Of a stretch of 64,000 nt of DNA, positions 1 through 64,000 are shown piece by piece. The position numbers were made by a program, and so were the translations under genes. The notes below the pieces were generated by a model. That model did not search any database and was not told the origin of the DNA. It saw only the letters and a list, made by a program, of their open reading frames with translations. This stretch comes from a phage, in the sequence record PZ583742.1. One strand, given 5' to 3'. Numbering within the stretch: the stretch's first letter is position 1; every line of letters starts with the position of its first letter.

Positions 1-2
1 AA

Positions 3-86
3 CCCGTTACGGAAGACCTGATTAAGTTGATGTGGGATTCTACTCGCAAACAAATTTGGGAAATCGTAAATGGCATTAGTAAATAA
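3..86 (+). CDS. 3' end of a gene that begins upstream of the window (partial)
   Basis: Open frame from window edge to TAA at 84-86; only 27 codons visible. Confidence 0.25.
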   Translation, partial: PVTEDLIKLMWDSTRKQIWEIVNGISK

Positions 87-270
87 ACCCTTTAAACGGC
101 TTCTTATTGGAGCCGCTTTCAGACTTCGCTCATATGGTAATATCTGTATCAAACAGACCGAAACCGAATACAAAATGATGGGCCAATATTCTGATGGTAT
201 TTTTAAGATTGAGCCTGTAGCCAAGGTTTGGGTCGATTCTCATCAACTTAAGAAATGGTGGCAACGATGA
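70..270 (+). CDS. hypothetical protein (66 aa)
   Basis: ATG ORF upstream of gene 47; no recognisable motif. Confidence 0.3.
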   Translation: MALVNKPFKRLLIGAAFRLRSYGNICIKQTETEYKMMGQYSDGIFKIEPVAKVWVDSHQLKKWWQR

Positions 271-328
271 TAACATGGACAGGTGGCTAATGAACGACGA
301 ACATCCAGATTTTTAAGAGGCTATATGA

Positions 329-502
329 ATGACGAATTCGACGGATTTTGATAAGATTAAATCTGACAAAAATGAGATGATACTTCAATTTGAAGCCGCT
401 CGCATTAAAGCAGAAAATGAAGGTACTATTACCTATAAGCCTATCAAGTTCAGGTCTTCTCATGAACCTCTGTATGGTGTATTAATTGAAAAGGAAGCCT
501 AG
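329..502 (+). CDS. hypothetical small protein (57 aa)
   Basis: ATG 329 with AAGAGG 8 nt upstream; stop sits inside a stem-loop terminator. Confidence 0.4.
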   Translation: MTNSTDFDKIKSDKNEMILQFEAARIKAENEGTITYKPIKFRSSHEPLYGVLIEKEA

Positions 503-515
503 TGCTTCCTTTTTT
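493..515 (+). terminator. intrinsic terminator
   Basis: Stem GGAAGC 493-498 / GCTTCC 504-509 followed by a T run. Confidence 0.55.
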
Positions 516-539
516 GCTTTATATTCGGGATGATAAAAT
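515..539 (+). promoter_or_regulatory. MotA-box middle promoter candidate
   Basis: TGCTTTA at 515-521 and TAAAAT at 534-539, 19 nt between TGCTT and -10 start. Confidence 0.45.
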
Positions 540-559
540 GAACCAACTGAGGAGAGTAT

Positions 560-703
560 ATGGAATTATTTTTAGGATATGTCGTGCTATTCATGGCATT
601 CTACACATTCACAAGAGCTTGTTGGATAGGATTCTTTTCTACTCCTGACGGGTTCATTTCAGTAATTTTATTTTGCATTGCGATAACGGTGCTTGGCTTA
701 TGA
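560..703 (+). CDS. small hydrophobic peptide (47 aa), predicted membrane
   Basis: GAGGAG SD upstream; stop overlaps gene 47 ATG (ATGA). Confidence 0.35.
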   Translation: MELFLGYVVLFMAFYTFTRACWIGFFSTPDGFISVILFCIAITVLGL

Positions 704-1719
704 AAATTTTAAATTTAGGTGATTGGCACTTAGGTGTCAAAGCTGACGACCCATGGGCTCAAAACATTCAACGCGATGGTATTTTACAGGCGATTGCATA
801 TTCCAAAGCGAATGGGATTAAAGTCTGGATTCAATATGGGGATATTTTTGACGTCCGTAAGGCCGTAACGCATAAGACGATGGAATTCAGCCGTGAGATT
901 ATGGAACTCCTTCGTGAAGCAGGAATTACTATGCACACGATAGTCGGGAACCATGACATGAATCTGAAGAATAAGATTCATCCTAATGCTATCACTGAAC
1001 TCCTGAATAAGTATGACCATGTTAAAATCTACGATAAGCCAACGACTGTTGATTTTGACGGTTGTCAGATTGATATGATTCCATGGATGTGTGACGAGAA
1101 CGCAACTGACATTCACCAACATATCAAAACTTCTGGGGCTGAATATTGCATCGGTCACTGGGAATTAACCGGGTTTTATTTCTATAAAGGATTGAAATCC
1201 CACGGACTTGAGCCTGATTTCCTTAAGAAGTACAAGCAAGTTTGGTCTGGTCACTTCCACACAATTTCAGAAGCTGCAAACGTTAAGTACATCGGGACAC
1301 CATGGACATTAACAGCAGGTGACGAGAACGACCCACGCGGGTTCTGGGAATTTGATACCGAAACCGAAGAGATGAAATTTATTCCGAATGAAACCACCTG
1401 GCATCGGAAGATTTTCTATCCAAACGAAACTATTAACTACGACGACTTCAAAGACTTATCAGTCCGTGTTATTGTAGAAAAAGTCGATAAAGACCTGACC
1501 AAGTTCGAATCTGAATTAGAAAAGCGTGTGCATGAATTGCGTGTTGTCAATAAGGTTGATAACAGTGTTGACACATCAGACTCTGATGAAGAGTTAGACA
1601 TAAAACGCTTAACAGATATGATGGCAGAATATATCGATGCATTACCTGACGCTAATGAGAAAGAATCAAAAGCTCTCAAAGCATTGGCCAATAAATTATA
1701 TCTTGAGGTGCAACCGTGA
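700..1719 (+). CDS. 47: recombination endonuclease subunit gp47 (Mre11/SbcD-like)
   Basis: N-terminal MKILNLGDWHLG and GNHD phosphoesterase motifs; 339 aa; followed by gp46. Confidence 0.95.
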   Translation: MKILNLGDWHLGVKADDPWAQNIQRDGILQAIAYSKANGIKVWIQYGDIFDVRKAVTHKTMEFSREIMELLREAGITMHTIVGNHDMNLKNKIHPNAITELLNKYDHVKIYDKPTTVDFDGCQIDMIPWMCDENATDIHQHIKTSGAEYCIGHWELTGFYFYKGLKSHGLEPDFLKKYKQVWSGHFHTISEAANVKYIGTPWTLTAGDENDPRGFWEFDTETEEMKFIPNETTWHRKIFYPNETINYDDFKDLSVRVIVEKVDKDLTKFESELEKRVHELRVVNKVDNSVDTSDSDEELDIKRLTDMMAEYIDALPDANEKESKALKALANKLYLEVQP

Positions 1720-1979
1720 GACTTTATGATTTTAATGAAGCGGGTCTTGAACATATCCGCGAATGTGCTGTGGTTGACGACGATAATCAACCGAATACTA
1801 TTAAGTATTGGTTTGAAGCTATCACTGACCGGGAAACTGGTCAACTTATCAAAGTCTATGTAGTCACCGATTGGGCCGTGGAATTTAGCTTTAATGTAAT
1901 GGAAGATGATACTCCAGAGACATTAATTCATATGGCTGAATCATGCATCAAGGATGCTTATTATGATGAAGACTTTTGA
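1716..1979 (+). CDS. hypothetical acidic protein (87 aa)
   Basis: GTG start overlapping gp47 stop; fills gap between 47 and 46. Confidence 0.35.
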   Translation: MRLYDFNEAGLEHIRECAVVDDDNQPNTIKYWFEAITDRETGQLIKVYVVTDWAVEFSFNVMEDDTPETLIHMAESCIKDAYYDEDF

Positions 1980-2172
1980 ATTTAATCTTGATGATGAATT
2001 TGTAGCAAATATTGATTATACCGAAGAAGATTCTAGATATGTCGGAATAATTTATATCACATCAAAAACGGCGCAGGGAGTGGTTTGCATGGCTGAATTT
2101 GATGAATGCTTTTTAGATTATGATGATATGATAGAATGGTCTAAAAGATACATTAAAAGGAATCTTTTGTGA
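1963..2172 (+). CDS. hypothetical acidic protein (69 aa)
   Basis: ATG with AAGGA upstream; stop overlaps gp46 start. Confidence 0.35.
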   Translation: MMKTFEFNLDDEFVANIDYTEEDSRYVGIIYITSKTAQGVVCMAEFDECFLDYDDMIEWSKRYIKRNLL

Positions 2173-3851
2173 AGACTTTTAAGCTTAAGAAAGTTATCTA
2201 TAAAAATATTATGTCGGTTGGTGCTCAACCGATTACTGTTGAACTGGATAAAGTCCAAAAAACTCTGGTCACCGGCAAGAATGGTGCGGGTAAATCTACG
2301 TTCCTTGAAGCGGTTACCTTTGCTATGTTCGGTAAGCCTTTCCGTGATGTAAAGAAAGGCCAGTTGATTAACTCGAGCAACAAAAAAGATATGCTCGTTG
2401 AATTGTGGATGGAATATGATGGAAAAGAATACTATATCAAACGCGGGCAAAAACCCAATGTTTTTGAAATCTCTTGTGGCGGTAAACGTCTTGATGAATC
2501 TGCCAGCAGTAAAGACTTCCAAGCGGAATTTGAACAGCTCATCGGAATGTCCTATGCAAGCTTCAAACAGATTGTCGTACTCGGCACAGCTGGATATACC
2601 CCTTTTATGGGCCTATCCACTCCTGCAAGAAGAAAACTTGTCGAAGACCTTTTAGAGGTTTCTGTACTGGCCGATATGGATAAGCTGAACAAATCTCTTA
2701 TCCGCGAAGTCAATAGTCAAATCCAGGTGATGGATGTGCAGCATGACGGGATTGTTCAACAGATTAAAATCTATCAGGACAACGAAGACCGTCAAAGAAA
2801 ATTATCAGGTGATAATCTGTTGCGGCTGCAAACGATGTATGATGAACTTGCCACAGAAGCACGTGGAATCAAGACAACTATCGAAGAAGCAACAACAAGA
2901 CTGACCGAGATAATCTTGGGAGAAGACCCTGAGCATGAACTCACGAAGCTAAAGCAGGAATCATTTCTGATTAAGTCGAAGATAGACGATTACCGAAAGG
3001 TTGTTGGTCTGTACGAGAAAGGTGGTTGTTGTCAGACTTGTGCCAGTCAGTTGCATCCAGGAGACCCTATTGTCGCCAGGATTGAGTCAAAGATTGAAGA
3101 ATGTAATGCATCAGCTGATAAGCATAAAGCTCGCCAGAATGCTGTTCAAGAGCAATTTGATACGTATTCTGCTGCAAGACAAAACCAGCGTACAATAGCC
3201 CAAGACATTCAAACTAAGAAACAAACCTTAATCCAGACTGTTGAAAAGGCTAAAAAGGTTAAAGCATTAATCGAGCAAGCTAAGTCAGAATTCATTGACC
3301 ATGCAGCAGACATTAAAATGCTTCAAGACCAGCTTGATAAAATAGTCAAACAGAAATCTGACCTTGTGATGGAAAAATATCAACGTGGCATCCTAACGGA
3401 TATGTTGAAAGATTCCGGTATCAAAGGCGCGATTATTAAGAAATATATTCCTATCTTTAATAAGCAGATAAACGCTTACCTTAAAGTTATGGAAGCTGAT
3501 TATAGCTTTACGTTAGATGAAGAGTTCAACGAAACTATTAAATCTCGTGGACGTGAAGACTTCAGCTATGCATCATTTAGCCAGGGTGAAAAAGCTCGTA
3601 TCGATATTGCATTGCTGTTTACATGGCGTGATATTGCTGCGAAAGTATCTGGTGTTAATATTAACACCTTGATTCTGGATGAAGTTTTTGACTCGGCCAC
3701 TGATGTAGAGGGTGTTAAAGCAATTGCTACCATCCTGAACAAATTGGAAGACACCAACATCTTTATTATCAGTCACCGAGACCATGACCCGGAAGCATAC
3801 GGGCAACATCTCCAGATGAAAAAAGTTGGTCGATTCACTGTTATGGAATAA
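2169..3851 (+). CDS. 46: recombination endonuclease subunit gp46 (Rad50/SbcC-like ATPase)
   Basis: Walker A GKNGAGKST, central coiled coil with CxxC zinc hook, Walker B LILDEVFD; 560 aa; GTG start. Confidence 0.95.
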   Translation: MKTFKLKKVIYKNIMSVGAQPITVELDKVQKTLVTGKNGAGKSTFLEAVTFAMFGKPFRDVKKGQLINSSNKKDMLVELWMEYDGKEYYIKRGQKPNVFEISCGGKRLDESASSKDFQAEFEQLIGMSYASFKQIVVLGTAGYTPFMGLSTPARRKLVEDLLEVSVLADMDKLNKSLIREVNSQIQVMDVQHDGIVQQIKIYQDNEDRQRKLSGDNLLRLQTMYDELATEARGIKTTIEEATTRLTEIILGEDPEHELTKLKQESFLIKSKIDDYRKVVGLYEKGGCCQTCASQLHPGDPIVARIESKIEECNASADKHKARQNAVQEQFDTYSAARQNQRTIAQDIQTKKQTLIQTVEKAKKVKALIEQAKSEFIDHAADIKMLQDQLDKIVKQKSDLVMEKYQRGILTDMLKDSGIKGAIIKKYIPIFNKQINAYLKVMEADYSFTLDEEFNETIKSRGREDFSYASFSQGEKARIDIALLFTWRDIAAKVSGVNINTLILDEVFDSATDVEGVKAIATILNKLEDTNIFIISHRDHDPEAYGQHLQMKKVGRFTVME

Positions 3852-3875
3852 TGCTTTAAACAAGGATGTTATAAT
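3852..3875 (+). promoter_or_regulatory. MotA-box middle promoter candidate
   Basis: TGCTTTA 3852-3858, TATAAT 3870-3875. Confidence 0.45.
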
Positions 3876-3885
3876 AGAGGCTATT

Positions 3886-4077
3886 ATGGCTGACTTCTTA
3901 ACCGGGCAGCATTTACTGGCTGTCCCTGAAATTAAACGGTATGTGTTAGTTAATACCTTTTCGAAAGATGAACACCTTGTTACTGAACGTGACTTACAAA
4001 ACGCTTTCGGTGAAGAATATGTTAAAATAATCGCGAACAGACACAATGCCTGGTTTGCATATGAATACTTTGATTAA
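3886..4077 (+). CDS. hypothetical protein (63 aa)
   Basis: ATG 3886 with AGAGG upstream, just after the middle promoter. Confidence 0.4.
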   Translation: MADFLTGQHLLAVPEIKRYVLVNTFSKDEHLVTERDLQNAFGEEYVKIIANRHNAWFAYEYFD

Positions 4078-4101
4078 TTGATAATGAATAGAGAGAATAT
4101 T

Positions 4102-4509
4102 ATGAACAACGTAACTGCTAAAGATATCCAAGTTAAAACCATCCGCACCGACGCTAACCCACACAACCAAAACCGCATCCGCAAATCCTGGGTCCTGGCA
4201 TGTGATGAAGCATCTGCTGCCCGTCTGCAGTCTCTGCCGCAAGAAATTAAATTCATGCTGTACGGTGTGATTGATACTGATGTATCTGATAAGTGGATTG
4301 AACTGATGCGTAATCACTACAACGATTCACTGGCTGCTGGTGCTAAACTGGTTATCGACCGTGACGGTTCCGAACGTCTCGAAGATGATTACTGTGTTGA
4401 CTTCGACGACCACCTGGTCCAAGCTGGTTCTATTATTGCTGCGCAACTTCCAGAGTATATTGAATCTCTTCCGGAAGCTATCCGCAAACAAATGGCAGTT
4501 GTTGCGTGA
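4102..4509 (+). CDS. RpbA-like protein (by position between 46 and 45 and by size)
   Basis: 135-aa ORF with strongly biased codon use; start choice (4084 vs 4102) uncertain. Confidence 0.4.
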   Translation: MNNVTAKDIQVKTIRTDANPHNQNRIRKSWVLACDEASAARLQSLPQEIKFMLYGVIDTDVSDKWIELMRNHYNDSLAAGAKLVIDRDGSERLEDDYCVDFDDHLVQAGSIIAAQLPEYIESLPEAIRKQMAVVA

Positions 4510-5393
4510 ATTTGATTTATAAAATAACCTTTATAACAAGGGAACAAAATAATGAATTCCCTTGTTATTATATTGGTTCAAAGGTTGATACGACATTTAA
4601 TGGCCAAAATATTCTCGATAAAAATAATAAAATTTATACAGGTTCTCCGAATTCAAAATATACTACGCTGTATAATGAATTAATTGATAGCGGTGACTAT
4701 ATTGTTACTATCATTGGGGAAACAAAACAGGACCCAAGGAAAATAGAAAATATTTTTCAAATGTCAGTTAAAGCTGTAACCAATGAGAAATACTTTAATA
4801 AAACGTATGCACACGACAAAAGCCGCTATGATGCTCCTGGATATGCTCCATACCGAAACTTGAAAACGGGTAAAGTTGTTAAATTACATCCATCTGAACT
4901 TACATCTGATTATGTTGGTGTTCGTAAAGATTGTTCAATTTCAGATAAGCACATTCAAGCAATTAAAGACTTCCAAAAAGAATATTGGACTGACGAAGCT
5001 CGACAAGCAAGGTCTGTTGAAGTCAAAAATCGTTATAAAGATGTTGAGTATGCTTTAAAATTCAAAGCTATAATGAATACATCTGAAGTATATGAAAAAT
5101 ATTTAAAATCAATTACTGAATATTGGAATAATTCAGATAATAGAATAAAGGCTTCAAAACGAGCAACCGAACGAAATGCCAACCCTGAATTTAAAGAAAA
5201 ATTTAGGAAATCTAAAGCAAGAGGAACCTGGTTACAGTATGAAGATGAACTTAAAGCATTGTGGAATGCTTTAGGCCAACCAGGGTATATTAAGTTTAGA
5301 AAACACGCCATTGAACATGGGTTTAATGATGAAAACTATCAGGGTGCAATCCGGTCCTGGTCAAATTATTATGTTAATAGGAAAATGAAATGA
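4506..5393 (+). CDS. GIY-YIG-like homing endonuclease (Seg-like), free-standing
   Basis: N-terminal LIYKITF...CYYIGSK motif pair; AT-rich ORF wedged between conserved genes; GTG start. Confidence 0.5.
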   Translation: MNLIYKITFITREQNNEFPCYYIGSKVDTTFNGQNILDKNNKIYTGSPNSKYTTLYNELIDSGDYIVTIIGETKQDPRKIENIFQMSVKAVTNEKYFNKTYAHDKSRYDAPGYAPYRNLKTGKVVKLHPSELTSDYVGVRKDCSISDKHIQAIKDFQKEYWTDEARQARSVEVKNRYKDVEYALKFKAIMNTSEVYEKYLKSITEYWNNSDNRIKASKRATERNANPEFKEKFRKSKARGTWLQYEDELKALWNALGQPGYIKFRKHAIEHGFNDENYQGAIRSWSNYYVNRKMK

Positions 5394-6085
5394 AATTTAG
5401 TCGTGACACCATCGCAGTTTTGAAAAACTTCACCTCCATCTACTCTGGCATTATGCTTAAACCAGGCAATACCATCCTAACTCGTTCTGTAACTGGAGCG
5501 TCATATGGTGAATCTGAAATCAATGATACAATCGACTTTGAAGCGGCAATTTATGACCTGAACGGCTTCTTAAGTATCCTGGGCCTGGTAACTGACCAAG
5601 CTGAAGTATCTCTGTCTGAAGATGCATCGAATATCATTATCAAAGACCAACGTTCAACGATTCACTGGCCTGCAGCTGACCCGAGCACTATCGTGTTCCC
5701 TGCTAAGAAGATTCCTTTCCCGGTAGCTAAGGTTATCTTCGACCTGAAAGGCAGTGACCTGCAGCAGCTTCTGCGTGTGGCTGGTGGTTTGTCTCTGGAC
5801 ACTTTTGCAATCACCAACAAAGACGGTAAGATTGTTATCCATGGTTATAACCAGCTCGAAGATAAAGAATTAGCGCGTCCATTGTATTCCCTGGTGTGTG
5901 GCGATTACGAAGGCGATGCAGCGTTTAAATTTATCATTAACAAACTGAATATGAAAATGATTCCGGCTGATTACCGTGTTATGCTTTGGGCGAAAGATGA
6001 TAAATTTGCTACGAAGTTTGAAGGCACACAAGCAAGCTATGTGATTGCAATGGAACAAGGCTCTAGCCACGAATTCCAAGATTAA
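5390..6085 (+). CDS. 45: sliding clamp gp45
   Basis: 231 aa, similar to T4 gp45 along its length (e.g. FPAKKIPFPVA, LWAKD). Confidence 0.95.
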   Translation: MKFSRDTIAVLKNFTSIYSGIMLKPGNTILTRSVTGASYGESEINDTIDFEAAIYDLNGFLSILGLVTDQAEVSLSEDASNIIIKDQRSTIHWPAADPSTIVFPAKKIPFPVAKVIFDLKGSDLQQLLRVAGGLSLDTFAITNKDGKIVIHGYNQLEDKELARPLYSLVCGDYEGDAAFKFIINKLNMKMIPADYRVMLWAKDDKFATKFEGTQASYVIAMEQGSSHEFQD

Positions 6086-6088
6086 TAA

Positions 6089-6106
6089 ATGGGGCTTCGG
6101 CCCCAT
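6089..6106 (+). other. UUCG-tetraloop hairpin (no T run)
   Basis: ATGGGGC-TTCG-GCCCCAT between genes 45 and 44. Confidence 0.5.
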
Positions 6107-6143
6107 GGAGTACAAAGTAGAAACTAATATGAGGAAAATAATA

Positions 6144-7121
6144 ATGGCAACAGTAATTAACGGTTTGACAGTCAATGAATCCGACTTCATGTGGGAACAA
6201 AAATATCGCCCAGGTACATTATCAGAGTGTATTCTCCCGGCCCATGATAAAGAAACATTAGAGGCGATTGTTAAAAAAGGTTTGATTCCTAACTTGATTC
6301 TGGTCAGTAGTTCCCCTGGTACTGGTAAGACAACAGTTGCAAAAGCTATGTGTGCAGATACGAATTCTGATATGCTGTTTGTTAACGGCTCCGATTGCCG
6401 AATTGACTTTGTGCGTAATGAATTGACTCGCTTTGCATCATCCAAATCAATCGAAGGTCGCCGCAAGGTAATCGTTATCGATGAGTTCGACCGTGCAGGT
6501 CTGGCTGAATCACAACGGCACCTCCGTAGCTTTATGGAAGCTTATTCGAGTAACTGTTCAATCATTATGACCGCGAACAATATCGATGGTATCATCACTC
6601 CGTTGCAGTCTCGTTGTCGCGTCATTAAATTCGGTGAAGCAACTCCGGCTGACCAGACTACCATGATGAAAGAGATGATTCATCGTGCAGTCGCGGTATG
6701 TAAAAACGAAGGCGTTGAAATCGAAGACCTGAAAGTTGTTGCTGCTCTGGTTAAGCATAACTTCCCGGACCTGCGTAAGACAATTAACGAGCTTGACCGT
6801 TACTCTGCAAAGGGTGTTATCGATTCTGGTATTCTGAGTATCGTGACAAACAATCGCACACCAATTGATGATGTGATTGATGCCCTTAAGGACCGTAACT
6901 TTAAAGTTCTCCGTGGCTTGGCTCCTAAGCATGCAAATGATTATTCAAGCTTCATTGCAAAGCTGGCTGATGAAATGTATGGCAAACTGACTGGTGCAAG
7001 TATCATCCGCATGTATGAGATTGTAGGTGAGAATAATCAGTATCATGGCATTGCGGCCAATACCGAAGTACACTTGACTTATCTGTTTGCTCAACTGGCT
7101 GGGGAAATGAAATGGCTGTAA
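6144..7121 (+). CDS. 44: clamp loader large subunit gp44 (AAA+)
   Basis: Walker A SPGTGKTT, Walker B VIVIDEFD, SRC motif; start at 6144 after AGGA SD (upstream extension of the ORF-track frame rejected). Confidence 0.95.
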   Translation: MATVINGLTVNESDFMWEQKYRPGTLSECILPAHDKETLEAIVKKGLIPNLILVSSSPGTGKTTVAKAMCADTNSDMLFVNGSDCRIDFVRNELTRFASSKSIEGRRKVIVIDEFDRAGLAESQRHLRSFMEAYSSNCSIIMTANNIDGIITPLQSRCRVIKFGEATPADQTTMMKEMIHRAVAVCKNEGVEIEDLKVVAALVKHNFPDLRKTINELDRYSAKGVIDSGILSIVTNNRTPIDDVIDALKDRNFKVLRGLAPKHANDYSSFIAKLADEMYGKLTGASIIRMYEIVGENNQYHGIAANTEVHLTYLFAQLAGEMKWL

Positions 7122-7690
7122 GTCTCTTTGATGATGACGTTCAATTAAACGAACATGAGGTTGCGTGGAAATCACGCGACTTTAACAAAATTCAGGAATT
7201 GTCCGATTCATACAAAGAGAAAGCAGAAAATGAATTGTTCGCGATTCTTAACGACATAACCGTTAGCAAAAAACCACGGAACCTTATTCAATCAGAAAAC
7301 TACAATAAATTCTGGCTGGATAACGCATTGAGTCAACATGTTGATTGCATCATGCAGGTGAACGTGATGAACTTAATCGGTTCCGGGTTAACAGACCAGC
7401 AGCATTATAATTATTTGTTGCATGCAGTTCCACAAGGCAAGCGTTATGGCAAATGGGCCAAGGCTGAACCGGATGTAGTCAACGTCCAGCTTGTGTTAAA
7501 GCTTTTGATGAAATATTATACAATTAATGCAGATGATGCTTTGATGTATATGGAAACATTGAAAGTCAAAGGTAGTCTTAAAGATGTTTTGAAAAAGACA
7601 AAAGGTCTGGTAACGGATGAATTCTTAAAGACCGTTACCAGTAATGTGAAAGAACAAAAAGAAATTAAAAAACAAATATTGGAATGGTAA
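7112..7690 (+). CDS. 62: clamp loader small subunit gp62
   Basis: 192 aa, start overlaps gp44 end; matches T4 gp62 (GKRYGKWAK). Confidence 0.9.
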   Translation: MAVSLFDDDVQLNEHEVAWKSRDFNKIQELSDSYKEKAENELFAILNDITVSKKPRNLIQSENYNKFWLDNALSQHVDCIMQVNVMNLIGSGLTDQQHYNYLLHAVPQGKRYGKWAKAEPDVVNVQLVLKLLMKYYTINADDALMYMETLKVKGSLKDVLKKTKGLVTDEFLKTVTSNVKEQKEIKKQILEW

Positions 7691-7691
7691 A

Positions 7692-8060
7692 ATGATTGAA
7701 ATTACATTAAAGCAACCTGAAGACTTCCTGAAAGTTAAAGAAACTCTGACCCGTATGGGCATCGCAAATAATAAAGACCGTGTACTGTACCAGAGCTGCC
7801 ACATCCTCCAAAAGCAAGGTCGTTACTATATTGTTCACTTCAAAGAAATGCTGCGCATGGATGGTCGTCAGGTGGATATTGACGGCGAAGACTATCAGCG
7901 CCGTGATTCCATTGCTCAACTGCTCGAAGACTGGGGCTTAATTGCTATCAAAGAAGAAGAGCATAATGAATTGTTCGCAGTAACAAACAACTTCCGTGTT
8001 ATCTCATTCAAACAAAAAGACGACTGGAAGCTCGTAGCCAAATATACAATTGGTAATTGA
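7692..8060 (+). CDS. regA: translational repressor RegA
   Basis: 122 aa; MIEITLK...FRVISFKQK close to T4 RegA. Confidence 0.95.
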   Translation: MIEITLKQPEDFLKVKETLTRMGIANNKDRVLYQSCHILQKQGRYYIVHFKEMLRMDGRQVDIDGEDYQRRDSIAQLLEDWGLIAIKEEEHNELFAVTNNFRVISFKQKDDWKLVAKYTIGN

Positions 8061-8061
8061 T

Positions 8062-8277
8062 ATGAAGCATGAAATTGAAACATGTGAACGCCTTAAAGAA
8101 GTATACGGACTTTCCCCAACTCAAACTATTTTTGACCTTTCCGAAGAACTTCAAATAGAATTTCAAAAGGAACTCAATAAATTATTGCATCCTGGTCAGA
8201 GAGTCTTCCAGGCTATGGTTAGAACTAAAGATGAAAATGGTAATCCGACTATCGAACGTCGTACAATAGAAATTTAA
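8062..8277 (+). CDS. hypothetical protein (71 aa)
   Basis: ORF between regA and gene 43, ends at terminator hairpin. Confidence 0.4.
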   Translation: MKHEIETCERLKEVYGLSPTQTIFDLSEELQIEFQKELNKLLHPGQRVFQAMVRTKDENGNPTIERRTIEI

Positions 8278-8282
8278 AGCAA

Positions 8283-8301
8283 AGGGACTTCGGTCCCTTT
8301 T
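8283..8301 (+). terminator. intrinsic terminator (UUCG tetraloop)
   Basis: AGGGAC-TTCG-GTCCCT then TTTT. Confidence 0.55.
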
Positions 8302-8362
8302 GTAGTATAATAGCGTCAAGTCATAAAACAAAAGTCAATCACTCGACTATAAAGGAAACCAA

Positions 8363-11077
8363 ATGCAAGAATTTTATTTAACTATCGAACAAATCGGTGA
8401 CAATCTGCTTGAACGATACATTGACAAGAACGGTCATGAACGTGTTCGTGAAATCCCTTATGCTCCATGCTTGTTTATGCACGCCCGGGAAGGCCAGGCT
8501 GCAAAGTATACAGACATCTATAATAAAGGTTGTGTGAAAAAAGAATTCGATTCCATGCGTGATGCATCCCAGTGGATGAAGCGAATGAATGACATGGGCC
8601 TCGAAGTTATGGGTATGGATGACTTTAAACTCGCATACTTGTCCGACCGTTACCCACACGAAATCAAATATGATTCAAGTAAAATCCGTGTTGCTAACTT
8701 CGATATCGAGGTGACATCTCCTGATGGGTTCCCTGAACCGTCTGAAGCACGTCACCCTATTGATGCCCTGACGCACTATGATTCGGTAGACGATAAATTC
8801 TATGTCTTTGACCTTTTGGGCTCACCATACGCCACTGTGGAGCAATGGTCTATTGATATTGCTGCTAAGCTGCAGGAAGACGGTGGTGATGAAGTCCCTG
8901 AAGAAATCCTGGAAAAAATTGTTTATATGGCTTTCGATTCAGAAGAAGAAATGCTCCAGCAGTATTTGGTATTCTGGAACGAGAAAACTCCGGTTATGTT
9001 AACCGGTTGGAACATCGAGAAGTTTGATATTCCATATATCTACAACCGTCTTAAAAATGTATTTGGTGAAGCTACGGCAAAACGTCTGAGCCCACATCGT
9101 CGTACAAAAGTTAAGGTCATTAACAACGGCTTTGGTGAAGAACAAGAAATCATTCAGATTCTGGGTATCTCTGTTCTGGATTATCTGGACCTGTATAAAA
9201 AGTTCAGCTTCACAAACCAACCGTCTTATTCGTTGGATTATGTTGCGGAATCTGAACTGGGTGTTGGTAAACTCCCGTATGATGGTCCGATTTCTAAACT
9301 GCGTGAATCAAATCACCAGCGGTATATTTCTTATAACATCATCGACGTTTATCGTGTTGTGCAGATTGACCGTAAGCGGCAGTTTATTAACCTGAGTCAG
9401 TCAATGGGTTATTACGCAAAAATGCAGATTCAGTCTGTATTCAGCCCAATCAAAACTTGGGATGCGATTATCTTTAACAGCCTGAAGACTCAAAACAAAG
9501 TCATTCCGGAAACCAAATCGCATGTTCGTCAATCGTTCCCTGGTGCATTTGTTAAGGAACCTATTCCGAACGCGTACAAATATGTGATGAGCTGTGACTT
9601 AACATCTCTGTATCCAAGCATCATCCGACAGATTAATATCAGTCCAGAAACGATTGCCGGTTCATTTGCCCCAGCGCCGATGTATGAATACATCGCAGGA
9701 ACTGCTGACCGTCCATCTGATACATTTAGTTGTGCTCCAAATGGTATGATGTATTTTAAAGATGTTGCGGGTATTATTCCGACAGAAGTCACCAAGGTGT
9801 TTAATCAGCGTAAAGAGCACAAAGGCTATATGCTTGCGGCTCAACGTAATGGTGAACTGATTAAGGAAGCTCTGCGTAATCCAGGAACTGGCACAACCGA
9901 ACCAGAAGTTGATTATCGTCATGACTTTGATGACAATATGAAAACGGCCCTGCATGGTCTGAATCAAACAGTCCTGAATGGTATGTTGTACAAAGCGCAG
10001 ATGGAAGAAGTTGCAGGCATGACCGCACAGATTAACCGTAAACTGCTTATCAACAGTTGTTATGGCGCTCTGGGCAATATCTGGTTCCGTTACTTTGACC
10101 TGCGAAATGCAACCGCGATTACATCTTTCGGACAACTTGCATTGCAGTGGATTGAGCGTAAAGTTAACGAATACTTCGATAGTGTCTGTGGGACAAGCGG
10201 CGAAACTTATGTGTTCTATGGCGATACTGACTCCATTTATATCCAGTGCGATAACCTGATTAAAAAGGTTGGTGGCGAATCTAAATTCCGTGATACAAAC
10301 CACCTGGTTGACTTCATGGACAAGTTTGCGAAAGACCGTCTGGAACCGGCAATCGATAAAGCTTTCCGTGAGCTGGCTGAATACATGAACAACAAACAGC
10401 ACCTTATGTTTATGGACCGTGAAGCGATTGCATGTCCTCCGCTGGGTTCTAAGGGTGTGGGTGGATTCTGGACGGCGAAGAAGCGTTATGCACTGAACGT
10501 GTACGATATGGAAGGCACACGATATGCTGTTCCGAAATTGAAAATCATGGGTCTGGAAACTCAAAAGTCGAGTACTCCAAAGGCATGTCAGAAAGCTCTG
10601 AAAGAATGTATCCGCCGTATGCTGCAAGAAGGTGAAGAATCTCTGCAGACATACTTCAAGGAATTCAATAAGGAATTTAATGAGCTTAACTACATGACCA
10701 TCGCAGGTGTATCATCGGTTAACAACATCCAGAAATATAATGAAGGCGGTTTCCCTGGATTTAAGTGCCCGGCTCATATCAAAGGTGTGCTTGCATATAT
10801 GCGTGCAACTAAAGGTCTGAAGACTGTTCCACAAATCATGGAAGGGGAAAAGGTGTATGTACTTCCTCTTAAAGTCGGTAACCCGTTTGGTGAAACCGTG
10901 ATTGCATGGCCATCTGGGATTGAACTCCCGATTGAAATCCGTGACCAGGTTCTGCAGTGGATGGACTACAACATACTGTTCCAGAAGACTTTTGTTAAGC
11001 CATTAACAGGTTTCTCTGAAGCTGCAAAGGTTGATTACGAAAAGAAAGCAACTCTTTTTGATATGTTTGACTTTTAA
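8363..11077 (+). CDS. 43: DNA polymerase gp43 (family B)
   Basis: Exo motif FDIE, motif A DLTSLYPSII, motif C YGDTDS; 904 aa. Confidence 0.97.
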   Translation: MQEFYLTIEQIGDNLLERYIDKNGHERVREIPYAPCLFMHAREGQAAKYTDIYNKGCVKKEFDSMRDASQWMKRMNDMGLEVMGMDDFKLAYLSDRYPHEIKYDSSKIRVANFDIEVTSPDGFPEPSEARHPIDALTHYDSVDDKFYVFDLLGSPYATVEQWSIDIAAKLQEDGGDEVPEEILEKIVYMAFDSEEEMLQQYLVFWNEKTPVMLTGWNIEKFDIPYIYNRLKNVFGEATAKRLSPHRRTKVKVINNGFGEEQEIIQILGISVLDYLDLYKKFSFTNQPSYSLDYVAESELGVGKLPYDGPISKLRESNHQRYISYNIIDVYRVVQIDRKRQFINLSQSMGYYAKMQIQSVFSPIKTWDAIIFNSLKTQNKVIPETKSHVRQSFPGAFVKEPIPNAYKYVMSCDLTSLYPSIIRQINISPETIAGSFAPAPMYEYIAGTADRPSDTFSCAPNGMMYFKDVAGIIPTEVTKVFNQRKEHKGYMLAAQRNGELIKEALRNPGTGTTEPEVDYRHDFDDNMKTALHGLNQTVLNGMLYKAQMEEVAGMTAQINRKLLINSCYGALGNIWFRYFDLRNATAITSFGQLALQWIERKVNEYFDSVCGTSGETYVFYGDTDSIYIQCDNLIKKVGGESKFRDTNHLVDFMDKFAKDRLEPAIDKAFRELAEYMNNKQHLMFMDREAIACPPLGSKGVGGFWTAKKRYALNVYDMEGTRYAVPKLKIMGLETQKSSTPKACQKALKECIRRMLQEGEESLQTYFKEFNKEFNELNYMTIAGVSSVNNIQKYNEGGFPGFKCPAHIKGVLAYMRATKGLKTVPQIMEGEKVYVLPLKVGNPFGETVIAWPSGIELPIEIRDQVLQWMDYNILFQKTFVKPLTGFSEAAKVDYEKKATLFDMFDF

Positions 11078-11080
11078 GTG

Positions 11081-11109
11081 TTTACAACGGCAATGGATTG
11101 CCGTATGAT
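11081..11109 (+). promoter_or_regulatory. early sigma70 promoter with stem-loop in spacer
   Basis: TTTACA 11081-11086, 17-nt spacer holding CGGCAAT/ATTGCCG hairpin, TATGAT 11104-11109. Confidence 0.55.
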
Positions 11110-11146
11110 TACCTCATCAACTGATGAATAACTTAAGGATATTAAA

Positions 11147-11389
11147 ATGGAAACATTAATTGCGGGTACTGTTGTTCTTGGTGCGGGTTCTTTCTTCCTG
11201 GCTGCACTGGCATATTTTCTGCCGTGGATTATCGCGCTGCTGCGTGGTACCAAAAGTAATTGTGGAATCTTCTTTGTTAACCTCCTGTTAGGTTGGACAA
11301 TGGTCGGATGGTTTATTGCATTTATCTGGGCACTCGTTGCTGAACGTAAATCAAACGCACAAGTAATTATCATCAAGGAAGCAAAATGA
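11147..11389 (+). CDS. imm: superinfection immunity protein Imm
   Basis: 80-aa two-TM protein with LPWIIALLRG...LLGWTMVGW motifs; position after gene 43. Confidence 0.7.
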   Translation: METLIAGTVVLGAGSFFLAALAYFLPWIIALLRGTKSNCGIFFVNLLLGWTMVGWFIAFIWALVAERKSNAQVIIIKEAK

Positions 11390-11529
11390 AGATAATTACA
11401 ATTATTGTACTGATTGCATTTTTTAGTATGTCAATCTATTGGGCAATAATGACTCCGCATATGATTCCAACTTTAATTTTGGGTTGGGTATTTTTGGGGC
11501 TCCAAGCCCGCTATGAATGTTTTAATTGA
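11386..11529 (+). CDS. small hydrophobic peptide (47 aa)
   Basis: ATGA overlap with imm stop; single predicted TM segment. Confidence 0.3.
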   Translation: MKIITIIVLIAFFSMSIYWAIMTPHMIPTLILGWVFLGLQARYECFN

Positions 11530-11539
11530 GGAAAATACA

Positions 11540-12043
11540 ATGAAAAAGTTAGCTATCGCAGCTGTTATGCTGCTATCTGGTTGTGCTTACCAGGGTGATG
11601 TTGTTAATGCCAACGAGATTGGTAAAGCGCGAATTGCTGCAGACCGTCAGGTGCATAATGGTTCCTTTGATTTCAAAGGCGGTACTGGACTTATCTACAA
11701 ACGCGACAACAATCAATGTGGAAACAACTGCGCGAAATATGCTCAACAAGAAATTGAGTACAAACGCGAGCAAGCTGCGAAGCATGACGAAATCATTGCC
11801 AAGCTGGAAGCAGAAACTAAGCGACAAAATGACCTGGATACTGTTAACCAGATTTCACAGGTCTGCATGTCATATATCAATATGCAGATAAACATCATGC
11901 GCGCAGAAGCTTATCAGGCAGCGGAGACGGGTTCTCCAAAAGCTAATGAGTACCGCGATATGTATCAGCGTTCTGCTCAAAACCGTCTGAGCTATATTAA
12001 TAAATGTGTGGCTAAAGAGAAAGCACGCCAAGGTATTAACTGA
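11540..12043 (+). CDS. predicted lipoprotein (167 aa)
   Basis: Signal peptide MKKLAIAAVMLLSGC with lipobox LSGC; GAGGA SD upstream. Confidence 0.5.
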   Translation: MKKLAIAAVMLLSGCAYQGDVVNANEIGKARIAADRQVHNGSFDFKGGTGLIYKRDNNQCGNNCAKYAQQEIEYKREQAAKHDEIIAKLEAETKRQNDLDTVNQISQVCMSYINMQINIMRAEAYQAAETGSPKANEYRDMYQRSAQNRLSYINKCVAKEKARQGIN

Positions 12044-12150
12044 TGTTATTATTACTTCTGATTGTTGTAACAGTAATTGGTTTGTTGCTATTAGAAAAGC
12101 GTAATAAGCATTTGAATGAAGAAAACTGGAAACGTGGTAACGTTTACTAA
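12043..12150 (+). CDS. small hydrophobic peptide (35 aa)
   Basis: TGATG overlap with lipoprotein stop; Leu-rich TM segment. Confidence 0.3.
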   Translation: MLLLLLIVVTVIGLLLLEKRNKHLNEENWKRGNVY

Positions 12151-12177
12151 ATTGCTCTGAACTGCGAGAAGAATATT

Positions 12178-12306
12178 ATGATTGGTATGTTATTGATTAG
12201 CCTATGGCTGTTGTCTGCATTTGGTATTGGGTTTATGTACTGGTGGGACAAACGTCAGACCCGGAAGATTGTTGAACGTGCAATTAATCGTGGATTCAAT
12301 CGTTAA
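12178..12306 (+). CDS. small hydrophobic peptide (42 aa)
   Basis: ATG after AGAAGAA purine run; TM segment then basic tail. Confidence 0.3.
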   Translation: MIGMLLISLWLLSAFGIGFMYWWDKRQTRKIVERAINRGFNR

Positions 12307-12307
12307 T

Positions 12308-12332
12308 TGCTCTAAAAATACAGTGATATAAT
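12308..12332 (+). promoter_or_regulatory. MotA-box-like middle promoter candidate for uvsX
   Basis: TGCTCTA 12308-12314 (one mismatch) and TATAAT 12327-12332. Confidence 0.35.
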
Positions 12333-12385
12333 TATCCTATCTTAAACCTGTGAGAAAAATATAATGGTGCCTATGGAAAAAATGA

Positions 12386-13564
12386 ATGTCTATTGCAGAT
12401 TTGAAATCCCGTTTGATTAAAGCTTCTACATCCAAAATGACCGCGACTCTTACCAAGTCCAAGTTTTTTAATGATAAAGATGTAGTTCGTACAAAAATCC
12501 CGATGCTGAACATTGCAATCAGCGGTGCACTAGATGGTGGTATGCAGTCAGGTTTGACTATTTTTGCTGGTCCGTCAAAACACTTTAAATCCAATATGGG
12601 TTTAACGATGGTCTCTGCATATATGAACAAATACCCCGATGCAATCTGTTTGTTCTATGATTCAGAATTTGGTATCACAGAAGCCTATCTTCGTGCAATG
12701 AAAGTTGACCCGGAACGTGTTATCCACACACCAATCCAGTCGGTTGAACAATTGAAAGTTGATATGGTTAACCAGCTTGAAGCAATTGAGCGTGGTGAAA
12801 AAGTCATTATCTTTATTGACTCAATCGGTAACATGGCATCGAAAAAAGAAACAGAAGATGCGATGAACGAAAAAGTCGTTGGCGATATGACTCGTGCTAA
12901 ATCCCTGAAATCTCTGTTCCGTATTGTTACCCCGTATTTTAGTATCAAGGATATTCCTTGTGTCGCGGTTAACCATACAATCGAGACGATTGAGATGTAT
13001 AGCAAAACCGTTATGACCGGTGGCACAGGTGTTATGTATTCCGCGGACACCGTATTCATTATCGGCAAACGTCAGATTAAAGAAACTGGTAAAGAACTTG
13101 AAGGCTTCCAATTTGTTCTGAACGCCGAAAAATCTCGTATGGTCAAAGAGAAAAGTAAATTCTTCATTGATGTAAAATTCGATGGCGGTATTGACCCGTA
13201 TTCTGGCCTGCTTGATATGGCAATGGAAATCGGATTTGTGGTGAAACCAAAAGTTGGTTGGTATAACCGTGAATATCTTGATGTTGAGACCGGTGAAATG
13301 GTCCGCGAAGAAAAATCATGGCGCGCAAAAGATACTAACTGCACCGAATTCTGGGGCCCATTGTTCAAACACGAACCTTTCCGTGACGCAATCAAACGCC
13401 ATTACCAACTGGGTGCAATCGATAGCAATGCTGTTGTTGATGCCGAAGTTGATGCGCTTATTGCCTCCAAGGTTGAAAAATACACTGCTCCTGAAGGTAA
13501 GACAAAACCGTCTGCTGCAGATATTGAAAACGATTTAGATATGATGGAAGACCTTGATGAATGA
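12386..13564 (+). CDS. uvsX: recombinase UvsX (RecA-like)
   Basis: Walker A GPSKHFKS; 392 aa; close to T4 UvsX throughout. Confidence 0.95.
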   Translation: MSIADLKSRLIKASTSKMTATLTKSKFFNDKDVVRTKIPMLNIAISGALDGGMQSGLTIFAGPSKHFKSNMGLTMVSAYMNKYPDAICLFYDSEFGITEAYLRAMKVDPERVIHTPIQSVEQLKVDMVNQLEAIERGEKVIIFIDSIGNMASKKETEDAMNEKVVGDMTRAKSLKSLFRIVTPYFSIKDIPCVAVNHTIETIEMYSKTVMTGGTGVMYSADTVFIIGKRQIKETGKELEGFQFVLNAEKSRMVKEKSKFFIDVKFDGGIDPYSGLLDMAMEIGFVVKPKVGWYNREYLDVETGEMVREEKSWRAKDTNCTEFWGPLFKHEPFRDAIKRHYQLGAIDSNAVVDAEVDALIASKVEKYTAPEGKTKPSAADIENDLDMMEDLDE

Positions 13565-13898
13565 TATCGATTTATCTGATTTAGATAATTTCGAGAAAGA
13601 TGCGGAGGGAGCTAAGGCTCCTTCTGTACCTTACTACGAAAAAAGTTTGGAGATTATCCGGCAATCCATGGGAACTGTACGACAGGAAATTCTGTTATCA
13701 CTCCCTGATGGGTCCAGTCACATTGTGTACGTAACCGGAATTAAAATTGAACCATCTGGAAAAGTTTCAGTTGATTTCGGCACCCCTTCTGAAGACCGCA
13801 AAGCGGAGCTTGCAGTGCATGTAGAAAAGTGTGTTACAATGCAAATACAAGATGAAATTGATAAGATTAAAATGAAAAAGAGGTGGTGGAAGTGGTAG
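13557..13898 (+). CDS. 40: gp40-like head vertex assembly chaperone
   Basis: 113-aa ORF between uvsX and gene 41, size and position as T4 gene 40. Confidence 0.55.
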   Translation: MNDIDLSDLDNFEKDAEGAKAPSVPYYEKSLEIIRQSMGTVRQEILLSLPDGSSHIVYVTGIKIEPSGKVSVDFGTPSEDRKAELAVHVEKCVTMQIQDEIDKIKMKKRWWKW

Positions 13899-15322
13899 AA
13901 ACTATTTTATCCCAGCTACTCTTTAACAAGGAATATTTTGTTAAAGTCTGGCCATATCTGAATAATACATATTTTGAAAAGGGTCCTGCAAAGACCCTTT
14001 TTAATACGATTAACGAACACGTAAAAGAATATCAAGCGGTACCAACTAAGACTGCACTTGATATCGCGCTCGACAGTTCTGACCTTTCTGAAGTCGAATA
14101 TGAAGGCACAAAGAAACTCTTAGGAGTCCTGGCCGATACTCCAGAAGACCAGGAATGGTTGGTTAAAGAAACCGAGAAGTATGTACAGAAGTCTGCGATG
14201 TTCAATGCCACATCCAGGATTATCGAAATCCAGAGTAATGCCGAACTTCCGAAAGATAAACGTGATAAACGAATCCCGGATATTGGTGCTATCACCGACA
14301 TCATGCGCGATGCATTGTCTATCTGTTTTGACTCTGCTCTGGGCCATGACTGGTTAAACGATTACGAAGCTCGATTCCAGACTTATCTGAACAAATCGAA
14401 GAAGGTTCCGTTCCGTATTAACATCCTGAATAAAATCACAAAGGGTGGGGTTGAGTACGGTACAGAGAACGTTTTACTGGCTGGGACAAACGTCGGCAAA
14501 TCCCTTGGACTTTGTTCGTTAGCGGCTGACTATCTTCAGACTGGTCATAACGTGCTTTATATAAGCATGGAAATGGCTGAAGAAGTATGTGCCAAACGTA
14601 TTGATGCCAACTTGCTGGATGTATCTCTGGATGATATTGATGAAGGTCATGTGTCATGGGCAGAATACAAAAGTAAGATGGAAAAATGGCGCGCAGCCGG
14701 GACTCTTGGGACTCTGAAGATAAAACAATATCCAACTGGTGGTGCTCATGCGGATACCTTCCGTGCATTATTGAATGAATACAAACTGAAACAAGGGTTT
14801 GTGCCGGATGTGATTATTGTTGACTACCTGGCAATCTGTGCAAGCTCAAGATTGAAAACGTTTACCGAAAACAGTTACGGCCTGATTAAAATGGTTGCAG
14901 AAGAACTTCGTGGCCTGGCGGTCGAGAAAAATGTGGTCCTGTGGACTGCAGCACAGACAACCAGGGGCGCGAACGTTGCAGCTGAGATTGATATGGCTGA
15001 CATTGCAGAATCCTTTGGTATTGCTCACACGGCCGATTTTATGTTGGGTGTTGTTGAGACTGAAGAATTCGCTCAAATGGGTCTGCAGTTAATCAAACAG
15101 CTTAAGTCTCGTTATGGTGATAAGAACTACTATAATAAATTCAAGATGGGTGTTAAGAAAGGTAATCAGCGCTGGTATGAGGTTGATGATGATTCGGCTC
15201 CTAAACAAGGCCCTACGGTTAAAGAAGCCACTGGTGAGATGAATCGCCAGGCTGAAATGAATAGACAAACCAGGGTCAACAGGAGCGACCTGGACGACCT
15301 TGCTGCTCAAATGAAATTCTAA
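13892..15322 (+). CDS. 41: replicative DNA helicase gp41 (DnaB-like)
   Basis: Walker A GTNVGKS; MVETILSQLLF aligns with the T4 gp41 N-terminus; GTG start 6 nt after GAGGTGG. Confidence 0.95.
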   Translation: MVETILSQLLFNKEYFVKVWPYLNNTYFEKGPAKTLFNTINEHVKEYQAVPTKTALDIALDSSDLSEVEYEGTKKLLGVLADTPEDQEWLVKETEKYVQKSAMFNATSRIIEIQSNAELPKDKRDKRIPDIGAITDIMRDALSICFDSALGHDWLNDYEARFQTYLNKSKKVPFRINILNKITKGGVEYGTENVLLAGTNVGKSLGLCSLAADYLQTGHNVLYISMEMAEEVCAKRIDANLLDVSLDDIDEGHVSWAEYKSKMEKWRAAGTLGTLKIKQYPTGGAHADTFRALLNEYKLKQGFVPDVIIVDYLAICASSRLKTFTENSYGLIKMVAEELRGLAVEKNVVLWTAAQTTRGANVAAEIDMADIAESFGIAHTADFMLGVVETEEFAQMGLQLIKQLKSRYGDKNYYNKFKMGVKKGNQRWYEVDDDSAPKQGPTVKEATGEMNRQAEMNRQTRVNRSDLDDLAAQMKF

Positions 15323-15340
15323 AGACCTTCGGGTCTTTTT
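15322..15340 (+). terminator. intrinsic terminator (UUCG tetraloop)
   Basis: AAGACC-TTCG-GGTCTT then TTTT, overlapping gp41 stop. Confidence 0.6.
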
Positions 15341-15350
15341 CATTTAGAGG

Positions 15351-15379
15351 TTTACAACACCATAAAAGGGGTGTACCAT
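15351..15379 (+). promoter_or_regulatory. early sigma70 promoter
   Basis: TTTACA, 17-nt spacer, TACCAT. Confidence 0.5.
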
Positions 15380-15380
15380 T

Positions 15381-15413
15381 ATCCCATCAACTACTGATGA
15401 GGATAATAAAATG
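15381..15413 (+). repeat. conserved 5' leader cassette, copy 1 of 3
   Basis: ATCCCATCAACTACTGATGAGGATAATAAAATG; near-identical copies at 24432-24463 and 28551-28583. Confidence 0.8.
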
Positions 15414-15659
15414 TTATTAGTTAATGTGCATTACCAGTTCAAATCTGAAGAAGCTCTCCAAAAGTATGCTGATATTTGTGAGCATAATAAAAGAACAGCT
15501 GCCATTGTTGGTCTGAAGCCTTTTAAAATTTTGGATTGCACCTTGAACAGAGCAAGGCGCTGGTGTAGTGTTGCCTGTCATGCTTCAGTTGAAGGGAATG
15601 ATTATTTTTTCATTACTTTCAATGCACAAGATTTTCATTTAATTAATGAATTAAAATAG
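15411..15659 (+). CDS. hypothetical protein (82 aa)
   Basis: ORF behind early promoter and conserved leader. Confidence 0.4.
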   Translation: MLLVNVHYQFKSEEALQKYADICEHNKRTAAIVGLKPFKILDCTLNRARRWCSVACHASVEGNDYFFITFNAQDFHLINELK

Positions 15660-15688
15660 TGTACAAGCCCCTTGACTTAGGACATAAT
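15660..15688 (+). promoter_or_regulatory. early sigma70 promoter
   Basis: TGTACA, 17-nt spacer, CATAAT; followed by CCACACTGAGTTAC leader. Confidence 0.55.
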
Positions 15689-15738
15689 GATTCCACACTG
15701 AGTTACACAATAAACCAACTGTTAAAAAGGAAAACCAT

Positions 15739-16041
15739 ATGTTTAATCAAACCGACATGAATCGTTACTATTTTGGACAATTCGCTCGCCGTGATGAAAA
15801 CTGTGCCGCTCTTATCGCATCAGGCATTCAAACTGGTAAATTAATAAAGCTCAAAAGCGATGTTCAACCTTCATCTGTTCGCAGCTCTCTTCGTGAGTAT
15901 CTGCTTGCAGGCGGTGAAGTGTACGTCATCGCCGAACCTTTTGTTAACGTGTGTGATGATTACACAATTAGTGTGACTGTTATGCACCCAACTACCGGGA
16001 AAATTCGTTGTCTGACTATGCGCAACTATGAGTTGGTGTAA
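15739..16041 (+). CDS. hypothetical protein (100 aa)
   Basis: ATG with AAAGGAAAACC upstream; ends at terminator. Confidence 0.4.
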   Translation: MFNQTDMNRYYFGQFARRDENCAALIASGIQTGKLIKLKSDVQPSSVRSSLREYLLAGGEVYVIAEPFVNVCDDYTISVTVMHPTTGKIRCLTMRNYELV

Positions 16042-16049
16042 GTGAATAA

Positions 16050-16071
16050 AGGGGCTTACAGCCCCTTTTTC
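16050..16071 (+). terminator. intrinsic terminator
   Basis: GGGGC-TTACA-GCCCC then TTTTT. Confidence 0.55.
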
Positions 16072-16109
16072 TTATGTTATAATGACTCTATCAACTACTG
16101 GAGAATAAA

Positions 16110-16427
16110 ATGAAAACCATTGATTGCAAGGCAGAATACAAAGTTTATTATCATGGGTCAAGCTCTAATGCTGGAATCCAAAATATGCTTTGCCCTCCTG
16201 ATGCAACTGGTGTTCTGTCAGAAGTTGGACGTAAGAAAAACCTGAATCGTGTGTTCTTTACTGAAGATATCGGTTTGGCTAAGATTTATGCTGGACGTGC
16301 AGCTCGTTCAGTGGGAGGAGAACCTCGTCTTTATCGTGTAATTGCTCCGGTAGATGTGGTTTGTTTAAATGATACTAAAGGCGCCACGGTTTATCATGCT
16401 GAATGGGCCTTCTGCGAGGAAATCTAA
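16110..16427 (+). CDS. hypothetical protein (105 aa)
   Basis: ORF preceded by TGTTATAAT extended -10 and ATCAACTACTGGAG leader; no confident domain. Confidence 0.4.
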   Translation: MKTIDCKAEYKVYYHGSSSNAGIQNMLCPPDATGVLSEVGRKKNLNRVFFTEDIGLAKIYAGRAARSVGGEPRLYRVIAPVDVVCLNDTKGATVYHAEWAFCEEI

Positions 16428-16430
16428 ATG
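16416..16430 (+). repeat. repeated gene-junction cassette GAGGAAATCTAAATG (copy 1)
   Basis: Identical 15-mer at 16626-16640; each encodes a C-terminal EEI, the stop, and the next start. Confidence 0.7.
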
Positions 16431-16637
16431 GAAGAGTTTGCTAAAGTAGTTTTTATCGGTTGGTTTGAAAATGATAGCATGTTTACCAAAGAAATCCGCA
16501 TGGATATATCAGACAAAGAGCATATCATGTGGGCGACCATGAGTTTTGCTGAAGTAAATAAAGCATTGGTAAAAGCCTTTGTCAACGATGTGAAAGTGTT
16601 TGAATGTGATTGGCGCAACAAGCCTGAGGAAATCTAA
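16428..16637 (+). CDS. dmd: Dmd-like antitoxin (discriminator of mRNA degradation)
   Basis: KVVFIGWFENDSMFTKEI...AEVNKALVKAF matches T4 Dmd as I recall it; lies next to gene 41 as T4 gene 61.5 does. Confidence 0.55.
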   Translation: MEEFAKVVFIGWFENDSMFTKEIRMDISDKEHIMWATMSFAEVNKALVKAFVNDVKVFECDWRNKPEEI

Positions 16638-16877
16638 ATGAATATTACCTTAATGAAACCAACTCCCGGTTCTTTTTGGAACAAATCTTTTGGTAAGCAT
16701 AATATGTTTATCCAACGCACTGTAAGCAACTGGGAACTAGTTCTTTCAGTCGGCCACAACGATTATGAACAAGAATACGTAGAGTTCTTCGATTTTCCTG
16801 TGAAGCCTACTAAGCGTCAGATTCGTCAGACAAAACGTAAATTCCGTAAAATTTATTTGGAAGACGCATTAAAATAG
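16638..16877 (+). CDS. hypothetical basic protein (79 aa)
   Basis: C-terminal PTKRQIRQTKRKFRK motif shared with ORF 18021-18242. Confidence 0.4.
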   Translation: MNITLMKPTPGSFWNKSFGKHNMFIQRTVSNWELVLSVGHNDYEQEYVEFFDFPVKPTKRQIRQTKRKFRKIYLEDALK

Positions 16878-16906
16878 TGTACAACAAAGGGATAATGCAG
16901 TATATT
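16878..16906 (+). promoter_or_regulatory. early promoter with stem-loop
   Basis: TGTACA, 17-nt spacer, TATATT; hairpin GGGATAAT/ATTATCCC spans the -10. Confidence 0.5.
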
Positions 16907-16934
16907 ATCCCTATCAACTACTGAGGAGATTGAA

Positions 16935-17228
16935 ATGAAAAAGTTATTAATCGCAGCAATTCTTACCGTAGCATCATGTGGTACAGCTCCAGTTACTGCT
17001 GGACTTGATAAAGACCTTTGTGAGTGGTCTATGACTGCGGACCAGACTGATGTTGAACATCAGATTTATGCCGATATCATGAATATTACTAAACGTGACC
17101 GCCCAGATATGGTTAAAGAAGTATCTGACCAATTGACTTCTGGTGACGTTATGCAGTATAACTATGTTCTGTATTGCGATGCTTCATTTGACAACAGCAA
17201 GATTGTTCAATGGGTTACAGGTGAATAA
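16935..17228 (+). CDS. secreted/lipoprotein-like protein, spackle-like by position and size
   Basis: 97 aa with signal peptide MKKLLIAAILTVASC; position corresponds to T4 sp (61.3). Confidence 0.4.
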   Translation: MKKLLIAAILTVASCGTAPVTAGLDKDLCEWSMTADQTDVEHQIYADIMNITKRDRPDMVKEVSDQLTSGDVMQYNYVLYCDASFDNSKIVQWVTGE

Positions 17229-17229
17229 A

Positions 17230-17667
17230 ATGATTAACAGAAATTTAGTTATCAAAAAACTTCGTTGTAAAAATCCAAATGCACAAGCATACAGGGCGTT
17301 TTGGAGCGACGACCATCAATACCTGGGTTATTTTCTTGTTGATAGTGATGATAGAATTACGTTTGCTCATAAACTTCTTAACAAAGAATTAAACCATTGG
17401 AAAGAACTTATTGCGGTCAAGTCCAAATTATTTTCTTGCAATACAATGCACCAATTGGTTTATTTTTTCGCTGATGGTATTCCTGACAAGGTTGAGTTTG
17501 ACGGGTTTGAATTTAAAGACATCAACCCTGATAATGAATTGAATGACAGTATTGTTAATATGGGTATCCCTGGCAAGTACATCAAAAACAGTCTTTTGAA
17601 AATTCTGGAAACCCCTGTTTATTCAGTTGACGACCAGATTTTTAATGCTTTCATGAAGCGAGATTAA
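17230..17667 (+). CDS. hypothetical protein (145 aa)
   Basis: ATG with GGTGA upstream; C-terminus SVDDQIFNAFMKRD shared with next ORF. Confidence 0.4.
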   Translation: MINRNLVIKKLRCKNPNAQAYRAFWSDDHQYLGYFLVDSDDRITFAHKLLNKELNHWKELIAVKSKLFSCNTMHQLVYFFADGIPDKVEFDGFEFKDINPDNELNDSIVNMGIPGKYIKNSLLKILETPVYSVDDQIFNAFMKRD

Positions 17668-17671
17668 TATG
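17626..17671 (+). repeat. 46-bp direct repeat, copy 1
   Basis: Matches 17978-18023 with 3 mismatches; spans a gene end, stop and next ATG. Confidence 0.8.
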
Positions 17672-18019
17672 AATGATTACAATTTTCTGAATTTTGAACT
17701 GGCGAGCAATAATGATGGTAATGCTCATTATGAATTCCGCGACCCTCGGTTTAATCAGGCGATTGGTTATATTATCGTTAAAGATGATATTATCATAAAG
17801 GCTCGCTCATTCCTGGTAATGAAAGGACCTTATGAAGATACTCGCGGTTATCCGTTTGATAAAAAGAATGTGCGTGATTGCGCCGCCTGGATAACGGGAA
17901 ATCCCAAAATTGGAGTCATGTTATCTGATGAAGCGAACGACATTTTGAATGGGGTAGGCAAAGCTCAAGAACAGTCTGTCGACGACCAGATTTTTAATGC
18001 CTTCATGAAGCGAGGTTAA
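17669..18019 (+). CDS. hypothetical protein (116 aa)
   Basis: Ends with SVDDQIFNAFMKRG, encoded by the second repeat copy. Confidence 0.4.
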   Translation: MNDYNFLNFELASNNDGNAHYEFRDPRFNQAIGYIIVKDDIIIKARSFLVMKGPYEDTRGYPFDKKNVRDCAAWITGNPKIGVMLSDEANDILNGVGKAQEQSVDDQIFNAFMKRG

Positions 18020-18023
18020 TATG
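17978..18023 (+). repeat. 46-bp direct repeat, copy 2
   Basis: See 17626-17671. Confidence 0.8.
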
Positions 18024-18242
18024 TTTGTTTTGACCCAATTCTCTAAAGCAATATATAGTTACTCTTGTCAATGGGAAGTCTTTATTGACACTCCGTCTCC
18101 CAAGTACGGAGTTTTTGGACGAGTAACTACTCAAGCTTACGTTGCTCGACCAACTAAACGCCAGATTCGTAAACTTAAAAAGGCACATCGTCAACTGATT
18201 AAAAGAAGGGAACAATATGAGTGCAATGTGTACGGGCTCTAA
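18021..18242 (+). CDS. hypothetical basic protein (73 aa)
   Basis: PTKRQIRKLKK motif paralogous to ORF 16638-16877. Confidence 0.4.
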   Translation: MFVLTQFSKAIYSYSCQWEVFIDTPSPKYGVFGRVTTQAYVARPTKRQIRKLKKAHRQLIKRREQYECNVYGL

Positions 18243-18408
18243 GATTTCTGTCTTCCAGATTTTTGAAGAATATGAAATCGTATCGCAAGACCAAGAAGCA
18301 ATCCATGTTATCGCTGATGATGGTGTTACCTGGATTATTCCGTTGTATCATGAAGACACTTATGAAGTGACTGATGCAAATGGTGATAAAGCTATCTTCG
18401 TTGTATAA
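18217..18408 (+). CDS. hypothetical acidic protein (63 aa)
   Basis: ATG with AAGGG upstream. Confidence 0.35.
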   Translation: MSAMCTGSKISVFQIFEEYEIVSQDQEAIHVIADDGVTWIIPLYHEDTYEVTDANGDKAIFVV

Positions 18409-18411
18409 ATA
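18404..18411 (+). promoter_or_regulatory. late promoter motif TATAAATA
   Basis: Exact TATAAATA, 17 nt upstream of ATG 18428. Confidence 0.4.
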
Positions 18412-18427
18412 GCGGAAAGGGGGTGTT

Positions 18428-18595
18428 ATGAAAACATTCAAAGATTTTATCAACGAAAATATGGTTGCCGGTGATGCGGGTGGAAACCCAACTAATATCG
18501 CAACAGGTACCACTTCCGGGGCAGTTGTCAATAAAGGCCCTGAACAAATCCCATCAAAAAAGCGTAAGAACAAAGACGATAAACCTACAGTATAA
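18428..18595 (+). CDS. small Gly/Thr-rich protein (55 aa) with basic tail
   Basis: ATG after AAAGGGGG; below the 60-aa ORF-track cutoff. Confidence 0.35.
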   Translation: MKTFKDFINENMVAGDAGGNPTNIATGTTSGAVVNKGPEQIPSKKRKNKDDKPTV

Positions 18596-18613
18596 TGGTC
18601 CTTCGGGGCCATT
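18594..18613 (+). other. UUCG-tetraloop hairpin before gene 61 SD (no T run)
   Basis: AATGGTCC-TTCG-GGGCCATT, 8-bp stem with one G-U pair. Confidence 0.45.
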
Positions 18614-18627
18614 GAAATGAGGAAACT

Positions 18628-19656
18628 ATGTCATATATTGATAAAGAATTTGCAGTCAGAGCTTTATCGTATCAACCACGTTATAGAGAAGTCACCGGGA
18701 GCACATTTAAAGCAAACTGTCGTTGCAAGGTTTGTGGGGACTCCCAGAAAGATTCACACAAGGCTCGATTCTGGGCGTATACTAATCCGACTGATGGCGC
18801 GGTTTACGTGAAATGTTTTAACTGTGACTACTCCACGCATATAAGCAAATACATAAAAGAGTTTGAGCCGGATTTACACCGGGAATATATGGTTGAGAAG
18901 TATAAGGAGAATGCATTTGGGCGACAACGCACTGAAGTTGCAGAAGCTCCGAAAGAACCAGAAAAAACTCCGGTTATTGAGCAGCTTGCTTTTTGTGAAA
19001 GACTCGATACTTTACCAGAAGCACATCCGATAATTAAGTATGTAAAAAGTCGGTGTATTCCGAGCAATGTTTGGAACCGGTTATGGTTTACAAACAAATG
19101 GCCTGCATTAGTTAACTCCGTTAATCCTGGGACGTATAAGAATGAAACGAATGAACCACGCTTGGTTATTCCTATCTTCAACGGCAAAAAAGAAATCGAA
19201 TCTTTCCAAGGACGAGCTCTTCGCAAAGATGCACCACAAAAATATATCACAATCAAAGCTCACCCAGAAGCTTCCAAAGTCTATGGCGTAGACAAGATTG
19301 ATGAGCGTAAACGCGTATGGGTAATGGAAGGTCCAATTGATAGTTTGTTTATCCCTAACAGCATTGCGATAACCGGTGGAACATTAGCATTGGAAGCTGT
19401 TCCTTACCCAGAAACCAGAGTATGGGTGATGGATTCAGAAGCAAGACATCCTGATACGATTAAACGTATGAAGAAATTAGTCGATGCAGGAGAAGCTGTT
19501 ATGTTCTGGGACAACGCACCGTGGCATACGAAAGATATAAATGAAATGATTAAATCGGAAGGAGCAACGCCTGAGCAAATTGAAGCCTATATGAATGATA
19601 ATATTGCACAAGGTTTAATGGCAAAACTTCGATTATCCAAATATGCAAAAATATGA
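18628..19656 (+). CDS. 61: DNA primase gp61
   Basis: Zinc ribbon CRCKVCGDS...CFNCDY; 342 aa; C-terminal LMAKLRLSKYAKI as in T4 gp61. Confidence 0.95.
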   Translation: MSYIDKEFAVRALSYQPRYREVTGSTFKANCRCKVCGDSQKDSHKARFWAYTNPTDGAVYVKCFNCDYSTHISKYIKEFEPDLHREYMVEKYKENAFGRQRTEVAEAPKEPEKTPVIEQLAFCERLDTLPEAHPIIKYVKSRCIPSNVWNRLWFTNKWPALVNSVNPGTYKNETNEPRLVIPIFNGKKEIESFQGRALRKDAPQKYITIKAHPEASKVYGVDKIDERKRVWVMEGPIDSLFIPNSIAITGGTLALEAVPYPETRVWVMDSEARHPDTIKRMKKLVDAGEAVMFWDNAPWHTKDINEMIKSEGATPEQIEAYMNDNIAQGLMAKLRLSKYAKI

Positions 19657-20420
19657 ATTATCTAAAATTATATAATAAATTAATAGACAAAGGCCTCGCA
19701 AGGGGCCTAAACAAAAAGAATATCCCATTTTATACGGAGTCCCATCATATACTACCAAGGTGTTTGGGTGGACCTGACACCGAAGATAATTTGGTATTGT
19801 TATCAGCAAGAGAACATTTTATTGCACATTTGTTACTTTTTAAAATTTATCGACTTTCTAAATTAATGTTTGCTATACACCGGATGTGCGGTGACAAATT
19901 TGATAGCGCAAAATATGAATGGATGCGAAAAGAACATAGTAAAGCCGTTAGTGAACATATGTCAAACTTATGGAGTCAATCCGAGTTTAAAGACAAAATG
20001 TTAATTGCTTTACACAAGCGACATAACGACCACCCTGTGTCTGATAAAACCAAAAGTAAAATAGCTAACTCATTAAAATTGTATTATCAAAATAATCCAG
20101 TTACTGATGAACAACGGCAAAAGAATCGCGATGCACAAATGAGAAGATTTAAAGAAAATCCGCAAACCGAAGAAACGAAAAAGTTGCGGCGAGAAGCATG
20201 CCGAAAGGCAACTGGAACACCGGTTTGTAGATGCGATGAATTTGGTAATATACTTGAAAAGTATAATTCGGGAGCTGAGGCAAAGGAATTATTACAATTG
20301 GCGGGCAATACTCAAAATATATACACAGCTTGTAAAAGAAATAAAAAGACAGGCCGAATGTATAGGTCAAACGGCCATTTTTGGAAGTATCAAGACGAGG
20401 AAGGGATTCCGGTAAAGTAA
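19653..20420 (+). CDS. HNH homing endonuclease with NUMOD-like DNA-binding repeats
   Basis: HNH core ESHHILPRCLGGPDTEDNLVLLSAREHFIAH; basic repeated C-terminal half; ATGA overlap with gene 61 stop. Confidence 0.7.
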   Translation: MNYLKLYNKLIDKGLARGLNKKNIPFYTESHHILPRCLGGPDTEDNLVLLSAREHFIAHLLLFKIYRLSKLMFAIHRMCGDKFDSAKYEWMRKEHSKAVSEHMSNLWSQSEFKDKMLIALHKRHNDHPVSDKTKSKIANSLKLYYQNNPVTDEQRQKNRDAQMRRFKENPQTEETKKLRREACRKATGTPVCRCDEFGNILEKYNSGAEAKELLQLAGNTQNIYTACKRNKKTGRMYRSNGHFWKYQDEEGIPVK

Positions 20421-20596
20421 CCGATGATGGAATGGATATGTTCCATTGTGACCTGGGGTAAGTGTACCCCTTGTGTTGCAGCGATAGGCACAACCAGTAA
20501 GTTCCACAGGAAAACATCAAGAGCTAAAAAGCCCATGATGAGCTTCTTGTCTTTCTTACTGGTTAATTTCCAAATCTGATAGAATAATGTTCCCAT
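20390..20596 (-). CDS. small single-pass membrane protein (68 aa), paralog A
   Basis: Minus-strand ORF; AGGTGG SD overlaps stop of upstream paralog; TM core FLWNLLVVPIAATQGV. Confidence 0.45.
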   Translation of the reverse strand: MGTLFYQIWKLTSKKDKKLIMGFLALDVFLWNLLVVPIAATQGVHLPQVTMEHIHSIIGYFTGIPSSS

Positions 20597-20604
20597 AGTT
20601 CCAC

Positions 20605-20802
20605 CTATATAAGGCCGATTAATGCCAGTGAAACATCTACAACTGATTCGAGCGCGACGACTGGTAATATAACACCATGTGCCATTGCAACTGGAGCAAC
20701 AATGAAGTTCCAGAGTAGAACTAAACAGAGTACCGAAAGGACCAGAATCGTTCGCTTACGACTGCCTTTGATGGCTTGAATTAGACTAGATAGTTTTAGC
20801 AT
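20605..20802 (-). CDS. small single-pass membrane protein (65 aa), paralog B
   Basis: Minus-strand ORF with GGGGGA SD; TM core LLWNFIVAPVAMAHGV paralogous to 20390-20596. Confidence 0.45.
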   Translation of the reverse strand: MLKLSSLIQAIKGSRKRTILVLSVLCLVLLWNFIVAPVAMAHGVILPVVALESVVDVSLALIGLI

Positions 20803-20824
20803 ACATCCCCCTTTCTTGTATTTA

Positions 20825-20848
20825 TGCTTTAAACCAATACGATATAAT
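20825..20848 (+). promoter_or_regulatory. MotA-box middle promoter candidate for gene 56
   Basis: TGCTTTA 20825-20831, TATAAT 20843-20848. Confidence 0.45.
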
Positions 20849-20886
20849 TAACATACAAACAACATGAATTGATAAGGAAAAATATA

Positions 20887-21405
20887 ATGGCTCATTTTAA
20901 TGAATGTTCTCAACTGATTGCTGGTGTTGATAAAGCTCAGGGCGCTTATGATAATGCAATTTTTGAAGGCACTGACCCACTGCAAGTTATGCTTGATATG
21001 CAGAAATCATTGCAGGTTCGTCTGGCTAAAGAAAAACCAGAATATAACGAACATCCTGATAACCTGGCGACTGCTGGTGAAGTTGTTACCTGGCTCCGCA
21101 ACCAGAAAGATTATATTGATGATGAATTCCGTGAACTGATTACTGCATTAGGTGGCATGTCCAATGGCGAGAAAGCTGCCTCGGCCGTATGGAAACCATG
21201 GAAAGCACAACATGGCGAAATGCAGCAAACCCTGATTAATGATTTATCTCCTGAAGACCAGCTCGAAATTAAATTTGAGATGATTGATATCCTGCACTTT
21301 GTCCTGAACATGTTCCACGGTCTTGGACTGACTGCAGAAGAAATCTTTAAATTGTATTATCTGAAAAATGCCGAAAACTTTGCTCGTCAAGACCGAGGTT
21401 ATTAA
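20887..21405 (+). CDS. 56: dCTP pyrophosphatase gp56 (all-alpha NTP-PPase)
   Basis: MAHFNEC...DPLQVMLDMQ...FKLYYLKNAENFARQDRGY close to T4 gp56; start at 20887 after AAGGA. Confidence 0.85.
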   Translation: MAHFNECSQLIAGVDKAQGAYDNAIFEGTDPLQVMLDMQKSLQVRLAKEKPEYNEHPDNLATAGEVVTWLRNQKDYIDDEFRELITALGGMSNGEKAASAVWKPWKAQHGEMQQTLINDLSPEDQLEIKFEMIDILHFVLNMFHGLGLTAEEIFKLYYLKNAENFARQDRGY

Positions 21406-21686
21406 TGGCTCGATTAAATAAACGTCAGCTTAAGAAAGCTCGCAAGAAATATATTAACGATATAATTGAAAATGTTAATACCGAAATCTTCGTAGAACTC
21501 TTATCTAATCAACTAAAACATTTATCTAAACATGAAATTGATACGAATACTGAAAATGCTAAAAATGTAATTGAAACTCATAATGCTTTTGCTAATGCAA
21601 CAGCAGAATGGATGGCGAATCCTACTGCTGAAAATCTAGCTAAAATGACTGAAGCCAATAAAGCAGTTCAAGCCATCAAATTGTAA
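21405..21686 (+). CDS. hypothetical protein (93 aa)
   Basis: ATGG overlap with gp56 stop; basic N-terminus. Confidence 0.4.
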   Translation: MARLNKRQLKKARKKYINDIIENVNTEIFVELLSNQLKHLSKHEIDTNTENAKNVIETHNAFANATAEWMANPTAENLAKMTEANKAVQAIKL

Positions 21687-21688
21687 GT

Positions 21689-21696
21689 TATAAATA
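21689..21696 (+). promoter_or_regulatory. late promoter TATAAATA for soc
   Basis: Exact TATAAATA 32 nt upstream of soc ATG. Confidence 0.55.
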
Positions 21697-21727
21697 CGCC
21701 TGTAATTAAACAACAAAGGAGTTAATT

Positions 21728-21961
21728 ATGGGTGGTTTCGTTAATATCAAAACCTTCACGCATCCAGCTGGTGAAGGTAAAGAAGTTAAAGGTGTTGAAG
21801 TATCTGTTCCGTTTGAAATCTATTCGAACGAGCACCGTATTGCTAATGCACACTATCAGACTTTTCCTTCCGAAAAGGCCGCTTATGTCACCGTAGCGTC
21901 TAGTGCAGCTGATTGGCGAACTAAGAACGCGGCGATGTTTACGCCTACCCCAGTAGTTTAA
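21728..21961 (+). CDS. soc: small outer capsid protein Soc
   Basis: 77 aa; VNIKTF...AHYQTFPSEKAAY matches T4 Soc; AGGAG SD. Confidence 0.85.
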   Translation: MGGFVNIKTFTHPAGEGKEVKGVEVSVPFEIYSNEHRIANAHYQTFPSEKAAYVTVASSAADWRTKNAAMFTPTPVV

Positions 21962-21966
21962 TTATA

Positions 21967-21989
21967 GGGAACCTTCGGGTTCCCTTTTT
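21967..21989 (+). terminator. intrinsic terminator (UUCG tetraloop)
   Basis: GGGAACC-TTCG-GGTTCCC then TTTTT. Confidence 0.6.
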
Positions 21990-22012
21990 GCTTTTAATAG
22001 AAGCGGTATAAT
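21989..22012 (+). promoter_or_regulatory. MotA-box middle promoter candidate
   Basis: TGCTTTT 21989-21995 and TATAAT 22007-22012. Confidence 0.4.
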
Positions 22013-22037
22013 TATTTCAATTACAGAGGAGAATACT

Positions 22038-22235
22038 ATGTTAAACCGTTGGATTAAACCGAACAAAGTTTTAGATGAAGTTATTGCTCATGATGTCCAT
22101 TTTAAGTATGGATTGGGTGTGTTTGATGAGGTTATCGTACATTCATTCATGATGCATGACGATGACTCTTTAGAATTCAATATTGAAATCCGTTGTGATG
22201 ATGGTAAAGTTGAATTTAAACGAGGTTTCCTATGA
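22038..22235 (+). CDS. hypothetical protein (65 aa)
   Basis: ATG with GAGGAG upstream. Confidence 0.4.
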   Translation: MLNRWIKPNKVLDEVIAHDVHFKYGLGVFDEVIVHSFMMHDDDSLEFNIEIRCDDGKVEFKRGFL

Positions 22236-22570
22236 TTAGTTGGCTCAAGAATTTATTCAAGACTAAACCGGGTGAAGGTGTGGTTCCTGTTAGCCTACCA
22301 GATGTTAAACTAAGAGAATATGTTTACATGGGTGATGGTATGATGGAAGAAGTTCGTCGACGACCAGAAAAAGCCGGTAATGTCGGACCAGGCGCATTAC
22401 CATTGAATTCGAAACAGTTAAAAGAGCATCTGGATTCAAGACGTTCTACAAGCCATGTCGATATGACTCCGATTGTAGTCGCTGCTGCCGTCAGTTCGTG
22501 GACTGGTGATTCGTCTTATTCCTCCTATGATTCAGGAAGCTGCGATTCGTCTTCCAGCTCGTGTGATTAA
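22232..22570 (+). CDS. hypothetical protein (112 aa) with Ser/Cys-rich tail
   Basis: N-terminus MISWLKNLF; C-terminal SSYSSYDSGSCDSSSSSCD. Confidence 0.4.
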   Translation: MISWLKNLFKTKPGEGVVPVSLPDVKLREYVYMGDGMMEEVRRRPEKAGNVGPGALPLNSKQLKEHLDSRRSTSHVDMTPIVVAAAVSSWTGDSSYSSYDSGSCDSSSSSCD

Positions 22571-22765
22571 ATGAGAATTACAAGTTGGCTTAAAGATTGG
22601 TTGGTTACCCCAGGGATTGATGATTCCTGGGTGGCCAGAGCCGAGGAAGAAATGCAGCGCGAAGCTGAAGAATGGGCTGCTACAGGGCTTAAAGCCATGC
22701 AGGAAAAGAAGACCGAACGAGCTGCGCTTAAACTGCTGCGTGATATCTACGGGGATAAATCATGA
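22571..22765 (+). CDS. hypothetical protein (64 aa)
   Basis: N-terminus [11 protein letters not shown] paralogous to preceding ORF. Confidence 0.4.
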
Positions 22766-22911
22766 CACAAGAAGAAGCCGAACGCCAGGCAAAAGAAGCA
22801 CTGGATTTGCTTTTGAAAATTGGCAGTAAAATGATGGAAGAAAATGAAAAGTACATCAAGGAAAATAAAGTTCCTGATGGTCCATTAGTTGGTAAGAGGA
22901 AATCATTATGA
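22762..22911 (+). CDS. hypothetical small protein (49 aa)
   Basis: ATGA overlaps on both sides; below ORF-track cutoff. Confidence 0.3.
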
Positions 22912-23390
22912 AAGTATACGAATTAGAATTCTATGTCCGTGATTCGGCTGGGCAAACACGACCTTACTATGCAACAGCCTGTCTTATCTTTGCATATAAT
23001 GGCATGGATTCGGTTACTGAGTTGGAAACAAAATTAATGAACCTGACGATGCCAGAAAACGTTATGCTGAAGGTATTTCATAGAAAAAACGTTAATGTGG
23101 CTGAAGGGTGTCCATTTACTGTTTCCGAAGCTCTGCATATCAAAGGCTATCGCCACCCGGACCTTTATGGCGAAGATACCATTTTCTATAAAGATAGAGA
23201 TAAAATGGCCACTGAACGTCTTCAAGGTCGCACATATCTGATTTCCACTACCGACGACCTTGCTGAAGTTGAACGTCAGATTTGGAAGCACTTTGATATC
23301 GGCTTGCGCTTTACTTTAACAGAAGAAGCTATTCAAGATACTAAAATGCGTGCTCGTATGTATGGTTACGGTCCTATCGGTGGCTACTAA
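22908..23390 (+). CDS. hypothetical protein (160 aa), Mrh-like by position and size only
   Basis: Lies between soc and the ADP-ribosyltransferase pair as T4 mrh does. Confidence 0.35.
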
Positions 23391-23569
23391 TGGATTTATT
23401 TGAACTTTTTGAAGAGCCTAAAGCTCCTACGGAAGCCCGTGTGGACCTAGTTGACGAACTTGATGCGATTATACAGAAGCATGGTTTTAGTCTCCCAATA
23501 GAAGTTCTGCGCGACCTGGCCTCATATTACGACGACCCACCTCCATGGGCACCATGGGTGAAACGATGA
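23390..23569 (+). CDS. hypothetical acidic protein (59 aa)
   Basis: Translationally coupled small ORF. Confidence 0.3.
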   Translation: MDLFELFEEPKAPTEARVDLVDELDAIIQKHGFSLPIEVLRDLASYYDDPPPWAPWVKR

Positions 23570-23799
23570 ACTGGTTAACAAATATTCCCACATCGGCGCT
23601 GGATATCGACCGTAAACAGGCTCATAAGGAAATTGAGCAACAAAAAATTAATCGCTTACAAAGGCTTAAGACTGAATCCGAGACAATTAAAGTCAAACGC
23701 CCGACAGAATCGAAAAGTTCTTACTCATCATATCAATCTCCGATTGGCATGGCCGTAGACATTGCAGTCTTTGGCGTCCCACTTGGAGTATTTAAGTAG
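23566..23799 (+). CDS. hypothetical protein (77 aa) with hydrophobic C-terminus
   Basis: ATGA overlap; C-terminal IGMAVDIAVFGVPLGVF. Confidence 0.35.
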   Translation: MNWLTNIPTSALDIDRKQAHKEIEQQKINRLQRLKTESETIKVKRPTESKSSYSSYQSPIGMAVDIAVFGVPLGVFK

Positions 23800-23855
23800 T
23801 TTACTTACTCCCCTCCTAATGACATAATGGCCTTTCTTACAACAGAGAGGCCATT

Positions 23856-24416
23856 ATGAACATCATCAAATCTGATACCGAACCCAACCAGTTAAAATTT
23901 AGTGAAATGGAGATAGCTTCATTATTTGAGTGTCGCACATCAAAGGTTGATAAGACCTTGCATTCAAACGTTAACTCAATCATCAAGTCAAGGTTATCTG
24001 TACCTGATACAGTCTTGTATCGTGGGGTTACCCAGCAAGAGATTGATTTGTTAGATGAAGCAAAAGAATCAATGCAACCTTTTGAATTTGGAAGGATAAC
24101 CTCCTTTACAGAAGACTATGGTATTGCCAGGGATTTTGCTGCAATGGAATATGTGTCAAGGACTATCATCAGATTGAATCATACAAAAGCTTTTTGTTAC
24201 CATGATGCGATGCGCAAAATCGCGCTTGACGTTCCACTGGAATTCTTCAATACTGCTTCTGGTTCCGAACAGGCAGCAACGTTAAGACGTGAAGAATACA
24301 TGGACATGATTGATTCTGAGCTTGAATGGTTTGTTCCAGTTGACCAGAAATTCGTGGTGGTTGATGCTGGATTTGTTGGTGATTATTATGTTCTTGACTG
24401 TGTACAAGAGCAATAA
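23856..24416 (+). CDS. ADP-ribosyltransferase (R-S-EXE type; ModB-like by position)
   Basis: LYRG Arg, SFT motif and ELE in SELEWFVPV; 186 aa. Confidence 0.55.
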   Translation: MNIIKSDTEPNQLKFSEMEIASLFECRTSKVDKTLHSNVNSIIKSRLSVPDTVLYRGVTQQEIDLLDEAKESMQPFEFGRITSFTEDYGIARDFAAMEYVSRTIIRLNHTKAFCYHDAMRKIALDVPLEFFNTASGSEQAATLRREEYMDMIDSELEWFVPVDQKFVVVDAGFVGDYYVLDCVQEQ

Positions 24417-24431
24417 GACACGTTAAGATGT

Positions 24432-24463
24432 TCCTATCAACTACTGATGAGGATAATAAAATG
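24432..24463 (+). repeat. conserved 5' leader cassette, copy 2 of 3
   Basis: See 15381-15413. Confidence 0.8.
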
Positions 24464-25075
24464 CTGTACACAAGTCACCAATTAGCAGAGTACATCAATG
24501 CAGTTAAATGTGAATATTTTCGTGAAAATACCCAGATTGAAATTGATGAAATTTACTCTGAGTTGGAACAGAGTACACTCTGGCAGTGTATGGAAAATAA
24601 GCCAGACACTATCCAGGAAACTTTGAACAAAATTATTCGTAAGAATTTGACTTCTGCTGTGCCTGGTAAGTTATATCGCGGGATTTCTAAGAAAACTTTG
24701 GCATATCTTGAAACCGTAGGATGTGTTGGTGCTACGATTGAGTTTGACCGTGTAATGAGTTTCTCCAAAGATTTCAGTGTTGCGCGTAACTTTGCTTCCT
24801 TTAGCTTCTATGGAACCAAAAATATTTTCTGTATTAATGATGCACCATTCGCATTTGATTATCAGGAAGCGATTTTTAAAATGATTTGTGCGGCACCTCC
24901 TGAAGAGTTCAACGGACTATATCCTGAAATAACTCGTTCTTCAAACTTGCAATTAGTAAATGATGAAGATGAGATGATGTTCCCTGCGGGAACTACGCTA
25001 CGCGTGGACTCTATTGAGAGCATTTATAGATGGGAAGACTATAAATTATGGAATCTTTCTGTTCTTTCTTACTGA
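24461..25075 (+). CDS. ADP-ribosyltransferase (R-S-EXE type; ModA-like by position)
   Basis: LYRG, SFS motif and EDE in DEDEMMFPAG; start at 24461 after the leader (ORF-track start 24428 lies inside the leader). Confidence 0.55.
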   Translation: MLYTSHQLAEYINAVKCEYFRENTQIEIDEIYSELEQSTLWQCMENKPDTIQETLNKIIRKNLTSAVPGKLYRGISKKTLAYLETVGCVGATIEFDRVMSFSKDFSVARNFASFSFYGTKNIFCINDAPFAFDYQEAIFKMICAAPPEEFNGLYPEITRSSNLQLVNDEDEMMFPAGTTLRVDSIESIYRWEDYKLWNLSVLSY

Positions 25076-25157
25076 AGTATTCTGGGTTAACAAAAGGCCA
25101 AAAACCTTAGAACCATTATACACAGTAAAAATAAAAGCGTTAAAGGTGAAAAAGTAG

Positions 25158-25185
25158 TGTACATAAAAGATGAATAGTGTATAAT
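25158..25185 (+). promoter_or_regulatory. early sigma70 promoter
   Basis: TGTACA, 16-nt spacer, TATAAT; TCATACTGAGTT leader. Confidence 0.55.
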
Positions 25186-25231
25186 GATTTCATACTGAGT
25201 TTTCAATCGTCCGTAAGATGAGAAAAATATC

Positions 25232-25978
25232 ATGACTTTATCAAAAACCAAAACGCTGAAAGTTAAACGTCGTCTGGAACACACTCAAGCTTCCGCTAAA
25301 CGTCGCGGTAAAGACTTTAACCTGGATTTTAATTATCTGGTTAACATTCTTGACCAAAAAGTTTGTGCTTATTCTGGTGAAGCATTTAACAACTCTATTG
25401 AAGGTGAGAAGTTATCATTAGAGCGTTTTAACAATGATATTGGTTATATCAAGGGTAATGTTATTCCTGTTAAAAAGAAATACAATACCATGCGTTCTGA
25501 TTGGTCCCTGGATGAGCTTAAACAACGTCGCGATGATGTTGCTGTAAAAATTGCTCGCCCGTCCGTCAAGAAGATTGAAAAGTTAAATCTGACAGCAGAG
25601 AAATGGGAACAGATTAAAAAGTCGTATACCCATATTAAGAACATCCAACACAAACGTGATAATCGCGTTAAGCATTATGCTCAAATGAGTAAATCAGAGC
25701 AGTCCAAAGAAAACCAATTAAAAATGATTGCTCTGAAGGCTCGCATTGATGGTTCCCGTGTTGCAGAAGGTCATGAGCTTACTAAATTGAATGTCCTGCT
25801 CAAAGGTAATGACTGGAAGGTTACCAAGAAATTAACTAATGCTGAAACGCTTTTTGATTGCTATGATAAAATCATTCAAGGTCTTGAGCGTTTTGAGAAG
25901 ATTGGTTTTATTGGTAAATTAAAACTGAAACGTGGTCTACCTTTGAACGCGTCAATTTTTAAACTGATTAGAGGTTAA
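25232..25978 (+). CDS. hypothetical basic protein (248 aa), Srd-like by position and size only
   Basis: Lies between the transferase pair and dda as T4 srd does. Confidence 0.3.
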   Translation: MTLSKTKTLKVKRRLEHTQASAKRRGKDFNLDFNYLVNILDQKVCAYSGEAFNNSIEGEKLSLERFNNDIGYIKGNVIPVKKKYNTMRSDWSLDELKQRRDDVAVKIARPSVKKIEKLNLTAEKWEQIKKSYTHIKNIQHKRDNRVKHYAQMSKSEQSKENQLKMIALKARIDGSRVAEGHELTKLNVLLKGNDWKVTKKLTNAETLFDCYDKIIQGLERFEKIGFIGKLKLKRGLPLNASIFKLIRG

Positions 25979-25982
25979 TGTG

Positions 25983-26279
25983 ATGTACTACGCATATGTG
26001 CTGGTTCACAAAGATAAAGATGGTTTTGAACGCCCATTGGAATACAATGGAAAGGTTACCTTATACACCACAAAAGCGGGTGCAGAATATGAACTTGCCA
26101 ACTATTCATATACCACAAACCGATATTTAAGTATGGGGCGTATTGAAACCATTTACATTCCTAGGAAGTGGTGGTTTGATAAGCGTGAAACAAAAACAGT
26201 TTTTCCTACTGAAGAACACGCACGAGAATTGAAACAGGTTTTATATACTTTATATGTTAAGCGAGTAAAATTGGCATGA
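25983..26279 (+). CDS. hypothetical protein (98 aa)
   Basis: ATG after GAGG; stop overlaps dda start. Confidence 0.4.
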   Translation: MYYAYVLVHKDKDGFERPLEYNGKVTLYTTKAGAEYELANYSYTTNRYLSMGRIETIYIPRKWWFDKRETKTVFPTEEHARELKQVLYTLYVKRVKLA

Positions 26280-27604
26280 TTAAATTTGAAGACTTGAACA
26301 CAGGACAAAAAGAAGCTTTTGATTATATCACCGAAGCTATTCAACGACGTTCAGGGGAATGTATTACTCTGAATGGTCCAGCTGGTACAGGTAAAACTAC
26401 TCTGACAAAATTTGTCATTGACCATCTGGTGCGTAATGGAGTTATGGGAATTGTGCTTGCCGCACCAACTCACCAGGCAAAAAAAGTTCTATCTAAATTG
26501 TCTGGTCAAACGGCGAATACAATCCATAGTATTCTGAAGATTAACCCGACCACATATGAAGACCAAAACGTTTTTGAACAGCGCGAAATGCCTGACATGT
26601 CAAAATGTAATGTTCTGGTTTGTGATGAAGCAAGTATGTATGACGGGTCTCTGTTTAAGATTATTCTTAACTCTGTTCCTGAATGGTGTACTATTCTTGG
26701 GATTGGTGATATGCACCAGCTGCAGCCAGTTGACCCAGGAAGCACACAACAAAAGATAAGCCCATTCTTTACGCATCCTAAGTTCAAACAGATTCATCTG
26801 ACTGAGGTTATGCGAAGCAATGCTCCTATCATTGAAGTAGCGACAGAAATTCGTAACGGGGGTTGGTTCCGCGACTGTATGTATGATGGTCATGGTGTAC
26901 AGGGTTTCACCTCACAAACCGCTTTAAAGGATTTCATGATAAACTATTTTGGTATTGTAAAAGATGCTGATATGTTGATGGAAAACAGGATGTATGCGTA
27001 CACGAATAAATCAGTTGAAAAACTGAACAATATTATTCGTCGCAAGCTCTATGAAACGGATAAAGCATTTTTACCGTATGAAGTCCTAGTTATGCAAGAG
27101 CCACACATGAAAGAGCTGGAATTTGAAGGCAAGAAATTCAGCGAAACCATTTTTAATAATGGTCAGTTGGTTCGCATCAAGGATTGCAAATACACTTCCA
27201 CAATTCTCCGTTGTAAAGGTGAATCACACCAGTTAGTGATTAATTACTGGGACCTGGAAGTTGAGTCAATTGATGAAGATGAAGAATATCAGGTTGACCG
27301 CATCAAAGTTTTACCTGAAGACCAGCAACCAAAATTCCAGGCATATCTGGCTAAAGTTGCTGACACATACAAACAGATGAAAGCCGCTGGTAAACGTCCA
27401 GAGTGGAAAGACTTCTGGAAAGCCCGCCGGACCTTCTTGAAAGTTCGTGCTCTTCCGGTTAGTACAATCCACAAGGCCCAGGGCGTTTCAGTAGACAAGG
27501 CATTCATCTATACTCCATGCATCCATATGGCCGAAGCTTCATTAGCGAGCCAGTTGGCTTATGTAGGAATCACACGAGCGAGGTACGACGCATATTATGT
27601 ATAA
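26276..27604 (+). CDS. dda: Dda DNA helicase (SF1B)
   Basis: Walker A GPAGTGKTT, Walker B VLVCDEASM; 442 aa. Confidence 0.95.
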   Translation: MIKFEDLNTGQKEAFDYITEAIQRRSGECITLNGPAGTGKTTLTKFVIDHLVRNGVMGIVLAAPTHQAKKVLSKLSGQTANTIHSILKINPTTYEDQNVFEQREMPDMSKCNVLVCDEASMYDGSLFKIILNSVPEWCTILGIGDMHQLQPVDPGSTQQKISPFFTHPKFKQIHLTEVMRSNAPIIEVATEIRNGGWFRDCMYDGHGVQGFTSQTALKDFMINYFGIVKDADMLMENRMYAYTNKSVEKLNNIIRRKLYETDKAFLPYEVLVMQEPHMKELEFEGKKFSETIFNNGQLVRIKDCKYTSTILRCKGESHQLVINYWDLEVESIDEDEEYQVDRIKVLPEDQQPKFQAYLAKVADTYKQMKAAGKRPEWKDFWKARRTFLKVRALPVSTIHKAQGVSVDKAFIYTPCIHMAEASLASQLAYVGITRARYDAYYV

Positions 27605-27836
27605 AGTACATAAAGAAGATTTAGATACTCTTATCTATGGTATTCAGGACGCGGTTGAATTTTTCGAAGATAATCCGACTATCGTCCAACAGGGTAATTA
27701 CGTTTTACTGGAACTGAGTCTTATTCAGAAACGTATGGCCGCGATTGAATATTTTAACAATGAAGAGCCAGGAATTTTTATCTCCGACTATGTTGCTGGT
27801 GAAATTCAGAAATTAAAAGAGATGTGCGATGATTGA
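27597..27836 (+). CDS. hypothetical acidic protein (79 aa)
   Basis: Overlaps dda stop; between dda and dexA. Confidence 0.4.
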   Translation: MYKVHKEDLDTLIYGIQDAVEFFEDNPTIVQQGNYVLLELSLIQKRMAAIEYFNNEEPGIFISDYVAGEIQKLKEMCDD

Positions 27837-28548
27837 TGCTATTATTGACTTTGAAACTCTGGGAAACGGCTCGAAGGGAGCCGTTATTGACTTGGCCCTG
27901 ATTACATTCGAATCTGACCCTGCTATTGTGGAATCATTCGAAACCCTGGTTAATCGCGGCAAACGTATTAAGTTCAGTCTCGAATACCAAAAAGGAAAAC
28001 GTCTGTTTGACACAACAACCATGGGTTGGTGGAAAAAACAATCAGCAGAAGCACGTGTTAACCTGGCCCCTTCTGCACATGATGTTGATACTCTGACCGG
28101 TATCCAACAGGCGATTGACTATCTGAATGGCAATGGAATTAACAAATACGAAAGCCTTATGTGGTGCCGTGGAATGTCTTTTGACTTCCCGTTGTTTGTT
28201 GACCTTATCCGTGACCTGCAGCGCAATGAGGGTATCCCTGAGCGTGAATTGAATACCTATGACCTGGAGCCGGTTGTATTCTGGAACCAGCGAGATATCA
28301 GGACGGCAATCGAAGCCTTGTCACTCGTCCGTAAGATGTGTGAAACCCCATTACCGAAAGGGACTTTAGATGGATTTGTGGCGCACGATTCAGTGCATGA
28401 CTGCGCGAAAGATATTCTTATGCTGAAGTATGCCCAGCGCTATGCTCTTGGTTTAGATGAAGTTCCTTCCGAAGAAGATGCAGACCCGTTATCTTTACCA
28501 AAAAAAAACGATAAAAGTAGTGTACAAGGCCAATGGAAAGAGACATAA
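27829..28548 (+). CDS. dexA: exonuclease A DexA (DnaQ-like 3'-5' exonuclease)
   Basis: Exo I motif IDFETLG near N-terminus; 239 aa; position after dda. Confidence 0.7.
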   Translation: MIDAIIDFETLGNGSKGAVIDLALITFESDPAIVESFETLVNRGKRIKFSLEYQKGKRLFDTTTMGWWKKQSAEARVNLAPSAHDVDTLTGIQQAIDYLNGNGINKYESLMWCRGMSFDFPLFVDLIRDLQRNEGIPERELNTYDLEPVVFWNQRDIRTAIEALSLVRKMCETPLPKGTLDGFVAHDSVHDCAKDILMLKYAQRYALGLDEVPSEEDADPLSLPKKNDKSSVQGQWKET

Positions 28549-28549
28549 T
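28521..28549 (+). promoter_or_regulatory. early sigma70 promoter (inside the dexA 3' end)
   Basis: TGTACA, 17-nt spacer, CATAAT. Confidence 0.55.
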
Positions 28550-28550
28550 T

Positions 28551-28583
28551 ATCTCATCAACTACTGATGAGGATAACAAAATG
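28551..28583 (+). repeat. conserved 5' leader cassette, copy 3 of 3
   Basis: See 15381-15413; one substitution. Confidence 0.8.
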
Positions 28584-28838
28584 ATTACTTCTTTTGAAAT
28601 TGGCCAACAATATGAAATGTCCGCTCTTCAAGCTGCTGAAGCAGGTCTGACCGAAGCGTTTGAATGTGCATTTACAAATATTCGTGGTAAAATCTTTACT
28701 GTCAATAAAATTGCGGTATATGATAAAGAAACAGACATGAACAAAGGCATCTACTTGAACGTGTCAAACGCAAAAGGTCGTCGTGAAATTATGGTTGTAC
28801 AACCTAATCAACTGGCGATGTTCAATAAGGTTGCATAA
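28581..28838 (+). CDS. hypothetical protein (85 aa)
   Basis: Start after the leader (ORF-track start 28533 rejected). Confidence 0.4.
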   Translation: MITSFEIGQQYEMSALQAAEAGLTEAFECAFTNIRGKIFTVNKIAVYDKETDMNKGIYLNVSNAKGRREIMVVQPNQLAMFNKVA

Positions 28839-29590
28839 TGAAACCAGAATTTATTGACTTTGATGTTGTAAGTATGTATGTTCGCCCAATTAAACCATTA
28901 AAACTTGAGAAACAAAATATGACTATTGAAATTAACAAAACTTATCAACTGATTGAACCTATTATTCAAAACGCAGCTATGGTTTCTGGGTATAATACTC
29001 TGACTGATGCTTTAGGTGAAGGTGAATTTATTGTTGAAACTTTTGTAAAAAGTAACTGGTTTGATAAAGCATATATTCTACATGCACGTCGCCTTGATAC
29101 AAATAAAGTAGAAAAAATTATGGTTTATGAAGCTGAGATTGAACTCTTCAAAGAAGTTGAAGAAACTCCTATCAAAGTTGACAAAACCTATCAACTTGTT
29201 GGATATGGTGATTTTGATAATACTAATGCATTGAATGCCGGTTGGCGGGTGCTGAAAGGTATTTTTGGATTTGCTCCATTTACCGTTAAAACAGTTAAGT
29301 ACCACAATCACCAAAGCATCTTTGAATTTACTGCGGTCAATGAATCAGGTGACAATCTTGAAGCTATCCTTTATCCACGTGAATCTGTACTGCTGGAAGA
29401 AGTTAGCGAACTGGGTGACCCTATTGACTTGCTGTGTAAACCAGTTCAAATCAAACGCCCATTTAACAGTTCCATTTGTGGTTGGGTAACAGACCAGTGG
29501 ATTGAAGAGAGTGTTGAACTCCTGAACGTTGTCCATGCTGGTGAATTTACTGTTGTACCACGTTCCATGGTTGTTGAAATTTTTAATTAA
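28838..29590 (+). CDS. hypothetical protein (250 aa) with internal duplication and a C-terminal module shared with 29670-30230
   Basis: Repeated KTYQL segments; C-terminal WVTDQWIEESVELLNVVHAGEFTVVP. Confidence 0.45.
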   Translation: MKPEFIDFDVVSMYVRPIKPLKLEKQNMTIEINKTYQLIEPIIQNAAMVSGYNTLTDALGEGEFIVETFVKSNWFDKAYILHARRLDTNKVEKIMVYEAEIELFKEVEETPIKVDKTYQLVGYGDFDNTNALNAGWRVLKGIFGFAPFTVKTVKYHNHQSIFEFTAVNESGDNLEAILYPRESVLLEEVSELGDPIDLLCKPVQIKRPFNSSICGWVTDQWIEESVELLNVVHAGEFTVVPRSMVVEIFN

Positions 29591-29596
29591 ATTTAA

Positions 29597-29640
29597 AGTG
29601 TACAAACTCTTGGGGTCAGAGTATAATGACCCCACTGGAG
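29597..29640 (+). repeat. 44-bp promoter/stem-loop cassette, copy 1
   Basis: Matches 40846-40889 with one mismatch; includes TGTACA, GGGGTCA/TGACCCC hairpin and TATAAT. Confidence 0.85.
29599..29627 (+). promoter_or_regulatory. early promoter with stem-loop across the -10
   Basis: TGTACA 29599-29604, TATAAT 29622-29627, stem 29612-29618/29627-29633. Confidence 0.55.
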
Positions 29641-29669
29641 AATAAACTTATTAACCAAGAGAGAAAATT

Positions 29670-30230
29670 ATGAAAGTTGAAGCTGGCGAAATCGTTCGCG
29701 TATCCAAAAAATCTCGTTCAAGAGCCGCTGGACGTTTTGTTGAGGTTGTCAGTATTCGTGCTGATATTTTTGTTGACCATCCTGATAATGAAGTAAAGGT
29801 GCGTATCATTCCCAAAAATGGTCAGACTGAAACTCAATTCGCTTATGTTCGTGCTAAATTCCTGGAATCAACTGCTATTACTGCCGCCAACCTCCCTGTG
29901 GTTGAAGAAGTTGAATCCCATGATGGATATGTGTGCGAAAGCAATGATATCCGTGGCGTAATTGCTCAAGACGTTGAAACCATTGACCAGTCTCATGTTG
30001 GGGTTGATTTTAAATGGAAATTGGGCAAAGGTGTCTTTTTTGTTTCACCTAAACCGTTTGAATATGTTGACGAACCTTTTGGTACTTATGAAACCACTAG
30101 CATGTCTGGTTACATCACAGACCAGTGGGTTGAAGAAGGCGTTAAGCTCTATAACATCGTGTTCCTTGGAACCTTTAAGGTGGTTCCTGAAAGCTTTATC
30201 GTTGAGTATGCTGATATTCATCGTGCCTAA
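29670..30230 (+). CDS. hypothetical protein (186 aa) sharing a C-terminal module with 28838-29590
   Basis: C-terminal YITDQWVEEGVKLYNIVFLGTFKVVP. Confidence 0.45.
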   Translation: MKVEAGEIVRVSKKSRSRAAGRFVEVVSIRADIFVDHPDNEVKVRIIPKNGQTETQFAYVRAKFLESTAITAANLPVVEEVESHDGYVCESNDIRGVIAQDVETIDQSHVGVDFKWKLGKGVFFVSPKPFEYVDEPFGTYETTSMSGYITDQWVEEGVKLYNIVFLGTFKVVPESFIVEYADIHRA

Positions 30231-30278
30231 ATTATAAAAATGATAGGGTAAAATTACCCTATCAATGAGGAGAATATT

Positions 30279-30509
30279 ATGTTTAATGAAAATTGTGTGA
30301 CCACTTCCCTGACTGCTGAAGAGTTCTGGGACACTGCTGAAAGTGATAAAGTGATTGTGAAGAAAAACATCAATGAATTTCTTTGTACCACTGACATCAT
30401 TTATGTGTACGCAGATAAAGATGCAGAACTACCTAGCTATGCGCTGTTCCGCGAAGAATCAGAAGATGGCACAGATTTTTGGAAGGAGACTTATCATGTT
30501 GAAATTTGA
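30279..30509 (+). CDS. hypothetical acidic protein (76 aa)
   Basis: ATG with GAGGAG upstream. Confidence 0.35.
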   Translation: MFNENCVTTSLTAEEFWDTAESDKVIVKKNINEFLCTTDIIYVYADKDAELPSYALFREESEDGTDFWKETYHVEI

Positions 30510-30870
30510 AACTGATAAATGGTATTATTTTAAAGATAATGTTGCTGAAAGCAGATTTCGTTTGTTATGCTCTGATAATGATAATATAGCTGATGCTATA
30601 ATCAATGGTGAAGGATTTAGACCAGTCGGAATTGAAGGTGGTGATGTATATCGGATAGAATTTTCGACCGGTGGAATAGAGAGAATATTCATAAAGGAAG
30701 ATGAGCGTCGTTTCTTTGAAGAAGAAAAAGATGACGATACTGAAGATGAATGCGAAGACGCTGATGAAGCATTTGAACCAAGCGAATTCCCTTTGACTAA
30801 AATCACCATTTCTAATAACTCTGAAGCCTGGACCGTTTACCAGATGTTGAAAGCACACTTTAAGGAATAA
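30496..30870 (+). CDS. hypothetical protein (124 aa) with acidic tract
   Basis: AAGGAG SD then ATG 30496; EEEKDDDTEDECEDADE run. Confidence 0.4.
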   Translation: MLKFETDKWYYFKDNVAESRFRLLCSDNDNIADAIINGEGFRPVGIEGGDVYRIEFSTGGIERIFIKEDERRFFEEEKDDDTEDECEDADEAFEPSEFPLTKITISNNSEAWTVYQMLKAHFKE

Positions 30871-30871
30871 C

Positions 30872-31045
30872 ATGCCACTTTATGATTACAAATGTCAATC
30901 CAATGACTGCGCGAAAGAATACGAAAAAATCAAGAAAATCTCTGAAAGAGATAATGATGTTTGTCCTGATTGCCATCGGCTGGCTGTTCGGTTAGTCTCG
31001 GCTCCTAAACATGTTAATGGCGGTTTTTACGACCTTTTGAAGTGA
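30872..31045 (+). CDS. zinc-ribbon protein (FmdB-like), 57 aa
   Basis: MPLYDYKC...C...CPDC layout; AAGGA SD; below ORF-track cutoff. Confidence 0.45.
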   Translation: MPLYDYKCQSNDCAKEYEKIKKISERDNDVCPDCHRLAVRLVSAPKHVNGGFYDLLK

Positions 31046-31051
31046 GGATAT

Positions 31052-31312
31052 ATGAAATACATTAATCGTTCTATTGCAGCACTGGTACTGGCGGTTTCAT
31101 TGGCTAGTTGTACTGATGCAGATAATGCCATTCGTGTATTAGATGCAAACGGCTATGAACAAATCCAAATCACCGGTTATAACTGGTTGGGTTGCTCTGA
31201 AGATGATTTCCAACACACAGGCTTTACGGCCGTAGGGCCAACTGGTAAGAAAGTTAAAGGAACTGTTTGTTCTGGATTGCTGTTTAAGAATTCAACCATT
31301 CGATTTGAATAA
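31052..31312 (+). CDS. predicted lipoprotein (86 aa)
   Basis: Signal peptide with lipobox LASC; GAGGA SD. Confidence 0.5.
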   Translation: MKYINRSIAALVLAVSLASCTDADNAIRVLDANGYEQIQITGYNWLGCSEDDFQHTGFTAVGPTGKKVKGTVCSGLLFKNSTIRFE

Positions 31313-31329
31313 GGCCTTCGGGCCTTTTT
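31312..31329 (+). terminator. intrinsic terminator (UUCG tetraloop)
   Basis: AGGCC-TTCG-GGCCT then TTTT. Confidence 0.55.
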
Positions 31330-31353
31330 GCTTTAAAATATGTGACTTATAAT
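31329..31353 (+). promoter_or_regulatory. MotA-box middle promoter candidate
   Basis: TGCTTTA 31329-31335, TATAAT 31348-31353. Confidence 0.45.
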
Positions 31354-31359
31354 ACCTCC

Positions 31360-32067
31360 ATGAACTTAAAACAATTTATTGAAGAAAATCTTTTAACTAA
31401 GAACCCGAATCGTCTTAACGGTAATTTGTTCAAAAATGATTTAGAATTTGCCAAGAAATTCTGGGAAAAATATCCAGAAGAAGCAAATGTCTTTAGAACA
31501 GAAGCACTGCATTGTCAAGGAGGTAAAAGAGACCAACATCCGTACAATGAGGTCTGCTACCGTATTTTACATGATATAAAAGGAAAAGTCTTATGTAAGT
31601 GTGGTAAACCTGTTAACTATCATACATTTGCTACTGGCTACCATGAATTTTGTTCCGTTAAATGTCAGGGTGGTGGTATATTTGAAGAAGAGCGTATTTG
31701 TCCTGTTTGCGATACTAAGTATATGGCTACGAATAGGACTCAAAAATATTGTTCAGATTCCTGTGGTAAAGAAGCAAGAGATACTCAATCACTGGACTTG
31801 CCATATAGTCATTCCATAAAGATGAAAAAGCGCGACGTTTTGAAGTTAATTGAGGATACTCCGTATTGTGAAATTTGTAAAATAAAACTAACAAACAATT
31901 CGACTTCTTTATCAAAAAGCACTTGGTTCAATGTAGACCATTGCCACTCGACTGGTAAAGTCCGAGGTATTTTATGTTCAAAATGCAACATAGGCCTAGG
32001 AATGTTTAAAGACAATATTGCTTCATTAGAAACTGCGATAGAATACTTGAAACAAAGCAAGGAATAA
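31360..32067 (+). CDS. endonuclease VII-like His-Me finger nuclease with N-terminal zinc fingers (putative homing endonuclease)
   Basis: C-terminal DHCHSTGKVRGILCSKCNIGLG; several Cys pairs; first ATG (31360) near the predicted transcript start, so start uncertain. Confidence 0.55.
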   Translation: MNLKQFIEENLLTKNPNRLNGNLFKNDLEFAKKFWEKYPEEANVFRTEALHCQGGKRDQHPYNEVCYRILHDIKGKVLCKCGKPVNYHTFATGYHEFCSVKCQGGGIFEEERICPVCDTKYMATNRTQKYCSDSCGKEARDTQSLDLPYSHSIKMKKRDVLKLIEDTPYCEICKIKLTNNSTSLSKSTWFNVDHCHSTGKVRGILCSKCNIGLGMFKDNIASLETAIEYLKQSKE

Positions 32068-32073
32068 TTGATT

Positions 32074-33906
32074 ATGATTGAAAATAAAATTGAAATGCTT
32101 TCAGATAAAGACCATTGTTTGAAACGTCCGGGAATGTACATCGGAAGTGTTTCATATGAAGAATACGAAAGATTTTTATTTGGTGAGTATACTAAAGTAT
32201 CTTATGTGGCGGGTGTATTAAAACTAGTTGATGAGATTATCGACAACTCGGTTGATGAAGCTATACGTACAAATTTCAAATTTGCCAATAAAATTTCCGT
32301 TGATATCTCTTTGACTGATAACAAAGTTACTGTTGAAGATAATGGTCGTGGTATTCCGCAGGCTGTTGTCATAACTCCAGAAGGTGAAGAATTACCTGGC
32401 CCTGTAGCGGCCTGGACGAAAACCAAAGCGGGTGGGAATTTCGGTGATGATAAAGAACGTGTAACCGGCGGCCAGAATGGTGTTGGTTCAAGTCTTACCA
32501 ATATTTTTTCAATCCTTTTTACTGGGACCACATCTGACGGTAAAAATGAGCTTCGTGTAAGTTGTTCAAATAATGCCGATAATGTATCATGGAAAACCAA
32601 ACCAACCAAATCCAATGGTACCAAGGTTGAGTTTATTCCAGACTTTAGTCATTTTGAAATGAACAGTTTTGATAAAATTTATCTGGATATTACACTTGAC
32701 CGTCTGCAGACTCTTGCTGTTGTTTATCCTGATATTGAATTCAAATTCAATGGTAAAAAGGTACAAGGTCAGTTTAAAAAGTTTGCTAAACAATATGATG
32801 ATGAAATCATTATCCAGGAACAAGATAATTGCTCAATTGCAATCGGTCGGTCACCTGACGGATTCAGACATCTGACATATGTCAACAACATCCACACAAA
32901 AAATGGTGGACACCATATTGAATGCGTTATGGATGAAATGTGTGATGTGTTAATCCCGGCGATTAAACGCAAGTATAAAATTGAAGTAACCAAAGCACGC
33001 GTTAAAGAATGTATTACATTGTTGATGTTTATTCGCAATATGAAGAACATGCGATTTGATTCCCAGACCAAGGAGCGATTGACTTCCACTGCCGGTGAAA
33101 TTAAATCACATATCCAGGTCAATGGCAAAAAGTTAGCTGGTTCGTTGTTAAAATCAGAAGCTATTCTGACGCCTATCATTGAAGCTGCATTGGCTCGTAA
33201 ATTGGCTGCAGAGAAAGCAGCAGAGACTAAAGCAAATAAGAAAGCTTCAAAGGCCAAGGTACAAAAGCATATCAAAGCCAACGAATGGGGTAATGATAAG
33301 CTGGAAACGACTCTATTCCTGACCGAAGGAGATTCTGCAACGGGTCCGTTTATCAAGGTTCGTGACCGTGAATTGCAAGGTGCTTATCCGTTACGTGGTA
33401 AGTTTAAAAACACATGGGGTCTGAAAGCTGTTGAAGTTATGAAGAACGCTGAAGCCTTTGATGTGTGTGCGATTACTGGTTTAACGATTGGACAACCGGC
33501 CGAGAATATGAATTACCGAAACATTGCTATCATGACAGATGCGGATGTGGATGGTGTTGGTAGTATCTATCCATCGTTATTGGCGTTTTTCAGTAACTGG
33601 CCAGAGCTGTTCCATGAAGGACGAATTCGCTTTGTGAAAACTCCTGTTATTATTGCACAGCTCAAAGATAAACAAGAATGGTTCTATTCTCTTCCTGATT
33701 ACGAAGAAGCTAAGGATAAACTTCCGAAGCATACCATTCGATATATCAAGGGGCTTGGTTCTCTGGAAGATTCAGAGTACAAACGCGTATTGCTCGAGCC
33801 AGTATTCGAAGTTGTTCAATTGCCCGACAATTGGAAAGAACTGTTCGAAATGCTATTCGGTAAAGATTCCCAGCAGCGTAAAGACTGGATGAATGCGACG
33901 CTATAA
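32074..33906 (+). CDS. 39: DNA topoisomerase II large subunit (gp39 with the gene-60 part contiguous)
   Basis: GyrB-like ATPase N-terminus, TOPRIM LTEGDSATGP; single 610-aa frame. Confidence 0.9.
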   Translation: MIENKIEMLSDKDHCLKRPGMYIGSVSYEEYERFLFGEYTKVSYVAGVLKLVDEIIDNSVDEAIRTNFKFANKISVDISLTDNKVTVEDNGRGIPQAVVITPEGEELPGPVAAWTKTKAGGNFGDDKERVTGGQNGVGSSLTNIFSILFTGTTSDGKNELRVSCSNNADNVSWKTKPTKSNGTKVEFIPDFSHFEMNSFDKIYLDITLDRLQTLAVVYPDIEFKFNGKKVQGQFKKFAKQYDDEIIIQEQDNCSIAIGRSPDGFRHLTYVNNIHTKNGGHHIECVMDEMCDVLIPAIKRKYKIEVTKARVKECITLLMFIRNMKNMRFDSQTKERLTSTAGEIKSHIQVNGKKLAGSLLKSEAILTPIIEAALARKLAAEKAAETKANKKASKAKVQKHIKANEWGNDKLETTLFLTEGDSATGPFIKVRDRELQGAYPLRGKFKNTWGLKAVEVMKNAEAFDVCAITGLTIGQPAENMNYRNIAIMTDADVDGVGSIYPSLLAFFSNWPELFHEGRIRFVKTPVIIAQLKDKQEWFYSLPDYEEAKDKLPKHTIRYIKGLGSLEDSEYKRVLLEPVFEVVQLPDNWKELFEMLFGKDSQQRKDWMNATL

Positions 33907-33909
33907 ATA
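33902..33909 (+). promoter_or_regulatory. late promoter motif TATAAATA
   Basis: Exact TATAAATA overlapping the gene 39 stop. Confidence 0.35.
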
Positions 33910-33912
33910 GAT

Positions 33913-33932
33913 ACGGGAGAATATTCTCCCGT
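33913..33932 (+). other. 20-bp perfect palindrome
   Basis: ACGGGAGAAT|ATTCTCCCGT, no T run. Confidence 0.6.
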
Positions 33933-33948
33933 CTTATAGGAGAAGTCC

Positions 33949-34101
33949 ATGAAAAAGTGGTGGGTTACGTTGTCAAATGGCGAATACGGTTATCTGTGGG
34001 CCGAGACTAAACCTCTGTTTGCATCCTTTGTCACCATTATGTGCGAGACCTGGGATGGTGAATACTATACCGCATATGGGCAAGTCTATAAAGTTGAGTA
34101 G
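33949..34101 (+). CDS. hypothetical small protein (50 aa)
   Basis: AGGAG SD then ATG; Trp/Tyr-rich. Confidence 0.35.
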   Translation: MKKWWVTLSNGEYGYLWAETKPLFASFVTIMCETWDGEYYTAYGQVYKVE

Positions 34102-34106
34102 CCAAA

Positions 34107-34128
34107 AGGACCTTCGGGTCCTTTTTTA
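34107..34128 (+). terminator. intrinsic terminator (UUCG tetraloop)
   Basis: AGGACC-TTCG-GGTCCT then TTTTTT. Confidence 0.6.
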
Positions 34129-34131
34129 TTA

Positions 34132-34160
34132 TGTACAAGCCACAAAAAGTGTGTTAATAT
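34132..34160 (+). promoter_or_regulatory. early sigma70 promoter
   Basis: TGTACA, 17-nt spacer, TAATAT with TG upstream. Confidence 0.5.
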
Positions 34161-34177
34161 GTCTTTGAGGTGAAAAT

Positions 34178-34462
34178 ATGATTATGTCTGACGGAAGTTT
34201 AGTTAATCTGCAAAATGTCGCACGGTGTATTATGGAAGCAGGCCTGAGGAAGGTGCAGGGGCTCCCAGATAACGACAGGAAGCGAAGTTACTTGTTAGCG
34301 GTAAGAACAACAGCCATGAGCATTAAGGCTGGCCAGAAGGTCCCTGAGGAGCGAATTGAAGCACTCCTTGCATTGATATACCATGGCCAAGAACATAAAG
34401 CTACCATGCGTAGTATGAGAAAAATATTGCAGGAGATTGGAAATGACGAACTTCAAAGTTAA
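34178..34462 (+). CDS. hypothetical protein (94 aa)
   Basis: GAGGTG SD then ATG. Confidence 0.4.
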   Translation: MIMSDGSLVNLQNVARCIMEAGLRKVQGLPDNDRKRSYLLAVRTTAMSIKAGQKVPEERIEALLALIYHGQEHKATMRSMRKILQEIGNDELQS

Positions 34463-34646
34463 TATGGAACTGTTTGATAAGGCTATCCATAAAGAATACC
34501 GTGTTATCCAACGATTTTTTGATATAAGAGAAGCTGAAGAGTTTAAAGAACGCTTCAAAGAAATCCGTATTAAAATAGCTTCAGACACCGCAACAAAGGA
34601 TGAACTTCTTGAAGTTGCAGAATTAATCAAACGTAACATAAAGTGA
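34443..34646 (+). CDS. hypothetical protein (67 aa)
   Basis: AGGAG SD then ATG 34443 (ORF-track TTG start 34437 less likely). Confidence 0.4.
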   Translation: MTNFKVNMELFDKAIHKEYRVIQRFFDIREAEEFKERFKEIRIKIASDTATKDELLEVAELIKRNIK

Positions 34647-34653
34647 GAAAAAC

Positions 34654-36888
34654 ATGATTTTAGAAACTGAAAAAGAAACAATCCTTGGTAATGGTGCCAA
34701 AGCATCAGCATTCACAATCCAGGCATCTCCAAAGGTGTTTAAGATTCTGACCAGCGACCTTTATACAAACAAGGTGCGCGCGGTTGTTCGTGAGCTGATT
34801 ACCAATATGATTGATGCTCATATGCTCAATGGCTGTCAGGATAAATTCATTGTTCAAGCTCCTGGCGAACTGGACCCACGTTTTGTATGTCGTGACTTTG
34901 GTCCAGGTATGAGTGATTTCCAGATTCGTGGTGATGAAAATACCCCAGGTCTGTATAACAGTTTCTTTGCATCATCCAAGGCTGAATCCAACGATTTTAT
35001 TGGTGGCTTTGGTCTGGGTTCTAAATCTCCGTTCAGTTATACAGAGACGTTTAGCCTGATTTCATATCATGATGGTCAAGTTAATGGTTATGTCGCTTAT
35101 ATGGACGGCGATGGTCCACAGATTAAGCCAACCTTTAGCGAACCAATGAAACCTGGCGACCGCACAGGGATTGAAGTTGTTGTCCCGGTTGATAGTAATG
35201 ATTTTGGTAAGTTCCGCCACGAGATTGCATATATCATGCGCCCATTTGCTGGACTGGCTGAAGTACAAGGCGTAGGCGAAATTAATTATTTCCCGGAATT
35301 TGATGATTATTATGCTCCAGAGCGTATTGATTATAGCAGCCCAGAACGTTATGGACTTTATGCAATTTATGGCGGAATTGTTTATCCGATTGATGGCGGG
35401 TATACAAAGAAAACCTGGATGACTGCCAAAAATGATGTTGTCTTTATTAAGTTCCCGATGGGTTCGCTGGATATCGCACCTTCTCGTGAAGCATTATCGC
35501 TGGACAAACGTACGGTCGCAAATATCGTTGAACGTATTGAAACCCTTGATAAGAAAGTCATGGAAGACGATTGTAAGAAATGGCAGGAATCAGAATGTCT
35601 CCGCCATACATATCGCGAATTGCAGAATCTGAATTATGAAGCTCGTAATTTTCTGAAAGCTCGTAATGCTGAAACGAAATTTACGAAATCACAATTGACC
35701 TTTAACCAGATGTACGAAATGTTCGAGCTGGACAAAGACCTTATTAATGCCGGGGTTGTTTATGATATCTATCGTGACACTCGTCTGAAACGTCTGCGCA
35801 ACTCAAGCTCAAACTCGAACACAGCAAGTCTGACGAGCATGTTTGGTATTCAGAATGATACCTTGAACATTGTTATTGATGATGTTAAAGGGCGAATTGC
35901 GATGATTCGCGGTATCAGTTCAATGTTGTATGATACCAGTGCAAAAGCCAAAAAGCTTATTGCATCTGGTAAAGTCCCGACTCGTCAGGGTAGTAGTTTA
36001 CTGTTTGTTGACCCGACCAGCGAAATTCAAACACGGTTGATGGTTCAACTCCAGGAACGATTTAAAGGCGATACAGTTAATATCTATCGTACGTCTGAAC
36101 TGACTGCCCTTGTAAAAGACTGGATTCCGGTTGCGGACCCGAAAGAGCGTGTTAAGTCAAAGACTCCATCGGTGATTCGTTGGACTAAAACTAATGGCAA
36201 ATGGCAGTCTGTTGAAGAATTTACATGTGCAGCTGATGCAGAGGAAATCGATGGTTATGCTGTATTCATTAACCGCAGTAGCATTTCCCCGTTGAATCAG
36301 GAATATGGCACCACGACCTTCGGGACCCAGACATTGTGTAAACTGGCAAACCTGTTGGAAATCAATGAATTCTGTGTTATTCGTCCACAGCTTCAGAAAA
36401 AGGTTACCAAGCTGGCGCAGTGTGATTGTCTGATTGAAGCTGCGGTCAATCGTTATGTAGAATTGATTGATGCGGTTGATGTGGACCAGTACATTGCCGC
36501 TTCAAGCCGTTCGCGTTATTATATTCCTATCCTGTCTGAATATGCAGAACTGAATTTTATGTTCAAGTATTTTTATGCAAAAGATGTTCAGAAAGATGTG
36601 AATACTGACTATGCCGAACTAATGCAGTTCAATAAGTTCTTTGCTTATAACGCATATAACAGTGGAACGGTTGATAAAACCATGCAGGAAACACTGGTCC
36701 TTTGTAATAAGATTTATTACGACCTGACCAAAAACGCTTCAGTAACAAGCGATAAAATGGTTTTTGAATTTGAAAAGAATCACCCGATTGTTTCACACTT
36801 TTTATATAACCGTAACGCTATGTCAACTGAACAAGTACAGAACGTTGCTCAAATCATGAAGGCCGTGGAAGCGGCCAATAAGGAATAA
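34654..36888 (+). CDS. rIIA: rIIA protein (GHKL-type ATPase fold)
   Basis: N-terminus MILETEKETILGNG and N-box VRELITNMIDA match T4 rIIA; 744 aa. Confidence 0.9.
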   Translation: MILETEKETILGNGAKASAFTIQASPKVFKILTSDLYTNKVRAVVRELITNMIDAHMLNGCQDKFIVQAPGELDPRFVCRDFGPGMSDFQIRGDENTPGLYNSFFASSKAESNDFIGGFGLGSKSPFSYTETFSLISYHDGQVNGYVAYMDGDGPQIKPTFSEPMKPGDRTGIEVVVPVDSNDFGKFRHEIAYIMRPFAGLAEVQGVGEINYFPEFDDYYAPERIDYSSPERYGLYAIYGGIVYPIDGGYTKKTWMTAKNDVVFIKFPMGSLDIAPSREALSLDKRTVANIVERIETLDKKVMEDDCKKWQESECLRHTYRELQNLNYEARNFLKARNAETKFTKSQLTFNQMYEMFELDKDLINAGVVYDIYRDTRLKRLRNSSSNSNTASLTSMFGIQNDTLNIVIDDVKGRIAMIRGISSMLYDTSAKAKKLIASGKVPTRQGSSLLFVDPTSEIQTRLMVQLQERFKGDTVNIYRTSELTALVKDWIPVADPKERVKSKTPSVIRWTKTNGKWQSVEEFTCAADAEEIDGYAVFINRSSISPLNQEYGTTTFGTQTLCKLANLLEINEFCVIRPQLQKKVTKLAQCDCLIEAAVNRYVELIDAVDVDQYIAASSRSRYYIPILSEYAELNFMFKYFYAKDVQKDVNTDYAELMQFNKFFAYNAYNSGTVDKTMQETLVLCNKIYYDLTKNASVTSDKMVFEFEKNHPIVSHFLYNRNAMSTEQVQNVAQIMKAVEAANKE

Positions 36889-36889
36889 T

Positions 36890-37861
36890 ATGTTTAATAT
36901 CAAATGTATGTCTAAAGCCGAACAAGCTGATGTGGTCCAGATGTATTCAACAGGCAATTATACCCAGCCTGAATTGGCAGAATATTTTGCCGTGTCCGTC
37001 GACACCATTCGCCGCGTTTTGAAAAATGATAAAGAATCAAAATTAGCTAAAACCATTTCTGCATCACTGAAAGCAGCTGTTGGCGTGGCGATTAATGCTC
37101 CGGTGACAGTAACGGTTGAAGTCCCGGTTACTGATACAATCGGTGGAAGCCGCCCGGAAATCGTATGGAACGCATCGAGTAAATTCGTTTCCATCACTGA
37201 AGGCCGTACAGTCTGGAACGCAACAAAAGACCATAAACACTTTGATGATATTATTCAGGCATTGATTGAATTCCGTTATGAAGATGCTATCGAGTTTATC
37301 TCAATCAAAGCTGCAGTACAAAAATATGTGAAAGGTGATGTGCGTATTGAAGGTGGTAGTTTGTTCTATCAGGGAATTGAACTGCGCTCTGGCCTGGTTA
37401 CTCGTATCATTGATTCAATGCAAAATGGTGAAGACTTTGAATTCTATCTGCCGTTCCTTGAGAATCTCCTTGAGAATCCGAGTGAGAAAGCTGTACAGCG
37501 TTTGTTTGACTTCCTGGTTGCAAACGATATCGAAATCACCGAAGACGGTCATTTCATCGCATGGAAAATGGTTCGTGCAACTTACAAAGATTGTCACTCA
37601 AACACATTCGACAACAGCCCTGGTCAATATGTTAAAATGCCGCGCTCTCGTGTGAATGACAATGACGAACAGACCTGTTCAACCGGGTTGCATGTTTGCT
37701 CTAAAGGCTATATCGGAAGTGGTTTTGGTCATGGTGATGGACGCATCGTATCCTGTAAAGTTCACCCGCGTGATGTTGTAAGTATCCCGGTGGATTATGG
37801 GGATAGTAAGATGAGGGTCTGTGGTTACCTGGTCCTTGATGATGTAACTGAACAATTTTAA
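36890..37861 (+). CDS. rIIB: rIIB protein
   Basis: MFNIKCMSKAEQ...VSVDTIRRVLKN and C-terminal HVCSK...VHPRDVVSIP match T4 rIIB. Confidence 0.9.
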   Translation: MFNIKCMSKAEQADVVQMYSTGNYTQPELAEYFAVSVDTIRRVLKNDKESKLAKTISASLKAAVGVAINAPVTVTVEVPVTDTIGGSRPEIVWNASSKFVSITEGRTVWNATKDHKHFDDIIQALIEFRYEDAIEFISIKAAVQKYVKGDVRIEGGSLFYQGIELRSGLVTRIIDSMQNGEDFEFYLPFLENLLENPSEKAVQRLFDFLVANDIEITEDGHFIAWKMVRATYKDCHSNTFDNSPGQYVKMPRSRVNDNDEQTCSTGLHVCSKGYIGSGFGHGDGRIVSCKVHPRDVVSIPVDYGDSKMRVCGYLVLDDVTEQF

Positions 37862-37868
37862 ATTAATC

Positions 37869-37882
37869 GGGGCTTCGGCCCC
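37869..37882 (+). other. UUCG-tetraloop hairpin (no T run) before next SD
   Basis: GGGGC-TTCG-GCCCC, same element as 6091-6104. Confidence 0.5.
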
Positions 37883-37894
37883 TAATGAGGCTTT

Positions 37895-38092
37895 ATGTTA
37901 GGTTTCCAAGCACGTGTAGTTGAAGAATACGACCAGCTGGTTTTGAAAATCAATGCTCTTGAAGAATTTATTAAGGGCGGTGTTTTTGAAACTCTTGACA
38001 TCCGTCAACAAGGTCTTTTGATTGCACAACTCGACGCGATGGGCGCTTATGCTCATATACTGGCAGTTCGTATCTCTTATTTTGGTGAATAA
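37895..38092 (+). CDS. hypothetical protein (65 aa)
   Basis: GAGG SD then ATG. Confidence 0.4.
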   Translation: MLGFQARVVEEYDQLVLKINALEEFIKGGVFETLDIRQQGLLIAQLDAMGAYAHILAVRISYFGE

Positions 38093-38095
38093 ATT

Positions 38096-38416
38096 ATGAT
38101 TAACTATATGAACGTTGGTGATGAATCTATTAACGAAATTCGGTTGCATGGTAATCATGTTGCGGATATTGTTTATTGTGTTGATTGCCATTATGCTTCT
38201 ACAAAGTCAACTGGCCGGTTATATGCGAGAGACATCATTCTTGCAACGAAAGAAGAACTTCGTAGTCTGGACCATTCCACTCTAGCCGAAAGTGCCAGAA
38301 TTTATTATGGCGTCGTTCATGTAGACAAAGTTTATATTGGCAGTGATTATCAAGAGCAAGCTGAGCAAAATTCTTTGGATATTGTCGAAAAATCCGATAT
38401 GTATTTTAAAGGATGA
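38096..38416 (+). CDS. hypothetical protein (106 aa)
   Basis: ATG 3 nt after preceding stop. Confidence 0.4.
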   Translation: MINYMNVGDESINEIRLHGNHVADIVYCVDCHYASTKSTGRLYARDIILATKEELRSLDHSTLAESARIYYGVVHVDKVYIGSDYQEQAEQNSLDIVEKSDMYFKG

Positions 38417-38420
38417 GCTG

Positions 38421-39014
38421 ATGATTCAGAAGAGTAAAACATGGGAGCATCTGAAAAAGATGCCCTCCTTTCTTTATACAAAGGAAGACTTAACCCCTGA
38501 ATCCCTGCAAAAGATTGTAGACACGGCTAGGTATTCATTGCGTAAAGACCCAGGTCAGGACCGTGAGCAAGTCATGCAAAGATGTATGGTGGCCACAATG
38601 GCTGAACAAGCTATTGCTAAATGGACCTCCGGTTTTTTATGTGGCGGTGATGAAGATTACGATAATCCTTATTCCTTTGCATTTGATGTAGTTTCGAAGG
38701 AAGGGGTAAGAATCGAAGTCAAGACTCATCAGTCTGGTTCCAAATGGATATCCGTGCATACTGGTCACCAGGGTGATTATCCGCATGGTTACGGGGTCAA
38801 TCTTGGTCCTTTTATGCAACACAAGCTTGCTGACCTTATGATTATGTTTAATGTAAAAGAGACTCTCAAAGGTTATAGATTTAAACCAAAATTCCTTGCT
38901 GGACCTGGTGCTTTCGTTCCTGAGTCTGGTCTTGTGCAGAAGTCACAAGGGGATGGTTGGTACCTCCGTTCTTGTTCAGAAGAAAAATTTCCCTATCACC
39001 GGTTTACAAGCTGA
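38421..39014 (+). CDS. hypothetical protein (197 aa), possible PD-(D/E)xK nuclease
   Basis: FAFDVV...RIEVKT resembles a D...E-x-K core; lies where T4 denB sits, but I cannot confirm similarity. Confidence 0.35.
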   Translation: MIQKSKTWEHLKKMPSFLYTKEDLTPESLQKIVDTARYSLRKDPGQDREQVMQRCMVATMAEQAIAKWTSGFLCGGDEDYDNPYSFAFDVVSKEGVRIEVKTHQSGSKWISVHTGHQGDYPHGYGVNLGPFMQHKLADLMIMFNVKETLKGYRFKPKFLAGPGAFVPESGLVQKSQGDGWYLRSCSEEKFPYHRFTS

Positions 39015-39026
39015 ACCAACTGTGTA

Positions 39027-39060
39027 ATAATGTCCTCATACCAACAAATGAGGACATTAT
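39027..39060 (+). promoter_or_regulatory. SD-sequestering hairpin (translational control element)
   Basis: 13-bp perfect stem ATAATGTCCTCAT/ATGAGGACATTAT; 3' arm contains GAGGA SD and ends 2 nt before ATG 39062. Confidence 0.5.
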
Positions 39061-39061
39061 C

Positions 39062-39337
39062 ATGGAACACGTTACTACTCACAACATCAAACAAATCCTT
39101 ATCCAAGCACTCAAAAACAACAACATCAATTTTCCAACCCATGAAATTTTTGATGTGGCATTCAACGAAGTCCAGGGTCAAGTTGCATATTATGACGTTA
39201 TCATTTATCTTTCAGAATTTGAAGTATACCACCTGACTGAAATTGCTTTCTATCTATATCGTGGGACTGCAGATTTTACTGGGGTCGTGAATGCAGTTGG
39301 CGCATATAAAGAAGTTAAAGAACAAATGCACAATTAA
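39062..39337 (+). CDS. hypothetical protein (91 aa)
   Basis: ATG directly after the hairpin. Confidence 0.4.
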   Translation: MEHVTTHNIKQILIQALKNNNINFPTHEIFDVAFNEVQGQVAYYDVIIYLSEFEVYHLTEIAFYLYRGTADFTGVVNAVGAYKEVKEQMHN

Positions 39338-39348
39338 TTAAAAAGTAG

Positions 39349-39378
39349 TGTACATCAGTATGGAGTCTATTGTATAAT
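39349..39378 (+). promoter_or_regulatory. early sigma70 promoter
   Basis: TGTACA, 18-nt spacer, TATAAT; CCATACTGAGTTAC leader. Confidence 0.55.
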
Positions 39379-39416
39379 GATTCCATACTGAGTTACCAAA
39401 CAGACTGGAGAATAAA

Positions 39417-39572
39417 ATGAAACCTGCTCAATATGCAATGACTTTATACCTTGAAGTTAATGGCGATATTACTGAATTTTTTAAATTAATGCAACAGCGC
39501 GGAAAAAGTTTTGCAGTTACTGAGCGTCAATTTTACGCGTGTCGCAAAAATACATACAATCGTTATGCATGA
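39417..39572 (+). CDS. hypothetical small protein (51 aa)
   Basis: GGAGAATAAA SD region then ATG. Confidence 0.35.
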   Translation: MKPAQYAMTLYLEVNGDITEFFKLMQQRGKSFAVTERQFYACRKNTYNRYA

Positions 39573-39582
39573 GGAAAACAAA

Positions 39583-39780
39583 ATGGATATCAAATTATAT
39601 TACGCCAAGCACAAAGTTACAGGTATGGTTGTTGCTGCCATGTATGATGCGTCAGGTGATGGTGATGATATTACTACAGAATTGTCTCTTTCTGAATGTA
39701 AATTTCTTCGCCCGCTAGTTGCATCAAAGCGTGATTTAAAAAGCTTATTGATGGAAAACTGGATAATGTTGATGGCATAG
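39583..39780 (+). CDS. hypothetical protein (65 aa)
   Basis: GAGGA SD then ATG. Confidence 0.35.
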   Translation: MDIKLYYAKHKVTGMVVAAMYDASGDGDDITTELSLSECKFLRPLVASKRDLKSLLMENWIMLMA

Positions 39781-39940
39781 ATATTCTTTATGACCTTCGC
39801 ACCGCATTGCACAGGGGTCTGATTGAAATAAAAGAGGTGATATTTTGAGCAGCAAAACCTGGTGTCTTATCTGGATGTTGTGTATCCCAGTAATTTGCGT
39901 TTGTTTTAGTTTATTATTAATGAAACTTGCATAAAAGAGT

Positions 39941-39968
39941 TGTACATCTCCGGTGGTTGTAGTATAAT
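39941..39968 (+). promoter_or_regulatory. early sigma70 promoter
   Basis: TGTACA, 16-nt spacer, TATAAT. Confidence 0.5.
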
Positions 39969-39994
39969 GAACCTATCAACTGCTGGAGATGATT

Positions 39995-40105
39995 ATGAAA
40001 AAGTTACTTAAAGTCATTTGGAACATGTTTGTGTTGTTAATGGTATTGAGCATTTTCCCAATCGTTTTTATGATTGACCATGTACGTGTATTCTTTAACT
40101 TCTGA
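39995..40105 (+). CDS. small hydrophobic peptide (36 aa)
   Basis: GGAGA SD then ATG; single TM segment. Confidence 0.3.
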   Translation: MKKLLKVIWNMFVLLMVLSIFPIVFMIDHVRVFFNF

Positions 40106-40115
40106 GGAAAATATT

Positions 40116-40262
40116 ATGGGTAATCGAATTTATAAAGTAAAGCTGCACGGTAAAGTGATTGCAACCCTTAGCTTTAATGCTTATATCAGTGCTGATTGTG
40201 CTCGTGATATCCTCATTGAGGAAGGTTATAGCAAATACATCCAAATTGAAGAAATTCTTTAA
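40116..40262 (+). CDS. hypothetical small protein (48 aa)
   Basis: Leader AACTTCTGAGGAAAATATTATG, repeated before 40280. Confidence 0.35.
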   Translation: MGNRIYKVKLHGKVIATLSFNAYISADCARDILIEEGYSKYIQIEEIL

Positions 40263-40279
40263 CTTCTGAGGAAAACATT

Positions 40280-40492
40280 ATGAAACTTTTTAAAGATGTG
40301 GTAGTCGGCGAGAGCTTTGTATTACATAATGGCCAACAACTGATTCGCATTTCTCCTTTGCAAGTTGGGACCGAATTACAACCTGTTAATGCTACGGACC
40401 TTTATGATTCAACTAAGCGTTTTTGTGTAGGCCCTAGTGTACAGTGCCTTACCGTTGATGAACTGATGGCTATTTCTGTTGACGCTGAATAA
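40280..40492 (+). CDS. hypothetical protein (70 aa)
   Basis: Same leader as previous ORF. Confidence 0.4.
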   Translation: MKLFKDVVVGESFVLHNGQQLIRISPLQVGTELQPVNATDLYDSTKRFCVGPSVQCLTVDELMAISVDAE

Positions 40493-40502
40493 GGAAAATA
40501 TT

Positions 40503-40847
40503 ATGTCTAAAGTATTTTTTGGTAATCGCAACATTATGTTCTTTAAACAGATTAGCGTATCAGAAGCATTTGATTTAAGTTATTCAGGTGGTACAAAGGC
40601 TGTTAACCTTAAAAATTTGATGTCTGCAGAATTTGCATTCTATCAGGACCCTGAAACTGGTTTCTACAAATTTATTAAGTTCCGCATGACTATGGACCGC
40701 GATTATCGCGATGTTTATTATACAAGTTATGAAAGTGTTATCAATGCAATTCGTGAAGCTTATGGATTGGATTCGTTATCTCTTGACCGCCTGTATAATG
40801 CAAGCCTTTACACCAGCGGATTTATTTTAGAACAACTTCAAAAATAG
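40503..40847 (+). CDS. hypothetical protein (114 aa)
   Basis: AAGGA SD then ATG 40503. Confidence 0.4.
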   Translation: MSKVFFGNRNIMFFKQISVSEAFDLSYSGGTKAVNLKNLMSAEFAFYQDPETGFYKFIKFRMTMDRDYRDVYYTSYESVINAIREAYGLDSLSLDRLYNASLYTSGFILEQLQK

Positions 40848-40889
40848 TGTACAAACTCATGGGGTCAGAGTATAATGACCCCACTGGAG
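40846..40889 (+). repeat. 44-bp promoter/stem-loop cassette, copy 2
   Basis: See 29597-29640. Confidence 0.85.
40848..40876 (+). promoter_or_regulatory. early promoter with stem-loop across the -10
   Basis: TGTACA, TATAAT 40871-40876, GGGGTCA/TGACCCC stem. Confidence 0.55.
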
Positions 40890-40920
40890 CACAAAACTTT
40901 AACTTACTGAGGAAATTAAT

Positions 40921-41370
40921 ATGACTACTTACATGACCCGTCGTGACGTACTGAATGCTGGCGCTACCACTGTTGCTTACATCCATAATGGCAATTATGT
41001 TGCAGGGCGTCCAACTAAAGAAGCTATCACTCAACCAGGTTTTTATTTCGTGGTTAAAGGTGAAGGTGAATCACGTATTGTTGCCGCACGTTTTTATGTT
41101 GGTAACCAACGTTCACAACAAGGGTTTGACACTGTATTAAGTCACATCCGCAAACAGCGTTCTCAACTGTCTCGCACAATGGCGAACAATGGGGTTATCT
41201 ATGAAGTCCTGTTTGTCCCAGTTTCTAAAATGAAACCTCTGACAACTGGTTACGGTAAAGGTCAAATTGCGATGGCGTTCACTCGCTCACATAATTCTGA
41301 TTGTCAGACCCTTTCAGAAATGAATCGCATGCTTGCTGATAACTTTAAATTCATTCTGCAGAGCTATTAA
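40921..41370 (+). CDS. hypothetical protein (149 aa); Ndd-like by position and size only
   Basis: GAGGAAA SD then ATG; no motif I can verify. Confidence 0.35.
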
Positions 41371-41431
41371 TATGAGTAATTTCCATAATGAGCACGTGAT
41401 GCAATGGCATCGTCATAATCTGAAATTAACT

Positions 41432-41447
41432 GGCGTCTTTGGACGCC
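41432..41447 (+). other. hairpin immediately upstream of an SD
   Basis: GGCGTC-TTTG-GACGCC followed by CCTGAGGAAAACATG. Confidence 0.4.
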
Positions 41448-41459
41448 CCTGAGGAAAAC

Positions 41460-41624
41460 ATGCAATCAGTTTTTACTTTTATCTGGCTCGTAGCTGTTAT
41501 CGTTGCTGTGACTCTTTTTGCTACAGGTGTATGGGTCCCAAGTACTCTTTTTGCAGGATTTATTTGCACATGGTTTGTACTGGATGCCTTAGTTAAATTT
41601 CTTGAATCGGCTATTAATAAATGA
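41460..41624 (+). CDS. small membrane protein (54 aa)
   Basis: TM segment FIWLVAVIVAVTLFATGVW. Confidence 0.35.
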   Translation: MQSVFTFIWLVAVIVAVTLFATGVWVPSTLFAGFICTWFVLDALVKFLESAINK

Positions 41625-41761
41625 TTAAGAAAATCCTGGGCTACTCGTTAGCCCTTGCTGCCTTATTGGTAGCGCTGTATTATGGAGTTGTATTTGCATT
41701 AGTGCAGGTTGTGCTTTTTATTTCTGATGCTATAATGGCAGTACATTCGTTAATCTGGTAA
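41621..41761 (+). CDS. small membrane protein (46 aa)
   Basis: ATGA overlap; hydrophobic throughout. Confidence 0.3.
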   Translation: MIKKILGYSLALAALLVALYYGVVFALVQVVLFISDAIMAVHSLIW

Positions 41762-41769
41762 GGTGATAT

Positions 41770-43149
41770 ATGTCTGACGTTTTAAGTATGATGTCCAAAC
41801 AGTTCAGTGATTCCGTGGGGACCCTTAACCCACGCAGTCTAAAAGACATTATTGATGTGGAAGCATTGTCATATGCTATCTACACTGTGGAAGGTCGTGC
41901 CATCCCAAACATGATTGATGGTTTTAAACCAGTTCACAGATTTGTTATGGCGAGAGCATTAGACCTGGCTCGTGGTGATAAGAATAAATTCCATAAGGTT
42001 GCATCCATCGCAGGTGGCGTAGCTGATTATGGTTATCACCATGGCGAAGCATCAGCGGAAGAAGCAACTTCTGGTCTGGTCGCAACATATAAAAATGAAT
42101 ACCCCATGTTTGATGGACAAGGCAACTTTGGTTCCAGAATGGTGCCAGAAGCATCATCAGCTCGTTATGTATTCGCAAGGGTTTCAAAGAACTTTTATAA
42201 CTTGTTTAAGGATACAGAATATGCTCCGGTCCATCCTGATGAAGAACATAAGCCTCCTGCTTTTTATCTTCCTGTTATTCCTACTGTATTACTTAACGCC
42301 ACTTCTGGGATTGCTGTTGGCTTCGCTACTGATATACTTCCTCATTCGTTCCAGGACGTCAAGGAAGCTGTTAAAGCTATCGTGGAAGGTCGTGAGCCGG
42401 TTGCTCCGAAAGTAAAATATCCAGAATTCCGCGGTGAAGTTGTTGAGCTGGAAGAGCCTGGTAAGTATGAGCTTCATGGCACATACAAAATGACTTCCCG
42501 GACTCAAATGGAAATTACTGAAATCCCGGTCCAATGGAACCTGGAAAAATATACAAGTAAAATACTTGACCCGCTGGAAGAGAAAGGTTTTATCACCTGG
42601 AAAGATAACTGCGGTGAACATGGTTTTGGGTTTAAGATTAAATTCCGCAAAGAATACAAGTTGGATGGCACTGAAGAAGAGAATCATGAGAAAATCATGA
42701 AAGACTTTGGTCTGATTGAGAAACTCTCCCAGAACTTAACTGTGCTTAATCACAAAGGCAAATTAGCTGAATACACCAACACGCTTGACCTGATTCGCGA
42801 TTTCGTGGATGTCCGTAAGACCTATGTTCAAGTGCGAATTGACAGCAAGATTAAAGAAACTGAAGCGGCATTTAAACTGGCCCGTGCGAAAGTCTTCTTT
42901 ATTAAAGAAGTGATTGATGGTAAGGTTATTATCCAGGGGAAACCTCGTAAGAAGTTGATTGAGGAACTCCAGGCGAGTGAAATATATGGCGATTATGCAG
43001 AGAAGTTAGTGGCGATGAACATCTACCATATGACCTCTGATGAAGCCAAGAAGCTTGCAGACGAAGCAAAGGCTAAGAAAGCTGAGCATGAGTACTGGAA
43101 GACAACTGATGTTAAAACTGAATACCTTAATGATTTGGAGGCTCTATGA
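41770..43149 (+). CDS. 52: DNA topoisomerase II medium subunit gp52 (GyrA-like)
   Basis: AIPNMIDGFKPVHRFVMARALDL and C-terminal EYWKTTDV match T4 gp52; 459 aa. Confidence 0.92.
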   Translation: MSDVLSMMSKQFSDSVGTLNPRSLKDIIDVEALSYAIYTVEGRAIPNMIDGFKPVHRFVMARALDLARGDKNKFHKVASIAGGVADYGYHHGEASAEEATSGLVATYKNEYPMFDGQGNFGSRMVPEASSARYVFARVSKNFYNLFKDTEYAPVHPDEEHKPPAFYLPVIPTVLLNATSGIAVGFATDILPHSFQDVKEAVKAIVEGREPVAPKVKYPEFRGEVVELEEPGKYELHGTYKMTSRTQMEITEIPVQWNLEKYTSKILDPLEEKGFITWKDNCGEHGFGFKIKFRKEYKLDGTEEENHEKIMKDFGLIEKLSQNLTVLNHKGKLAEYTNTLDLIRDFVDVRKTYVQVRIDSKIKETEAAFKLARAKVFFIKEVIDGKVIIQGKPRKKLIEELQASEIYGDYAEKLVAMNIYHMTSDEAKKLADEAKAKKAEHEYWKTTDVKTEYLNDLEAL

Positions 43150-43244
43150 GTTTTGGAGTTGAGTTTGCATTGCTTTGTATTTTCGCGGCAATCGCAGGTG
43201 TGATTGTTGGTATGTTTATTGGTAATAAGATAGATAAAGACTAG
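43146..43244 (+). CDS. small hydrophobic peptide (32 aa)
   Basis: ATGA overlap with gp52 stop. Confidence 0.3.
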   Translation: MSFGVEFALLCIFAAIAGVIVGMFIGNKIDKD

Positions 43245-43265
43245 GACCCTTCGGGGTCCTTTTTT
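43243..43265 (+). terminator. intrinsic terminator (UUCG tetraloop)
   Basis: AGGACCC-TTCG-GGGTCCT then TTTTT. Confidence 0.6.
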
Positions 43266-43281
43266 ATTTTAAAAAAAGTAG

Positions 43282-43310
43282 TGTACAATCCCCTTGACCC
43301 GCTGCATAAT
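43282..43310 (+). promoter_or_regulatory. early sigma70 promoter
   Basis: TGTACA 43282-43287, 17-nt spacer, CATAAT 43305-43310. Confidence 0.55.
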
Positions 43311-43359
43311 GATTCCATACTGAGTTACACAATGAATCACAAAAACTTTGGAGAATAAA

Positions 43360-43575
43360 ATGTTTACTGCACAACAGAATGAAGGTCAAGAATACATTAA
43401 CGCTAAATTCAAATCTAATAAAGAAGCTTGTTATTACTACTTTGACATGTTCAAACTGGCAAACTCTAAAGAAGAACGTAAACAAGCGATTGATGTGATT
43501 GTTTCTACTTCCCATATGAAACGTACTGTGGTACAATCATATGCATCAAATTATATGAAATCTATTAAGGGATAA
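43360..43575 (+). CDS. hypothetical protein (71 aa)
   Basis: GGAGAATAAA then ATG. Confidence 0.4.
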   Translation: MFTAQQNEGQEYINAKFKSNKEACYYYFDMFKLANSKEERKQAIDVIVSTSHMKRTVVQSYASNYMKSIKG

Positions 43576-43577
43576 TT

Positions 43578-44186
43578 GTGAACAAGTTAAATTATATCGT
43601 TAAATGCTCCCAGAACGCTCTACATGAGACTGATGTTAATGCTCTGGTGTTTGTATACAAAAACAACTTTGTGAGTCCAGAAGTTGTTTTAGACCAGCAG
43701 AACACATCAATTGATAGTGTACAGACATTGTTGAATAACAACTATGTTGAAGCTTCCGGTGATGGTTTGATGGTTACAGAAAAAGGTGTTGACCTTATTC
43801 TGGATGCAGCAGAATTGTGGGCGAATGAAAATAATCCCGACCTTCTGGAAGTGAAGAAGACAAGAACAAAACGCGGTGTGACTGATGAAATGGAAGCGAC
43901 TGCAGAATATATCAAAGAGCAATTATTGTCTATTGGTATTGACTTTAAGAGCATTTCAGAAGACCGCAGCAATCTGATTGTGAAGTTCAAGCGTATCAAG
44001 ACATTAAAACAGATTGATGTACGTCGTGATGGTCAGATTCGTGTGCATGCGTATAATACTGAACAAAAGATAGTAAAACAGTTTACAGACGTGGGATTTA
44101 GCGTTAAAGTAGGTGGATTGAATACCTACATTGACAATCATATGTCAACTGAAAACATTCAACATGTTATTAACATCTTAAAGTGA
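43578..44186 (+). CDS. motA: middle-transcription activator MotA
   Basis: ASGDGLMVTEKG and C-terminal VKQFTDVGFSVKV...TENIQHVINIL match T4 MotA; GTG start. Confidence 0.8.
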   Translation: MNKLNYIVKCSQNALHETDVNALVFVYKNNFVSPEVVLDQQNTSIDSVQTLLNNNYVEASGDGLMVTEKGVDLILDAAELWANENNPDLLEVKKTRTKRGVTDEMEATAEYIKEQLLSIGIDFKSISEDRSNLIVKFKRIKTLKQIDVRRDGQIRVHAYNTEQKIVKQFTDVGFSVKVGGLNTYIDNHMSTENIQHVINILK

Positions 44187-44193
44187 GGAAATT

Positions 44194-44526
44194 ATGAATA
44201 AGCTGAATATTGTTAATGAATTGCGTGCTTGTGCGGAACCTACTCAAGAGGGTTGGGATGTTTGGTATCATGGCGCTTACCTTGGAACTATTGTCAAGGT
44301 CAAAGCTGGTCAGTATCTTATTCATCGTCAGGATGATGCGACAGCACCGTTTGGCGTCCGCAAGAACTTCATGGCAGCGATTGGTGCTTTTGTTCCAGCA
44401 GCATATGAAGTATATAAAGCTGACTATAAAGAATACCAGGAATCACAACCAGTTATTCGCTCAATTGGTGTTAATAAAGCTCAACAGAAAAGTCTGTGGC
44501 AACGTGTTAAAGGTTGGTTCAAATGA
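44194..44526 (+). CDS. hypothetical protein (110 aa)
   Basis: GAGGAAATT SD then ATG. Confidence 0.4.
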
Positions 44527-45011
44527 ATCCATTAAAAGGTAAAGAATTATCCTTTAAAGACCGTATGGCTTTATTAGATAAAGCTCTTTCTCGTGAAACT
44601 CCAGAAAGTCTAGCAGCTAAATTACAGGCCTATGGTGACTACACCGAATATACGGAAGAGGATGTTTTAGAAGAAGTTCCTGAAATCTGTTGGCAGATTG
44701 CTCATTGGAACAATAATGAAAAATATCAGCGACGGATTGTATGTGCAGCCAACCGCTTTAAGTTAAAAGATGGTGGGACTCTGGTTATTCCTGGTGCCAG
44801 ACATTATTCCAAGGATATGGCAGAAGTGCTTGACCAGGTAAGTGATAAACTTGTGTCGGACCATGTTTGTGGTGACGACCAAGGATTCATTGACCAATAC
44901 AGCAATTACTGGACCCGCGAAGAAGCAATGATTATTGCGACTTATGCAAATCAGGTGCGTATTGAACGTGGCGGTAGCGAAAAAGAACTTTATTCAGAGG
45001 ACCTTTACTAA
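44523..45011 (+). CDS. hypothetical protein (162 aa)
   Basis: ATGA overlap; contains [15 protein letters not shown] and HVCGDDQGF. Confidence 0.4.
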
Positions 45012-45292
45012 TGAACCTTAAACAACTCCAGATTGATGCAATCGAAACCCATATCAATCATATCAAACGTCTGAACACTATGATGGAAGACAACTGGGGA
45101 ACTTATGTTAACCAACCTGCATGGATAGCCTTAGACCATGAATATATAAAGGATATTAGTTCTAAGACATTTCATGAAAGCATGGTAGGATTGAAGCCTT
45201 TCCTGCGTGATATGTATATAGCAACCAATAAAGAAATTATTAGTTCTCTTGAATATCAATTAAGGAAATTGCATGAACAATCTGGTAGCTAA
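45011..45292 (+). CDS. hypothetical protein (93 aa)
   Basis: Position and size recall T4 arn, but the sequence is not obviously acidic. Confidence 0.35.
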   Translation: MNLKQLQIDAIETHINHIKRLNTMMEDNWGTYVNQPAWIALDHEYIKDISSKTFHESMVGLKPFLRDMYIATNKEIISSLEYQLRKLHEQSGS

Positions 45293-45381
45293 GCACGATT
45301 TCAATAAGGCGTCTGTCCATAAGGACAAGAAGAAAACCAAAATGCAGTCCAAACGTAAGCAGAAGCACAAAGGGAATCATT

Positions 45382-45546
45382 ATGAGTCATAACTTAGAGA
45401 ACACCATCACCGGTCAACGTACACGCGAGCTGGCTTGCTTTGAGGAATTCCTTGGAGCTGATTTTAAGTTCCAGGAACCAGTTGAACAGATGTATCAGGA
45501 ATATGTTGTACACATGGAAAATCATGTGTACAACCCAGAGGAATAA
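45382..45546 (+). CDS. hypothetical small protein (54 aa)
   Basis: AAGGG SD then ATG; 3' end overlaps the asiA promoter. Confidence 0.3.
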   Translation: MSHNLENTITGQRTRELACFEEFLGADFKFQEPVEQMYQEYVVHMENHVYNPEE

Positions 45547-45555
45547 TAGTATAAT
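45527..45555 (+). promoter_or_regulatory. early sigma70 promoter for asiA
   Basis: TGTACA, 17-nt spacer, TATAAT. Confidence 0.55.
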
Positions 45556-45604
45556 ACCCTTACTGAATAATTGAATGTCTTATTGAATACTTGAGTAAAT
45601 TAAA

Positions 45605-45880
45605 ATGACTAAATTTGAAATCGTTTCTGAAATTGTTACTATAACTTCAATTTTGATTAAAACCGACCGGGAAGATATTACGATGAAGCGTGATGTGTTT
45701 ATCGCGTTTTTGAATGAGTTGGGATTGAGAAATGAGAATGGGAATGAGTTAAACAATGTATCGTTTAACAAGTTGTTTAAAAGTTTATCTGAAGATGAAA
45801 TTGAACAAATCATTGAACAATTTAACGAAGGATTCGAAGATATACACCGTTATCTTATGATGTATACCTCCGGATTCTAA
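45605..45880 (+). CDS. asiA: anti-sigma70 factor AsiA
   Basis: SEIVTITSILIKTDREDI...FIAFLNELG...FNEGFEDIHRYLMMYT matches T4 AsiA. Confidence 0.85.
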   Translation: MTKFEIVSEIVTITSILIKTDREDITMKRDVFIAFLNELGLRNENGNELNNVSFNKLFKSLSEDEIEQIIEQFNEGFEDIHRYLMMYTSGF

Positions 45881-46530
45881 CGTGTACGCCCAAGCGTACG
45901 ACCTGCTTGTCCACACATAGCAGAAAGCCTATCAAAACCAAGGTTAGGTTTTTGCTTATACCAGTACAGTGAGACTGTACCTGCATAAACGTTTTCCAAA
46001 TTAAAGAATGGGCAGCTGAACATATATGAGAAGCTGCTTTTTTTCTTTGTTGGTAAGAATACAGATTCCGTACTGGATTCAAAATAATTACCATTAACCC
46101 CCGCCAAATATTCCGCCGAAGTTTTATCTATTGGAAACCCACCTAAATTTTTTTCGTCGACTGTATCAGGCAATATCCCCTCGTATCCCACCATATCCAC
46201 AAAGTAGTTAAGGTTAGTTGGTCTAAAAGAATATATTGCTGTAAAGTCTGCCCCACTTGACGAGTGGACTATCTGGATTTGCTCGATAGCTGCAATTTTA
46301 AATCTGTTGTCCTGGTCTTGCCTTATCATTTCTGTGTATGAGGCATATGAAGCATCCCTGTACGCATCTAAAAGTGCATCACCTTTATACCAGATTACCG
46401 CCATTAAAAATAATAGAACAATAACTAGTACCCGGGAAAAAACAACTTTCCCGGTCGCATTATCTTTAAAAATTCTATCAAGAAGTCCAAAAAGTAGGTC
46501 GGGTATTGATATTCCTACTTTTGGTTCCAT
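45877..46530 (-). CDS. t: holin T
   Basis: LLDRIFKDNATGKV and FSCPFFNLENVYAGT match T4 holin; 217 aa. Confidence 0.9.
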   Translation of the reverse strand: MEPKVGISIPDLLFGLLDRIFKDNATGKVVFSRVLVIVLLFLMAVIWYKGDALLDAYRDASYASYTEMIRQDQDNRFKIAAIEQIQIVHSSSGADFTAIYSFRPTNLNYFVDMVGYEGILPDTVDEKNLGGFPIDKTSAEYLAGVNGNYFESSTESVFLPTKKKSSFSYMFSCPFFNLENVYAGTVSLYWYKQKPNLGFDRLSAMCGQAGRTLGRTR

Positions 46531-46548
46531 ACTTTTCTCCTTTAAAGA

Positions 46549-46556
46549 TATTTATA
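46549..46556 (-). promoter_or_regulatory. late promoter TATAAATA for t
   Basis: Plus strand reads TATTTATA; about 20 nt upstream of GGAG SD. Confidence 0.5.
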
Positions 46557-46567
46557 GCGCTTATGTA

Positions 46568-47350
46568 CTATAGCCAGGAGCCGTAGATAGTGCCTGTAGC
46601 GCCCCATGAAGGAGAACTTCCGAATACAGCTCGTCCAGCTCCGCCTTGTGAGCCGTATGTAACGCGTCGTCCGTAAGCGCCGCCACCAGCCCCACCCGCG
46701 TCGCCGCCATTACCACCACCCCACTGTCCACCAAAGCTACCACCGCCACCTGGTCCGGTATAACTAGCGTTGCCGCCTGGGTTTACGGCGCCATTAGTAC
46801 CACCTAATCCATATGGTCTACCGCCACCGCCACCAGCTGTACCCGCCACAAGCCAAGAGTTATTTGAAGCACATCCGGCACCGCCGCCGCCCCCTGAAGC
46901 TATAACGCCATAGTTCCAGATACGGAGTCTGCCACCAATGTCGTTTTGAATTACATCACCACCATTTGTACCCGCTACCCAAACACGGGTCCCACCGTTA
47001 CCACCACGGCCCCACATATGGACCCCGCCGTGAATATTCAAAGTAACGTATTCATTAGGGGTATCGCCATACATAAAGAACAACGGAACATCTTTAGTAT
47101 AAGATACTAAATCACCTGTGATATTAAACACAATAGGGGCAGCACCGGCTTCAAAACAACGGTCTCTAAACCATTGCCCGTTAAAGTTATGGTCGGCTCC
47201 AAGTGTGTGAATTATTTCAACAGACCGACCTACCATATTACTCATCCAAAACGGAATACCCATTCTCAATCGTTGGGCAGCGCCGCCCATCCAAGGGTCC
47301 CCAGTTTGTACCCTCGCAGACCACCCTACCCACGGTCCTACTACTGCCAT
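46568..47350 (-). CDS. 38: gp38 receptor-binding adhesin (T2-type, glycine-rich motifs)
   Basis: C-terminal half has poly-Gly blocks separated by short variable segments; GGAGG SD before ATG at 47350. Confidence 0.8.
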
Positions 47351-47361
47351 ATAAACCTCCA

Positions 47362-47377
47362 AGGGGCCGAAGCCCCT
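47362..47377 (-). other. UUCG-tetraloop hairpin between genes 37 and 38
   Basis: Minus-strand RNA AGGGGC-UUCG-GCCCCU just upstream of gene 38 SD. Confidence 0.5.
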
Positions 47378-47381
47378 CTTA

Positions 47382-50300
47382 TTATTTTAACAATGATTTA
47401 ATTAATGCTTTAAGTTCTTCAATCTCTGACTTAAGTTCTGCAATTTCTGCAGTATGCTCATTGATTGCAGCTGTATTTAAACCAATTACACCGTTATAGT
47501 TTAAACGAAGTAAAGCTTCACCATCAGGGTCGCCTTCAACCAATTCAGGTAAAATAGATTGAACTTCTTGAGCAATTAAACCAGCGTTAGGTTCCCATTT
47601 CTGATTACCTTCTTCATCCAGGCCACGTTTCTGCATATAAGTGTAACCGTTAATTTTAGAAAGCTTCTGAGAAGCATTTTCAAATTTAACAAGGTCTTTT
47701 TTAACACGAATATCAGAACGGACATAAACATCTCGAACATATGTAGAATAGCTGTCGTTTGCCTGAACAAGATGACCATAAGACATAATAGCTCTTCCTT
47801 GCTCAGTCCACAAAGCACCATTGGTATCCCAAAGACCTTCATGGATATGATAAGCGCTAGACCAAGATGCAATATGCATACCATTGGCAACCATATTGAT
47901 TCGGCCGTCACCACCATGAACTAATCCTGTATCATTATCACCAATAACAAGACACGGGCCGGTCCATACAGGGTCACCACCACCAGCTGATAATCTTGCT
48001 CCAGTTTTAACCATGTTAGGAACATACAGAACTCCATTGTGGTGGAATTCATAGATAGCTTGTGGGTCAGAACCGTTTTCCTGGTTACCTACACGAATAA
48101 TACCTTGCGCCCAGTTATTAGTGATACGACGCATACCGAAATCTACACCTGATATGAATCCTTCGTTAGTAATACCAGATTTTCCTTTGATAATCGGATA
48201 ATAACTATCATTACCAACATTACCAAAATCAACAAATACCGGTGCTTCTTGCTTCCATTGGTTTCCCCAATCGCCGGCCTGGTGGGATGCCCAGACAGAG
48301 CCATTAATAAAAAGACGGTCCCTATTAAAATTAAAAGTGGCTGAACCTTGTGGGTTTAAAGCAATATCGCCGTCTGCATTAATATTTACGCCTGAATTAG
48401 TTTGAAAACTATAAATTGATACAGCATTATCGGCACCGCCGTTACCTACATACCAGTTATCAATACCAGCTTTTTGTCCTTTCATATAACCAGATTCGGT
48501 TGCAGCACTGTTAATAACAATAGCATCCGAGTTTGCATTAAGAGTTAAACGCCCGGTCATTGTGTCACCACTTTTACCGACACGAGTATTCACTGCTGCA
48601 TCAAGGTTAGTAGCACCGCTATACTTTTTCCAAATAGAACCTGCAATATTACCATCGGTATTCATATAAGCTGTACCGGCATATAAGCGGTTCTGAGCCA
48701 TGAAGTTACCTTCTTTGGTAAAGCGCCAATATTTTAATCCTGTAGCATCACCATCACCAAGCAAATCGCCTTGAGCAACAATTCGGTATTCGCTTGTAGC
48801 GCGGTCCATACCTTGAGTAATAGTTACATTAGAAACTGTATTTTTCTGCTTGGTAATTGGATAGAATGCTTGGGTTGCTGCACCAAGTGTTTGATACAAC
48901 GGAGCTTTAGTCGTATTCTGGTTGGCATAAGATGCACCATTACCAGCAGGGAATTCTAATACGCTGTTAGCAATAAAAGAAACTTGGTCAGCCGCTAAAT
49001 TAGGGATTTTAACTTGACCAGTGTCTAACGTAATACTTAATGGGCGTAATGGGCCTAATCCGCCACTTTCGCCGGCATTAACATTGGTCGGGATAATATG
49101 CAGCTGGTCTTCCGAATTTCGAAAAATAACACCGTACTTATCGTTCCAAATACGAAGACCACTAGCAGCGCGAACTTTAATTTCATTGGAAACATACAGA
49201 TTGCGTTTTAAGGATGTATCTTGATTGACAGTCAATCCTTCAATTACATTCATGGTACCATTTAAATAGGATTCGACTTTACCTGCTGTAGTTCGTTGAA
49301 TATAATGCATCCAGCCGGTAGCATCAGATGTTTCCATTACGTTTTTACGAGAACCATCTACCGTATTAAAAGTGTCACCCCAAACTTTGAGCTCTATATT
49401 ATCAACTGAACTACTTCCTGTTGTATTTCCTTTAAAAAGCACTGTCGAAGCATTACTGAGACCATCAATATTAACCGAACCACCACGGACTTCAACGTTA
49501 CCAGGAGTAACCAACAACCCACCATCGGTGTTAACGTTTGTTACACCTTTGCCACGAAAATAATGGTGATATTTGCCACTTTGGTGATATCCTAAAAGAG
49601 TTTGACCGTCACCGAAGCCGTTTTTATCATTAGTAGTATTAACAATAACTAATGGATAGTTTTGGGTTGTAGGGAGAATTAAATCAGAACCGTTGGTTGA
49701 ATAACCCGCAACTAACTGTTTAAGGCTTGTAACTTCAGTCGGAGTTGTAAGTAAAGTATAAGCTCCATTATTAACTATATGGAACTGGCCGTCTTGTCTC
49801 CATTTCAAACCTGTGTTATTGTCGCCAAGTGCGATAGCAGACGGACCTAATGTTGAGTATCCTGAGCTATCCCCAGGTAGGCCAACGGAAAGAGAATTTG
49901 ATGTTTTGACATCTCCATCTGCATTAAATGACCAAAGATACTTAGCTGTTCCGGCTGTAGAAATAGAATGCCATGAAATACCATTTACATTATTAAGTTC
50001 ACGATACCTAATTCCATCGACAGCGTGTCTACTTATTCTAAGATAGTTAATAGCTGTTGCACTTGAACTTGCAGGATTATTATTTGCCAATGAAGATATA
50101 TCATAATCAAGAGCTGATTTATTACCGGTATCAACGGTATTAGTATAAATTACCGGAGATTTTATTGATGTTCCACCGGAAATAGATGGAGCATAAAATA
50201 AACCGTCGCCGTTGAATGCAAAAATATTAGATGTTGAATTAGTATAATCCTGGACACGAACGTTCAAGATTTGCTTGGTATCCCCAGTACGGTTTTGAGA

Positions 50301-50711
50301 ATAAATTATACCTCTTTCGCGAGCATCAGCCAAATCCTGGAATCGAACATGAGTGGTTCCTGTACCTCGTACAAGAACTTCACCGTTATCTGTCATTAAA
50401 CGGGCTTTTGCAGTAATATCACCATTTGCTGTTATATTACCAGTAGTAGTAAAATGTCCAGACGTTTGTGAAATATCTCCGGCTATAGTATAGGCGCCGG
50501 TTTGATTGTAATTTCCTTTATGAATAACGTTACCGTCAATATTACCACCTTTAGCAAAGCCAAGGTCGATGATGGCGCCGGTGTCATCTTTAGTAAAAAG
50601 TAAGCGGTCTTTCAGGTTGATAGCCAGTTCACCTTCAGCAAGAACTGTTGGCGCCGGACGAACGCCGGCAACCTTACTTCTTTTAAATTGTATTTGTTTT
50701 AAAGTAGCCAT
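47382..50711 (-). CDS. 37: long tail fibre distal subunit gp37 with C-terminal autoproteolytic chaperone domain
   Basis: N-terminus [13 protein letters not shown] as T4 gp37; C-terminal SDIRVKKDL...[15 protein letters not shown] plus coiled coil. Confidence 0.9.
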
Positions 50712-50719
50712 AATGCCTC

Positions 50720-51367
50720 TTAATAATATCCAAAATCTTGTACGGAGTCTTTAAGAACGATTTGGTCAAAACGGGGCACGTGAGCCGGGTCTGATGCTGG
50801 GTTCCTAGAGAAGAAATTAGGTGCTGACAAGTTACCTGTCATTGTTTGCAATGTACTATTATTTAGTTCCACCTGTTGCTGGTTAGTTACATTACCAAGA
50901 CCAACTTGAGCTTTTGACGGAGTATTCCCTGGAGAAAATACACGCCCTGTTTCATCATAAATCTGTCGAGCTAACGTATCACCCATAACAATAAGACGTT
51001 TTACTCCCGTCGTAGTGTCAGGGTCAAAAATAACGAATGGTGTTCCCGTTTCAGTCTCAAATCCAAACGGCCCTTTAATACGGAAAGATGCAGTAAATGG
51101 TGCACCACCTGTTCTCGCTCCCAACTTAATCCCGTAACCATTTGAATCGTTAAATGTCAGGCCTTGTTCGAAATATACGTTTGCTTTATAATTACCACCA
51201 AGAGCTTTAGAAACGAAATCGTTATCGACTGCTTGTGGCTTGTTATATTCGGAATAAATTTTATAAGTTTTGAAATATAAGTCATTACTGACTGGTGTTA
51301 ATGGGAAATTACCCTGGTGCCAGAGGACCGAACCTCCGGCTGTTGAGCCTAGTTTTAAATCTGCCAT
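50720..51367 (-). CDS. 36: long tail fibre distal connector gp36
   Basis: 215 aa; position between 35 and 37. Confidence 0.85.
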   Translation of the reverse strand: MADLKLGSTAGGSVLWHQGNFPLTPVSNDLYFKTYKIYSEYNKPQAVDNDFVSKALGGNYKANVYFEQGLTFNDSNGYGIKLGARTGGAPFTASFRIKGPFGFETETGTPFVIFDPDTTTGVKRLIVMGDTLARQIYDETGRVFSPGNTPSKAQVGLGNVTNQQQVELNNSTLQTMTGNLSAPNFFSRNPASDPAHVPRFDQIVLKDSVQDFGYY

Positions 51368-51402
51368 TTATAAGTCCTCTTCAACCGGCATATGATATTT
51401 TG

Positions 51403-51410
51403 TATTTATA
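51403..51410 (-). promoter_or_regulatory. late promoter TATAAATA for gene 36
   Basis: Plus strand reads TATTTATA, about 36 nt upstream of the gene 36 start. Confidence 0.5.
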
Positions 51411-51418
51411 ACGAAAAA

Positions 51419-51436
51419 AGGACTCCGAAGAGTCCT
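51419..51436 (-). terminator. intrinsic terminator after gene 35
   Basis: AGGACTC-loop-GAGTCCT with T run downstream on the minus strand; overlaps gene 35 stop. Confidence 0.5.
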
Positions 51437-52565
51437 ATTGTTTTTCTCGTAGTTCGGCTGCGTATATCTTGCCGGCTCTCGGAGCTTGTGCATCTGGTAA
51501 TGTTACAATTGTATTGCCTGTATTTGTTGCATCGTTTGCATATGACATCCTTATGCCGTTGACACCAAATTCAGCTGGTTTGAATGCCGAGTCACCTCTG
51601 GTTATCTCACCAATAACAATATTACGTATTGACCCAGTTCCCACAGCTACAGTCCTTGATGTTACTACTGTAAAGCCATCGGCTCCCGCTGGAATCTCAA
51701 CATATCTTTCGAAACTTACCCATGCACCAGCTGGAACGTTTGCTGCAATATCGATGTTTGTATTTGATATCGGAGAAGTGCTAGGACTTTTAAAGAATCG
51801 AACCGAAGTCCTTACAGTCCCGGCGGCTTTCAGTTCAGCGTCAAATGACATCTGAAACTTCAGGTAAAGCACATCCAAAGGTAAAAGGTTATATGTGCTC
51901 ATAGGAGTCACCAGGTCCTCTGTGGGGAACCTTCTAATTGAGGTTGATGTTCCATCACCTGTTGATGAATACGTGCTCTCGTCTTCCGTTATGCGCACAG
52001 GATAGCCTGTTGCTCCTATATCACTAAAGGTATCATAAACGACTTCAAGCGGAGTCGAAACATCCTCAACTAACTTCCCGTCATTATACTTAACATGCTC
52101 CGAAACAATTACGTTCCGGCCGGTTATGTAAAAAGCCGAGTACGATGTATCAACTTTATCAATCAGCCATTTCTCGGGGAATGCTCTTGAGCCACATTTA
52201 CGAAGCCAGTCAATTAATGTTTGCGAGGCATTTAGTTTCCCAGAAGAAATAAAAGCAATCAATCTTCCAGCTGGAACAGATTCCACAAAGGTGATTAATG
52301 CCTGACTGATTACATCATGTGTGCTGGTCAATGAATAGTTTTTCGTGTTAACAATTTTATTCGTAGTTGTATCAATTTCTAATAGAGTCAAACCATTGCC
52401 AAAAGTAGTTGGTCCGATTTGTTCATCCTGAAATTTGATATACGATTTCACCGTGGAAAGAGTACAGCTCCCTGCTATACTCATTTTAAATTTAACGGCA
52501 TTATTTTCTGATATAACTGGCGTTTGGACGTATCCTTGTCCAAACTCTGCCATAAATTTTTCCAT
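51435..52565 (-). CDS. 35: long tail fibre proximal connector (hinge) gp35
   Basis: 376 aa; position between 34 and 36. Confidence 0.85.
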   Translation of the reverse strand: MEKFMAEFGQGYVQTPVISENNAVKFKMSIAGSCTLSTVKSYIKFQDEQIGPTTFGNGLTLLEIDTTTNKIVNTKNYSLTSTHDVISQALITFVESVPAGRLIAFISSGKLNASQTLIDWLRKCGSRAFPEKWLIDKVDTSYSAFYITGRNVIVSEHVKYNDGKLVEDVSTPLEVVYDTFSDIGATGYPVRITEDESTYSSTGDGTSTSIRRFPTEDLVTPMSTYNLLPLDVLYLKFQMSFDAELKAAGTVRTSVRFFKSPSTSPISNTNIDIAANVPAGAWVSFERYVEIPAGADGFTVVTSRTVAVGTGSIRNIVIGEITRGDSAFKPAEFGVNGIRMSYANDATNTGNTIVTLPDAQAPRAGKIYAAELREKQ

Positions 52566-52573
52566 ATTACCTC

Positions 52574-55500
52574 TTATTCAACCCATTCAAACTTAACGGA
52601 TTTAGTGGTCGGGTCTGGGATGATGCGCACGTTACCGATACGCAACCAATCGAGAATGGTTAAGTTCCCCATTGTTGTGTTGTCGGCCGGTAATGCACCA
52701 ACATCCTCTGCAGACGGAGGGTTATCCGCGGTGTAAACCATTGCAAAAGTCGTCCATGCAGATTTATTTTTCTGCCATGTACGAGTATAACGAATAGTAC
52801 CACCGTTCAATCCAGTTGGATAACACACCCAATCCTGATAACATGAATCCAATGTATTACCAAACTGAGTTAACGTACCAGGGTATTTAACTTCCTTATC
52901 ACGAACCGAATAGTCAAACCAGGTTCCGCGCAGTTTTTGGCCAGAGCTACCTAATACTTCATCACCGAGTGTACCATCGTCATTACGATAACGAATAACA
53001 GGCGAGGCGAAAGTTCCATTTTCAGTTAACCAACCAGAAGCATTCCAAACTTCATCAGTTACCCCAGCAGGTTTAGTTTGAACTGTATCAATGTTTACCT
53101 GACGTTTTAACTTCATTGTCCAATAACCAGGGAACTGACTATAAGTCGGTTCATCATTGATATCGACAGACCAGAAGCCAACAGTATCTGCAGTCGGAGC
53201 TTGTGCGATAAGACTTGGTTTCGTACCGAATACACGGACCGGAGCATTCACATGGAGCACACCAGACATTGTATCACCGCCTTGGTTAACAAAGTTTCTA
53301 TCTACAATCTCAACAGCGTTTTTCTCGGTCAGGACTTTAAATGCACCGCCACCATTTGCTATGATATTACCAGCATCAAGAGTTTTAAGCACTAAATTCT
53401 GCGAGTTATCACCCAGAGCCAGAGTTGCACCAGAAGCTTCACCCGTTGTGGTTGCGATAGTACGACCATTTAGAACGTAATTATTTTTGGCTTGAACATC
53501 ATTTCCGGCGCTAAGGTTGTTCAGTACAGCAGCATTACCCGAGGCGGTGTTTAATGTCAATACGTTAGTCGTATCGCCAATAGTCATTGTCGTTCCGGTG
53601 GAAGGAGCGGTGATTTTCCACTTGTTAGTTCCGTTAACAACGTTCACAGTTCCGAACGTCGAAGTGCCAGCCGTTACATCAGTAAACACTGCAGTGCTCG
53701 TCGATACAACCGGAGCAGATATATTTGTCTGTTTGGTAAGAGTTAACACACCTTCAACAGTCTGAGCAATATCACGACGAATAAACTGGGTCGAATCAAG
53801 GTTATCCAGTTTTTCAGCATTAACAGCCATCGCATTTATCGGTAGGAAGTTTTGCAATACGCGGTTTAATTCGTAAGGTGAAACTGCATATCCAGATTTT
53901 GCGTAGCTAACCAGTTTACTTGGGTCCGGAGTATACACGCCATTTGCATATGTAAATCCTGCACCAGTCGTTGTAGTTGCGGCCGAAGTAGCTGTACCAG
54001 AAGATAAACGAACAAATCCACGTAGGGTTTCAGATGCTTCCCAGGTTGTTTCCGTTTGTGCAATATATTTCAGCGCTGACGGACTGATGGCCAAGACTTT
54101 TGATGTACCTGCTGTTGCTTCTGCGTTTGTCGCGATGCGAACAATACCTTCGGCATTTTCAGTGGCTTTTTTCGACATCAATTTAAGCGGGGTAACGATT
54201 GTTTTATCGTCAGTGCCGGTATTGACTTCACCCTGAGTTGCTAATCTTGCCGTACCACGCTGAGTCTCATTTGCTTCAAGAATATTCAGGCTATAATGGT
54301 CCCAGAGCGTCCCTGTTTCTACTAAACCACTTAATGCATTAACAGAAGTACGAGCAGTATTATTAAATCTATTTTTAATTTTTAATGGAGTTGAGATACG
54401 AGTATCATCAGTTCCAGTATCAAATTCTGATTGCGTAGCAATCTCGGCTATGCCGGTTAACGTTTCTGATGCTTTACGGTCATTTAACGTTTTAGGAGTC
54501 ACAGCTCTGGTATAATCGGTTCCTGCATCTGTTTCCACTTGAGTTGCAATCTCGATTAAACCGATACGGGAATCAAGAGCAGTTTTGCGATGTAACATTT
54601 CTGGAGTAACGACTGCGTTTGCCCATCCAGATTGAGAAGTACCAGCAATTACTTCACTTTCAACCGCAAGAATAACCGCACCTTGTTGGGTGTAAGTAGC
54701 TTTGTACTGGTCAAGAGCTTTCGGAGAAACAACCAGATTAACCGTATTTTTATTATAAACGTTTGTACCATTTAATTCACGCGAAGCAGCAGGAGTTGCA
54801 CCGGTTGTTGAAACGTAAGTTACAATACCAGATAGCGATTCTGAGCCCTGGCGCGCTTGTAGTTTCTTCGGAGTGATAATTGTGGTATCATCTACACCTG
54901 CATCGGTTTCTTGCTGTGTGGCGAGTTCTGCGAGCCCACGTCTCGTTTCTGTTGCCGTACGTTCATTGAGTTTTTTCGGAGAAATAATTACATCATCAAC
55001 AAATGCAAAATCGCTGTTCTGATTTACTTGAGCAGTCGTTGCGATTCTGGCAATACCTCGTTGGTTCTCTTTAGCAACACGGTTGGCCAAAGTCTGAGGG
55101 GTAATTGCAAGTTCTTTCTCTGGGTTATTTTCATGGTCAACGTTTGCCTGAGTCTGGTTTGCCAGAGCAATAACACCAAGACGTGCGCGCGTGGAATCAT
55201 TTAATGAGTCAACTCGTTCGACAGTCGGGACGTTCTGAGCGACAACCCAATAACTTGTTCCAGACACTGTATCTTCTGCATATGATAATTCAATAACCGG
55301 AGTATAACTGATGTTGCCATTAAAGGTCAATGAATCAACCAACACCCAAGTTGTATCTGGTGGATACTCGGAACGTTTAGGGAATTGCAGCAATTTAATG
55401 TCAGATGCAATCTTATCGCCAACAGCAGCTCTTATATTAACAGTCTGCGATTTACGGAGATAGTTCAATGCAATTTTAACAATGTCACCTTGTAAAACAT

Positions 55501-56530
55501 CAGTCGGTAAATCGATATTAATCGTTGCCGGAGTTGAGTTATCTTCGCCAAATACAATGACGCTTTCGTTTGGTAAAAGTTTAACGCTGTCACGAATAAC
55601 GCGCAGACGAGTTTTAAAATCACCGTCCCAAACATGCCAGAGTTTTTCGGCAGCATCATAAACGAAGAAACCATCACCTGTGGTACGGAATTCCATTTGA
55701 TGCTGACCAGCTTTATCAAGACTGGAACTAGTGTCAAAGGTTTCAACCATCAGGTGGAACGTTGGTCCCATACCATCGATATCAACAGATTTGACAATAT
55801 CACCCTGGTTTGCATACTTAGGAAGAATGAAAGTAATCGGTGCACCAGTTGTATAACGACGCATAATAAAGTCGCCAGCTTGTGCATGGAAACGTCCGGT
55901 CGACGGTTCTACTCTGATACCACGTTCTTCGTTACCTGCTTCCCAAAATTGCCATAAGCGGTTTGAAAAGATAAGCATGTTATAAGAGAATGGTTTGGTA
56001 ATTAAAACTTCTGAATACTGATTACCAAAGCGAACAATCTTTTGGTTACCTTGACCAGGCACATTGCTCGATTGAACTTTAATTTCATTATAACCGGTAT
56101 TACCGCCGATATCTTTAATAACGATGGTATCACCATCAGTCGGGTTCGGAGGCAATGTAAATGTGGTAAAGCTTGCAGCTGAGTCGACTGCGATAAATTC
56201 CCCGGAGCTAAGCTGACGAGTTGGAGATGCAACAGTTTCCCATTTAGGGTCAGTACGAGTTGCTAACCAATACTGAGGGGTAAATGCTCCAGCTGGTGCC
56301 GGAATATCACGTTGAGCAACCCAAATACGGTTATCATTAATAACCGCAAAGTTCTTTTTGTATCCGCGCGTCGCATCATATTGTTGAATTGTGTTTTCTT
56401 CTATAAAGAAACCTACGTTAACGCCGTCTGATAAAACTGAGTAATCAGCTTTTGCGACATTAATGACTTTCTCACCAGCAGCATCGAGACCGGATGTTGC
56501 TCTGAATGCTGGTTTTAAAATATCGGCCAT
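52574..56530 (-). CDS. 34: long tail fibre proximal subunit gp34
   Basis: 1318 aa; start of the late fibre block. Confidence 0.9.
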   Translation of the reverse strand: MADILKPAFRATSGLDAAGEKVINVAKADYSVLSDGVNVGFFIEENTIQQYDATRGYKKNFAVINDNRIWVAQRDIPAPAGAFTPQYWLATRTDPKWETVASPTRQLSSGEFIAVDSAASFTTFTLPPNPTDGDTIVIKDIGGNTGYNEIKVQSSNVPGQGNQKIVRFGNQYSEVLITKPFSYNMLIFSNRLWQFWEAGNEERGIRVEPSTGRFHAQAGDFIMRRYTTGAPITFILPKYANQGDIVKSVDIDGMGPTFHLMVETFDTSSSLDKAGQHQMEFRTTGDGFFVYDAAEKLWHVWDGDFKTRLRVIRDSVKLLPNESVIVFGEDNSTPATINIDLPTDVLQGDIVKIALNYLRKSQTVNIRAAVGDKIASDIKLLQFPKRSEYPPDTTWVLVDSLTFNGNISYTPVIELSYAEDTVSGTSYWVVAQNVPTVERVDSLNDSTRARLGVIALANQTQANVDHENNPEKELAITPQTLANRVAKENQRGIARIATTAQVNQNSDFAFVDDVIISPKKLNERTATETRRGLAELATQQETDAGVDDTTIITPKKLQARQGSESLSGIVTYVSTTGATPAASRELNGTNVYNKNTVNLVVSPKALDQYKATYTQQGAVILAVESEVIAGTSQSGWANAVVTPEMLHRKTALDSRIGLIEIATQVETDAGTDYTRAVTPKTLNDRKASETLTGIAEIATQSEFDTGTDDTRISTPLKIKNRFNNTARTSVNALSGLVETGTLWDHYSLNILEANETQRGTARLATQGEVNTGTDDKTIVTPLKLMSKKATENAEGIVRIATNAEATAGTSKVLAISPSALKYIAQTETTWEASETLRGFVRLSSGTATSAATTTTGAGFTYANGVYTPDPSKLVSYAKSGYAVSPYELNRVLQNFLPINAMAVNAEKLDNLDSTQFIRRDIAQTVEGVLTLTKQTNISAPVVSTSTAVFTDVTAGTSTFGTVNVVNGTNKWKITAPSTGTTMTIGDTTNVLTLNTASGNAAVLNNLSAGNDVQAKNNYVLNGRTIATTTGEASGATLALGDNSQNLVLKTLDAGNIIANGGGAFKVLTEKNAVEIVDRNFVNQGGDTMSGVLHVNAPVRVFGTKPSLIAQAPTADTVGFWSVDINDEPTYSQFPGYWTMKLKRQVNIDTVQTKPAGVTDEVWNASGWLTENGTFASPVIRYRNDDGTLGDEVLGSSGQKLRGTWFDYSVRDKEVKYPGTLTQFGNTLDSCYQDWVCYPTGLNGGTIRYTRTWQKNKSAWTTFAMVYTADNPPSAEDVGALPADNTTMGNLTILDWLRIGNVRIIPDPTTKSVKFEWVE

Positions 56531-56560
56531 GTGCTTTATCCTTATTGATTGGTATATGTG

Positions 56561-56568
56561 TATTTATA
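56561..56568 (-). promoter_or_regulatory. late promoter TATAAATA for gene 34
   Basis: Plus strand reads TATTTATA, about 31 nt upstream of gene 34 ATG. Confidence 0.55.
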
Positions 56569-56569
56569 T

Positions 56570-56597
56570 TGCTTTAAAAATTTTATGCTAATATAAT
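56570..56597 (+). promoter_or_regulatory. MotA-box middle promoter candidate for rnh
   Basis: TGCTTTA 56570-56576, TAATAT/TATAAT 56589-56597. Confidence 0.45.
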
Positions 56598-56625
56598 CGA
56601 GTCAACTAATTGAACAGAGGTTCAT

Positions 56626-57570
56626 ATGAATTTAGATTTTTTACTCCCTGAAGAAGACCGTCAAAAAGAAGGTTTTCAGTTACTCGATTTTAGTCAGCTC
56701 ATCATGGCTGCAGCCTTTCAGGAATTCGGCAAAGACGCAGGCTTTCCGAAAGTAACAACTGCAATGACCAGACACTTGGTTCTGAACTCTATCCGAAAAA
56801 ATATCGTACAGTTCAAAAAGCTTGGTTATACAATTCCAATTATTTGTGTTGATAACTCGAAGAATGGCTATTGGCGCCGGACTAAATCTTATTATTATAA
56901 GAAAAACCGTGCAAAGGCTCGTGAAGAGTCTCAATTCGATTGGGAAGGTCTACATGCTGCCATGCACATCATCATCGATGAAATGGAAAAATACATGCCT
57001 TACATCGTGATGAATATGGATAAAGTCGAGGCTGATGACCATATTGCAGTATTAACGAAGTTGCTCACTAGTCTAGGACATCCGGTTATGATTGTTTCTT
57101 CGGATGGTGACTTTACACAGTTGCATAAATTCCCTGGGGTGAAACAATGGTCCCCGATGCAGAAAAAATATGTCAAAACTAAATCAGGCGATGCCCTTAT
57201 GGATTGCGTGACAAAGGTTGTTAAAGGTGACAAAAAAGATAACGTGTCAAGCATCAAGGTTCGTGGTGATTTTTATTATACTCATGAAGAAGGTGAACGT
57301 ACTCCACCAACCCGTGCAGCCGAGCTTGAACAAATTGCTCTCAACTATTACGACCATGACGTGCTGAAAACGCTTTTAACAGAAGAGCAATATAATAGAT
57401 TCTGTGAAAACCAATTGTTGATTGATATGGACTTTATCCCAACGGAAATATCCGCTTCAATCTTAGAACGATATAATAATTACGTTATCCCAGCCAAAAG
57501 TAAAGTTTATCCTTACTTTGTTAAGTCTGGTTTGTCTAAACTAACTGCAAACATTGCTGAATTTTATTAA
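56626..57570 (+). CDS. rnh: RNase H (5'-3' exonuclease, FEN family)
   Basis: GYWRR...YYYKKNR, EADDHIAV, SSDGDFTQLH match T4 RNase H. Confidence 0.9.
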   Translation: MNLDFLLPEEDRQKEGFQLLDFSQLIMAAAFQEFGKDAGFPKVTTAMTRHLVLNSIRKNIVQFKKLGYTIPIICVDNSKNGYWRRTKSYYYKKNRAKAREESQFDWEGLHAAMHIIIDEMEKYMPYIVMNMDKVEADDHIAVLTKLLTSLGHPVMIVSSDGDFTQLHKFPGVKQWSPMQKKYVKTKSGDALMDCVTKVVKGDKKDNVSSIKVRGDFYYTHEEGERTPPTRAAELEQIALNYYDHDVLKTLLTEEQYNRFCENQLLIDMDFIPTEISASILERYNNYVIPAKSKVYPYFVKSGLSKLTANIAEFY

Positions 57571-57578
57571 GGTATATT

Positions 57579-57848
57579 ATGAAAGAGAAAAAAGTGAAAG
57601 TTGAATTTTGTCCTGATACTCATGGTGCTGAACTGGCCAAGCTGATTAAAGCTGCTTCCGATACCAAATTAAAAATGGAAGCATATGCAGACGAAATTAA
57701 AGACCTTAAAGACAAGGCAAAAACCGAATTAGGCGTTGACGGTAAGATGTTCAATACACAGCTCGGCCTGTATCATAAAGGCACTCGTGAGCGTTTTGAA
57801 GATGAAAAAACCGAAGCTGTGGAGCTCTATGATGTCCTCTTTAGTTAA
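57579..57848 (+). CDS. dsbA: DsbA-like dsDNA-binding protein
   Basis: 89 aa, the size of T4 DsbA, between rnh and gene 33. Confidence 0.55.
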   Translation: MKEKKVKVEFCPDTHGAELAKLIKAASDTKLKMEAYADEIKDLKDKAKTELGVDGKMFNTQLGLYHKGTRERFEDEKTEAVELYDVLFS

Positions 57849-58122
57849 TTTTGATACACAGAAAACTGAATCGCCTTCCGGGGCGATTAGTAAGCAGCAA
57901 AACGGGCTTGATATTGAAGCCATGGTCGAGTCAACTGAAATGTCTTATCTGGAAGCTGCGACTGCCTGGTTGGAAGAACGTGGAATTCCTGAAGGTAATT
58001 TTGCGCGATATATCCCTGCGGGAATCGTCGATAAGATTATGAATGAAGCATATGATGATAACTTGCTTCGTCCTAGTATGTCTCGTACACAGAAAACTAA
58101 TACGCTGGACTTTTTGTTATGA
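57829..58122 (+). CDS. 33: late transcription co-activator gp33
   Basis: C-terminal LRPSMSRTQKTNTLDFLL and NGLDIEAMVESTEMSYLEA match T4 gp33. Confidence 0.8.
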   Translation: MMSSLVNFDTQKTESPSGAISKQQNGLDIEAMVESTEMSYLEAATAWLEERGIPEGNFARYIPAGIVDKIMNEAYDDNLLRPSMSRTQKTNTLDFLL

Positions 58123-58787
58123 TTACGATTCGCATGCCTCCAAATAACAACCGATATATAAATGGTAAATCAGTATACCAACTGTACTTATCCATCAAAC
58201 AGCATTTTTCGGGTCGTTATGATATTATCAAATATAACTGGACCATGCGAATCTCCGATAGTGCTTATCAAAAACGTCGCGATAAGTATTTTTTCGAAAA
58301 GCTTAGCGATAAGTACACTCTTAAAGAATTAACGTTAATATTCATGTCAAACCTGGTTGCAAACCAGGATGCATGGATAGGCGATATAAGTGATGCCGAT
58401 GCTCTGATATTTTATAGAGAATACATTGGCCGACTTAAAAGAATTAGACAAGTATACGAAGATGATATAAAGAACATCTATTACTTCAGTAAGAAAGTCG
58501 AAGTCAAATCGCTCCAAGAGATTTTCGAGTATAATACTAAAGTGAATACAAGTTATATTTTCAAACTTCTCCAATCGAATGTTATCTCATTTGAAACGTT
58601 TTGTTTGCTTGATTCATTTTTAGGTATTATAAATAAACATGATGAACAGACTAACGACTTGGTTTGGGAAAAGTATTCAACCAAACTAAATGCCTATAAG
58701 AAAATCTTAAATATAGATTCTCTTGAAGCTCGTAAATTGTTCATCGAGACCGTTAAAAACTGTCAAATAACGCTTCAATCACTTTGA
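58119..58787 (+). CDS. 59: helicase loader gp59
   Basis: RYINGKSVYQLYL...ANQDAWIGDISDADAL match T4 gp59; 222 aa. Confidence 0.92.
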   Translation: MITIRMPPNNNRYINGKSVYQLYLSIKQHFSGRYDIIKYNWTMRISDSAYQKRRDKYFFEKLSDKYTLKELTLIFMSNLVANQDAWIGDISDADALIFYREYIGRLKRIRQVYEDDIKNIYYFSKKVEVKSLQEIFEYNTKVNTSYIFKLLQSNVISFETFCLLDSFLGIINKHDEQTNDLVWEKYSTKLNAYKKILNIDSLEARKLFIETVKNCQITLQSL

Positions 58788-58847
58788 AGTATAATTAATA
58801 CGTAATCAAAACAACTGCTAAAAATCAAATAATCTAAGGAAAATCAT

Positions 58848-59759
58848 ATGTCTATGTTTAAACGTAAAAACCCTGCTGACCTGGCTGCTTCCCTTAACGC
58901 TCTGAAAGGTGGTGCTGGTTTCTCTTCTGACGATAAAAAAGAATGGAAACTGAAAGATACTGATGGCGTCGGCTCTGCGGTTATTCGTTTCCTACCTTCT
59001 AAGAATGAAGAAAATCCATCTCCATTCATCAAGCTCGTTAACCACGGCTTTAAAAATGCTGGTCAATGGTATATTGAAAACTGTACTTCTACTCACGGTG
59101 ATTATGAAAACTGCCCTGTGTGTGCGTACATGAATAAGAATGACCTGTACAATACAAACGAATCCGAATATCGTAAACTGAAGCGTAATACTTCTTACTG
59201 GGCTAACATCCTGGTCATTAAAGACCCTGCAGTTCCGTCTAACGAAGGTCAAGTATTCAAATATCGCTTCGGCAAGAAAATCATGGACAAAATCAACCAG
59301 ATGGTTGAAGTTGATGTTGACATGGGCGAAACAGCTATTGATGTAACTTGTCCGTTTGAAGGTGCGAACTTCGTACTGAAATCTAAAATGGTTTCCGGTT
59401 ATAAAAATTACGATGATTCCAAATTCATGAACCAGTCTGAAATCGCTGGTATCAATGATGAAGCATTCCAGAAAAAACTTTGGGACGAAATGTCTGACCT
59501 GAATGAATTGCTGACATTTAAATCCCTTGAAGAGAATCAGAAGAAATTCTCTAAAGTAATGGGTACAGCTGCTCTCGGTGGTGCTGCTTCTAAAGCTGCT
59601 GCGCAAGCCGATAAACTGGGCGCTGACCTGGACGATTTTGATAAAGATATGGAAGACTTCACTTCCAGCAAACCTGCTAAGTCTGAACGCACTGCGACCG
59701 CTCCAAGCACTCCAGAGCCTTCTGATGATGGTCTTGACGACCTTCTGGCTGGCCTTTAA
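58848..59759 (+). CDS. 32: ssDNA-binding protein gp32
   Basis: Zn-site [26 protein letters not shown], acidic C-terminus; 303 aa. Confidence 0.95.
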
Positions 59760-59765
59760 TATAAG

Positions 59766-59788
59766 GGGACCTTCGGGTCCCTTTTTTA
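59766..59788 (+). terminator. intrinsic terminator (UUCG tetraloop)
   Basis: GGGACC-TTCG-GGTCCC then TTTTTT. Confidence 0.6.
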
Positions 59789-59802
59789 TTTTCAAAAAGT
59801 AG

Positions 59803-59831
59803 TGTACAAGTCCTTTGAGCTAAGGCATAAT
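59803..59831 (+). promoter_or_regulatory. early sigma70 promoter
   Basis: TGTACA, 17-nt spacer, CATAAT. Confidence 0.55.
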
Positions 59832-59869
59832 GATTCCATCAACTACTGATAACAACTGAGGAAATAAAA

Positions 59870-60232
59870 ATGGAAATCGGCAAAAAATATGAGTTCAATC
59901 CACATCGTATTAAATCTTTCATTGATATTAGTTCATCGAATGCTAGTATGGTCGACATCATCCAAGAAAATGGCGGTTGGTTTGAAGTTAAATCAATATC
60001 AAGTGCAGACGGCTATGATTATGTAACCGAAATCATTTGTGCTAATGGTGCAATCTATAATGATGATGGCATGGGTGATGATTATTTTGAACTTAGTGAA
60101 GAAGAGTTTTATTGCTTCCGTGAATACTCCAATTATACGAAAACACCTTCGGGGGCGGTTTCTATTAATTGTGTTGTAGATGCTAATAACGTCGACCAAA
60201 TCATTGAACTTCTACAAAAAGCTTTCAAATAG
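59870..60232 (+). CDS. hypothetical acidic protein (120 aa), paralog of 60581-60955
   Basis: Shares MEIGKKYEF, DDYFELSEEEF and C-terminal IIELLQKAF with the paralog. Confidence 0.45.
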   Translation: MEIGKKYEFNPHRIKSFIDISSSNASMVDIIQENGGWFEVKSISSADGYDYVTEIICANGAIYNDDGMGDDYFELSEEEFYCFREYSNYTKTPSGAVSINCVVDANNVDQIIELLQKAFK

Positions 60233-60235
60233 CAG

Positions 60236-60265
60236 TTTACAACGGGTCTATGATTATGTTATTAT
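60236..60265 (+). promoter_or_regulatory. early promoter with stem-loop
   Basis: TTTACA; GGTCTAT/ATAGACC hairpin; TATTAT. Confidence 0.45.
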
Positions 60266-60294
60266 AGACCTATCAACTACATGAGGAAAATAAA

Positions 60295-60522
60295 ATGGCT
60301 AAGGTTAATATTGATATCGTTGATTTTGAATACACTTACGAAGTTATCCGTAATCGCTATCCTTCTTTGAGTATGACTTACATTAAAGATACGCAATTCT
60401 TTAGTATTCAAATTGAAGTTCAAGGTCCTCTTGAAGACCTTACTCGCTTTATGGCTGATGAGTATTGTGACGGTATGCATGCTGAAGACGCTGAATTTTA
60501 TATGGGCTTAATTCAAGCGTAG
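60295..60522 (+). CDS. hypothetical acidic protein (75 aa)
   Basis: ATG after CATGAGGAAAATAAA leader. Confidence 0.4.
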
Positions 60523-60551
60523 TATACAAACCAATGGGAACATATTATCAT
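60523..60551 (+). promoter_or_regulatory. early promoter with stem-loop
   Basis: TATACA; GGGAACAT/ATGTTCCC hairpin; TATCAT. Confidence 0.45.
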
Positions 60552-60580
60552 GTTCCCTCAACAAAAATGAGGAAATTAAA

Positions 60581-60955
60581 ATGGAAACCGGTAAATTTTA
60601 CGTATTGGACCCTGCTGCTAAAAAACAATTCATCACTTCTGCCATTGCTGATGATAATTATAATTCATGCATGGTCAAGTTGATGGAACAACACGGCAAT
60701 TCCTTCAAAGTCCTGGATATGAGTTATATTGAAGGTGATTATTTTGTTGAAAAAGTTGAAATGAAAGATGGCACTATCCTGAATAGTATGGGTGGGCCTG
60801 ATGAGTACTTTGAACTCGCTGAATGGGAATTCCGTCACTTCCTGGAAGTTGATGGCGATGCTCCTGATGTTGATACCCAAACCATTCATGTGCAAGTCAA
60901 TCACAAAAATGCCGCAGAAGTCATTGCGCTGATTAAAGCAACTTTTGGGGTCTAA
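60581..60955 (+). CDS. hypothetical acidic protein (124 aa), paralog of 59870-60232
   Basis: See 59870-60232. Confidence 0.45.
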   Translation: METGKFYVLDPAAKKQFITSAIADDNYNSCMVKLMEQHGNSFKVLDMSYIEGDYFVEKVEMKDGTILNSMGGPDEYFELAEWEFRHFLEVDGDAPDVDTQTIHVQVNHKNAAEVIALIKATFGV

Positions 60956-60956
60956 C

Positions 60957-61211
60957 ATGACTAAAGATGATTTCCTGGATGCAGTAGAAAAAGCAAGCGA
61001 TCAATTTGAAGTAATGGGTGTACGAGTTCATAAAGACAGAAATTATGGTCTGGATGTTCAAACATACTCATTATGGCTTGTTGGTGAACACAGTCTTGCA
61101 ACCAATCTTGTTATGGGGGTTGATACTCATCCTTTATTAGTTAAGTTCAGAAGTATGGAAAAAGCCACCAAGGAAATGATTAAACTTGGCAAATGGCTTG
61201 ATAAAATTTAA
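60957..61211 (+). CDS. hypothetical protein (84 aa)
   Basis: ATG 60957 after GGGG (ORF-track TTG start 60945 less likely). Confidence 0.4.
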   Translation: MTKDDFLDAVEKASDQFEVMGVRVHKDRNYGLDVQTYSLWLVGEHSLATNLVMGVDTHPLLVKFRSMEKATKEMIKLGKWLDKI

Positions 61212-61218
61212 AAAGTAG

Positions 61219-61247
61219 TGTACAACCAAATGGGGCTATGACATAAT
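61219..61247 (+). promoter_or_regulatory. early sigma70 promoter
   Basis: TGTACA, 17-nt spacer, CATAAT; CCATACTGAGTTAAC leader. Confidence 0.55.
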
Positions 61248-61288
61248 GGTCCCATACTGAGTTAACAACTAAAACACTGGAGAATAAA

Positions 61289-61528
61289 ATGAAATTACAA
61301 CGTGAGAGCATCAAAGATTCAGAAGTTAAAGGCAAATGGTACTTTACAATCCAGGGTAACAATCCAGAAGCCCTGGAAAAAGCTGAAGAAACTTTATGTG
61401 CGATGGGTTGGAAAGATGAGTGTGATGGTTGTCCTCTTTATGAAGATGGTAGCTCATCTGGTTTCTGGATTCACCACTCTGATGTTGACCAATTTAAAGC
61501 TGACTGGAAAGTCGCTAAGAAAGCGTGA
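61289..61528 (+). CDS. hypothetical protein (79 aa)
   Basis: GGAGAATAAA then ATG. Confidence 0.4.
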   Translation: MKLQRESIKDSEVKGKWYFTIQGNNPEALEKAEETLCAMGWKDECDGCPLYEDGSSSGFWIHHSDVDQFKADWKVAKKA

Positions 61529-61538
61529 GGAAAATATA

Positions 61539-63314
<1,776 letters not shown>

Positions 63315-63315
<1 letters not shown>

Positions 63316-63512
63316 TGAATATTCGTATAGTAAACAATAGATACGGCGCCAATGAGGTGCTGTTTGAAAAAATGAACATAAGTCTCGATGAACTGCCTAA
63401 AGAGAAAACAACGATTTTTGTCCAGGGTAAAGAACTTTATGTTATGCGTGTAATTAAATCGTATGAATATGATGATTTCAATCGGTCTATCTGGTTTATT
63501 GTCGAGGTCTAA
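63315..63512 (+). CDS. hypothetical protein (65 aa)
   Basis: ATG overlapping td stop. Confidence 0.4.
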
Positions 63513-63573
63513 TGAAAATTCAAATTGTCGGTATTTTATTTCTGGCCGTAATGGTCGGGCTTAACTTCCTATT

Positions 63574-63873
63574 ATGAAAGCCTGTCGGGTTGTTAACAAA
63601 TATCAATCCGACTTTGATGTGAATATTCAACGGGGTACCATGTGGGGAAACCCATATAAAGATGGTACCCGAGAAGAAAACATAAAGAACTTTAAAGAAT
63701 ATTTCATAGCAAAGATTAAATCGGGTGAAATCAAAAGAGAACACCTTGAAACCCTTCGTGGAATGCGATTAGCCTGCACATGCAAACCGAAGTCATGTCA
63801 TGGCGACGTTATCGCTCTGGTCGTTAACAAACTTTTCAAAGACACCTTTTCGCTCGAGGATTTGGGTACATAA
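63574..63873 (+). CDS. DUF4326-like protein (99 aa)
   Basis: WGNPYKDG ... LACTCKPKSCHGDV signature. Confidence 0.4.
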   Translation: MKACRVVNKYQSDFDVNIQRGTMWGNPYKDGTREENIKNFKEYFIAKIKSGEIKREHLETLRGMRLACTCKPKSCHGDVIALVVNKLFKDTFSLEDLGT

Positions 63874-63932
63874 ATACGATTCCGCTTCAGGGCACTGTGA
63901 TATAATTATTTAAAATTTAATGAGAGGAAATT

Positions 63933-64000
63933 ATGAATTTACGATTTAAACGCCAGTCAGGCGAAGTCATTTTTGAAATGCCACAATTTACCGAACAGGA
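63933..64000 (+). CDS. 5' end of a gene continuing past the window (partial)
   Basis: GAGAGGAAATT SD then ATG 63933; runs to window end. Confidence 0.3.
   Translation, partial: MNLRFKRQSGEVIFEMPQFTEQ

Follow-up and report, generated by a model that had tools for sequence, protein, structure and literature searches.

GTG start codons of genes 46, 41 and motA in the early-gene region of a Gaprivervirus phage

Three core genes of a T4-type phage, encoding a recombination nuclease subunit (gene 46), the replicative helicase (gene 41) and a transcription activator (motA), appear to begin with GTG in a stretch of 64,000 nt taken from sequence record PZ583742.1 (hereafter the window), raising the question of whether these codons are genuine initiation sites and what such starts may do. 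The original prediction, made from the letters and a list of open reading frames (ORFs), placed each GTG directly after an upstream stop codon and considered this arrangement consistent with translational coupling that limits initiation of the three genes.

In megablast searches of a phage collection, three parts of the window showed 95-99% identity with Escherichia, Shigella and Yersinia phages (VR20, SP18, P479, vB_YenM_P8 and others), and the window is the early/middle-gene region of a Gaprivervirus, a T4-type phage of the Straboviridae (Tevenvirinae). Its + strand carries the order 47, 46.2, 46.1, 46, 45.2, rpbA, 45, 44, 62, regA, 43 … uvsX, 40, 41 … 39, rIIA, rIIB … 52, motA. Orthology of gp41, gp46 and MotA to the T4-type proteins is indicated by full-length homology together with kept gene order (47-46.2-46.1-46; uvsX-40-41; 52 … motA-arn.4).

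The three GTG starts were borne out (Table 1). With these starts, the coding sequences measure 1683 (46), 1431 (41) and 609 nt (motA), the lengths annotated in VR20, SP18 and P479, and the annotated starts of P479, when mapped onto the window, fall on exactly these three GTG codons; the start annotations in these relatives are themselves predictions. A Shine-Dalgarno sequence lies 3-6 nt before each mapped GTG start, with energies that can be compared with a median of -6.1 kcal/mol among 78 mapped starts. For all three genes, the same codon is ATG in some relatives.

Table 1. Coordinates of the start codons, coding sequences and associated elements in the window.
Feature	Position	Strand	Basis or remark
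Gene 46.2, 87 aa	1716..1979	+	starts with GTG 1716-1718; full-length match to phrog_2192
Gene 46.1, 68 aa, phrog_2327, function unassigned	1966..2172	+	starts with ATG; TGA stop 2170-2172
Gene 46 Shine-Dalgarno-like AAAGGAA	2156..2162	+	6 nt before GTG; -5.6 kcal/mol
Gene 46 start codon	GTG 2169..2171	+	same start annotated in VR20, SP18, P479 and T4
Gene 46 CDS, 560 aa, Rad50/SbcC-like recombination nuclease subunit	2169..3851	+	ORF list
Gene 40 CDS	13557..13898	+	TAG stop 13896-13898
Gene 41 Shine-Dalgarno GAGGTGGTG	13880..13888	+	3 nt before GTG; -10.5 kcal/mol, second strongest of 78
Gene 41 start codon	GTG 13892..13894	+	aligns with annotated T4 GTG at 22039
Gene 41 CDS, 476 aa, replicative helicase	13892..15322	+	ORF list
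Small membrane ORF, next after gene 52	43146..43244		
Terminator-like hairpin with T-run	43243-43260	+	consensus scan
Promoter-like TTGACC-16-CATACT, upstream of the 71-aa ORF	43294-43321	+	consensus match; number of promoter matches equals shuffle expectation
71-aa ORF, function unassigned, lineage-specific	43360..43575	+	full-length match to phrog_17275
motA Shine-Dalgarno-like TTAAGGGA	43565..43572	+	5 nt before GTG; -5.2 kcal/mol
motA start codon	GTG 43578..43580	+	annotated start in P479, SP18 and VR20
motA CDS, 202 aa, transcription activator	43578..44186	+	ORF list

Since the ORF list extends each frame mechanically to the first ATG, GTG or TTG, the GTG codons might be artefacts of the longest reading frame, with the true starts at a downstream ATG or, in gene 41, where three in-frame GTGs lie within 12 nt, at an upstream GTG. 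Protein structure speaks against the downstream codons. In the gene 46 frame, the GTG is the earliest canonical start past the upstream stop, and the next in-frame ATG is at 2211 (codon 15); since gp46 can be aligned over residues 5-186 with Pyrococcus Rad50 structures (residues 2-185), a start there would remove a conserved N-terminal strand. The whole of gp41 (1-476) aligns with the T4 helicase in 8dtp (residues 1-475), and the first 90 codons of the gene are free of in-frame ATG. In motA, the in-frame TAA at 43566-43568 is followed by no canonical start before the GTG, ATG first appears in frame at codon 65 (43770), and the protein aligns over residues 1-200 with T4 MotA in 6k4y (residues 1-207). 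As the alignments begin at residue 1 (gp41, MotA) or 5 (gp46), a downstream start would cut into conserved structure, and downstream ATG starts were rejected for all three genes on the grounds that conserved N-termini would be truncated. The ATG codons of relatives, moreover, fall exactly on the proposed positions.

The upstream candidates of gene 41 fare no better. The Shine-Dalgarno stretch GAGGTGGTG itself contains two unused in-frame GTGs (13883 and 13886), which lie in the Shine-Dalgarno motif or 2 nt past it; they were rejected on this spacing and on their absence in T4-type contexts. The choice of 13892, which had been made by aligning the N-terminus with that of T4, stands up: it coincides with the T4 start, is the third of the three GTGs and the only one at a workable distance from GAGGTG, and is the codon at which one IMG/VR locus (L089) has ATG. 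T4 shares the uvsX-40-41 order, the N-terminus MVE(I/T)IL, the GTG GTA GAA start (reading GTG GTA GAA ATT from 22039) and a GGAG/GAGG Shine-Dalgarno. It is therefore highly improbable that the true starts lie elsewhere, and, as far as sequence comparison goes, all three GTG codons are the best-supported starts and genuine GUG initiation codons.

Such starts are neither enriched nor unusual in this region, as a survey of 78 early-region starts, projected onto the window from the P479 annotation, indicates: GTG was found in four of the 78 (46.2, 46, 41 and motA) and ATG in the remaining 74, and in the homologous region of T4 GTG begins 5 of 87 annotated coding sequences (mobA, dexA.2, 41, 46 and 46.1). 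The fourth GTG start of the window, that of 46.2, was absent from the original prediction. It forms GTGA with the TGA that ends gene 47 (1717-1719), is preceded by GAGGTGC (GAGGTG at 1705-1710; -9.2 kcal/mol), a Shine-Dalgarno among the strongest of the mapped set, and is annotated alike in VR20, SP18 and P479. Five further GTG or TTG starts in the ORF list (673, 17143, 25980, 32068 and 61302) were set aside as mechanical extensions, since ATG is the start that mapping or family matches support there.

The use of GTG in these genes is already on record, as the T4 reference annotates it for 46 and 41 (with gene 46 beginning at GTG 34984 and making a GTGA junction with 46.1) and annotated Gaprivervirus genomes share the motA GTG. 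In the literature search, the only direct statement on a start codon concerned T4 gene 41, whose ORF begins with GUG and for which GUG and AUG reporter versions of the ribosome site have been built (Hinton laboratory, 2025; PMC12152347). The search returned nothing relevant on T4 gp46 with GTG, on motA start codons of T4-like phages or on start codons of VR7, and no paper documenting the gp46 N-terminus was found. For annotators and gene callers, the practical consequence is that, in this phage group, 46, 46.2, 41 and motA should be left with their GTG starts; beyond correct annotation, the finding of GTG as such matters little.

The proposed coupling is a separate matter. The description of each GTG as lying directly after the upstream stop applies only to motA, which starts 2 nt after the TAA (43573-43575) of the 71-aa ORF. 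The gene 46 GTG instead overlaps the stop of its upstream gene, which is 46.1 and not 47, as GTGA (2169-2172), and gene 41 begins before gene 40 ends, with an overlap of 7 nt and the TAG 4 nt past the first base of the GTG. The resulting stop-to-start distances of -4 (46), -7 (41) and +2 nt (motA) are real and have the overlap or close spacing of stop and start expected of coupled pairs. Equally tight packing (within 5 nt of, or overlapping, the upstream stop) nevertheless occurs in 32 of the 73 ATG-start genes (44%), and the enrichment among the GTG genes, all four of which are tightly packed, is marginal (one-sided Fisher p = 0.044).

Under a strict form of coupling, the GUG starts would be poor on their own and would be served mainly by ribosomes that have just terminated upstream, so that upstream translation limits output. 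The distances and the packing of the four GTG genes agree with such an arrangement, as do the overlap at gene 46, which is retained in most lineages, and the loss of a private promoter and leader from motA in Gaprivervirus. Tight packing is nonetheless common among ATG genes too, and the downstream sites are neither weak nor masked: a Shine-Dalgarno is present at each, those of 41 and 46.2 ranking among the strongest, and in the four GTG start regions (80 nt each) no fold was better than that of shuffled sequence (z -1.2 to +0.6). The idea of masked ribosome sites was consequently dropped, since nothing in the folding suggests a ribosome site so masked that it would have to rely on translation of the upstream gene. 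T4, moreover, retains GUG at gene 41 with gene 40 ending 9 nt upstream, ahead of the Shine-Dalgarno. As gene 46 likewise keeps its overlap with either ATG or GTG, start codon and geometry vary independently. Strict coupling therefore appears unlikely; termination-reinitiation is physically possible in these arrangements, yet unspecific to the GTG genes. Ribosomes finishing the upstream gene may add to initiation at sites that each seem equipped for independent initiation as well.

Whether the GUG codons carry meaning of their own was approached by comparing the same codons across related phages. If ATG and GTG were simply interchangeable and their alternation neutral drift, GTG would have no regulatory meaning. 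For gene 41, the comparison comprised 45 sequences (the window, T4 and 43 IMG/VR loci), grouped into 19 lineages by a 90% nucleotide-identity threshold applied to the first 240 nt. Of the 45, 41 start with GTG, three with ATG (L089, L078 and L080) and one with TTG (L081), and GTG occurs in 16 of the 19 lineages; in nearly all lineages, GAGGT or GGAG stands a few bases before the start. To see whether inheritance alone could explain the G, 28 third-codon positions at which A and G are synonymous were taken from the first 100 codons of the gene; their mean G fraction was 0.18 and none exceeded 0.53, compared with 0.84 for the start codon. Drift is hard to reconcile with this excess, all the more so because mutation bias and initiation efficiency both favour a change from G to A. 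For the same reason, the pattern suggests that the gene 41 GTG is kept by selection for a weak start, although the 19 lineages are not phylogenetically independent and the comparison involves no formal test. The natural ATG (L089) and TTG (L081) variants indicate that GUG is not obligatory at this gene.

The gene 40-41 junction differs from that of T4 in one further respect. Gene 40 is extended in the window (…KRWWKW) and overlaps 41, and this tryptophan-rich C-terminal extension also occurs in Gaprivervirus and Dhakavirus-type loci (L050-L057, L085 and L087). The AGAGGTGGTGGAAGTGGTAG stretch (window 13860-13898) encodes the extension and at the same time supplies the Shine-Dalgarno and start of gene 41.

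Gene 46 behaves differently, and it is here, together with motA, that neutral drift finds its support. Across loci, ATG was found 27 times and GTG 13 times; among 20 lineages the counts were 14 and 6, near the background G fraction. Most lineages keep the NTGA overlap, which is formed with the TGA of a 46.1-like gene or of gene 47 itself, depending on lineage. Conservation thus extends to the overlap but not to the first base of the start codon.

The switch between GTG and ATG at gene 46 in Gaprivervirus has a mechanical origin. The starts of 46.1 (1966-1977) and 46 (2169-2180) have an 11-nt direct repeat, TGAAGACTTTT, in common, the contexts being …TTATG ATG AAGACTTTT GAA and …CTTTT GTG AAGACTTTT AAG, respectively. 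In SP18, VR25 and VR26, 46.1 is missing and gene 46 starts with ATG; in these phages (SP18, L002 1427-1505), the upstream region and ATG of 46.1 are joined to the body of gene 46 inside the repeat. Judged by their sequence, the phages without 46.1 are the exact product expected of recombination between the two repeat copies, in which the loss of 46.1 places its ATG on gene 46.

T4 resembles the window in the GTGA overlap between 46 and 46.1 and in the CDS length of 1683 nt. The start codons of the small genes are reversed: 46.1 starts with GTG and 46.2 with ATG in T4, whereas 46.2 has GTG and 46.1 ATG in the window. The last 40 nt of 46.1 (window 2129-2168) are 100% identical to T4 (L003 34985-35024, minus strand), and gp46 is only about 70-75% identical between the window phage and T4-type phages. 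This 40-nt identity suggests either strong constraint at this position or a recent exchange of the 46.1 segment.

For motA, a single scan of IMG/VR with the MotA protein yielded three close loci only, and the comparison was then extended by tblastn to a phage collection and eight other genera. The gene starts with ATG in nine other genera, namely Tequatrovirus (T4), Tegunavirus, Dhakavirus, Kanagawavirus, Mosigvirus, Muldoonvirus, Jiaodavirus, Roskildevirus and Biquartavirus, in which GGAG precedes the ATG and a conserved early-promoter-like GTTTAC…TATTATAG lies about 65 nt upstream. The window MotA is 33-43% identical to the MotA of other genera. Within Gaprivervirus, exact 30-mer searches, in which the start-codon base was forced into every seed, assigned GTG to 18 distinct phages (21 records) and ATG, lying at that same codon, to five (8 records), namely VR7, VR25, VR26, TH15 and CJ20. 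Among the genera compared, GTG was seen only in Gaprivervirus. The start is polymorphic inside this one genus at >95% identity, as neutral drift would allow. Taken with the opposing pattern at gene 41, drift without regulatory meaning remains a doubtful account of the GTG starts.

The motA neighbourhood offers a difference of another kind. T4 motA is a full-length homologue and shares the setting of gene 52, small membrane ORF, terminator, motA and arn.4. In T4, motA is the first gene behind its own early promoter, with ATG, GGAG and a roughly 65-nt leader; in the window, the 71-aa ORF intervenes and the start is GTG. This ORF has no counterpart directly upstream of motA in the nine other genera. 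An equivalence with the small ORFs lying before the motA promoter in other genera was rejected, as no similarity to them was found. It also matches C-terminal parts of the longer families phrog_9997 and phrog_18416. The promoter-like match before it may be a promoter, judging from its position and the equivalent T4 arrangement. In Gaprivervirus, motA appears to have become a second cistron behind the 71-aa ORF, most members then carrying GTG, and the rearrangement is a small example of an early regulatory gene changing its expression context.

What the GUG codons could do at these genes can be considered in light of work on initiation in Escherichia coli. They would be read by initiator tRNA as formyl-methionine, and those of 46 and 41 are probably inherited from an ancestor common with T4. 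In vitro, mRNAs that begin with GUG show lower activity and are weak competitors of AUG mRNAs, a handicap that is strongest at low temperature, under nutrient limitation and in the presence of ppGpp (PMC5499595). By analogy, if initiation at the three genes is limited, the limit more plausibly lies in the GUG codon itself than in coupling. The simplest reading, drawn from these general E. coli data, is that GUG lowers output. At gene 46 and motA, where the first base of the start codon appears to drift between A and G, any effect would probably be close to neutral or no more than a slight adjustment of expression. At gene 41, the likeliest role of GUG combined with a strong Shine-Dalgarno would be to hold helicase synthesis at a set, lower level, and the codon may also make that synthesis more sensitive to initiation conditions.

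A regulatory use of rare start codons is exemplified by the AUU start of E. coli infC. GUG, by comparison, is a common start codon, and we know of no autoregulatory loop for gp41, gp46 or MotA, nor is one indicated, unlike the situation at regulatory rare starts. The likeness to those starts is that a non-AUG codon weakens initiation and adds dependence on initiation factors and growth conditions (PMC5499595).

Taken together, the evidence makes it very probable that the three codons are genuine GUG starts, inherited in the case of 46 and 41 from the ancestor shared with T4, apparently selected at 41 and probably near-neutral or mildly tuning at 46 and motA, with upstream ribosomes possibly contributing. 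A more ambitious proposal, in which the gene 41 GUG is a selected device of the Tevenvirinae that caps helicase synthesis or links it to the state of the cell, and in which Gaprivervirus motA has been rewired from an ATG gene next to its promoter into a GUG-initiated second cistron, can be put forward only tentatively. Should it be true, the gene 41 GUG, always combined with a strong Shine-Dalgarno, would set a ceiling on helicase synthesis or make it depend on the physiological state of the host, non-AUG starts being more sensitive to temperature, nutrient limitation and ppGpp, and a new 71-aa leader gene feeding a GUG motA would change the dosing of the master activator of middle genes. The conservation of a weak helicase start across T4-type phages, against a strong A/T bias, is the point with some biological content, and it provides a testable hypothesis of helicase dosing.

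Some other ORFs of the region bear on start annotation. The ORF at 31342-32067, before gene 39, encodes an Endonuclease VII domain (PF02945, residues 171-237), and its start is likely ATG 31360, not the listed GTG 31342; the corresponding place in P479 is occupied by another, longer gene. P479 also annotates a segF homing-endonuclease gene with a GTG start (L005 20948); the window is without segF, and its matching position, 21395, reads GAG. A 295-aa ORF between rpbA and 45 (window 4506-5393) can start only at GTG 4506, which overlaps the rpbA stop, or at TTG 4512, and there is no clear Shine-Dalgarno before the start. GTG 4506 is likely a fifth GTG start, absent from the original prediction. 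Homing-endonuclease genes (segF, T4 mobA and the 4506 ORF) seem over-represented among the GTG starts of these phages. The first 103 residues of the 4506 ORF match the N-terminal half of the homing-endonuclease family phrog_7504, and in VR26 the annotated product comprises just the C-terminal 210 aa, beginning at the ATG at window 4761. That annotation probably cuts the protein short; in relatives, the homing-endonuclease ORF following rpbA is probably longer than annotated.

Follow-up and report, generated by a model that had tools for sequence, protein, structure and literature searches.

Phage T4 encodes free-standing homing endonucleases of the Seg type. SegG, SegA, SegE and SegF are active enzymes that cut a neighbouring conserved gene, and SegG is classed as a GIY-YIG nuclease (PMC2988022). 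SegG, the product of gene 32.1, is encoded at the 59/32 junction, and the targets of SegA and SegF are uvsX and gene 56, respectively. SegA and SegF are modular proteins in which a nuclease is followed by a linker and a DNA-binding end, and the intron-encoded I-TevI (1MK0, 1LN0, 1I3J) has two parts, the C-terminal one being a DNA-binding region. The landmarks of the I-TevI catalytic domain are Y6, Y17, G19, the catalytic R27 in the helix after the YIG motif, the metal-binding E75, and N90; the usual spacing from the GIY to the YIG motif is about 10-11 residues. NUMOD3 DNA-binding modules are typical of homing endonucleases. SegG-like endonucleases with a NUMOD3-type C-terminal half split uvsX into two ORFs in HY03 and Proteus phage Pm5461.

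The window examined here is a stretch of 64,000 nucleotides (PZ583742.1) from a T4-like coliphage of the T-even relatives Gaprivervirus. Between rpbA and gene 45 it carries an ORF that, judged by its sequence, is likely a free-standing gene for a functional homing endonuclease of the T4 Seg type. The predicted product would join a SegG-like divergent GIY-YIG catalytic domain to a helical DNA-binding half with a SegA-like C-terminus. Such selfish genes are common parasites of phages, and no concept of phage biology changes; what is new is the uncharacterised homing site rpbA/45, which recurs in three T-even phage genera and on which literature searches (VR26/VR7 endonuclease; rpbA with homing endonuclease) found no paper.

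The window gene resembles that of SegG in being free-standing and promoter-poor, in its orientation and in its place directly upstream of an essential replication gene, which is the expected target in both cases. The two proteins share the N-terminal ~100 residues (phrog_7504, 34% identity), a long GIY-to-YIG spacing, the conserved residues R12 and P19 and the motif YYIGSK, whereas they are unrelated beyond residue ~101, and the window protein, at 295 aa against 210 aa, has a beta module followed by an extended helical half. Its presumed target is gene 45 where that of SegG is gene 32, and its activity is predicted, whereas SegG's is demonstrated. The order of parts is as in SegA, SegF and I-TevI; in contrast to I-TevI, the window gene is free-standing. 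The uvsX-inserted endonucleases of HY03 and Pm5461 share the N-terminal ~150 residues with the window protein (34-38% identity; phrog_7504 E 1e-25) but differ in the C-terminal half, and the window gene is intergenic.

The rpbA/45 junction and its cassette

The initial annotation had described an AT-rich ORF between rpbA and gene 45 with a GTG start overlapping the previous stop, at a position unlike the seg sites of T4. Pfam matches for RpbA and gp45 bear out the position (Table 1; the rpbA start was set by analogy with the VR26 annotation), and the GC content of the ORF is indeed low, at 0.29-0.34 against 0.40-0.46 in the flanks. The GTG (4506-4508) shares bases with the rpbA TGA (4507-4509) in a GTGA overlap, and at the other end the TGA of the ORF (5391-5393) overlaps the gene 45 ATG (5390-5392) as ATGA. 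T4 has no ORF here and a 55-nt rpbA-45 spacer alone. The GTG aligns with the ATG of same-site homologues in Tequatrovirus and Mosigvirus. The VR26 copy is annotated in GenBank from an internal ATG as a protein of 210 aa, with the catalytic domain left off. No paralogues of the ORF were found within the window.

Table 1. Features of the rpbA-gene 45 region, in coordinates of the window.
Feature	Position	Strand	Details and basis
rpbA (RNA polymerase-binding protein), upstream host gene	4084..4509	+	Pfam PF10789 E 2.5e-44; phrog_1285 E 2e-54
Predicted homing endonuclease ORF	4506..5393	+	295 codons (295 aa); GTG start, TGA stop
Whole mobile cassette, 905 nt	4506..5410	+	Anchored comparison, 3 carriers vs 5 non-carriers
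SegG-type (divergent GIY-YIG) catalytic domain, residues 1-103	4506..4814	+	phrog_7504, profile, BLASTP, AF2
Perfect 12-bp stem-loop, ORF codons 10-21	4533..4568	+	Repeat search; RNA fold z-score -2.4
Small beta module, residues 104-146 (strands 114-118, 124-127, 136-138)	4815..4943	+	AF2, conservation, extent of SegG match
All-helical C-terminal half, residues 147-295	4944..5390	+	AF2
MotA-box-like motif, putative middle promoter (TGCTTTA, 11 nt, TATAAT)	5051..5074	+	Pattern search
Second MotA-box-like motif, putative middle promoter (AATGCTTTA, 12 nt, TATATT)	5267..5291	+	Pattern search
Shine-Dalgarno-like AGGAAAA for gene 45	5379..5385	+	Within last endonuclease codons
gene 45 (sliding clamp), downstream host gene	5390..6085	+	PF09116 E 2.5e-36; PF02916 E 6e-14; phrog_223 E 1.4e-77
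7-substitution patch, gene 45 nt 9-21	5398..5410	+	Carrier vs non-carrier comparison

Comparison of the junction with relatives that lack the insert, as had been suggested for this locus, gives exact boundaries. In place of the 52-55 nt of non-carriers (rpbA stop, spacer and first 21 nt of gene 45), carriers have the 905-nt cassette, and their rpbA ends in TGA instead of TAA. The same 905-nt cassette is present in VR26 and TH15 and absent from five close relatives. Its presence is sporadic: among Gaprivervirus records 3 of 34 are carriers, and among those of Tequatrovirus ~25 of ~505. On the rpbA side, the window flank has 2/600 mismatches to the non-carrier DK-13 and 35-37 to the other carriers; since the flanks are nearest to non-carrier phages, the cassette sits in differing backgrounds. 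Frameshifted copies occur in G2285 and EC121, as is expected from the life cycle of homing genes.

The ORF is 96-97% identical to the copies in VR26 and TH15 and 55-63% identical to same-site copies in the two other genera. Relative to VR26 and TH15 there are 32-33 synonymous and 9-10 non-synonymous differences (dN/dS 0.06-0.07), and between genera, where synonymous sites are saturated, dN/dS is 0.13-0.24. The ORF is intact and a real gene under strong purifying selection, the catalytic domain included.

A transposon or insertion sequence was ruled out, as the insert has no terminal inverted repeats, target duplication or transposase; an intron or intein was likewise ruled out, as it is intergenic and both flanking ORFs are intact. 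When IMG/VR was scanned for gene 45 alleles of the carrier type, VR26 itself was the one match. The same scan of metagenomes gave six matches, none with gp45, RpbA or the endonuclease, which were attributed to chance, and among ten loci from a gp45 locus search there were no new carriers.

A SegG-type catalytic domain

Residues 1-103 match phrog_7504, the SegG family, with E 3.9e-14 over profile positions 1-101 of 210, and T4 SegG matches this profile over its full length. The BLASTP alignment with T4 SegG extends over 102 aa (E 8e-12), and a profile of the window protein's family finds T4 SegG with E 1.4e-35 in a test set of six sequences; in the same test the catalytic domains of SegA and SegF are distant (E ~3e-4). 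By sequence, the homology of the N-terminal domain to the catalytic domain of T4 SegG is clear. With SegG placed among the GIY-YIG enzymes (PMC2988022), this supports the free-standing GIY-YIG-like endonuclease of the initial annotation. SegG-type domains, that of T4 SegG among them, form 50%-identity clusters numbering at least ~300.

The motif pair that had been noticed is present, with IYKITF at residues 4-9 and YYIGS at residues 21-25. Key residues of the domain are Y5, R12, P19, Y22-I23-G24-S25-K26, Y44-x-G46-S47, E81 and N98. Across 119-131 family sequences strict invariance is confined to E81 and N98, and Y5, Y22 and G24 are invariant or nearly so. Y5, found in 100% of 128 aligned sequences, lies on strand 2-8 of the AF2 model; Y22 and G24 (100%) and I23 (97% of 131 sequences) are on strand 21-26, and E81 is in helix 78-87, after the third strand. 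The YIG motif itself is present, with 16 residues between it and GIY, the gap being long because a short helix (residues 10-14) is inserted between the motifs. This longer-than-typical spacing had been named as a possible objection; it is a family trait that SegG has too.

The catalytic-residue check was mostly favourable: both Tyr residues, Gly, Glu and Asn were found, but not the canonical Arg, as no Arg-rich column exists in residues 27-80 of 131 sequences. Where I-TevI has R27 and its helix, the window protein has a beta-rich insert (residues 27-53). Conserved basic residues are located elsewhere (K26 99%, R12 93%, R/K126 97%). The canonical Arg is likewise missing from T4 SegG, SegA and SegE, and SegA and SegE share the 'D...Y-x-G-S' second motif with the window protein.

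In the GIY-YIG profile search, Pfam GIY-YIG (PF01541) and SegE_GIY-YIG had no match at E<=10 to the whole protein or to the N-terminal domain alone. As a control, the proven nucleases T4 SegG and SegF were likewise without a Pfam match, whereas SegA, unlike the window protein, matches both Pfam GIY-YIG (3e-9) and NUMOD3. Among 119 relatives, PF01541 was found in 3 (E 0.21) and PF19835 SegE_GIY-YIG in 15 (best E 3.8e-4). Single-protein searches of Pfam, NCBIfam and PDB sequences gave no match. The family alignment reached the NUMOD3/DNA-binding region of I-TevI alone among PDB entries (1i3j, E 1e-4), by way of the relatives' C-termini, which have the NUMOD3 linker found in I-TevI, and did not reach its catalytic domain.

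The AF2 model of the domain (pLDDT 91, pTM 0.84) has the element order b-b-a-b-a. The arrangement b1(GIY)-b2(YIG)-a-b3-a(Glu)...Asn is that of the I-TevI domain, and equivalents of Y6, Y17, E75 and N90 are present, although neither sequence searches nor Foldseek matched the window protein to the I-TevI catalytic domain. Foldseek with the full-length and domain models found nothing at E<1 in the PDB set, in which 1MK0 and 1LN0 were confirmed. 'GIY-YIG-like' is the right level of claim. A tentative and rather doubtful suggestion is that the SegG-type domain might be a distinct GIY-YIG offshoot that lost the Arg helix and moved its role to R12, on the short helix inserted between the two motif strands, perhaps with K26. 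If true, this would explain the long spacing and the failure of the Pfam and PDB searches, and a classic nuclease family would gain a catalytic variant that is new and structurally uncharacterised. The SegG branch, with its canonical Arg absent, missed by Pfam and without a solved structural match, is a gap worth closing, which would serve both annotation, as the truncated VR26 record illustrates, and the understanding of GIY-YIG chemistry.

C-terminal half and expression signals

The beta module, with conserved K123 and R/K126, is common to the larger NUMOD3-bearing family and absent from T4 SegG; it is probably a linker or a DNA-contact element. The C-terminal half consists of ten helices in the AF2 model (pLDDT mostly 86-96 to residue ~230, lower beyond) and is presumed to be the sequence-specific DNA-binding region. 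Residues 247-278 (5244-5339) align with the C-terminus of T4 SegA with 41% identity over 32 aa (BLASTP E 6e-6 in a single comparison), '...ELKALWNALGQPGYIKFRKHAIEHGF...' in the window protein resembling '...KIKEIWENSGKSGAIKLKKLAIEAGF...' in SegA. The C-terminal profile matches SegA and SegF, not T4 SegG, and the resemblance to the C-terminus and linker of SegF is weaker than that to SegA. No Pfam family, NUMOD3 included, matches this half, and an internal repeat (residues 155-200 against 200-245) is not significant (E 0.14). A NUMOD3 DNA-binding module is present in 103 of 119 relatives of the family, which also occur at other sites, such as those splitting uvsX. Joining a SegG-like nuclease to a DNA-binding end that resembles SegA is natural module shuffling of the kind that engineers of GIY-YIG nucleases seek to copy.

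The ORF would be co-transcribed with its neighbours on the rpbA-45 message. As the GTG has no Shine-Dalgarno sequence in front of it, translation is expected to proceed at a low level, by reinitiation at the GTGA overlap, and expression from such a start may be very low. Attenuation by the stem-loop in codons 10-21 is possible. The 12-bp hairpin is kept in VR26, a different 10-bp hairpin occupies the equivalent position in Tequatrovirus, and the Mosigvirus copy has none.

The cassette would maintain expression of gene 45 by supplying a ribosome-binding site and possibly embedded middle promoters. In copies of all three genera the ORF ends with '..AATAGGAAA..'. The two MotA-box-like motifs lie 339 nt and 123 nt upstream of gene 45. 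The upstream one is also found in VR26, TH15 and Mosigvirus AV116, a conservation that is not independent evidence because the motif overlaps conserved codons; the downstream one is found in VR26, TH15 and AV116 and not in GiZh. Its pattern, AATGCTTTA-12 nt-TATATT, occurs 9 times in the window, where 1.06 matches are expected. No late promoter TATAAATA was found within or near the ORF, and sigma-70-like sites and terminators in 3700-6300 are at chance level.

Probable target and rival readings

At the start of gene 45, carriers have TTT AGT CGT GAC ACC and non-carriers TTC TCT AAA GAC ACT. In a small sample of three carriers and five non-carriers in Gaprivervirus, no other fixed difference was found over 1350 nt of flanks (600 nt on the left side, 750 nt on the right). 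Analogous patches, based on 1-2 pairs per genus, are present in the carrier alleles of Mosigvirus and Tequatrovirus; the Gaprivervirus patch (codons 3-7) and the Tequatrovirus patch (codons 3 and 6-11) overlap in part. The sequence ATGAAAYTSTCTAAAGAYACT is conserved in the non-carriers of three genera and changed in all carrier alleles. Because the fixed differences are limited to nt 9-21 and the patches are parallel, the target is probably located at the 5' end of gene 45, and we propose that the patch marks it and makes the carrier allele resistant.

During co-infection with a non-carrier relative, the protein would bind the rpbA/45 junction of that relative, with its key contacts likely at gene 45 nt ~7-30 (...AAA YTS TCT AAA GAY ACT...), conserved in the non-carriers of three genera. 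As expected from its family, it would make a double-strand break in the non-carrier genome; characterised Seg enzymes leave 2-nt 3' overhangs. Recombination-dependent repair by the phage, a step established for T4 homing, would copy the carrier allele into the break and thereby transfer the 905-nt cassette, at times together with flanking markers. The carrier genome would be spared because its spacer is replaced and gene 45 codons 3-7 are recoded.

That the ORF is a domesticated or decaying relic, which neither cuts nor moves and is kept for the gene 45 ribosome-binding site, perhaps for promoters, or as a DNA-binding regulator, appears quite improbable. The absent Arg and the missing Pfam and PDB matches are consistent with it, as are the frameshifted copies, the occupation of one site across three genera with saturated synonymous sites, and the Shine-Dalgarno sequence and MotA-box-like motifs inside the ORF, embedded promoters being a factor that favours the retention of seg genes (PMC2988022). 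However, purifying selection covers the whole ORF, catalytic domain included, and at all the putative catalytic residues the family is invariant or nearly so. Proven SegG and SegF are missed by Pfam as well, the Arg is also lacking in SegG, SegA and SegE, the flanks nearest to non-carriers imply recent movement or exchange, and gene 45 is expressed in non-carrier relatives without the cassette. Very improbable is a separate N-terminal fold with a chance IY...YIG look-alike and other chemistry or no nuclease activity, for which the beta-rich insert in place of the Arg helix, the lack of a Pfam match and the failure of two confident models to find any structure at E<1 in the PDB, with its I-TevI, UvrC and other GIY-YIG entries, can be cited. 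The I-TevI order of secondary structure elements and the SegE_GIY-YIG matches in 15 family members argue against it, as does the family profile, which reaches SegA and SegE with consistent alignments. Foldseek against BFVD found predicted proteins named SegG, and others named GIY-YIG, SegE-like GIY-YIG, SegD and group I intron endonuclease (E 4e-5 to 8e-3, probability 0.98-1.00 in all but one), these last four names being among the matches at probability 1.00. An hhalign comparison with a small I-TevI/SegA/SegE alignment had a probability of 28% with a template that is very shallow, because a word-indexed search with the I-TevI catalytic domain for a broad GIY-YIG alignment gave nine close fragments; it pairs Y5/Y6, Y22/Y17 and N98/N90, with E81 one position off E75. 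SegG itself is, moreover, a proven endonuclease.

An active enzyme whose site lies elsewhere, in the rpbA 3' end, the spacer or deep in gene 45, is unlikely, though less so; the nt 9-21 patch could then be hitch-hiking, co-converted donor sequence and not an immunity determinant. SegG is reported to cut at a distance from where it is inserted and to co-convert the stretch in between (Liu et al., 2003, via PMC2988022). The replacement of the whole spacer, the changed rpbA stop and the partial overlap of the Gaprivervirus and Tequatrovirus patches point in the same direction. Yet with the flanks free of fixed differences besides spacer and patch, a farther site would be identical in carriers and hence cut, and the alteration of ATGAAAYTSTCTAAAGAYACT in every carrier allele also speaks for a target at the 5' end of gene 45. 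The comparative data narrow this probable target to the first ~20 nt or so of gene 45, so that cleavage and marker-exclusion experiments can be designed directly.

Reading frame and neighbors of the rpbA/45 endonuclease gene

The AT-rich open reading frame (ORF) that the initial annotation placed between rpbA and gene 45 is confirmed by the ORF calls, by its GC content (0.29-0.34 vs. 0.40-0.46 in the flanks) and by the Pfam assignments of its neighbors (see table), with gp46 farther upstream and gp44, gp62, and regA downstream. Its GTG start (4506-4508) indeed overlaps the preceding stop, the TGA at 4507-4509, and its own TGA (5391-5393) overlaps the ATG (5390) of the downstream ORF. Homologues in the same slot of Tequatrovirus and Mosigvirus carry ATG at the codon aligned with this GTG, which supports the start. 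Since no Shine-Dalgarno sequence is present ahead of the GTG, the endonuclease is likely translated by coupling to rpbA, while its own last codons supply the ribosome-binding site of gene 45 (AGGAAAA), which is kept in three genera.

Features of the rpbA/45 region and promoter-like motifs in the window
Feature	Position	Strand	Details
Endonuclease ORF	4506-5393	+	295 codons
RpbA	directly upstream of endonuclease ORF		Pfam PF10789, E 2.5e-44
gp45 sliding clamp	directly downstream of endonuclease ORF		Pfam PF09116 and PF02916
Perfect 12-bp inverted repeat/hairpin	4533-4568		codons 10-21 of ORF; ATAACAAGGGAA / TTCCCTTGTTAT, 12-nt loop
MotA-box-like middle-promoter motif	5051-5074		within endonuclease ORF; pattern search
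Second MotA-box-like middle-promoter motif	5267-5291		within endonuclease ORF; pattern search
TGCTTNA-N12-TANNNT matches	515, 3319, 5267, 31329, 44827, 56570, 58606, 62394	+	
TGCTTNA-N12-TANNNT match	5234	-	
GC-rich palindromic stem-loop	6089-6106	+	ATGGGGCTTCGGCCCCAT; directly after gene 45 stop

Judging from sequence comparison, the ORF is a real gene under selection. The window copy differs from that of VR26 or TH15 by 32-33 synonymous and 9-10 non-synonymous substitutions (dN/dS 0.06-0.07), and between genera dN/dS is 0.13-0.24. In GenBank, the VR26 copy of the gene (KP007362; 2206-3093 of the extracted locus L001) is listed as a 210-aa 'putative DNA endonuclease' that starts at an internal ATG, which drops 85 N-terminal codons, i.e., Y5, Y22-I-G, and E81, and the GiZh record has no CDS annotated at this position.

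A SegG-like nuclease domain with a SegA-like end

The proposal of a free-standing GIY-YIG-like endonuclease is supported by a SegG-family match, the intergenic position and a SegA-like C-terminus. Together these argue for a Seg-type free-standing homing endonuclease with a SegG-like (divergent GIY-YIG) catalytic domain and a SegA-like DNA-binding end, an uncharacterized addition to a well-known kind, at a homing site that is unoccupied in T4. Profile searches for the GIY-YIG domain gave a divided answer: the protein matched nothing in Pfam, NCBIfam, or the PDB sequences, but residues 1-103 match phrog_7504, 'homing endonuclease' (PHROGs, E 3.9e-14). T4 SegG aligns with phrog_7504 over the full length (E 1e-133), so that this profile represents the SegG family, and BLASTP aligns 102 residues of the window protein with T4 SegG itself at 34% identity (E 8e-12). 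Among control sequences from T4, the proven nucleases SegG and SegF likewise have zero Pfam matches at E<=10, while SegA and SegE do match. In the literature the SegG clade is classed under GIY-YIG (PMC2988022). The N-terminal ~150 residues are common to about 120-300 clusters in a profile search of large protein collections; among 119 aligned relatives, 103 carry NUMOD3 modules, 15 weakly touch Pfam SegE_GIY-YIG and three touch GIY-YIG (E 0.21). In a six-sequence test, the family N-terminal HMM found T4 SegG at E 1.4e-35 and SegA and SegE weakly (about 3e-4), with sensible alignments.

The initial annotation had also cautioned that GIY-YIG catalytic residues might fail to align, the motif spacing being overly long. 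Across 131 sequences Y5, P19, Y22, G24, E81, and N98 are 100% conserved, followed by K26, Y44, and S47 (99%), I23, G46, and R/K126 (97%), and R12 (93%), and T4 SegG has the same long 'IY'-to-'YIG' spacing (IVYWFTFEDRVKNKTPPYYYIGSK). The caution holds for the arginine: the 131-sequence alignment has no Arg-rich column at the I-TevI R27 position, where the SegG, SegA, and SegE sequences likewise have no Arg. By these alignments, the N-terminal domain belongs to the SegG clade and departs from canonical GIY-YIG in this Arg and in motif spacing. The SegG branch may be a true GIY-YIG domain in which the Arg has moved to another position.

AlphaFold confidently modeled the full-length protein, with a pLDDT of 89, and the N-terminal domain, with a pLDDT of 91 and a pTM of 0.84. 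From the N-terminus, the predicted elements are a strand (2-8), a short helix (10-14), a second strand (21-26), a beta-rich insert, a helix (54-62), a third strand (66-73), and the helix that bears E81 (78-87), with N98 after it. The I-TevI domain has the same b-b-a-b-a order, except that its Arg helix is replaced here. Foldseek searches with both models returned nothing at E<1 from the PDB, whose library source includes the I-TevI catalytic domain. Predicted viral structures gave 'SegG' (4e-10), VR7 gp32.1 (1e-7), 'GIY-YIG domain-containing' (4e-5), and 'SegE-like GIY-YIG' (7e-4) proteins, as well as 'SegD' and intron endonucleases. An hhalign comparison with a shallow I-TevI/SegA/SegE alignment reached a probability of 28% and paired Y5/Y6, Y22/Y17, and N98/N90.

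A small beta module (residues 104-146) is common to NUMOD3-bearing relatives and absent from T4 SegG. Residues 147-295 are all-helical in the AlphaFold model and matched no Pfam family; within them, the stretch 247-278 is similar to the C-terminal end of T4 SegA (41% over 32 aa, E 6e-6) and, more weakly, to SegF. Since the N-terminus is SegG-like and the C-terminus SegA/F-like, the protein looks like a product of module shuffling, with a nuclease of the SegG type joined to a DNA-binding end of the SegA/F type.

Distribution, mobility and putative target

Megablast assigned the window to Gaprivervirus, the VR7/SP18 group of T-even phages (Straboviridae, Tevenvirinae). The ORF is present in three of 34 matching records, namely VR26 (two entries) and TH15, at 95-96% nucleotide identity, and the remaining records give a two-piece alignment with a gap at the ORF. 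Conserved 20-mer anchors on both sides, used to set the insert boundaries, lie 905 nt apart in all three carriers (window, VR26, TH15) and 52-55 nt apart in five non-carriers (SP18, VR20, TH41, VR7, DK-13). The location does differ from the T4 seg sites, as had been claimed: T4 has only a 55-nt rpbA-45 spacer without an ORF. Neither terminal inverted repeats nor target-site duplications of the insert were found. The same slot holds full-length homologues (55-63% identity) in Tequatrovirus (GiZh, G10400, SHBML-50-1, and others; about 25 of ~505 records) and Mosigvirus (AV116 and others). The opening codons of the insert (4510-4519, AATTTGATTT) resemble the spacer start of non-carriers (TTTTGATTTG; empty-site loci L002, L015, and others), perhaps by chance, given the AT-rich DNA, or through microhomology remaining from the original insertion.

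In the 600-nt rpbA-side flank the window has 2 mismatches to DK-13, the nearest non-carrier, vs. 35-37 to VR26 and TH15; in the 750-nt gene 45-side flank it has 21 to SP18, the nearest non-carrier, vs. 29-33. Its flanks are thus nearer to non-carriers than to other carriers, so that one cassette is found in different backgrounds, and the tracts linked to it are very short. This distribution, the relatives at other sites, the frameshifted copies and the sporadic presence in Tequatrovirus point to mobility. The copies in G2285 and EC121 are frameshifted, near codons 176 and 20, respectively, and retain the carrier-type gene 45 allele; they may be decaying copies or (homopolymer) sequencing errors.

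Across these flanks (3 carriers, 5 non-carriers), fixed differences occur only at nt 9, 10, 11, 13, 14, 15, and 21 of gene 45 (5398-5410); seven of the 21 mismatches to SP18 are this patch. Gene 45 begins ATG AAA TTC TCT AAA GAC ACT in non-carriers and ATG AAA TTT AGT CGT GAC ACC in carriers, which swaps a Ser codon between codon families and replaces Lys by Arg. Comparable patches are seen in the other genera. In Mosigvirus, the carrier AV116 reads CTT AGC CGT GAA ACC GTA AAT vs. CTG TCT AAA GAT ACT ATC GCT in the non-carrier JS09; in Tequatrovirus, codons 3 and 6-11 are altered in the carriers GiZh and G10400 vs. T4. Non-carriers of three genera keep ATGAAAYTSTCTAAAGAYACT. Homing necessarily co-converts everything between the homing gene and its cleavage site, and the carrier must escape cutting by its own enzyme. 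Given where the patch lies, the simplest reading is that the first ~30 nt of gene 45 take part in recognition and probably in cleavage too; patch and replaced spacer would together render carriers immune.

SegG-like relatives also lie inside uvsX of HY03 (L009:1528-4013) and Proteus phage Pm5461 (L010:1534-3861), with phrog_7504 matches at E 1e-25 and a NUMOD3-type C-terminus. There uvsX is annotated as two ORFs, 'DNA repair protein' and 'recombinase', possibly a genes-in-pieces arrangement. VR20, a sister phage with no insert between rpbA and gene 45, has another ORF, of 196 aa, in the 45/44 gap (L003:2953-3543). It matches phrog_314, 'homing endonuclease' (E 2e-17), so that at least two alternative homing genes reside in the clamp/clamp-loader cluster of Gaprivervirus.

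Promoter-like motifs and local sequence features

Both MotA-box-like motifs within the ORF are found again in VR26, TH15, and AV116, and gene 32 promoters inside segG show the same arrangement (PMC2988022). Because the motifs overlap conserved codons, they are regarded here as putative promoters. The stricter pattern TGCTTNA-N12-TANNNT occurs nine times in the window vs. 1.06 expected from shuffling, and for this reason most of its matches are likely real middle promoters of this phage.

The hairpin at the 5' end of the ORF sits in the DNA for the loop that joins the GIY motif to the YIG motif and is kept in VR26; at the equivalent place a different hairpin, of 10 bp, is seen in the Tequatrovirus copy and none in the Mosigvirus copy. 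In rpbA, differences among Gapriverviruses cluster at about 4210-4340 (left-flank alignment columns 307-431). Naive, ungapped codon comparisons of rpbA seem to show too many non-synonymous differences (23 vs. 4 synonymous between the window and VR26, for instance), which may reflect a local indel or frame offset of such a comparison or a truly variable segment. Similarity between the window and VR26 stops near 6140, just past the stem-loop that follows gene 45, while TH41, SP18, and others match onward; this region may be a recombination boundary between genes 45 and 44.

Follow-up and report, generated by a model that had tools for sequence, protein, structure and literature searches.

Why should a phage place compact, UUCG-capped hairpins between neighbouring genes of an operon and leave out the U tract of a terminator? 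An initial annotation of the 64,000-nt stretch of phage DNA analysed here (sequence record PZ583742.1, hereafter the window) had pointed to four such structures, at the 45/44 junction, before gene 61, after rIIB and at the 37/38 junction, and had proposed that they may act as RNA stability or processing elements or modulate translational coupling.

The closest relatives of the window are the Escherichia phages TH41, UPEC01 and VR20 and the Shigella phage SP18 (95-98.5% identity, 2 kb); judged by this similarity, it is a T4-like myovirus of the VR20/SP18 group. Its + strand corresponds to the T4 minus strand, with genes in the order 45, 44, 62, regA, 43 ... 41 ... 61.1, 61 ... rIIA, rIIB, and with late genes 34-38 encoded by the - strand, roughly between 45.9 and 56.5 kb. 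The gene map was made by heuristic ORF calling and includes a few false antisense calls. The proteins flanking the four hairpins match the sliding clamp, the clamp loader, DNA primase, RIIB, and the distal long tail fibre subunit and adhesin, in keeping with the gene names originally assigned, and the ORF upstream of gene 61 can now be named as a 55-aa homologue of T4 61.1.

All four hairpins are present (Table 1). Their original coordinates hold for 45/44 and rIIB (6089-6106 and 37869-37882), and the other two extend slightly further than described, to 18593-18614 instead of 18594-18613 and to 47361-47378 instead of 47362-47377. The GGGGC/GCCCC stem attributed to the whole set is found at sites 1, 3 and 4; site 2 has a GGUCC/GGGCC stem. 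None of the four carries a U tract, as reported, the 8 nt after the stems holding 1, 1, 2 and 3 T. Placement just upstream of a ribosome-binding site (RBS), the remaining structural claim, is borne out at three sites, where the stem ends 0-4 nt from the Shine-Dalgarno (SD) sequence (4 nt at sites 2 and 3, directly adjoining GGAGG at site 4). The 45/44 hairpin ends 23 nt before the gene 44 SD and 37 nt before its ATG, and is better described as lying 3 nt past the gene 45 stop than as RBS-adjacent. Proximity to the stop is shared by all four sites: the stems begin 0-7 nt past the upstream stop codon, which lies 7 nt ahead of the stem at site 3, is doubled and adjoins the 5' side of the stem at site 4, and falls within the 5' arm itself at site 2.

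Table 1. UUCG-capped and other intercistronic hairpins of the window, with strand, structure and flanking features
Feature	Coordinates (strand)	Stem-loop and predicted stability	Flanking features
Site 1, 45/44 hairpin	6089..6106 (+)	AUGGGGC-UUCG-GCCCCAU, 7 bp, -12.3 kcal/mol	gene 45 stop 6083-6085, second TAA 6086-6088; gene 44 SD GAGGA 6130-6134, ATG 6144
Site 2, 61.1/61 hairpin	18593..18614 (+)	UAAUGGUCC-UUCG-GGGCCAUUG, 9 bp with two G.U pairs, -11.5 kcal/mol	61.1-homologue stop TAA 18593-18595; gene 61 primase SD GAGG 18619-18622, ATG 18628
Site 3, rIIB/65-aa ORF hairpin	37869..37882 (+)	GGGGC-UUCG-GCCCC, 5 bp, -9.6 kcal/mol	rIIB stop 37859-37861; 65-aa ORF SD GAGG 37887-37890, ATG 37895
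Site 4, 37/38 hairpin	47361..47378 (-)	GAGGGGC-UUCG-GCCCCUU, 7 bp, -12.5 kcal/mol	gene 37 stop 47384-47382, second TAA 47381-47379; gene 38 adhesin SD GGAGG 47360-47356, ATG 47350
T-run UUCG hairpin, regA/43 junction	8281..8300 (+)		then bare TATAAT
T-run UUCG terminator hairpin	15321..15338 (+)		overlaps gene 41 stop; then early-promoter-like GTTTACA
T-run UUCG hairpin	21966..21985 (+)		runs into MotA-box-like TTTGCTTTTA, then TATAAT
T-run UUCG hairpin	31311..31326 (+)		overlaps MotA box TTTGCTTTA, then TATAAT
T-run UUCG terminator hairpin	34104..34125 (+)		early-type promoter probable
UUCG terminator hairpin	43243..43260 (+)		then early promoter (GTGTACA ... CATAAT)
T-run UUCG hairpin	51419..51436 (-)		then late-promoter motif TATAAATA
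UUCG terminator hairpin	59763..59784 (+)		3 nt past stop of 303-aa ORF 58848-59759; then early promoter
U-less intercistronic hairpin, AAAU loop	30241..30264 (+)	10 bp, -13.5 kcal/mol	adjoins AUGAGGAG
U-less intercistronic hairpin, AUAU loop	33913..33932 (+)	8 bp, -12.5 kcal/mol	stop 6 nt upstream, GGAG SD downstream
U-less intercistronic hairpin, UUUG loop	41432..41447 (+)	6 bp, -10 kcal/mol	adjoins CCUGAGGAAA

Predicted stabilities of the four hairpins range from -9.6 to -12.5 kcal/mol for 14-22 nt (z-scores -2.5 to -4.2), with 4-8 further pairs beyond the closing C-G, and all four are predicted to form still when a wider context (76-101 nt) is folded. The intergenic gaps that hold them measure 31-58 nt, and 10-37 nt separate hairpin from ATG. 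A search for early, MotA-box and late promoter motifs between hairpin and ATG found none at the four sites, where the SD alone precedes the ATG. Sites 1 and 2 were absent from the output of a sense-strand terminator scan of positions 1-20,000, and an Rfam scan of the entire window at the gathering threshold returned no family. As these hairpins lack a U tract and no promoter motif precedes the next gene, polymerase must read through them.

Two short motifs at these junctions were noted in passing. An ATG within the 3' arm of the 45/44 hairpin lies in frame with the gene 44 start, 13 codons upstream of it (window 6105-6146), lacks an SD and is probably not used. Directly 5' of the 61.1/61 hairpin stands a TATAAT (or TATGAT; window 18591-18596) that is kept in diverged phages (loci L032-L049), even when it lies beyond the stop codon. 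A promoter at this site was considered and is not supported: no -35 element, MotA box or late motif is found at the right distance, and the transcription start would fall inside the hairpin.

To what extent are the four hairpins part of a larger population? Across both strands of the window we counted 13 C(UUCG)G hairpins with at least 4 further pairs; 200 dinucleotide shuffles yielded 0.33 on average and never more than 2. UUCG is the commonest tetraloop among stems of at least 6 bp. The 40 CTTCGG hexamers comprise 12 intergenic copies on the sense strand, one intergenic copy on the antisense strand and 27 coding copies. Every one of the 12 sense-strand intergenic copies forms a hairpin, compared with 3 of the 28 elsewhere (Fisher p = 8e-8); the antisense intergenic copy forms none, and the hairpins formed by 3 of the 27 coding copies are weak. 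Because the intergenic hairpins always carry UUCG on the mRNA strand, selection appears to act on RNA rather than on a DNA palindrome.

The 12 intergenic hairpins divide into eight with a T run and four U-less ones, and the latter coincide with the set originally singled out, which is thus complete. Stems start between -3 and +7 nt of the upstream stop in 10 of the 12. Promoter-like motifs lie downstream of all eight T-run hairpins, which therefore resemble terminator/promoter cassettes. Loops other than UUCG cap at least three more U-less hairpins situated between a stop and an SD (Table 1), so the intra-operon class is not tied to UUCG.

The T-run hairpins have features of their own. A cassette in which a UUCG terminator hairpin and its T run are joined to an early promoter of T4 type (AAAGTAGTGTACAA ... 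CATAATGATTCC) is repeated at window 15321-15411, 43243-43340 and 59763-59860 (also 34104-34170; repeat families D2, D4 and D9), and these copies look like PeSL elements; the 303-aa ORF preceding the 59763 copy is taken to be gene 32 by its size and map position. At 21966-22015 and 31311-31350, the T run of the terminator merges into a MotA-box-like TTTGCTTT(T)A with a TATAAT 12-13 bp further on, and terminator and middle promoter appear to overlap; the same layout occurs in T4 at 36607-36626 and 5381-5398.

Other structures and repeats are scattered through the window. Two 50-nt repeats (29597-29646 and 40846-40895, 94% identical) consist of an early-promoter -35 GTGTACA, a hairpin TGGGGTCA-GAGTATAA-TGACCCCA with a -10 TATAAT in its loop, and CTGGAG. 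Two perfect stems, one of 15 bp at 23823-23858 (-21.8 kcal/mol) and one of 13 bp at 39027-39060 (-16.6 kcal/mol), contain the next gene's start codon or SD in the 3' arm and are candidate RBS-sequestering structures. A 56-nt direct repeat (17623-17678 and 17975-18030, 88% identity) spans, in two neighbouring small ORFs, the 3' end and the RBS that follows it, and its sequence suggests that these ORFs are tandem paralogues.

To compare orthologous junctions, relatives of gp44, gp61, rIIB and gp38 were taken from viral contigs. At 45/44, a hairpin stands right behind the gene 45 stop from close relatives down to 57% gp44 identity, T4 included, and across 10 lineages the stem lies 0-11 nt past the stop and 27-39 nt short of the ATG. 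Among 13 distinct UUCG variants the loop and the closing C-G are invariant, and both sides of the stem have changed at 7 of 8 pairs. Paired cells amount to 82.7%, whereas shuffles give 63.4% and slid partners 17-59%; as the alignment is anchored on the loop and the sequences are related, the shuffle control overstates independence and the slid-partner control is the fairer of the two. The JS98 group has GGGAGG-AAAUU-CCUCCC at this place instead, and locus L010 a CUUGU loop. In T4, GAGGGCUUCGGCCUUU stands directly behind the gene 45 stop and is followed by AUAAUUUA, the hairpin lying at NC_000866 31,899-31,914; compared with that of the window, it is weaker in its 3' arm (GCCUUU) and richer in U in its tail. 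From its sequence and place, the window hairpin is the positional orthologue of T4's own.

Two insertions at this junction bear on the gene to which the hairpin belongs. In VR20 (L001, 939-1517), a 192-aa homing endonuclease gene (phrog_314), absent from the window, lies between the hairpin-GGAG of gene 45 and gene 44. The hairpin remains with gene 45, and gene 44 keeps the same RBS without a hairpin; behind the hairpin comes GGAGAATAAAATG, which is the SD of the inserted gene and a perfect match to the RegB consensus. In locus L003 a different insertion is present, and the hairpin has been lost.

The other junctions retain a stem-loop in more variable form. Relatives with a hairpin at 61.1/61 have UCCG, UCUG, AUAU (with a T run) or UUAAUU loops, and T4-like loci have no hairpin before gene 61. 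At the rIIB junction, close relatives are identical to the window, and distant ones have a UUCG hairpin with a T run and the SD directly after it. The 37/38 hairpin adjoins a GGAG SD in 13 of 13 related loci, with UUCG, UUAG, CUCG, AUU, AAC or AAAU loops. Across these alignments the conserved element is the stem-loop; the U tract is labile, and the loop is mostly, not always, UUCG. That the hairpin persists while the U tract comes and goes at orthologous junctions points to a role independent of termination. Together, the comparative data show an mRNA structure that, to judge from its conservation, is under selection, read through and anchored to the 3' end of the upstream cistron.

Structures of this kind are already known. 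The intercistronic C(UUCG)G hairpins of T4 reportedly led to the discovery of the UUCG tetraloop. Hairpins of the form (X)2-8CUUCGG(Y)2-8 are common in phage intergenic regions, especially those of T4, with varied functions (Tuerk et al. 1988, as summarized in PMC8948821), and a repeat of the T4 sense/antisense CUUCGG count by the Gold laboratory in 2020 gave an asymmetry like that of the window (PMC7165471). In T4 1-50 kb, we found at least 3 further pairs around 10 of 10 sense-strand CTTCGG copies and 0 of 11 antisense ones, the sense-strand set including the 45/44, regA/43 and gene 60 bypass hairpins. The window hairpins have in common with this class (PNAS 85:1364) the complementary arms around CUUCGG, the intergenic abundance and the restriction to the sense strand; they differ in stem sequence and in nothing essential. 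The four are intra-operon members of the T4-type C(UUCG)G hairpin class, so that the finding is a re-observation of a published class, and the function suggested for them matches published speculation.

Two further hairpins were seen in the T4 sequence (L076). The one at regA/43 (29952-29969) is followed by UUGGAGUAUAAU, and its loop GCTTC lies at -33 to -29 of a TATAAT, the position of a MotA box. Within gene 40 (22329-22348), a strong UUCG hairpin (UCCCCCUCUUCGGAGGGGGA) lies inside the coding sequence.

Three better-characterized elements resemble the four hairpins in part. Intrinsic terminators have the GC-rich hairpin as well, but their U tract (at least about 5 U in 8 nt) is missing at all four sites. 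PeSL (promoter-early stem-loop) cassettes also place a GC-rich stem-loop just past a stop, followed by an SD and a start codon. The eight T-run hairpins of the window fit PeSL or its middle/late-promoter variants (Arbiol et al. 2010; Comeau et al. 2014), whereas the four U-less ones, in their gaps of 31-58 nt, have neither a U tract nor an early promoter (GTTTAC-type -35 plus -10) before the SD. The T4 gene 60 bypass stem-loop (T4 2834-2857) is likewise UUCG-capped and begins at or next to a stop codon; unlike it, the window sites have no conserved matched codon pair, carry tandem stops at sites 1 and 4, and have their own SD and AUG downstream.

Several functions were tried and rejected. Matched take-off and landing codons for a gene 60-like bypass occur at site 3 only (window 37856-37897), where the UUU before the rIIB stop equals the UUU before the downstream AUG, 33 nt apart across the hairpin; this match is missing in the distant relatives L054-L056 and was judged to be chance, and sites 1, 2 and 4 have none. 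A stimulator of stop-codon read-through does not accord with the tandem TAATAA stops at sites 1 and 4, and stems of 5-9 bp are too short for RNase III. As a general explanation, an RBS insulator also failed: when SD-AUG opening was modelled for the intact hairpin and for disrupted and deleted versions, using two sizes of context, no consistent benefit emerged.

What role, then, do the hairpins play? A compact hairpin between a stop and the next SD is well placed against exonucleases, and for this reason we favour, tentatively and by analogy, the possibility that the U-less hairpins are read-through exonuclease barriers protecting the upstream cistron. Each would be carried on a polycistronic mRNA (45-44, 61.1-61, rIIB-next ORF and 37-38). 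RNA polymerase would read through, and a compact, stable stem-loop would fold just behind the upstream stop, where it could act post-transcriptionally to block exonucleases that work in the 3'-5' direction, namely RNase II, RNase R and PNPase. Their entry points would be cuts further downstream, whether by RNase E or by RegB acting on an SD of the GGAG type. Adjacent cistrons would then decay independently, with the upstream one lasting longer. Elsewhere in the window, the same hairpin with a U tract would form the terminator half of terminator/promoter cassettes.

The analogy is with intercistronic decay terminators and 3' stabilisers, such as those of the Rhodobacter puf operon, the E. coli malEFG REP and the U-less stem-loops that end trimmed Rho-dependent transcripts. 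In both cases a stable stem-loop is read through between co-transcribed cistrons without a termination signal, with a proposed exonuclease stop and differential segment stability. The phage hairpins are far smaller (14-22 nt), and the likeness is one of mechanism by analogy, not of a shared sequence family. In T4, 3' exonucleases gain access where RegB and RNase E have cut between genes, and degrade the fragments upstream of the cut (PMC3014915); mRNA stabilisation is among the functions proposed for CUUCGG hairpins (PMC8948821). The closeness of the 45/44 stem to the stop across lineages, its retention by gene 45 in VR20 and the four perfect RegB-consensus SDs of the window also count in favour of a barrier. 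Of the functions initially put forward, a termination-independent role at the RNA level is thus upheld by strand bias, covariation and read-through, and we infer stability or processing as the best fit to the stop-proximal placement and the T4 literature (PMC3014915).

Several points weigh against an exonuclease barrier. RegB targets GGAG, whereas the SD reads GAGG at sites 2 and 3. The proximity to an SD at three of the four sites would suit a translational role just as well. Against PNPase or RNase R, stems of 5-7 bp may act as a brake and not as a block, and a ribosome terminating at site 1, 2 or 4 would, from its known footprint, unfold the hairpin there partly or completely. A literature search for T4 transcript 3'-end maps yielded nothing usable for these junctions.

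The proximity of three hairpins to the SD (0-4 nt), together with the constant contact between the 37/38 hairpin and GGAG in all 13 related loci whatever the loop, speaks for a second reading, in which the hairpin shapes initiation at the downstream RBS. It might do so by limiting re-initiation, so that downstream translation needs fresh 30S binding or regulators, or by partly masking the SD, which upstream translation would be needed to open. At site 2, the helix is lengthened coaxially in the predicted minimum-energy fold and CCUAC pairs with the SD GAGG, and opening the RBS is modelled to cost 0.9-4.1 kcal/mol more with the hairpin than in disrupted or deleted mutants. Primase, the product of gene 61, is of low abundance in T4, which would also suit this reading. 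Set against it are the 45/44 hairpin, which stands 23 nt away from the SD and, across 10 lineages, 27-39 nt away from the ATG, and VR20, whose gene 44 has the same RBS with no hairpin upstream. Moreover, when the hairpin is deleted in the model, the energy needed to open the RBS shifts by anything from -0.7 to +1.6 kcal/mol, falling in some cases and rising in others, and stop-to-stem distances of 0-7 nt define no fixed geometry with a terminating ribosome. Modulation of translational coupling, the other function originally proposed, may therefore apply at three sites but fits 45/44 poorly, and the modelled effect on RBS accessibility is inconsistent. We regard a translational role as unlikely for the set as a whole, and as a fair rival to the exonuclease barrier at sites 2-4.

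Less probable still is a leaky attenuator or pause site, at which some polymerases would pause or terminate and lower the dose of the downstream genes (44, 61, 38) relative to the upstream ones. Intrinsic termination requires a U tract, and the stems of the window are followed by 1-3 T per 8 nt. Relatives supply evidence on the other side, in that the same hairpin with a T run, followed by an SD without a promoter, occurs at rIIB (L054-L061) and before gene 61 (L035, L037, L040), and the T4 45/44 hairpin is followed by AUAAUUUA; PeSL stem-loops, moreover, terminate transcription in reporter assays (PMC2839356). We disfavour attenuation because the U tract is absent and because, according to PMC4824070, the ribosome suppresses terminator hairpins almost completely when they lie a few bp past an ORF that is being translated.

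Processing by RegB, in T4 a nuclease with the strong consensus GGAGRAYARAA (PMC3014915), deserves separate mention. Directly behind the 45/44 hairpin stands GGAGUACAAAG (6107..6117, + strand), which matches this consensus at 9 of 11 positions; lying 34 nt from the ATG, it is not the gene 44 SD, and its GGAG is kept in several clades. The hairpin-GGAG layout recurs, in several clades at 45/44, in VR20 and at T4 regA/43 as AAGGGGCUUCGGCCCCUUAUUUGGAGUAUAAU. Were the hairpin and the non-SD GGAG (6089-6117) a dedicated RegB processing module, a cut at GG^AG, 1-3 nt past the stem, would separate the 45 message from the 44-62 message, and the 45 mRNA, ending in a hairpin that leaves scarcely any 3' overhang, would resist RNase II and RNase R. 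We consider such a module improbable. The regB gene lies outside the window; at site 4, GGAGGUUUAUA is a poor match to the consensus and belongs to a late transcript, a kind that resists RegB in T4 (PMC3014915). Perfect RegB-consensus SDs, GGAGAATAAAA(TG), precede four early genes of the window (16100, 39407, 43350 and 61279), a motif match that suggests RegB-type control of these genes.

Equally doubtful is a protective role at the 5' end, in which RNase E would cut an AU-rich stretch upstream and the stem-loop would then shield the downstream mRNA from RNase E/G. RAUUW-type motifs, the RNase E motif reportedly described by Ehretsmann et al. in 1992, are found immediately 5' of the hairpins at sites 1 (GAUUA) and 3 (AAUUA). 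No such motif precedes sites 2 and 4, and one so short is expected often in sequence with 60% A+T. The stabilisation of T4 gene 32 mRNA by a 5' CUUCGG hairpin (PMC8948821) and the dependence of RNase E and RNase G on the substrate 5' end (PMC3014915) favour 5' protection; the VR20 hairpin, which stays with the upstream gene, counts against it.

Lastly, it is very unlikely that the hairpins are DNA-level linkers or relics, remnants of terminator/promoter cassettes that serve modular recombination without an RNA function of their own (or, in a minor variant, terminators for antisense transcripts, the stops reading UUAUUA on the opposite strand and a terminator scan flagging minus-strand 6106-6089, followed by TTATTAAT): the VR20 insertion right behind the hairpin-GGAG, the L003 insertion that removed the hairpin and the PeSL stem-loops reported at indel boundaries (PMC2839356, PMC4122927) would suit such an origin, but the strict sense orientation of UUCG and the compensatory stem changes around an invariant loop argue that the folded mRNA strand is selected, and the hairpin is kept down to 57% gp44 identity.

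These results add little new biology, in that T4-type intercistronic C(UUCG)G hairpins have been found again in a phage of the VR20/SP18 group. They are modestly useful in showing that the hairpins of a single window split cleanly into those with a U tract and a promoter-like motif and those with neither, within operons. For the annotation of such genomes, U-less intra-operon hairpins should not be labelled terminators.

Follow-up and report, generated by a model that had tools for sequence, protein, structure and literature searches.

The window, a 64,000-nt stretch of phage DNA from a T4-like Gaprivervirus (record PZ583742.1), probably combines a T4-like set of envelope genes and an empty cytosine-modification slot between gene 43 and uvsX with a td gene predicted to encode a dCMP methylase. 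This td gene belongs to the thymidylate synthase (TS) family and is the best candidate for supplying the phage with a non-canonical cytosine. The envelope cluster itself is ordinary and changes little; of greater weight is the lack of gene 42. All pipelines label the td gene ‘thymidylate synthase’, and its one-residue signature makes for a concrete and cheaply testable prediction.

Gaprivervirus genomes of the VR7/SP18 group share 94–98% nucleotide identity with the window, and gene order across the window is collinear with that of VR7. The five membrane-targeted ORFs that the sequence-only reading had placed between gene 43 and uvsX are all present, tightly packed on the + strand. The interval and its flanks contain the following features:

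8363–11077, + strand: gene 43 DNA polymerase, a 904-aa ORF forming the left flank; DNA polymerase is annotated at the matching place in phage 212 and VR7
11081–11109, + strand: sigma-70 early-promoter-like site TTTACA-17-TATGAT upstream of imm (10 of 12 matches in a consensus scan)
11147–11389, + strand: imm, superinfection immunity inner-membrane protein, 80 aa (Imm_superinfect, phrog_1039)
11386–11529, + strand: 47-aa double-hydrophobic membrane peptide (phrog_3610), named gp42.1 by the VR7 annotators; its ATG overlaps the imm stop
11540–12043, + strand: Imm.1-family lipoprotein, 167 aa (phrog_1754), with lipobox LSGC, Ala at +2, four further Cys and GAGGA 8 nt upstream
12043–12150, + strand: 35-aa single-span membrane peptide, a strain-variable cassette; its ATG overlaps the lipoprotein stop
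12148–12161, + strand: junction repeat TAAATTGCTCTGAA at the end of the 35-aa cassette
12178–12306, + strand: 42-aa single-span membrane peptide with a basic tail, a strain-variable cassette (hydropathy, conservation)
12304–12332, + strand: junction repeat TAATTGCTCTAAAA with TATAAT 12 nt later, read directly and invariant in four phages
12386–13564, + strand: uvsX recombinase, a 392-aa ORF forming the right flank; uvsX is annotated in VR7 and phage 212

Coding status was judged by nonsynonymous and synonymous changes (pN/pS) among relatives, and imm, the 47-aa ORF, the lipoprotein gene and the 42-aa ORF are under purifying selection. Sigma-70-like sites are no more numerous in the region than in shuffles, and the site at 11081–11109 is a lead only. 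A terminator-like hairpin at 11466–11488, inside the 47-aa ORF, was rejected as no more than shuffles give. An Rfam scan of 10900–12600 returned nothing meaningful.

The imm product is a genuine Imm_superinfect member, as had been read, with matches to the Pfam profile (PF14373; E 1e-17, 64.2 bits against a cut-off of 27.9) and to phrog_1039 (2e-30). It shares 52% identity with T4 Imm over the full length (83 aa; tblastn), its hydrophobic stretches at 3–33 and 39–66 give the same hydropathy profile as T4 Imm, and its pN/pS is ~0.07–0.19. By homology, it is expected to keep the DNA of superinfecting T-even phages from entering the cell. In the 47-aa peptide, hydropathy shows two hydrophobic spans (1–23 and 25–41); the peptide matches phrog_3610 (8e-27), as does the T4 copy (1e-25). 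Homologues with 52–57% identity are found in JS98, CHI14, CIP9 and T4, where the ORF occupies an unannotated gap between imm and 42 and is missed by the reference annotation. The VR25 copy retains the motif P.MIPTLIL.W...ECFN.

The signal peptide of the lipoprotein, MKKLAIAAVMLLSG|C, fits the lipobox pattern [LVI][ASTVI][GAS]C and is the only hydrophobic part of the protein (hydropathy). The lipobox Cys does not vary in the first family alignment, and two C-terminal Cys are invariant in the lipoprotein family alignment. Both the window lipoprotein (4e-47) and T4 Imm.1 (6e-43) match phrog_1754 over the full length. T4 Imm.1 scores 5e-72 against Pfam DUF5481, which the window lipoprotein does not match at E up to 1. 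On these profiles the window protein belongs to a divergent, longer branch of the T4 Imm.1 family, with a pN/pS of ~0.05–0.2. From the +2 Ala only, we infer sorting to the outer membrane, and the conserved cysteines suggest periplasmic disulfides. An AlphaFold2 model built on an 18-sequence alignment (mean pLDDT 71.5) is confident only at ~65–165, in a helical C-terminal half, and Foldseek searches of PDB and BFVD with this model returned generic helical hairpins and the JS10 orthologue only. Two other identities were rejected: a Cor/Llp-type exclusion lipoprotein, for which the match to phrog_1119 (Cor; E 0.022) covers residues 3–19 of the signal peptide only, and a T6SS-immunity lipoprotein, for which the match likewise covers the signal peptide alone. 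A literature search on imm.1 found nothing.

The sequence-only reading had raised the cluster as a possible substitute or expansion where T4 has genes 42 and beta-gt. The T4 order that it gave stands, with imm.1 and segA as additions (43, imm.1, imm, 42, beta-gt, segA, uvsX); what it missed is that T4 has its own lipobox lipoprotein (Imm.1) and 47-aa peptide at the same locus. Because homologues of three of the five genes occur there in T4 and the other two are strain-variable, the cluster is, on this comparison, the conserved envelope end of the gene 43–uvsX island with the modification cassette missing, and not a replacement module. That the five genes instead form one expanded superinfection-exclusion or envelope-remodelling module, which took the place of 42 and beta-gt, is improbable. 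All five products are membrane-targeted, the genes lie in a single transcription unit in which stops and starts overlap, and imm is a true superinfection immunity gene; but T4 keeps its three homologues alongside 42 and beta-gt, in JS98 a full modification cassette follows imm, the small peptide and the lipoprotein, and the two additional ORFs come and go independently of each other in isolates of 94–98% identity. In CHI14 and CIP9, the lipoprotein gene and the 47-aa ORF adjoin similarly placed genes (unnamed in CIP9), and no imm match was found in the fetched stretches of either phage, so imm, the 47-aa ORF and the lipoprotein gene need not be one functional unit. What stood of the proposed module is the membrane targeting of its five products; the exclusion role comes by homology for Imm alone, and nothing ties the other four to exclusion.

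The gene 43–uvsX interval is probably the hyperplastic slot for cytosine-modification genes in T-even-type phages. The slot holds 42 and beta-gt in T4, a 5-hydroxy-dCMP synthase and arabinosylation cassette in the RB69/JS98/CHI14 group, and no modification genes in this Gaprivervirus, where the remainder is a conserved promoter-proximal early envelope set of Imm, the 47-aa peptide and the Imm.1-family lipoprotein. The lipoprotein and the peptides presumably act in the envelope alongside Imm. The three conserved genes form the start of the 43–uvsX island in several T-even-type genera.

By hydropathy, the 35- and 42-aa peptides share a layout in which a single N-terminal hydrophobic span leads into a charged or basic tail. 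The 35-aa ORF is found in only 12 Gaprivervirus records; VR25 and phage 212 have it, and VR7 and EAWsc9 lack it. Its cassette is ~5% diverged from VR25, against a pS of 0.68 in the adjoining lipoprotein gene, and its pN/pS of ~0.3–0.5 is drawn from only 4–6 differences, too few to judge coding. Across 17 Gaprivervirus records the 42-aa ORF keeps an identity of at least 95%; it has 0 nonsynonymous against 3–4 synonymous differences, and Dhakavirus has a weak syntenic match to it just upstream of uvsX. Both ORFs are unannotated in several records.

All four presence/absence combinations of the two cassettes occur among close relatives, each bounded by TAATTGCTCT. In the alignment, each cassette ends in the TAAATTGCTCTGAA motif, which in EAWsc9 stands directly after the lipoprotein gene. 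The TAATTGCTCTAAAA-TATAAT site is a putative MotA-box-type middle promoter for uvsX, a reading based on the T4 middle-promoter consensus. Recombination at a short repeat bearing the uvsX middle-promoter motif has probably added and removed the mini-cassettes. The two ORFs are unlikely to be non-genic frames that arose by chance in the intergenic space before uvsX, as might be supposed from their very short length, their lack of a family match in Pfam, NCBIfam or PHROGs, their missing annotation in several records and the pN/pS of the 35-aa ORF on so few differences. The excess of synonymous changes in the 42-aa ORF and its conservation in 17 genomes argue against this, as do the shared design of a hydrophobic span and charged tail, the overlap of the 35-aa start with the lipoprotein stop, and the movement of each ORF as a separate unit that brings along a junction repeat of its own.

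Outside the interval, three loci of the window bear on cytosine modification:

290–703, + strand: a-gt.2 and 47.1 homologues (ORFs 329–502 and 560–703, ~58 bp apart; tblastn matches of T4 a-gt.2 at 290–487 and of 47.1 at 566–700)
20887–21405, + strand: gene 56 dCTPase/dUTPase homologue, 69% identical to VR7 gp56 (Pfam dUTPase_2 and PRA-PH)
38421–39014, + strand: denB (endonuclease IV) homologue, 97% identical to the VR7 protein annotated DenB

The absence of gene 42 and beta-gt was borne out: a tblastn search of the window with the two T4 proteins came back empty. Nor have the two genes been relocated intact elsewhere, for they are absent genome-wide in VR7: T4 gp42, alpha-gt and beta-gt, together with four JS98 and three CHI14 cassette genes, gave noise only in tblastn searches (E up to 1) of the VR7 genome (169,285 bp) and the window. 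In T4, mobB and a-gt lie between a-gt.2 and 47.1, and this alpha-gt slot is empty in the window. A Pfam scan of ten VR7 ORFs without T4 counterparts, looking for a base-modifying enzyme, found homing-endonuclease-type and DUF domains only, and a literature search on SP18 with cytosine modification found nothing. Gene 56 (20887–21405) and a td-family gene (62455–63315) do lie inside the window, as had been stated. Gaprivervirus has been described as lacking gp42 but retaining 56, denA, denB, alc and ndd, a gene set that implies an unknown modified base; the puzzle was raised in 2021 and again in 2025, and recommendations on the therapeutic use of Gapriverviruses are on hold over it (PMC8056088, PMC12115623). 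By one account, unmodified cytosine should not permit replication of phages with these genes (PMC12115623). The question of DNA modification that the sequence-only reading drew from the missing gene 42 is real, and already in print for the genus (PMC8056088, PMC12115623).

The candidate answer is found near the right end of the window:

61877–62458, + strand: frd dihydrofolate reductase (Pfam DHFR_1, 3e-21); its stop overlaps the td start
62455–63315, + strand: td, predicted dCMP methylase and candidate gene 42 substitute, with Asp where E. coli ThyA has Asn177

The td product matches PF00303 (Pfam, 6e-91), passes the NCBI thymidylate synthase equivalog cut-off, and has catalytic Cys146, Arg166, Tyr94 and His207 and a full TS C-terminal tail. 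It is 65–70% identical to T4 Td, with catalytic residues intact, and aligns near-gaplessly with T4 thymidylate synthase (PDB 1TIS; one 1-residue indel), with PPCH, QRS, YGKQWR and NTHIY conserved. In the VR7 genome, td is the single TS homologue. The motif at position 177 reads PFDIGSY in the window td as against PFNIASY in T4 Td, and the Asn177 of canonical dUMP-specific enzymes is thus missing, while Leu143 (QMALPPCH) and Asp169 (RSVDVF) are retained. Asn177 excludes dCMP, and N177D turns a TS into a dCMP methylase (PMC8670742). In the published diagnostics, N177D specifies dCMP, Leu at position 143 denotes methyl and Asp or Glu hydroxymethyl transfer, and D169N marks the 5-hydroxy type (PMC13326640; N177D also PMC8670742). 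Single N177D or N229D mutants of true TS become methylases (PMC8670742, PMC13326640), and Asp-type TS homologues of XP12 and metagenomic phages made 5mdC when co-expressed with T4 gp1 (bioRxiv 10.1101/2024.12.05.627091). The controls in our alignment follow these diagnostics, with Asp143 in T4 gp42 and Glu143 and Asn169 in the JS98 gp48-like enzyme.

Among the 120 closest td homologues, five have Asp177, namely all four Gaprivervirus clusters and one metagenomic relative, and 115 have Asn. The same Leu/Asp/Asp signature is found in the td of Acinetobacter phages 133 and ZZ1, which are reported to lack gp42 but to have alc and denB. RB49, the DNA of which contains ordinary cytosine (PMC6563267), has Asn at position 177. 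Since Asn177 is changed to Asp with Leu143, Asp169 and the catalytic Cys retained, the signature predicts that td methylates dCMP to 5-methyl-dCMP; this draws only on the residues and their phyletic pattern. In the predicted pathway, gp56 would convert dCTP to dCMP and Td-Asp would convert dCMP to 5m-dCMP, which would pass through the gp1 kinase to the polymerase. The outcome would be 5mC-substituted DNA that needs no glycosyltransferase.

For the broader proposal, that in Gapriverviruses and, independently, in Acinetobacter phages 133 and ZZ1 the gene 42 pathway was lost, td was converted to a dCMP methylase and 5mC replaces C, we consider the chances about even. We know of no report of a 5mC-substituted T4-type coliphage. 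One Gaprivervirus record gives E. coli K-12 MG1655 as host. This strain carries McrBC, McrA and Mrr, and no arn is annotated in VR7, so DNA fully substituted with 5mC would have to be protected in some other way. Should td have stopped making dTMP, the phage would depend on host ThyA or on 5-methyl-dCMP deamination. VR7ORF147c, annotated as deaminase-like, was considered as a source of dTMP from 5-methyl-dCMP and rejected, since neither deaminase motifs nor a Pfam match were found in it.

Gaprivervirus DNA could instead contain ordinary cytosine, with the Asp-type td acting mainly as a thymidylate synthase and the 56, denB and alc homologues diverged or tolerated. The equivalog score, the close identity to T4 Td and the intact catalytic residues would fit, and cytosine-DNA T4-like phages also keep a gene 56 homologue (Table 4, PMC12115623). 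We nevertheless regard ordinary cytosine as unlikely: Asn177 excludes dCMP and N177D shifts preference towards it (PMC8670742), Asp is absent from RB49 and from the 115 td homologues of phages with a separate dCMP-modifying enzyme, and it recurs in exactly the three T4-like lineages that lack gp42 but have alc and denB, a gene set that should bar replication with unmodified cytosine (PMC12115623). Less likely still is an Asp-type td that serves as a gp42 analogue making 5-hydroxymethyl-dCMP or another C5 derivative, to give DNA with unglycosylated hmC; Asp177 fixes the substrate only, alc, denB and 56 evolved as a set alongside hmC-type DNA and the position-143 product rule is a correlation, not proof, but Leu143 is kept where known hydroxymethylases have Asp or Glu, Asp169 is kept, hence not the 5-hydroxy type, the full TS C-terminal tail and coupled DHFR gene are expected if folate is oxidised in methyl transfer, and single N177D/N229D mutants of true TS yield a methylase (PMC8670742, PMC13326640).

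If 5mC does replace cytosine, the phage would be sensitive to methyl-dependent restriction (McrBC, McrA, Mrr) and not to hmC-directed systems. The replacement would explain why Gapriverviruses lack glycosyltransferases. It would answer the question of the unknown non-canonical base for the genus, reveal an uncomplicated way for a T-even lineage to exchange its cytosine modification for a different one, and call for a residue-177 check of td annotations in T4-like genomes. Gapriverviruses have been proposed for therapy, and the identity of the base bears on that use.

The window cluster resembles the imm.1-imm-47-aa block of T4 in its Imm_superinfect protein, phrog_1754 lipoprotein and phrog_3610 peptide, and in locus and strand relative to gene 43. 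It differs in order (imm.1, imm, 47-aa in T4; imm, 47-aa, lipoprotein in the window), in the length of the lipoprotein (167 aa in the window, with an extra NQCGNNC segment, and 125 aa in T4) and downstream, where T4 has 42, beta-gt and segA and the window two mini-ORFs. It occupies the slot of the hypermodification island of RB69, JS98 and CHI14, which in JS98 also starts with imm, the small peptide and the lipoprotein and in CHI14 and CIP9 has the lipoprotein first and the 47-aa ORF further in. The tested synthase, transferase and sugar-nucleotide genes of that island, however, have no homologue in the window or VR7. In RB69, the cluster encodes 5-hydroxy-dCMP synthase and arabinosylation functions (PMC13326640).

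The mini-cassettes are akin to the modular shuffling of T4-type hyperplastic regions in their tiny ORFan genes, repeated regulatory flanks, and gain and loss between close relatives. Small early ORFs in such regions reportedly shuffle as promoter-stem-loop cassettes, whereas the window repeat, at which no stem-loop was found, resembles a MotA-box middle promoter and not an early promoter with a stem-loop.

The window td shares with T4 gp42 the enzyme superfamily and Asp at the substrate-specifying position, but the two are only ~21–25% identical, and gp42 has Asp143 and lacks the TS C-terminal tail. Closer in kind are the Asp177-type TS homologues of XP12, PaMx74 and metagenomic phages, which have the same TS fold, catalytic Cys, Asp177 and a hydrophobic residue at 143 (bioRxiv 10.1101/2024.12.05.627091), and XP12-type systems likewise co-occur with a dCTP pyrophosphatase and a dNMP kinase. 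Unlike those phages, the window phage has no identified linked 5mC-selective deaminase, and its enzyme is close to true T4 Td and lies at the td position beside frd; it has the look of a td that was converted and not of a methylase that was acquired.

The interval between gene 43 and uvsX, together with its flanks, shares 94–98% nucleotide identity with Gaprivervirus genomes (Escherichia virus TH44, phage 212, vB_EcoM_RZ, VR7, VR20, VR26 and Shigella phage SP18), and VR7 is collinear with the window, roughly from 35.2 kb down to 1 and from 169.1 kb down to 142.5 kb of its own genome. The local gene order is 45, 44, 62, regA, 43, the interval, uvsX, 40, 41; that of T4 is 43, imm.1, imm, 42, beta-gt, segA, uvsX. 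The sequence-only reading had placed a five-ORF envelope cluster in this interval, and all five ORFs are indeed present on the + strand with membrane-type hydropathy or a signal peptide, filling 11147–12306. As that reading also held, gene 42 and beta-gt are missing here: the T4 gp42 and beta-gt queries match nothing in the window.

Features of the interval between gene 43 and uvsX.
11147–11389, +: imm, an ORF with two hydrophobic spans
11386–11529, +: 47-aa ORF, its ATG overlapping the imm stop; two hydrophobic spans
11540–12043, +: lipoprotein, GAGGA 8 nt upstream; signal peptide MKKLAIAAVMLLSG followed by C; hydrophobic in the signal peptide only
12043–12150, +: 35-aa ORF, its ATG overlapping the lipoprotein stop; one N-terminal span, then a charged tail
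12178–12306, +: 42-aa ORF; one N-terminal span, then a charged tail

Comparison of the window with VR7, EAWsc9, phage 212 and VR25 indicated purifying selection in four of the five ORFs, namely imm, the 47-aa ORF, the lipoprotein (pN/pS approximately 0.05–0.2) and the 42-aa ORF (0 nonsynonymous versus 3–4 synonymous differences). For the 35-aa ORF, the relatives differ at too few sites for selection to be judged.

Elsewhere, the distal tail-fibre region (46565–54119; genes 36, 37 and 38 by position) can hardly be aligned to VR7 as DNA, while its flanks are approximately 90% identical, a host-range cassette divergence of the usual kind. Gaps in the VR7 alignment at 4761–5393 (210 aa), 16110–16877 (105, 69 and 79 aa) and 59870–60522 (120 and 75 aa) hold accessory ORFs, which are strain-specific early genes. 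Upstream of gene 56, whose neighbour in VR7 is segF, a stretch without VR7 counterpart contains a 255-aa ORF (19653–20420) with an HNH endonuclease match of 19.9 bits, under the Pfam cut-off of 21.4; this is likely to be an insertion of a different homing endonuclease.

The imm product shares 52% identity with T4 Imm and scores 1e-17 on Pfam Imm_superinfect. The 47-aa ORF, a phrog_3610 member that the VR7 annotators named gene 42.1, has copies of 52–57% identity in T4, JS98, CHI14 and CIP9 (tblastn). The T4 copy lies between imm and gene 42 (minus strand of the T4 stretch, L004:6231–6371; NC_000866 26230–26370), in a 153 bp gap left unannotated in RefSeq, and matches phrog_3610 at 1e-25. The CIP9 copy is also unannotated, and that of JS98 is mis-started.

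The lipoprotein falls in phrog_1754 (4e-47), which T4 Imm.1, likewise a lipobox lipoprotein (MKIAILVIALGLAGC), matches from end to end (6e-43). Unlike T4 Imm.1, the window protein has no match to Pfam DUF5481 and is best described as a longer, divergent branch of the Imm.1 family. The lipobox Cys is conserved in the family alignments, and two C-terminal Cys show no variation in the smaller alignment (A3) and almost none in the larger (A4). The Ala at +2 predicts sorting to the outer membrane, and the conserved Cys predict periplasmic disulfides. An AlphaFold2 model built from 18 sequences is confident solely for the helical C-terminal half, and Foldseek searches with it found nothing informative in PDB or BFVD. 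Cor and T6SS-immunity identities were rejected, as those matches cover the signal peptide only. In RefSeq, T4 imm.1 (L004:6637–7014) is named “iduronate sulfatase”, which looks like an annotation artefact since the 125-aa product is a lipoprotein with a lipobox and belongs to Pfam DUF5481.

Family searches with the 35-aa and 42-aa ORFs returned no match. The former is found in Gaprivervirus only (12 records), and the latter in 17 Gaprivervirus records, with a weak syntenic match outside the genus just upstream of Dhakavirus uvsX. In an alignment of the spacer between the lipoprotein gene and uvsX, all four presence/absence states occur: neither mini-ORF in EAWsc9, the 42-aa ORF only in VR7, the 35-aa ORF only in VR25, and both in the window and phage 212. 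The two mini-ORFs thus behave as cassettes, with TAA(A)TTGCTCT at the end of each. Given the T4 middle-promoter consensus, the uvsX-proximal copy of this repeat (12304–12332), followed 12 nt on by TATAAT, is taken here to be a MotA-box-type middle promoter. Between the window (12043–12150) and VR25 (L014:2010–2117), the 35-aa cassette is only about 5% diverged (approximately 95% identity) versus a pS of 0.68 (identity approximately 75%) in the lipoprotein gene directly upstream, which suggests recent horizontal exchange of this cassette within the genus.

Whether the cluster stands in for gene 42 and beta-gt is answered by synteny. JS98 has the order 43, imm, small ORF, lipoprotein, followed by genes whose annotation cites similarity to RB69 ORFs 52, 51, 45, 48 and 47, while CHI14 has 43, lipoprotein, arabinose-5-phosphate isomerase, the 47-aa ORF and a large ORF; CIP9 shares the CHI14 layout, its genes being annotated as hypothetical only. 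The RB69 ORFs have been assigned functions in 5-hydroxy-dCMP synthesis and its arabinosylation (NAR 2026, PMC13326640). This synteny and these functions make the interval the cytosine-hypermodification island of T-even-type phages, of which the envelope genes are the conserved promoter-proximal part. As the envelope genes coexist with modification genes in JS98 and CHI14 and have homologues in T4, the proposed replacement does not hold. Nor does a fixed three-gene unit seem likely, since the lipoprotein and the 47-aa peptide occur without an imm match in the fetched CHI14 and CIP9 stretches. The cluster is ordinary, comprising homologues of known T4 genes and two ORFan cassettes that many records list as hypothetical proteins.

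The absence of gene 42 extends beyond the interval. A complete VR7 genome, assembled from four stretches, and the window were searched with ten queries (T4 gp42, alpha-gt and beta-gt; four JS98 cassette genes; three CHI14 cassette genes), which returned noise only, so that neither holds a relocated gene 42 or glucosyltransferase. The alpha-gt slot (290–703) is also empty: the a-gt.2 (329–502) and 47.1 (560–703) homologues lie approximately 58 bp apart, where T4 carries mobB and a-gt. The neighbours a-gt.2 to a-gt.5 are retained beside it. Gene 42 absence in the genus is already published; because Gaprivervirus phages lack gp42 yet retain dCTPase, denA, denB, ndd and alc, both papers consider an unknown non-canonical base or enzyme likely (PMC8056088, PMC12115623). 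Genes 56, denB, ndd and sp are all in the window, and td, which the sequence-only reading had listed with gene 56, was found at 62455–63315.

This td gene encodes Asp at the position of E. coli ThyA Asn177. Its alignment with T4 thymidylate synthase (PDB 1TIS, which reads PFNIASY there) is almost gapless, with one 1-residue indel. The Asn177-to-Asp change switches the substrate of thymidylate synthase (TS) from dUMP to dCMP, giving a dCMP methylase (PMC8670742, PMC13326640), and Asp-type homologues of XP12 and metagenomic phages made 5mdC when co-expressed with T4 gp1 (bioRxiv 10.1101/2024.12.05.627091). Position 143 is Leu with methyl products and Asp or Glu with hydroxymethyl products, and 5-hydroxy-dCMP synthases are marked by Asp169-to-Asn (PMC13326640). 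T4 gp42 and the JS98 gp48-like enzyme reproduce these rules in our alignment.

Signature residues of TS-family enzymes (E. coli ThyA numbering).
Window td: 143 Leu, 169 Asp, 177 Asp
T4 gp42: 143 Asp, 169 Asp, 177 Asp
JS98 gp48-like enzyme: 143 Glu, 169 Asn, 177 Asp
T4-type Td: 143 Leu, 169 Asp, 177 Asn

Among the 120 closest td homologues, Asp177 is confined to the Gaprivervirus clusters (4/4) and one metagenomic relative, P0070, which among named sequences is closest to Gaprivervirus td; the other 115 have Asn. P0070 (292 aa; Logan contig SRR24146912_91236, L013, 3953–4831) has Asp177 and the other Gaprivervirus-type signature residues at just 67% identity to Gaprivervirus td, and no closer match among sequenced phages, which suggests that another lineage, as yet unsequenced, carries the converted td.

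From the residue signature we infer dCMP-methylase activity and 5mC-containing DNA. In this model, dCMP released from dCTP by gp56 would be methylated to 5-methyl-dCMP by the Asp-type Td and passed on to the gp1 kinase and finally the polymerase, yielding 5mC-substituted DNA for which glycosyltransferases would not be needed. VR7 has no second TS homologue, and frd is retained, overlapping td, which fits an enzyme still oxidising folate. A caveat is that one Gaprivervirus record gives K-12 MG1655 as host. E. coli K-12 MG1655 carries McrBC, and no arn is annotated in VR7.

VR7ORF147c (141 aa, phrog_9997; L007:15136–15561, VR7 65136–65561) lies outside the window. It was considered as a deaminase supplying dTMP and rejected: it is annotated deaminase-like, but lacks deaminase motifs. 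Homologues are restricted to Gaprivervirus (usually two loci in a genome), Acinetobacter phages 133, ZZ1 and W16, two Morganella phage records, Erwinia phage RF1, and Rosemountvirus-like Salmonella and E. coli myoviruses of approximately 52 kb. All four of these phages that were checked (VR7, 133, ZZ1 and Salmonella phage UPF_BP2) have an Asp177/Leu143 TS homologue. This protein family may have a functional link to the predicted modification; protection from methyl-dependent restriction, for example, is a speculative role. The “thymidylate synthase” of UPF_BP2, a Rosemountvirus (L016:17458–18342; Leu143/Asp169/Asp177, Tyr147), adjoins a nucleotide pyrophosphohydrolase; the phage also encodes, at other places, a thymidylate-kinase-like protein and DHFR. 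Rosemountvirus may also have C5-modified cytosine.

That Gaprivervirus td is Asp-type was not found in the searchable literature; it would be new, and makes the published open question on the base directly testable. Two Acinetobacter phages, 133 and ZZ1, make up the rest of the T4-like phages listed as keeping alc and denB without gp42 (PMC8056088), and both carry the Leu/Asp/Asp signature. RB49, which has ordinary cytosine DNA (PMC6563267), encodes a td with Asn at position 177.
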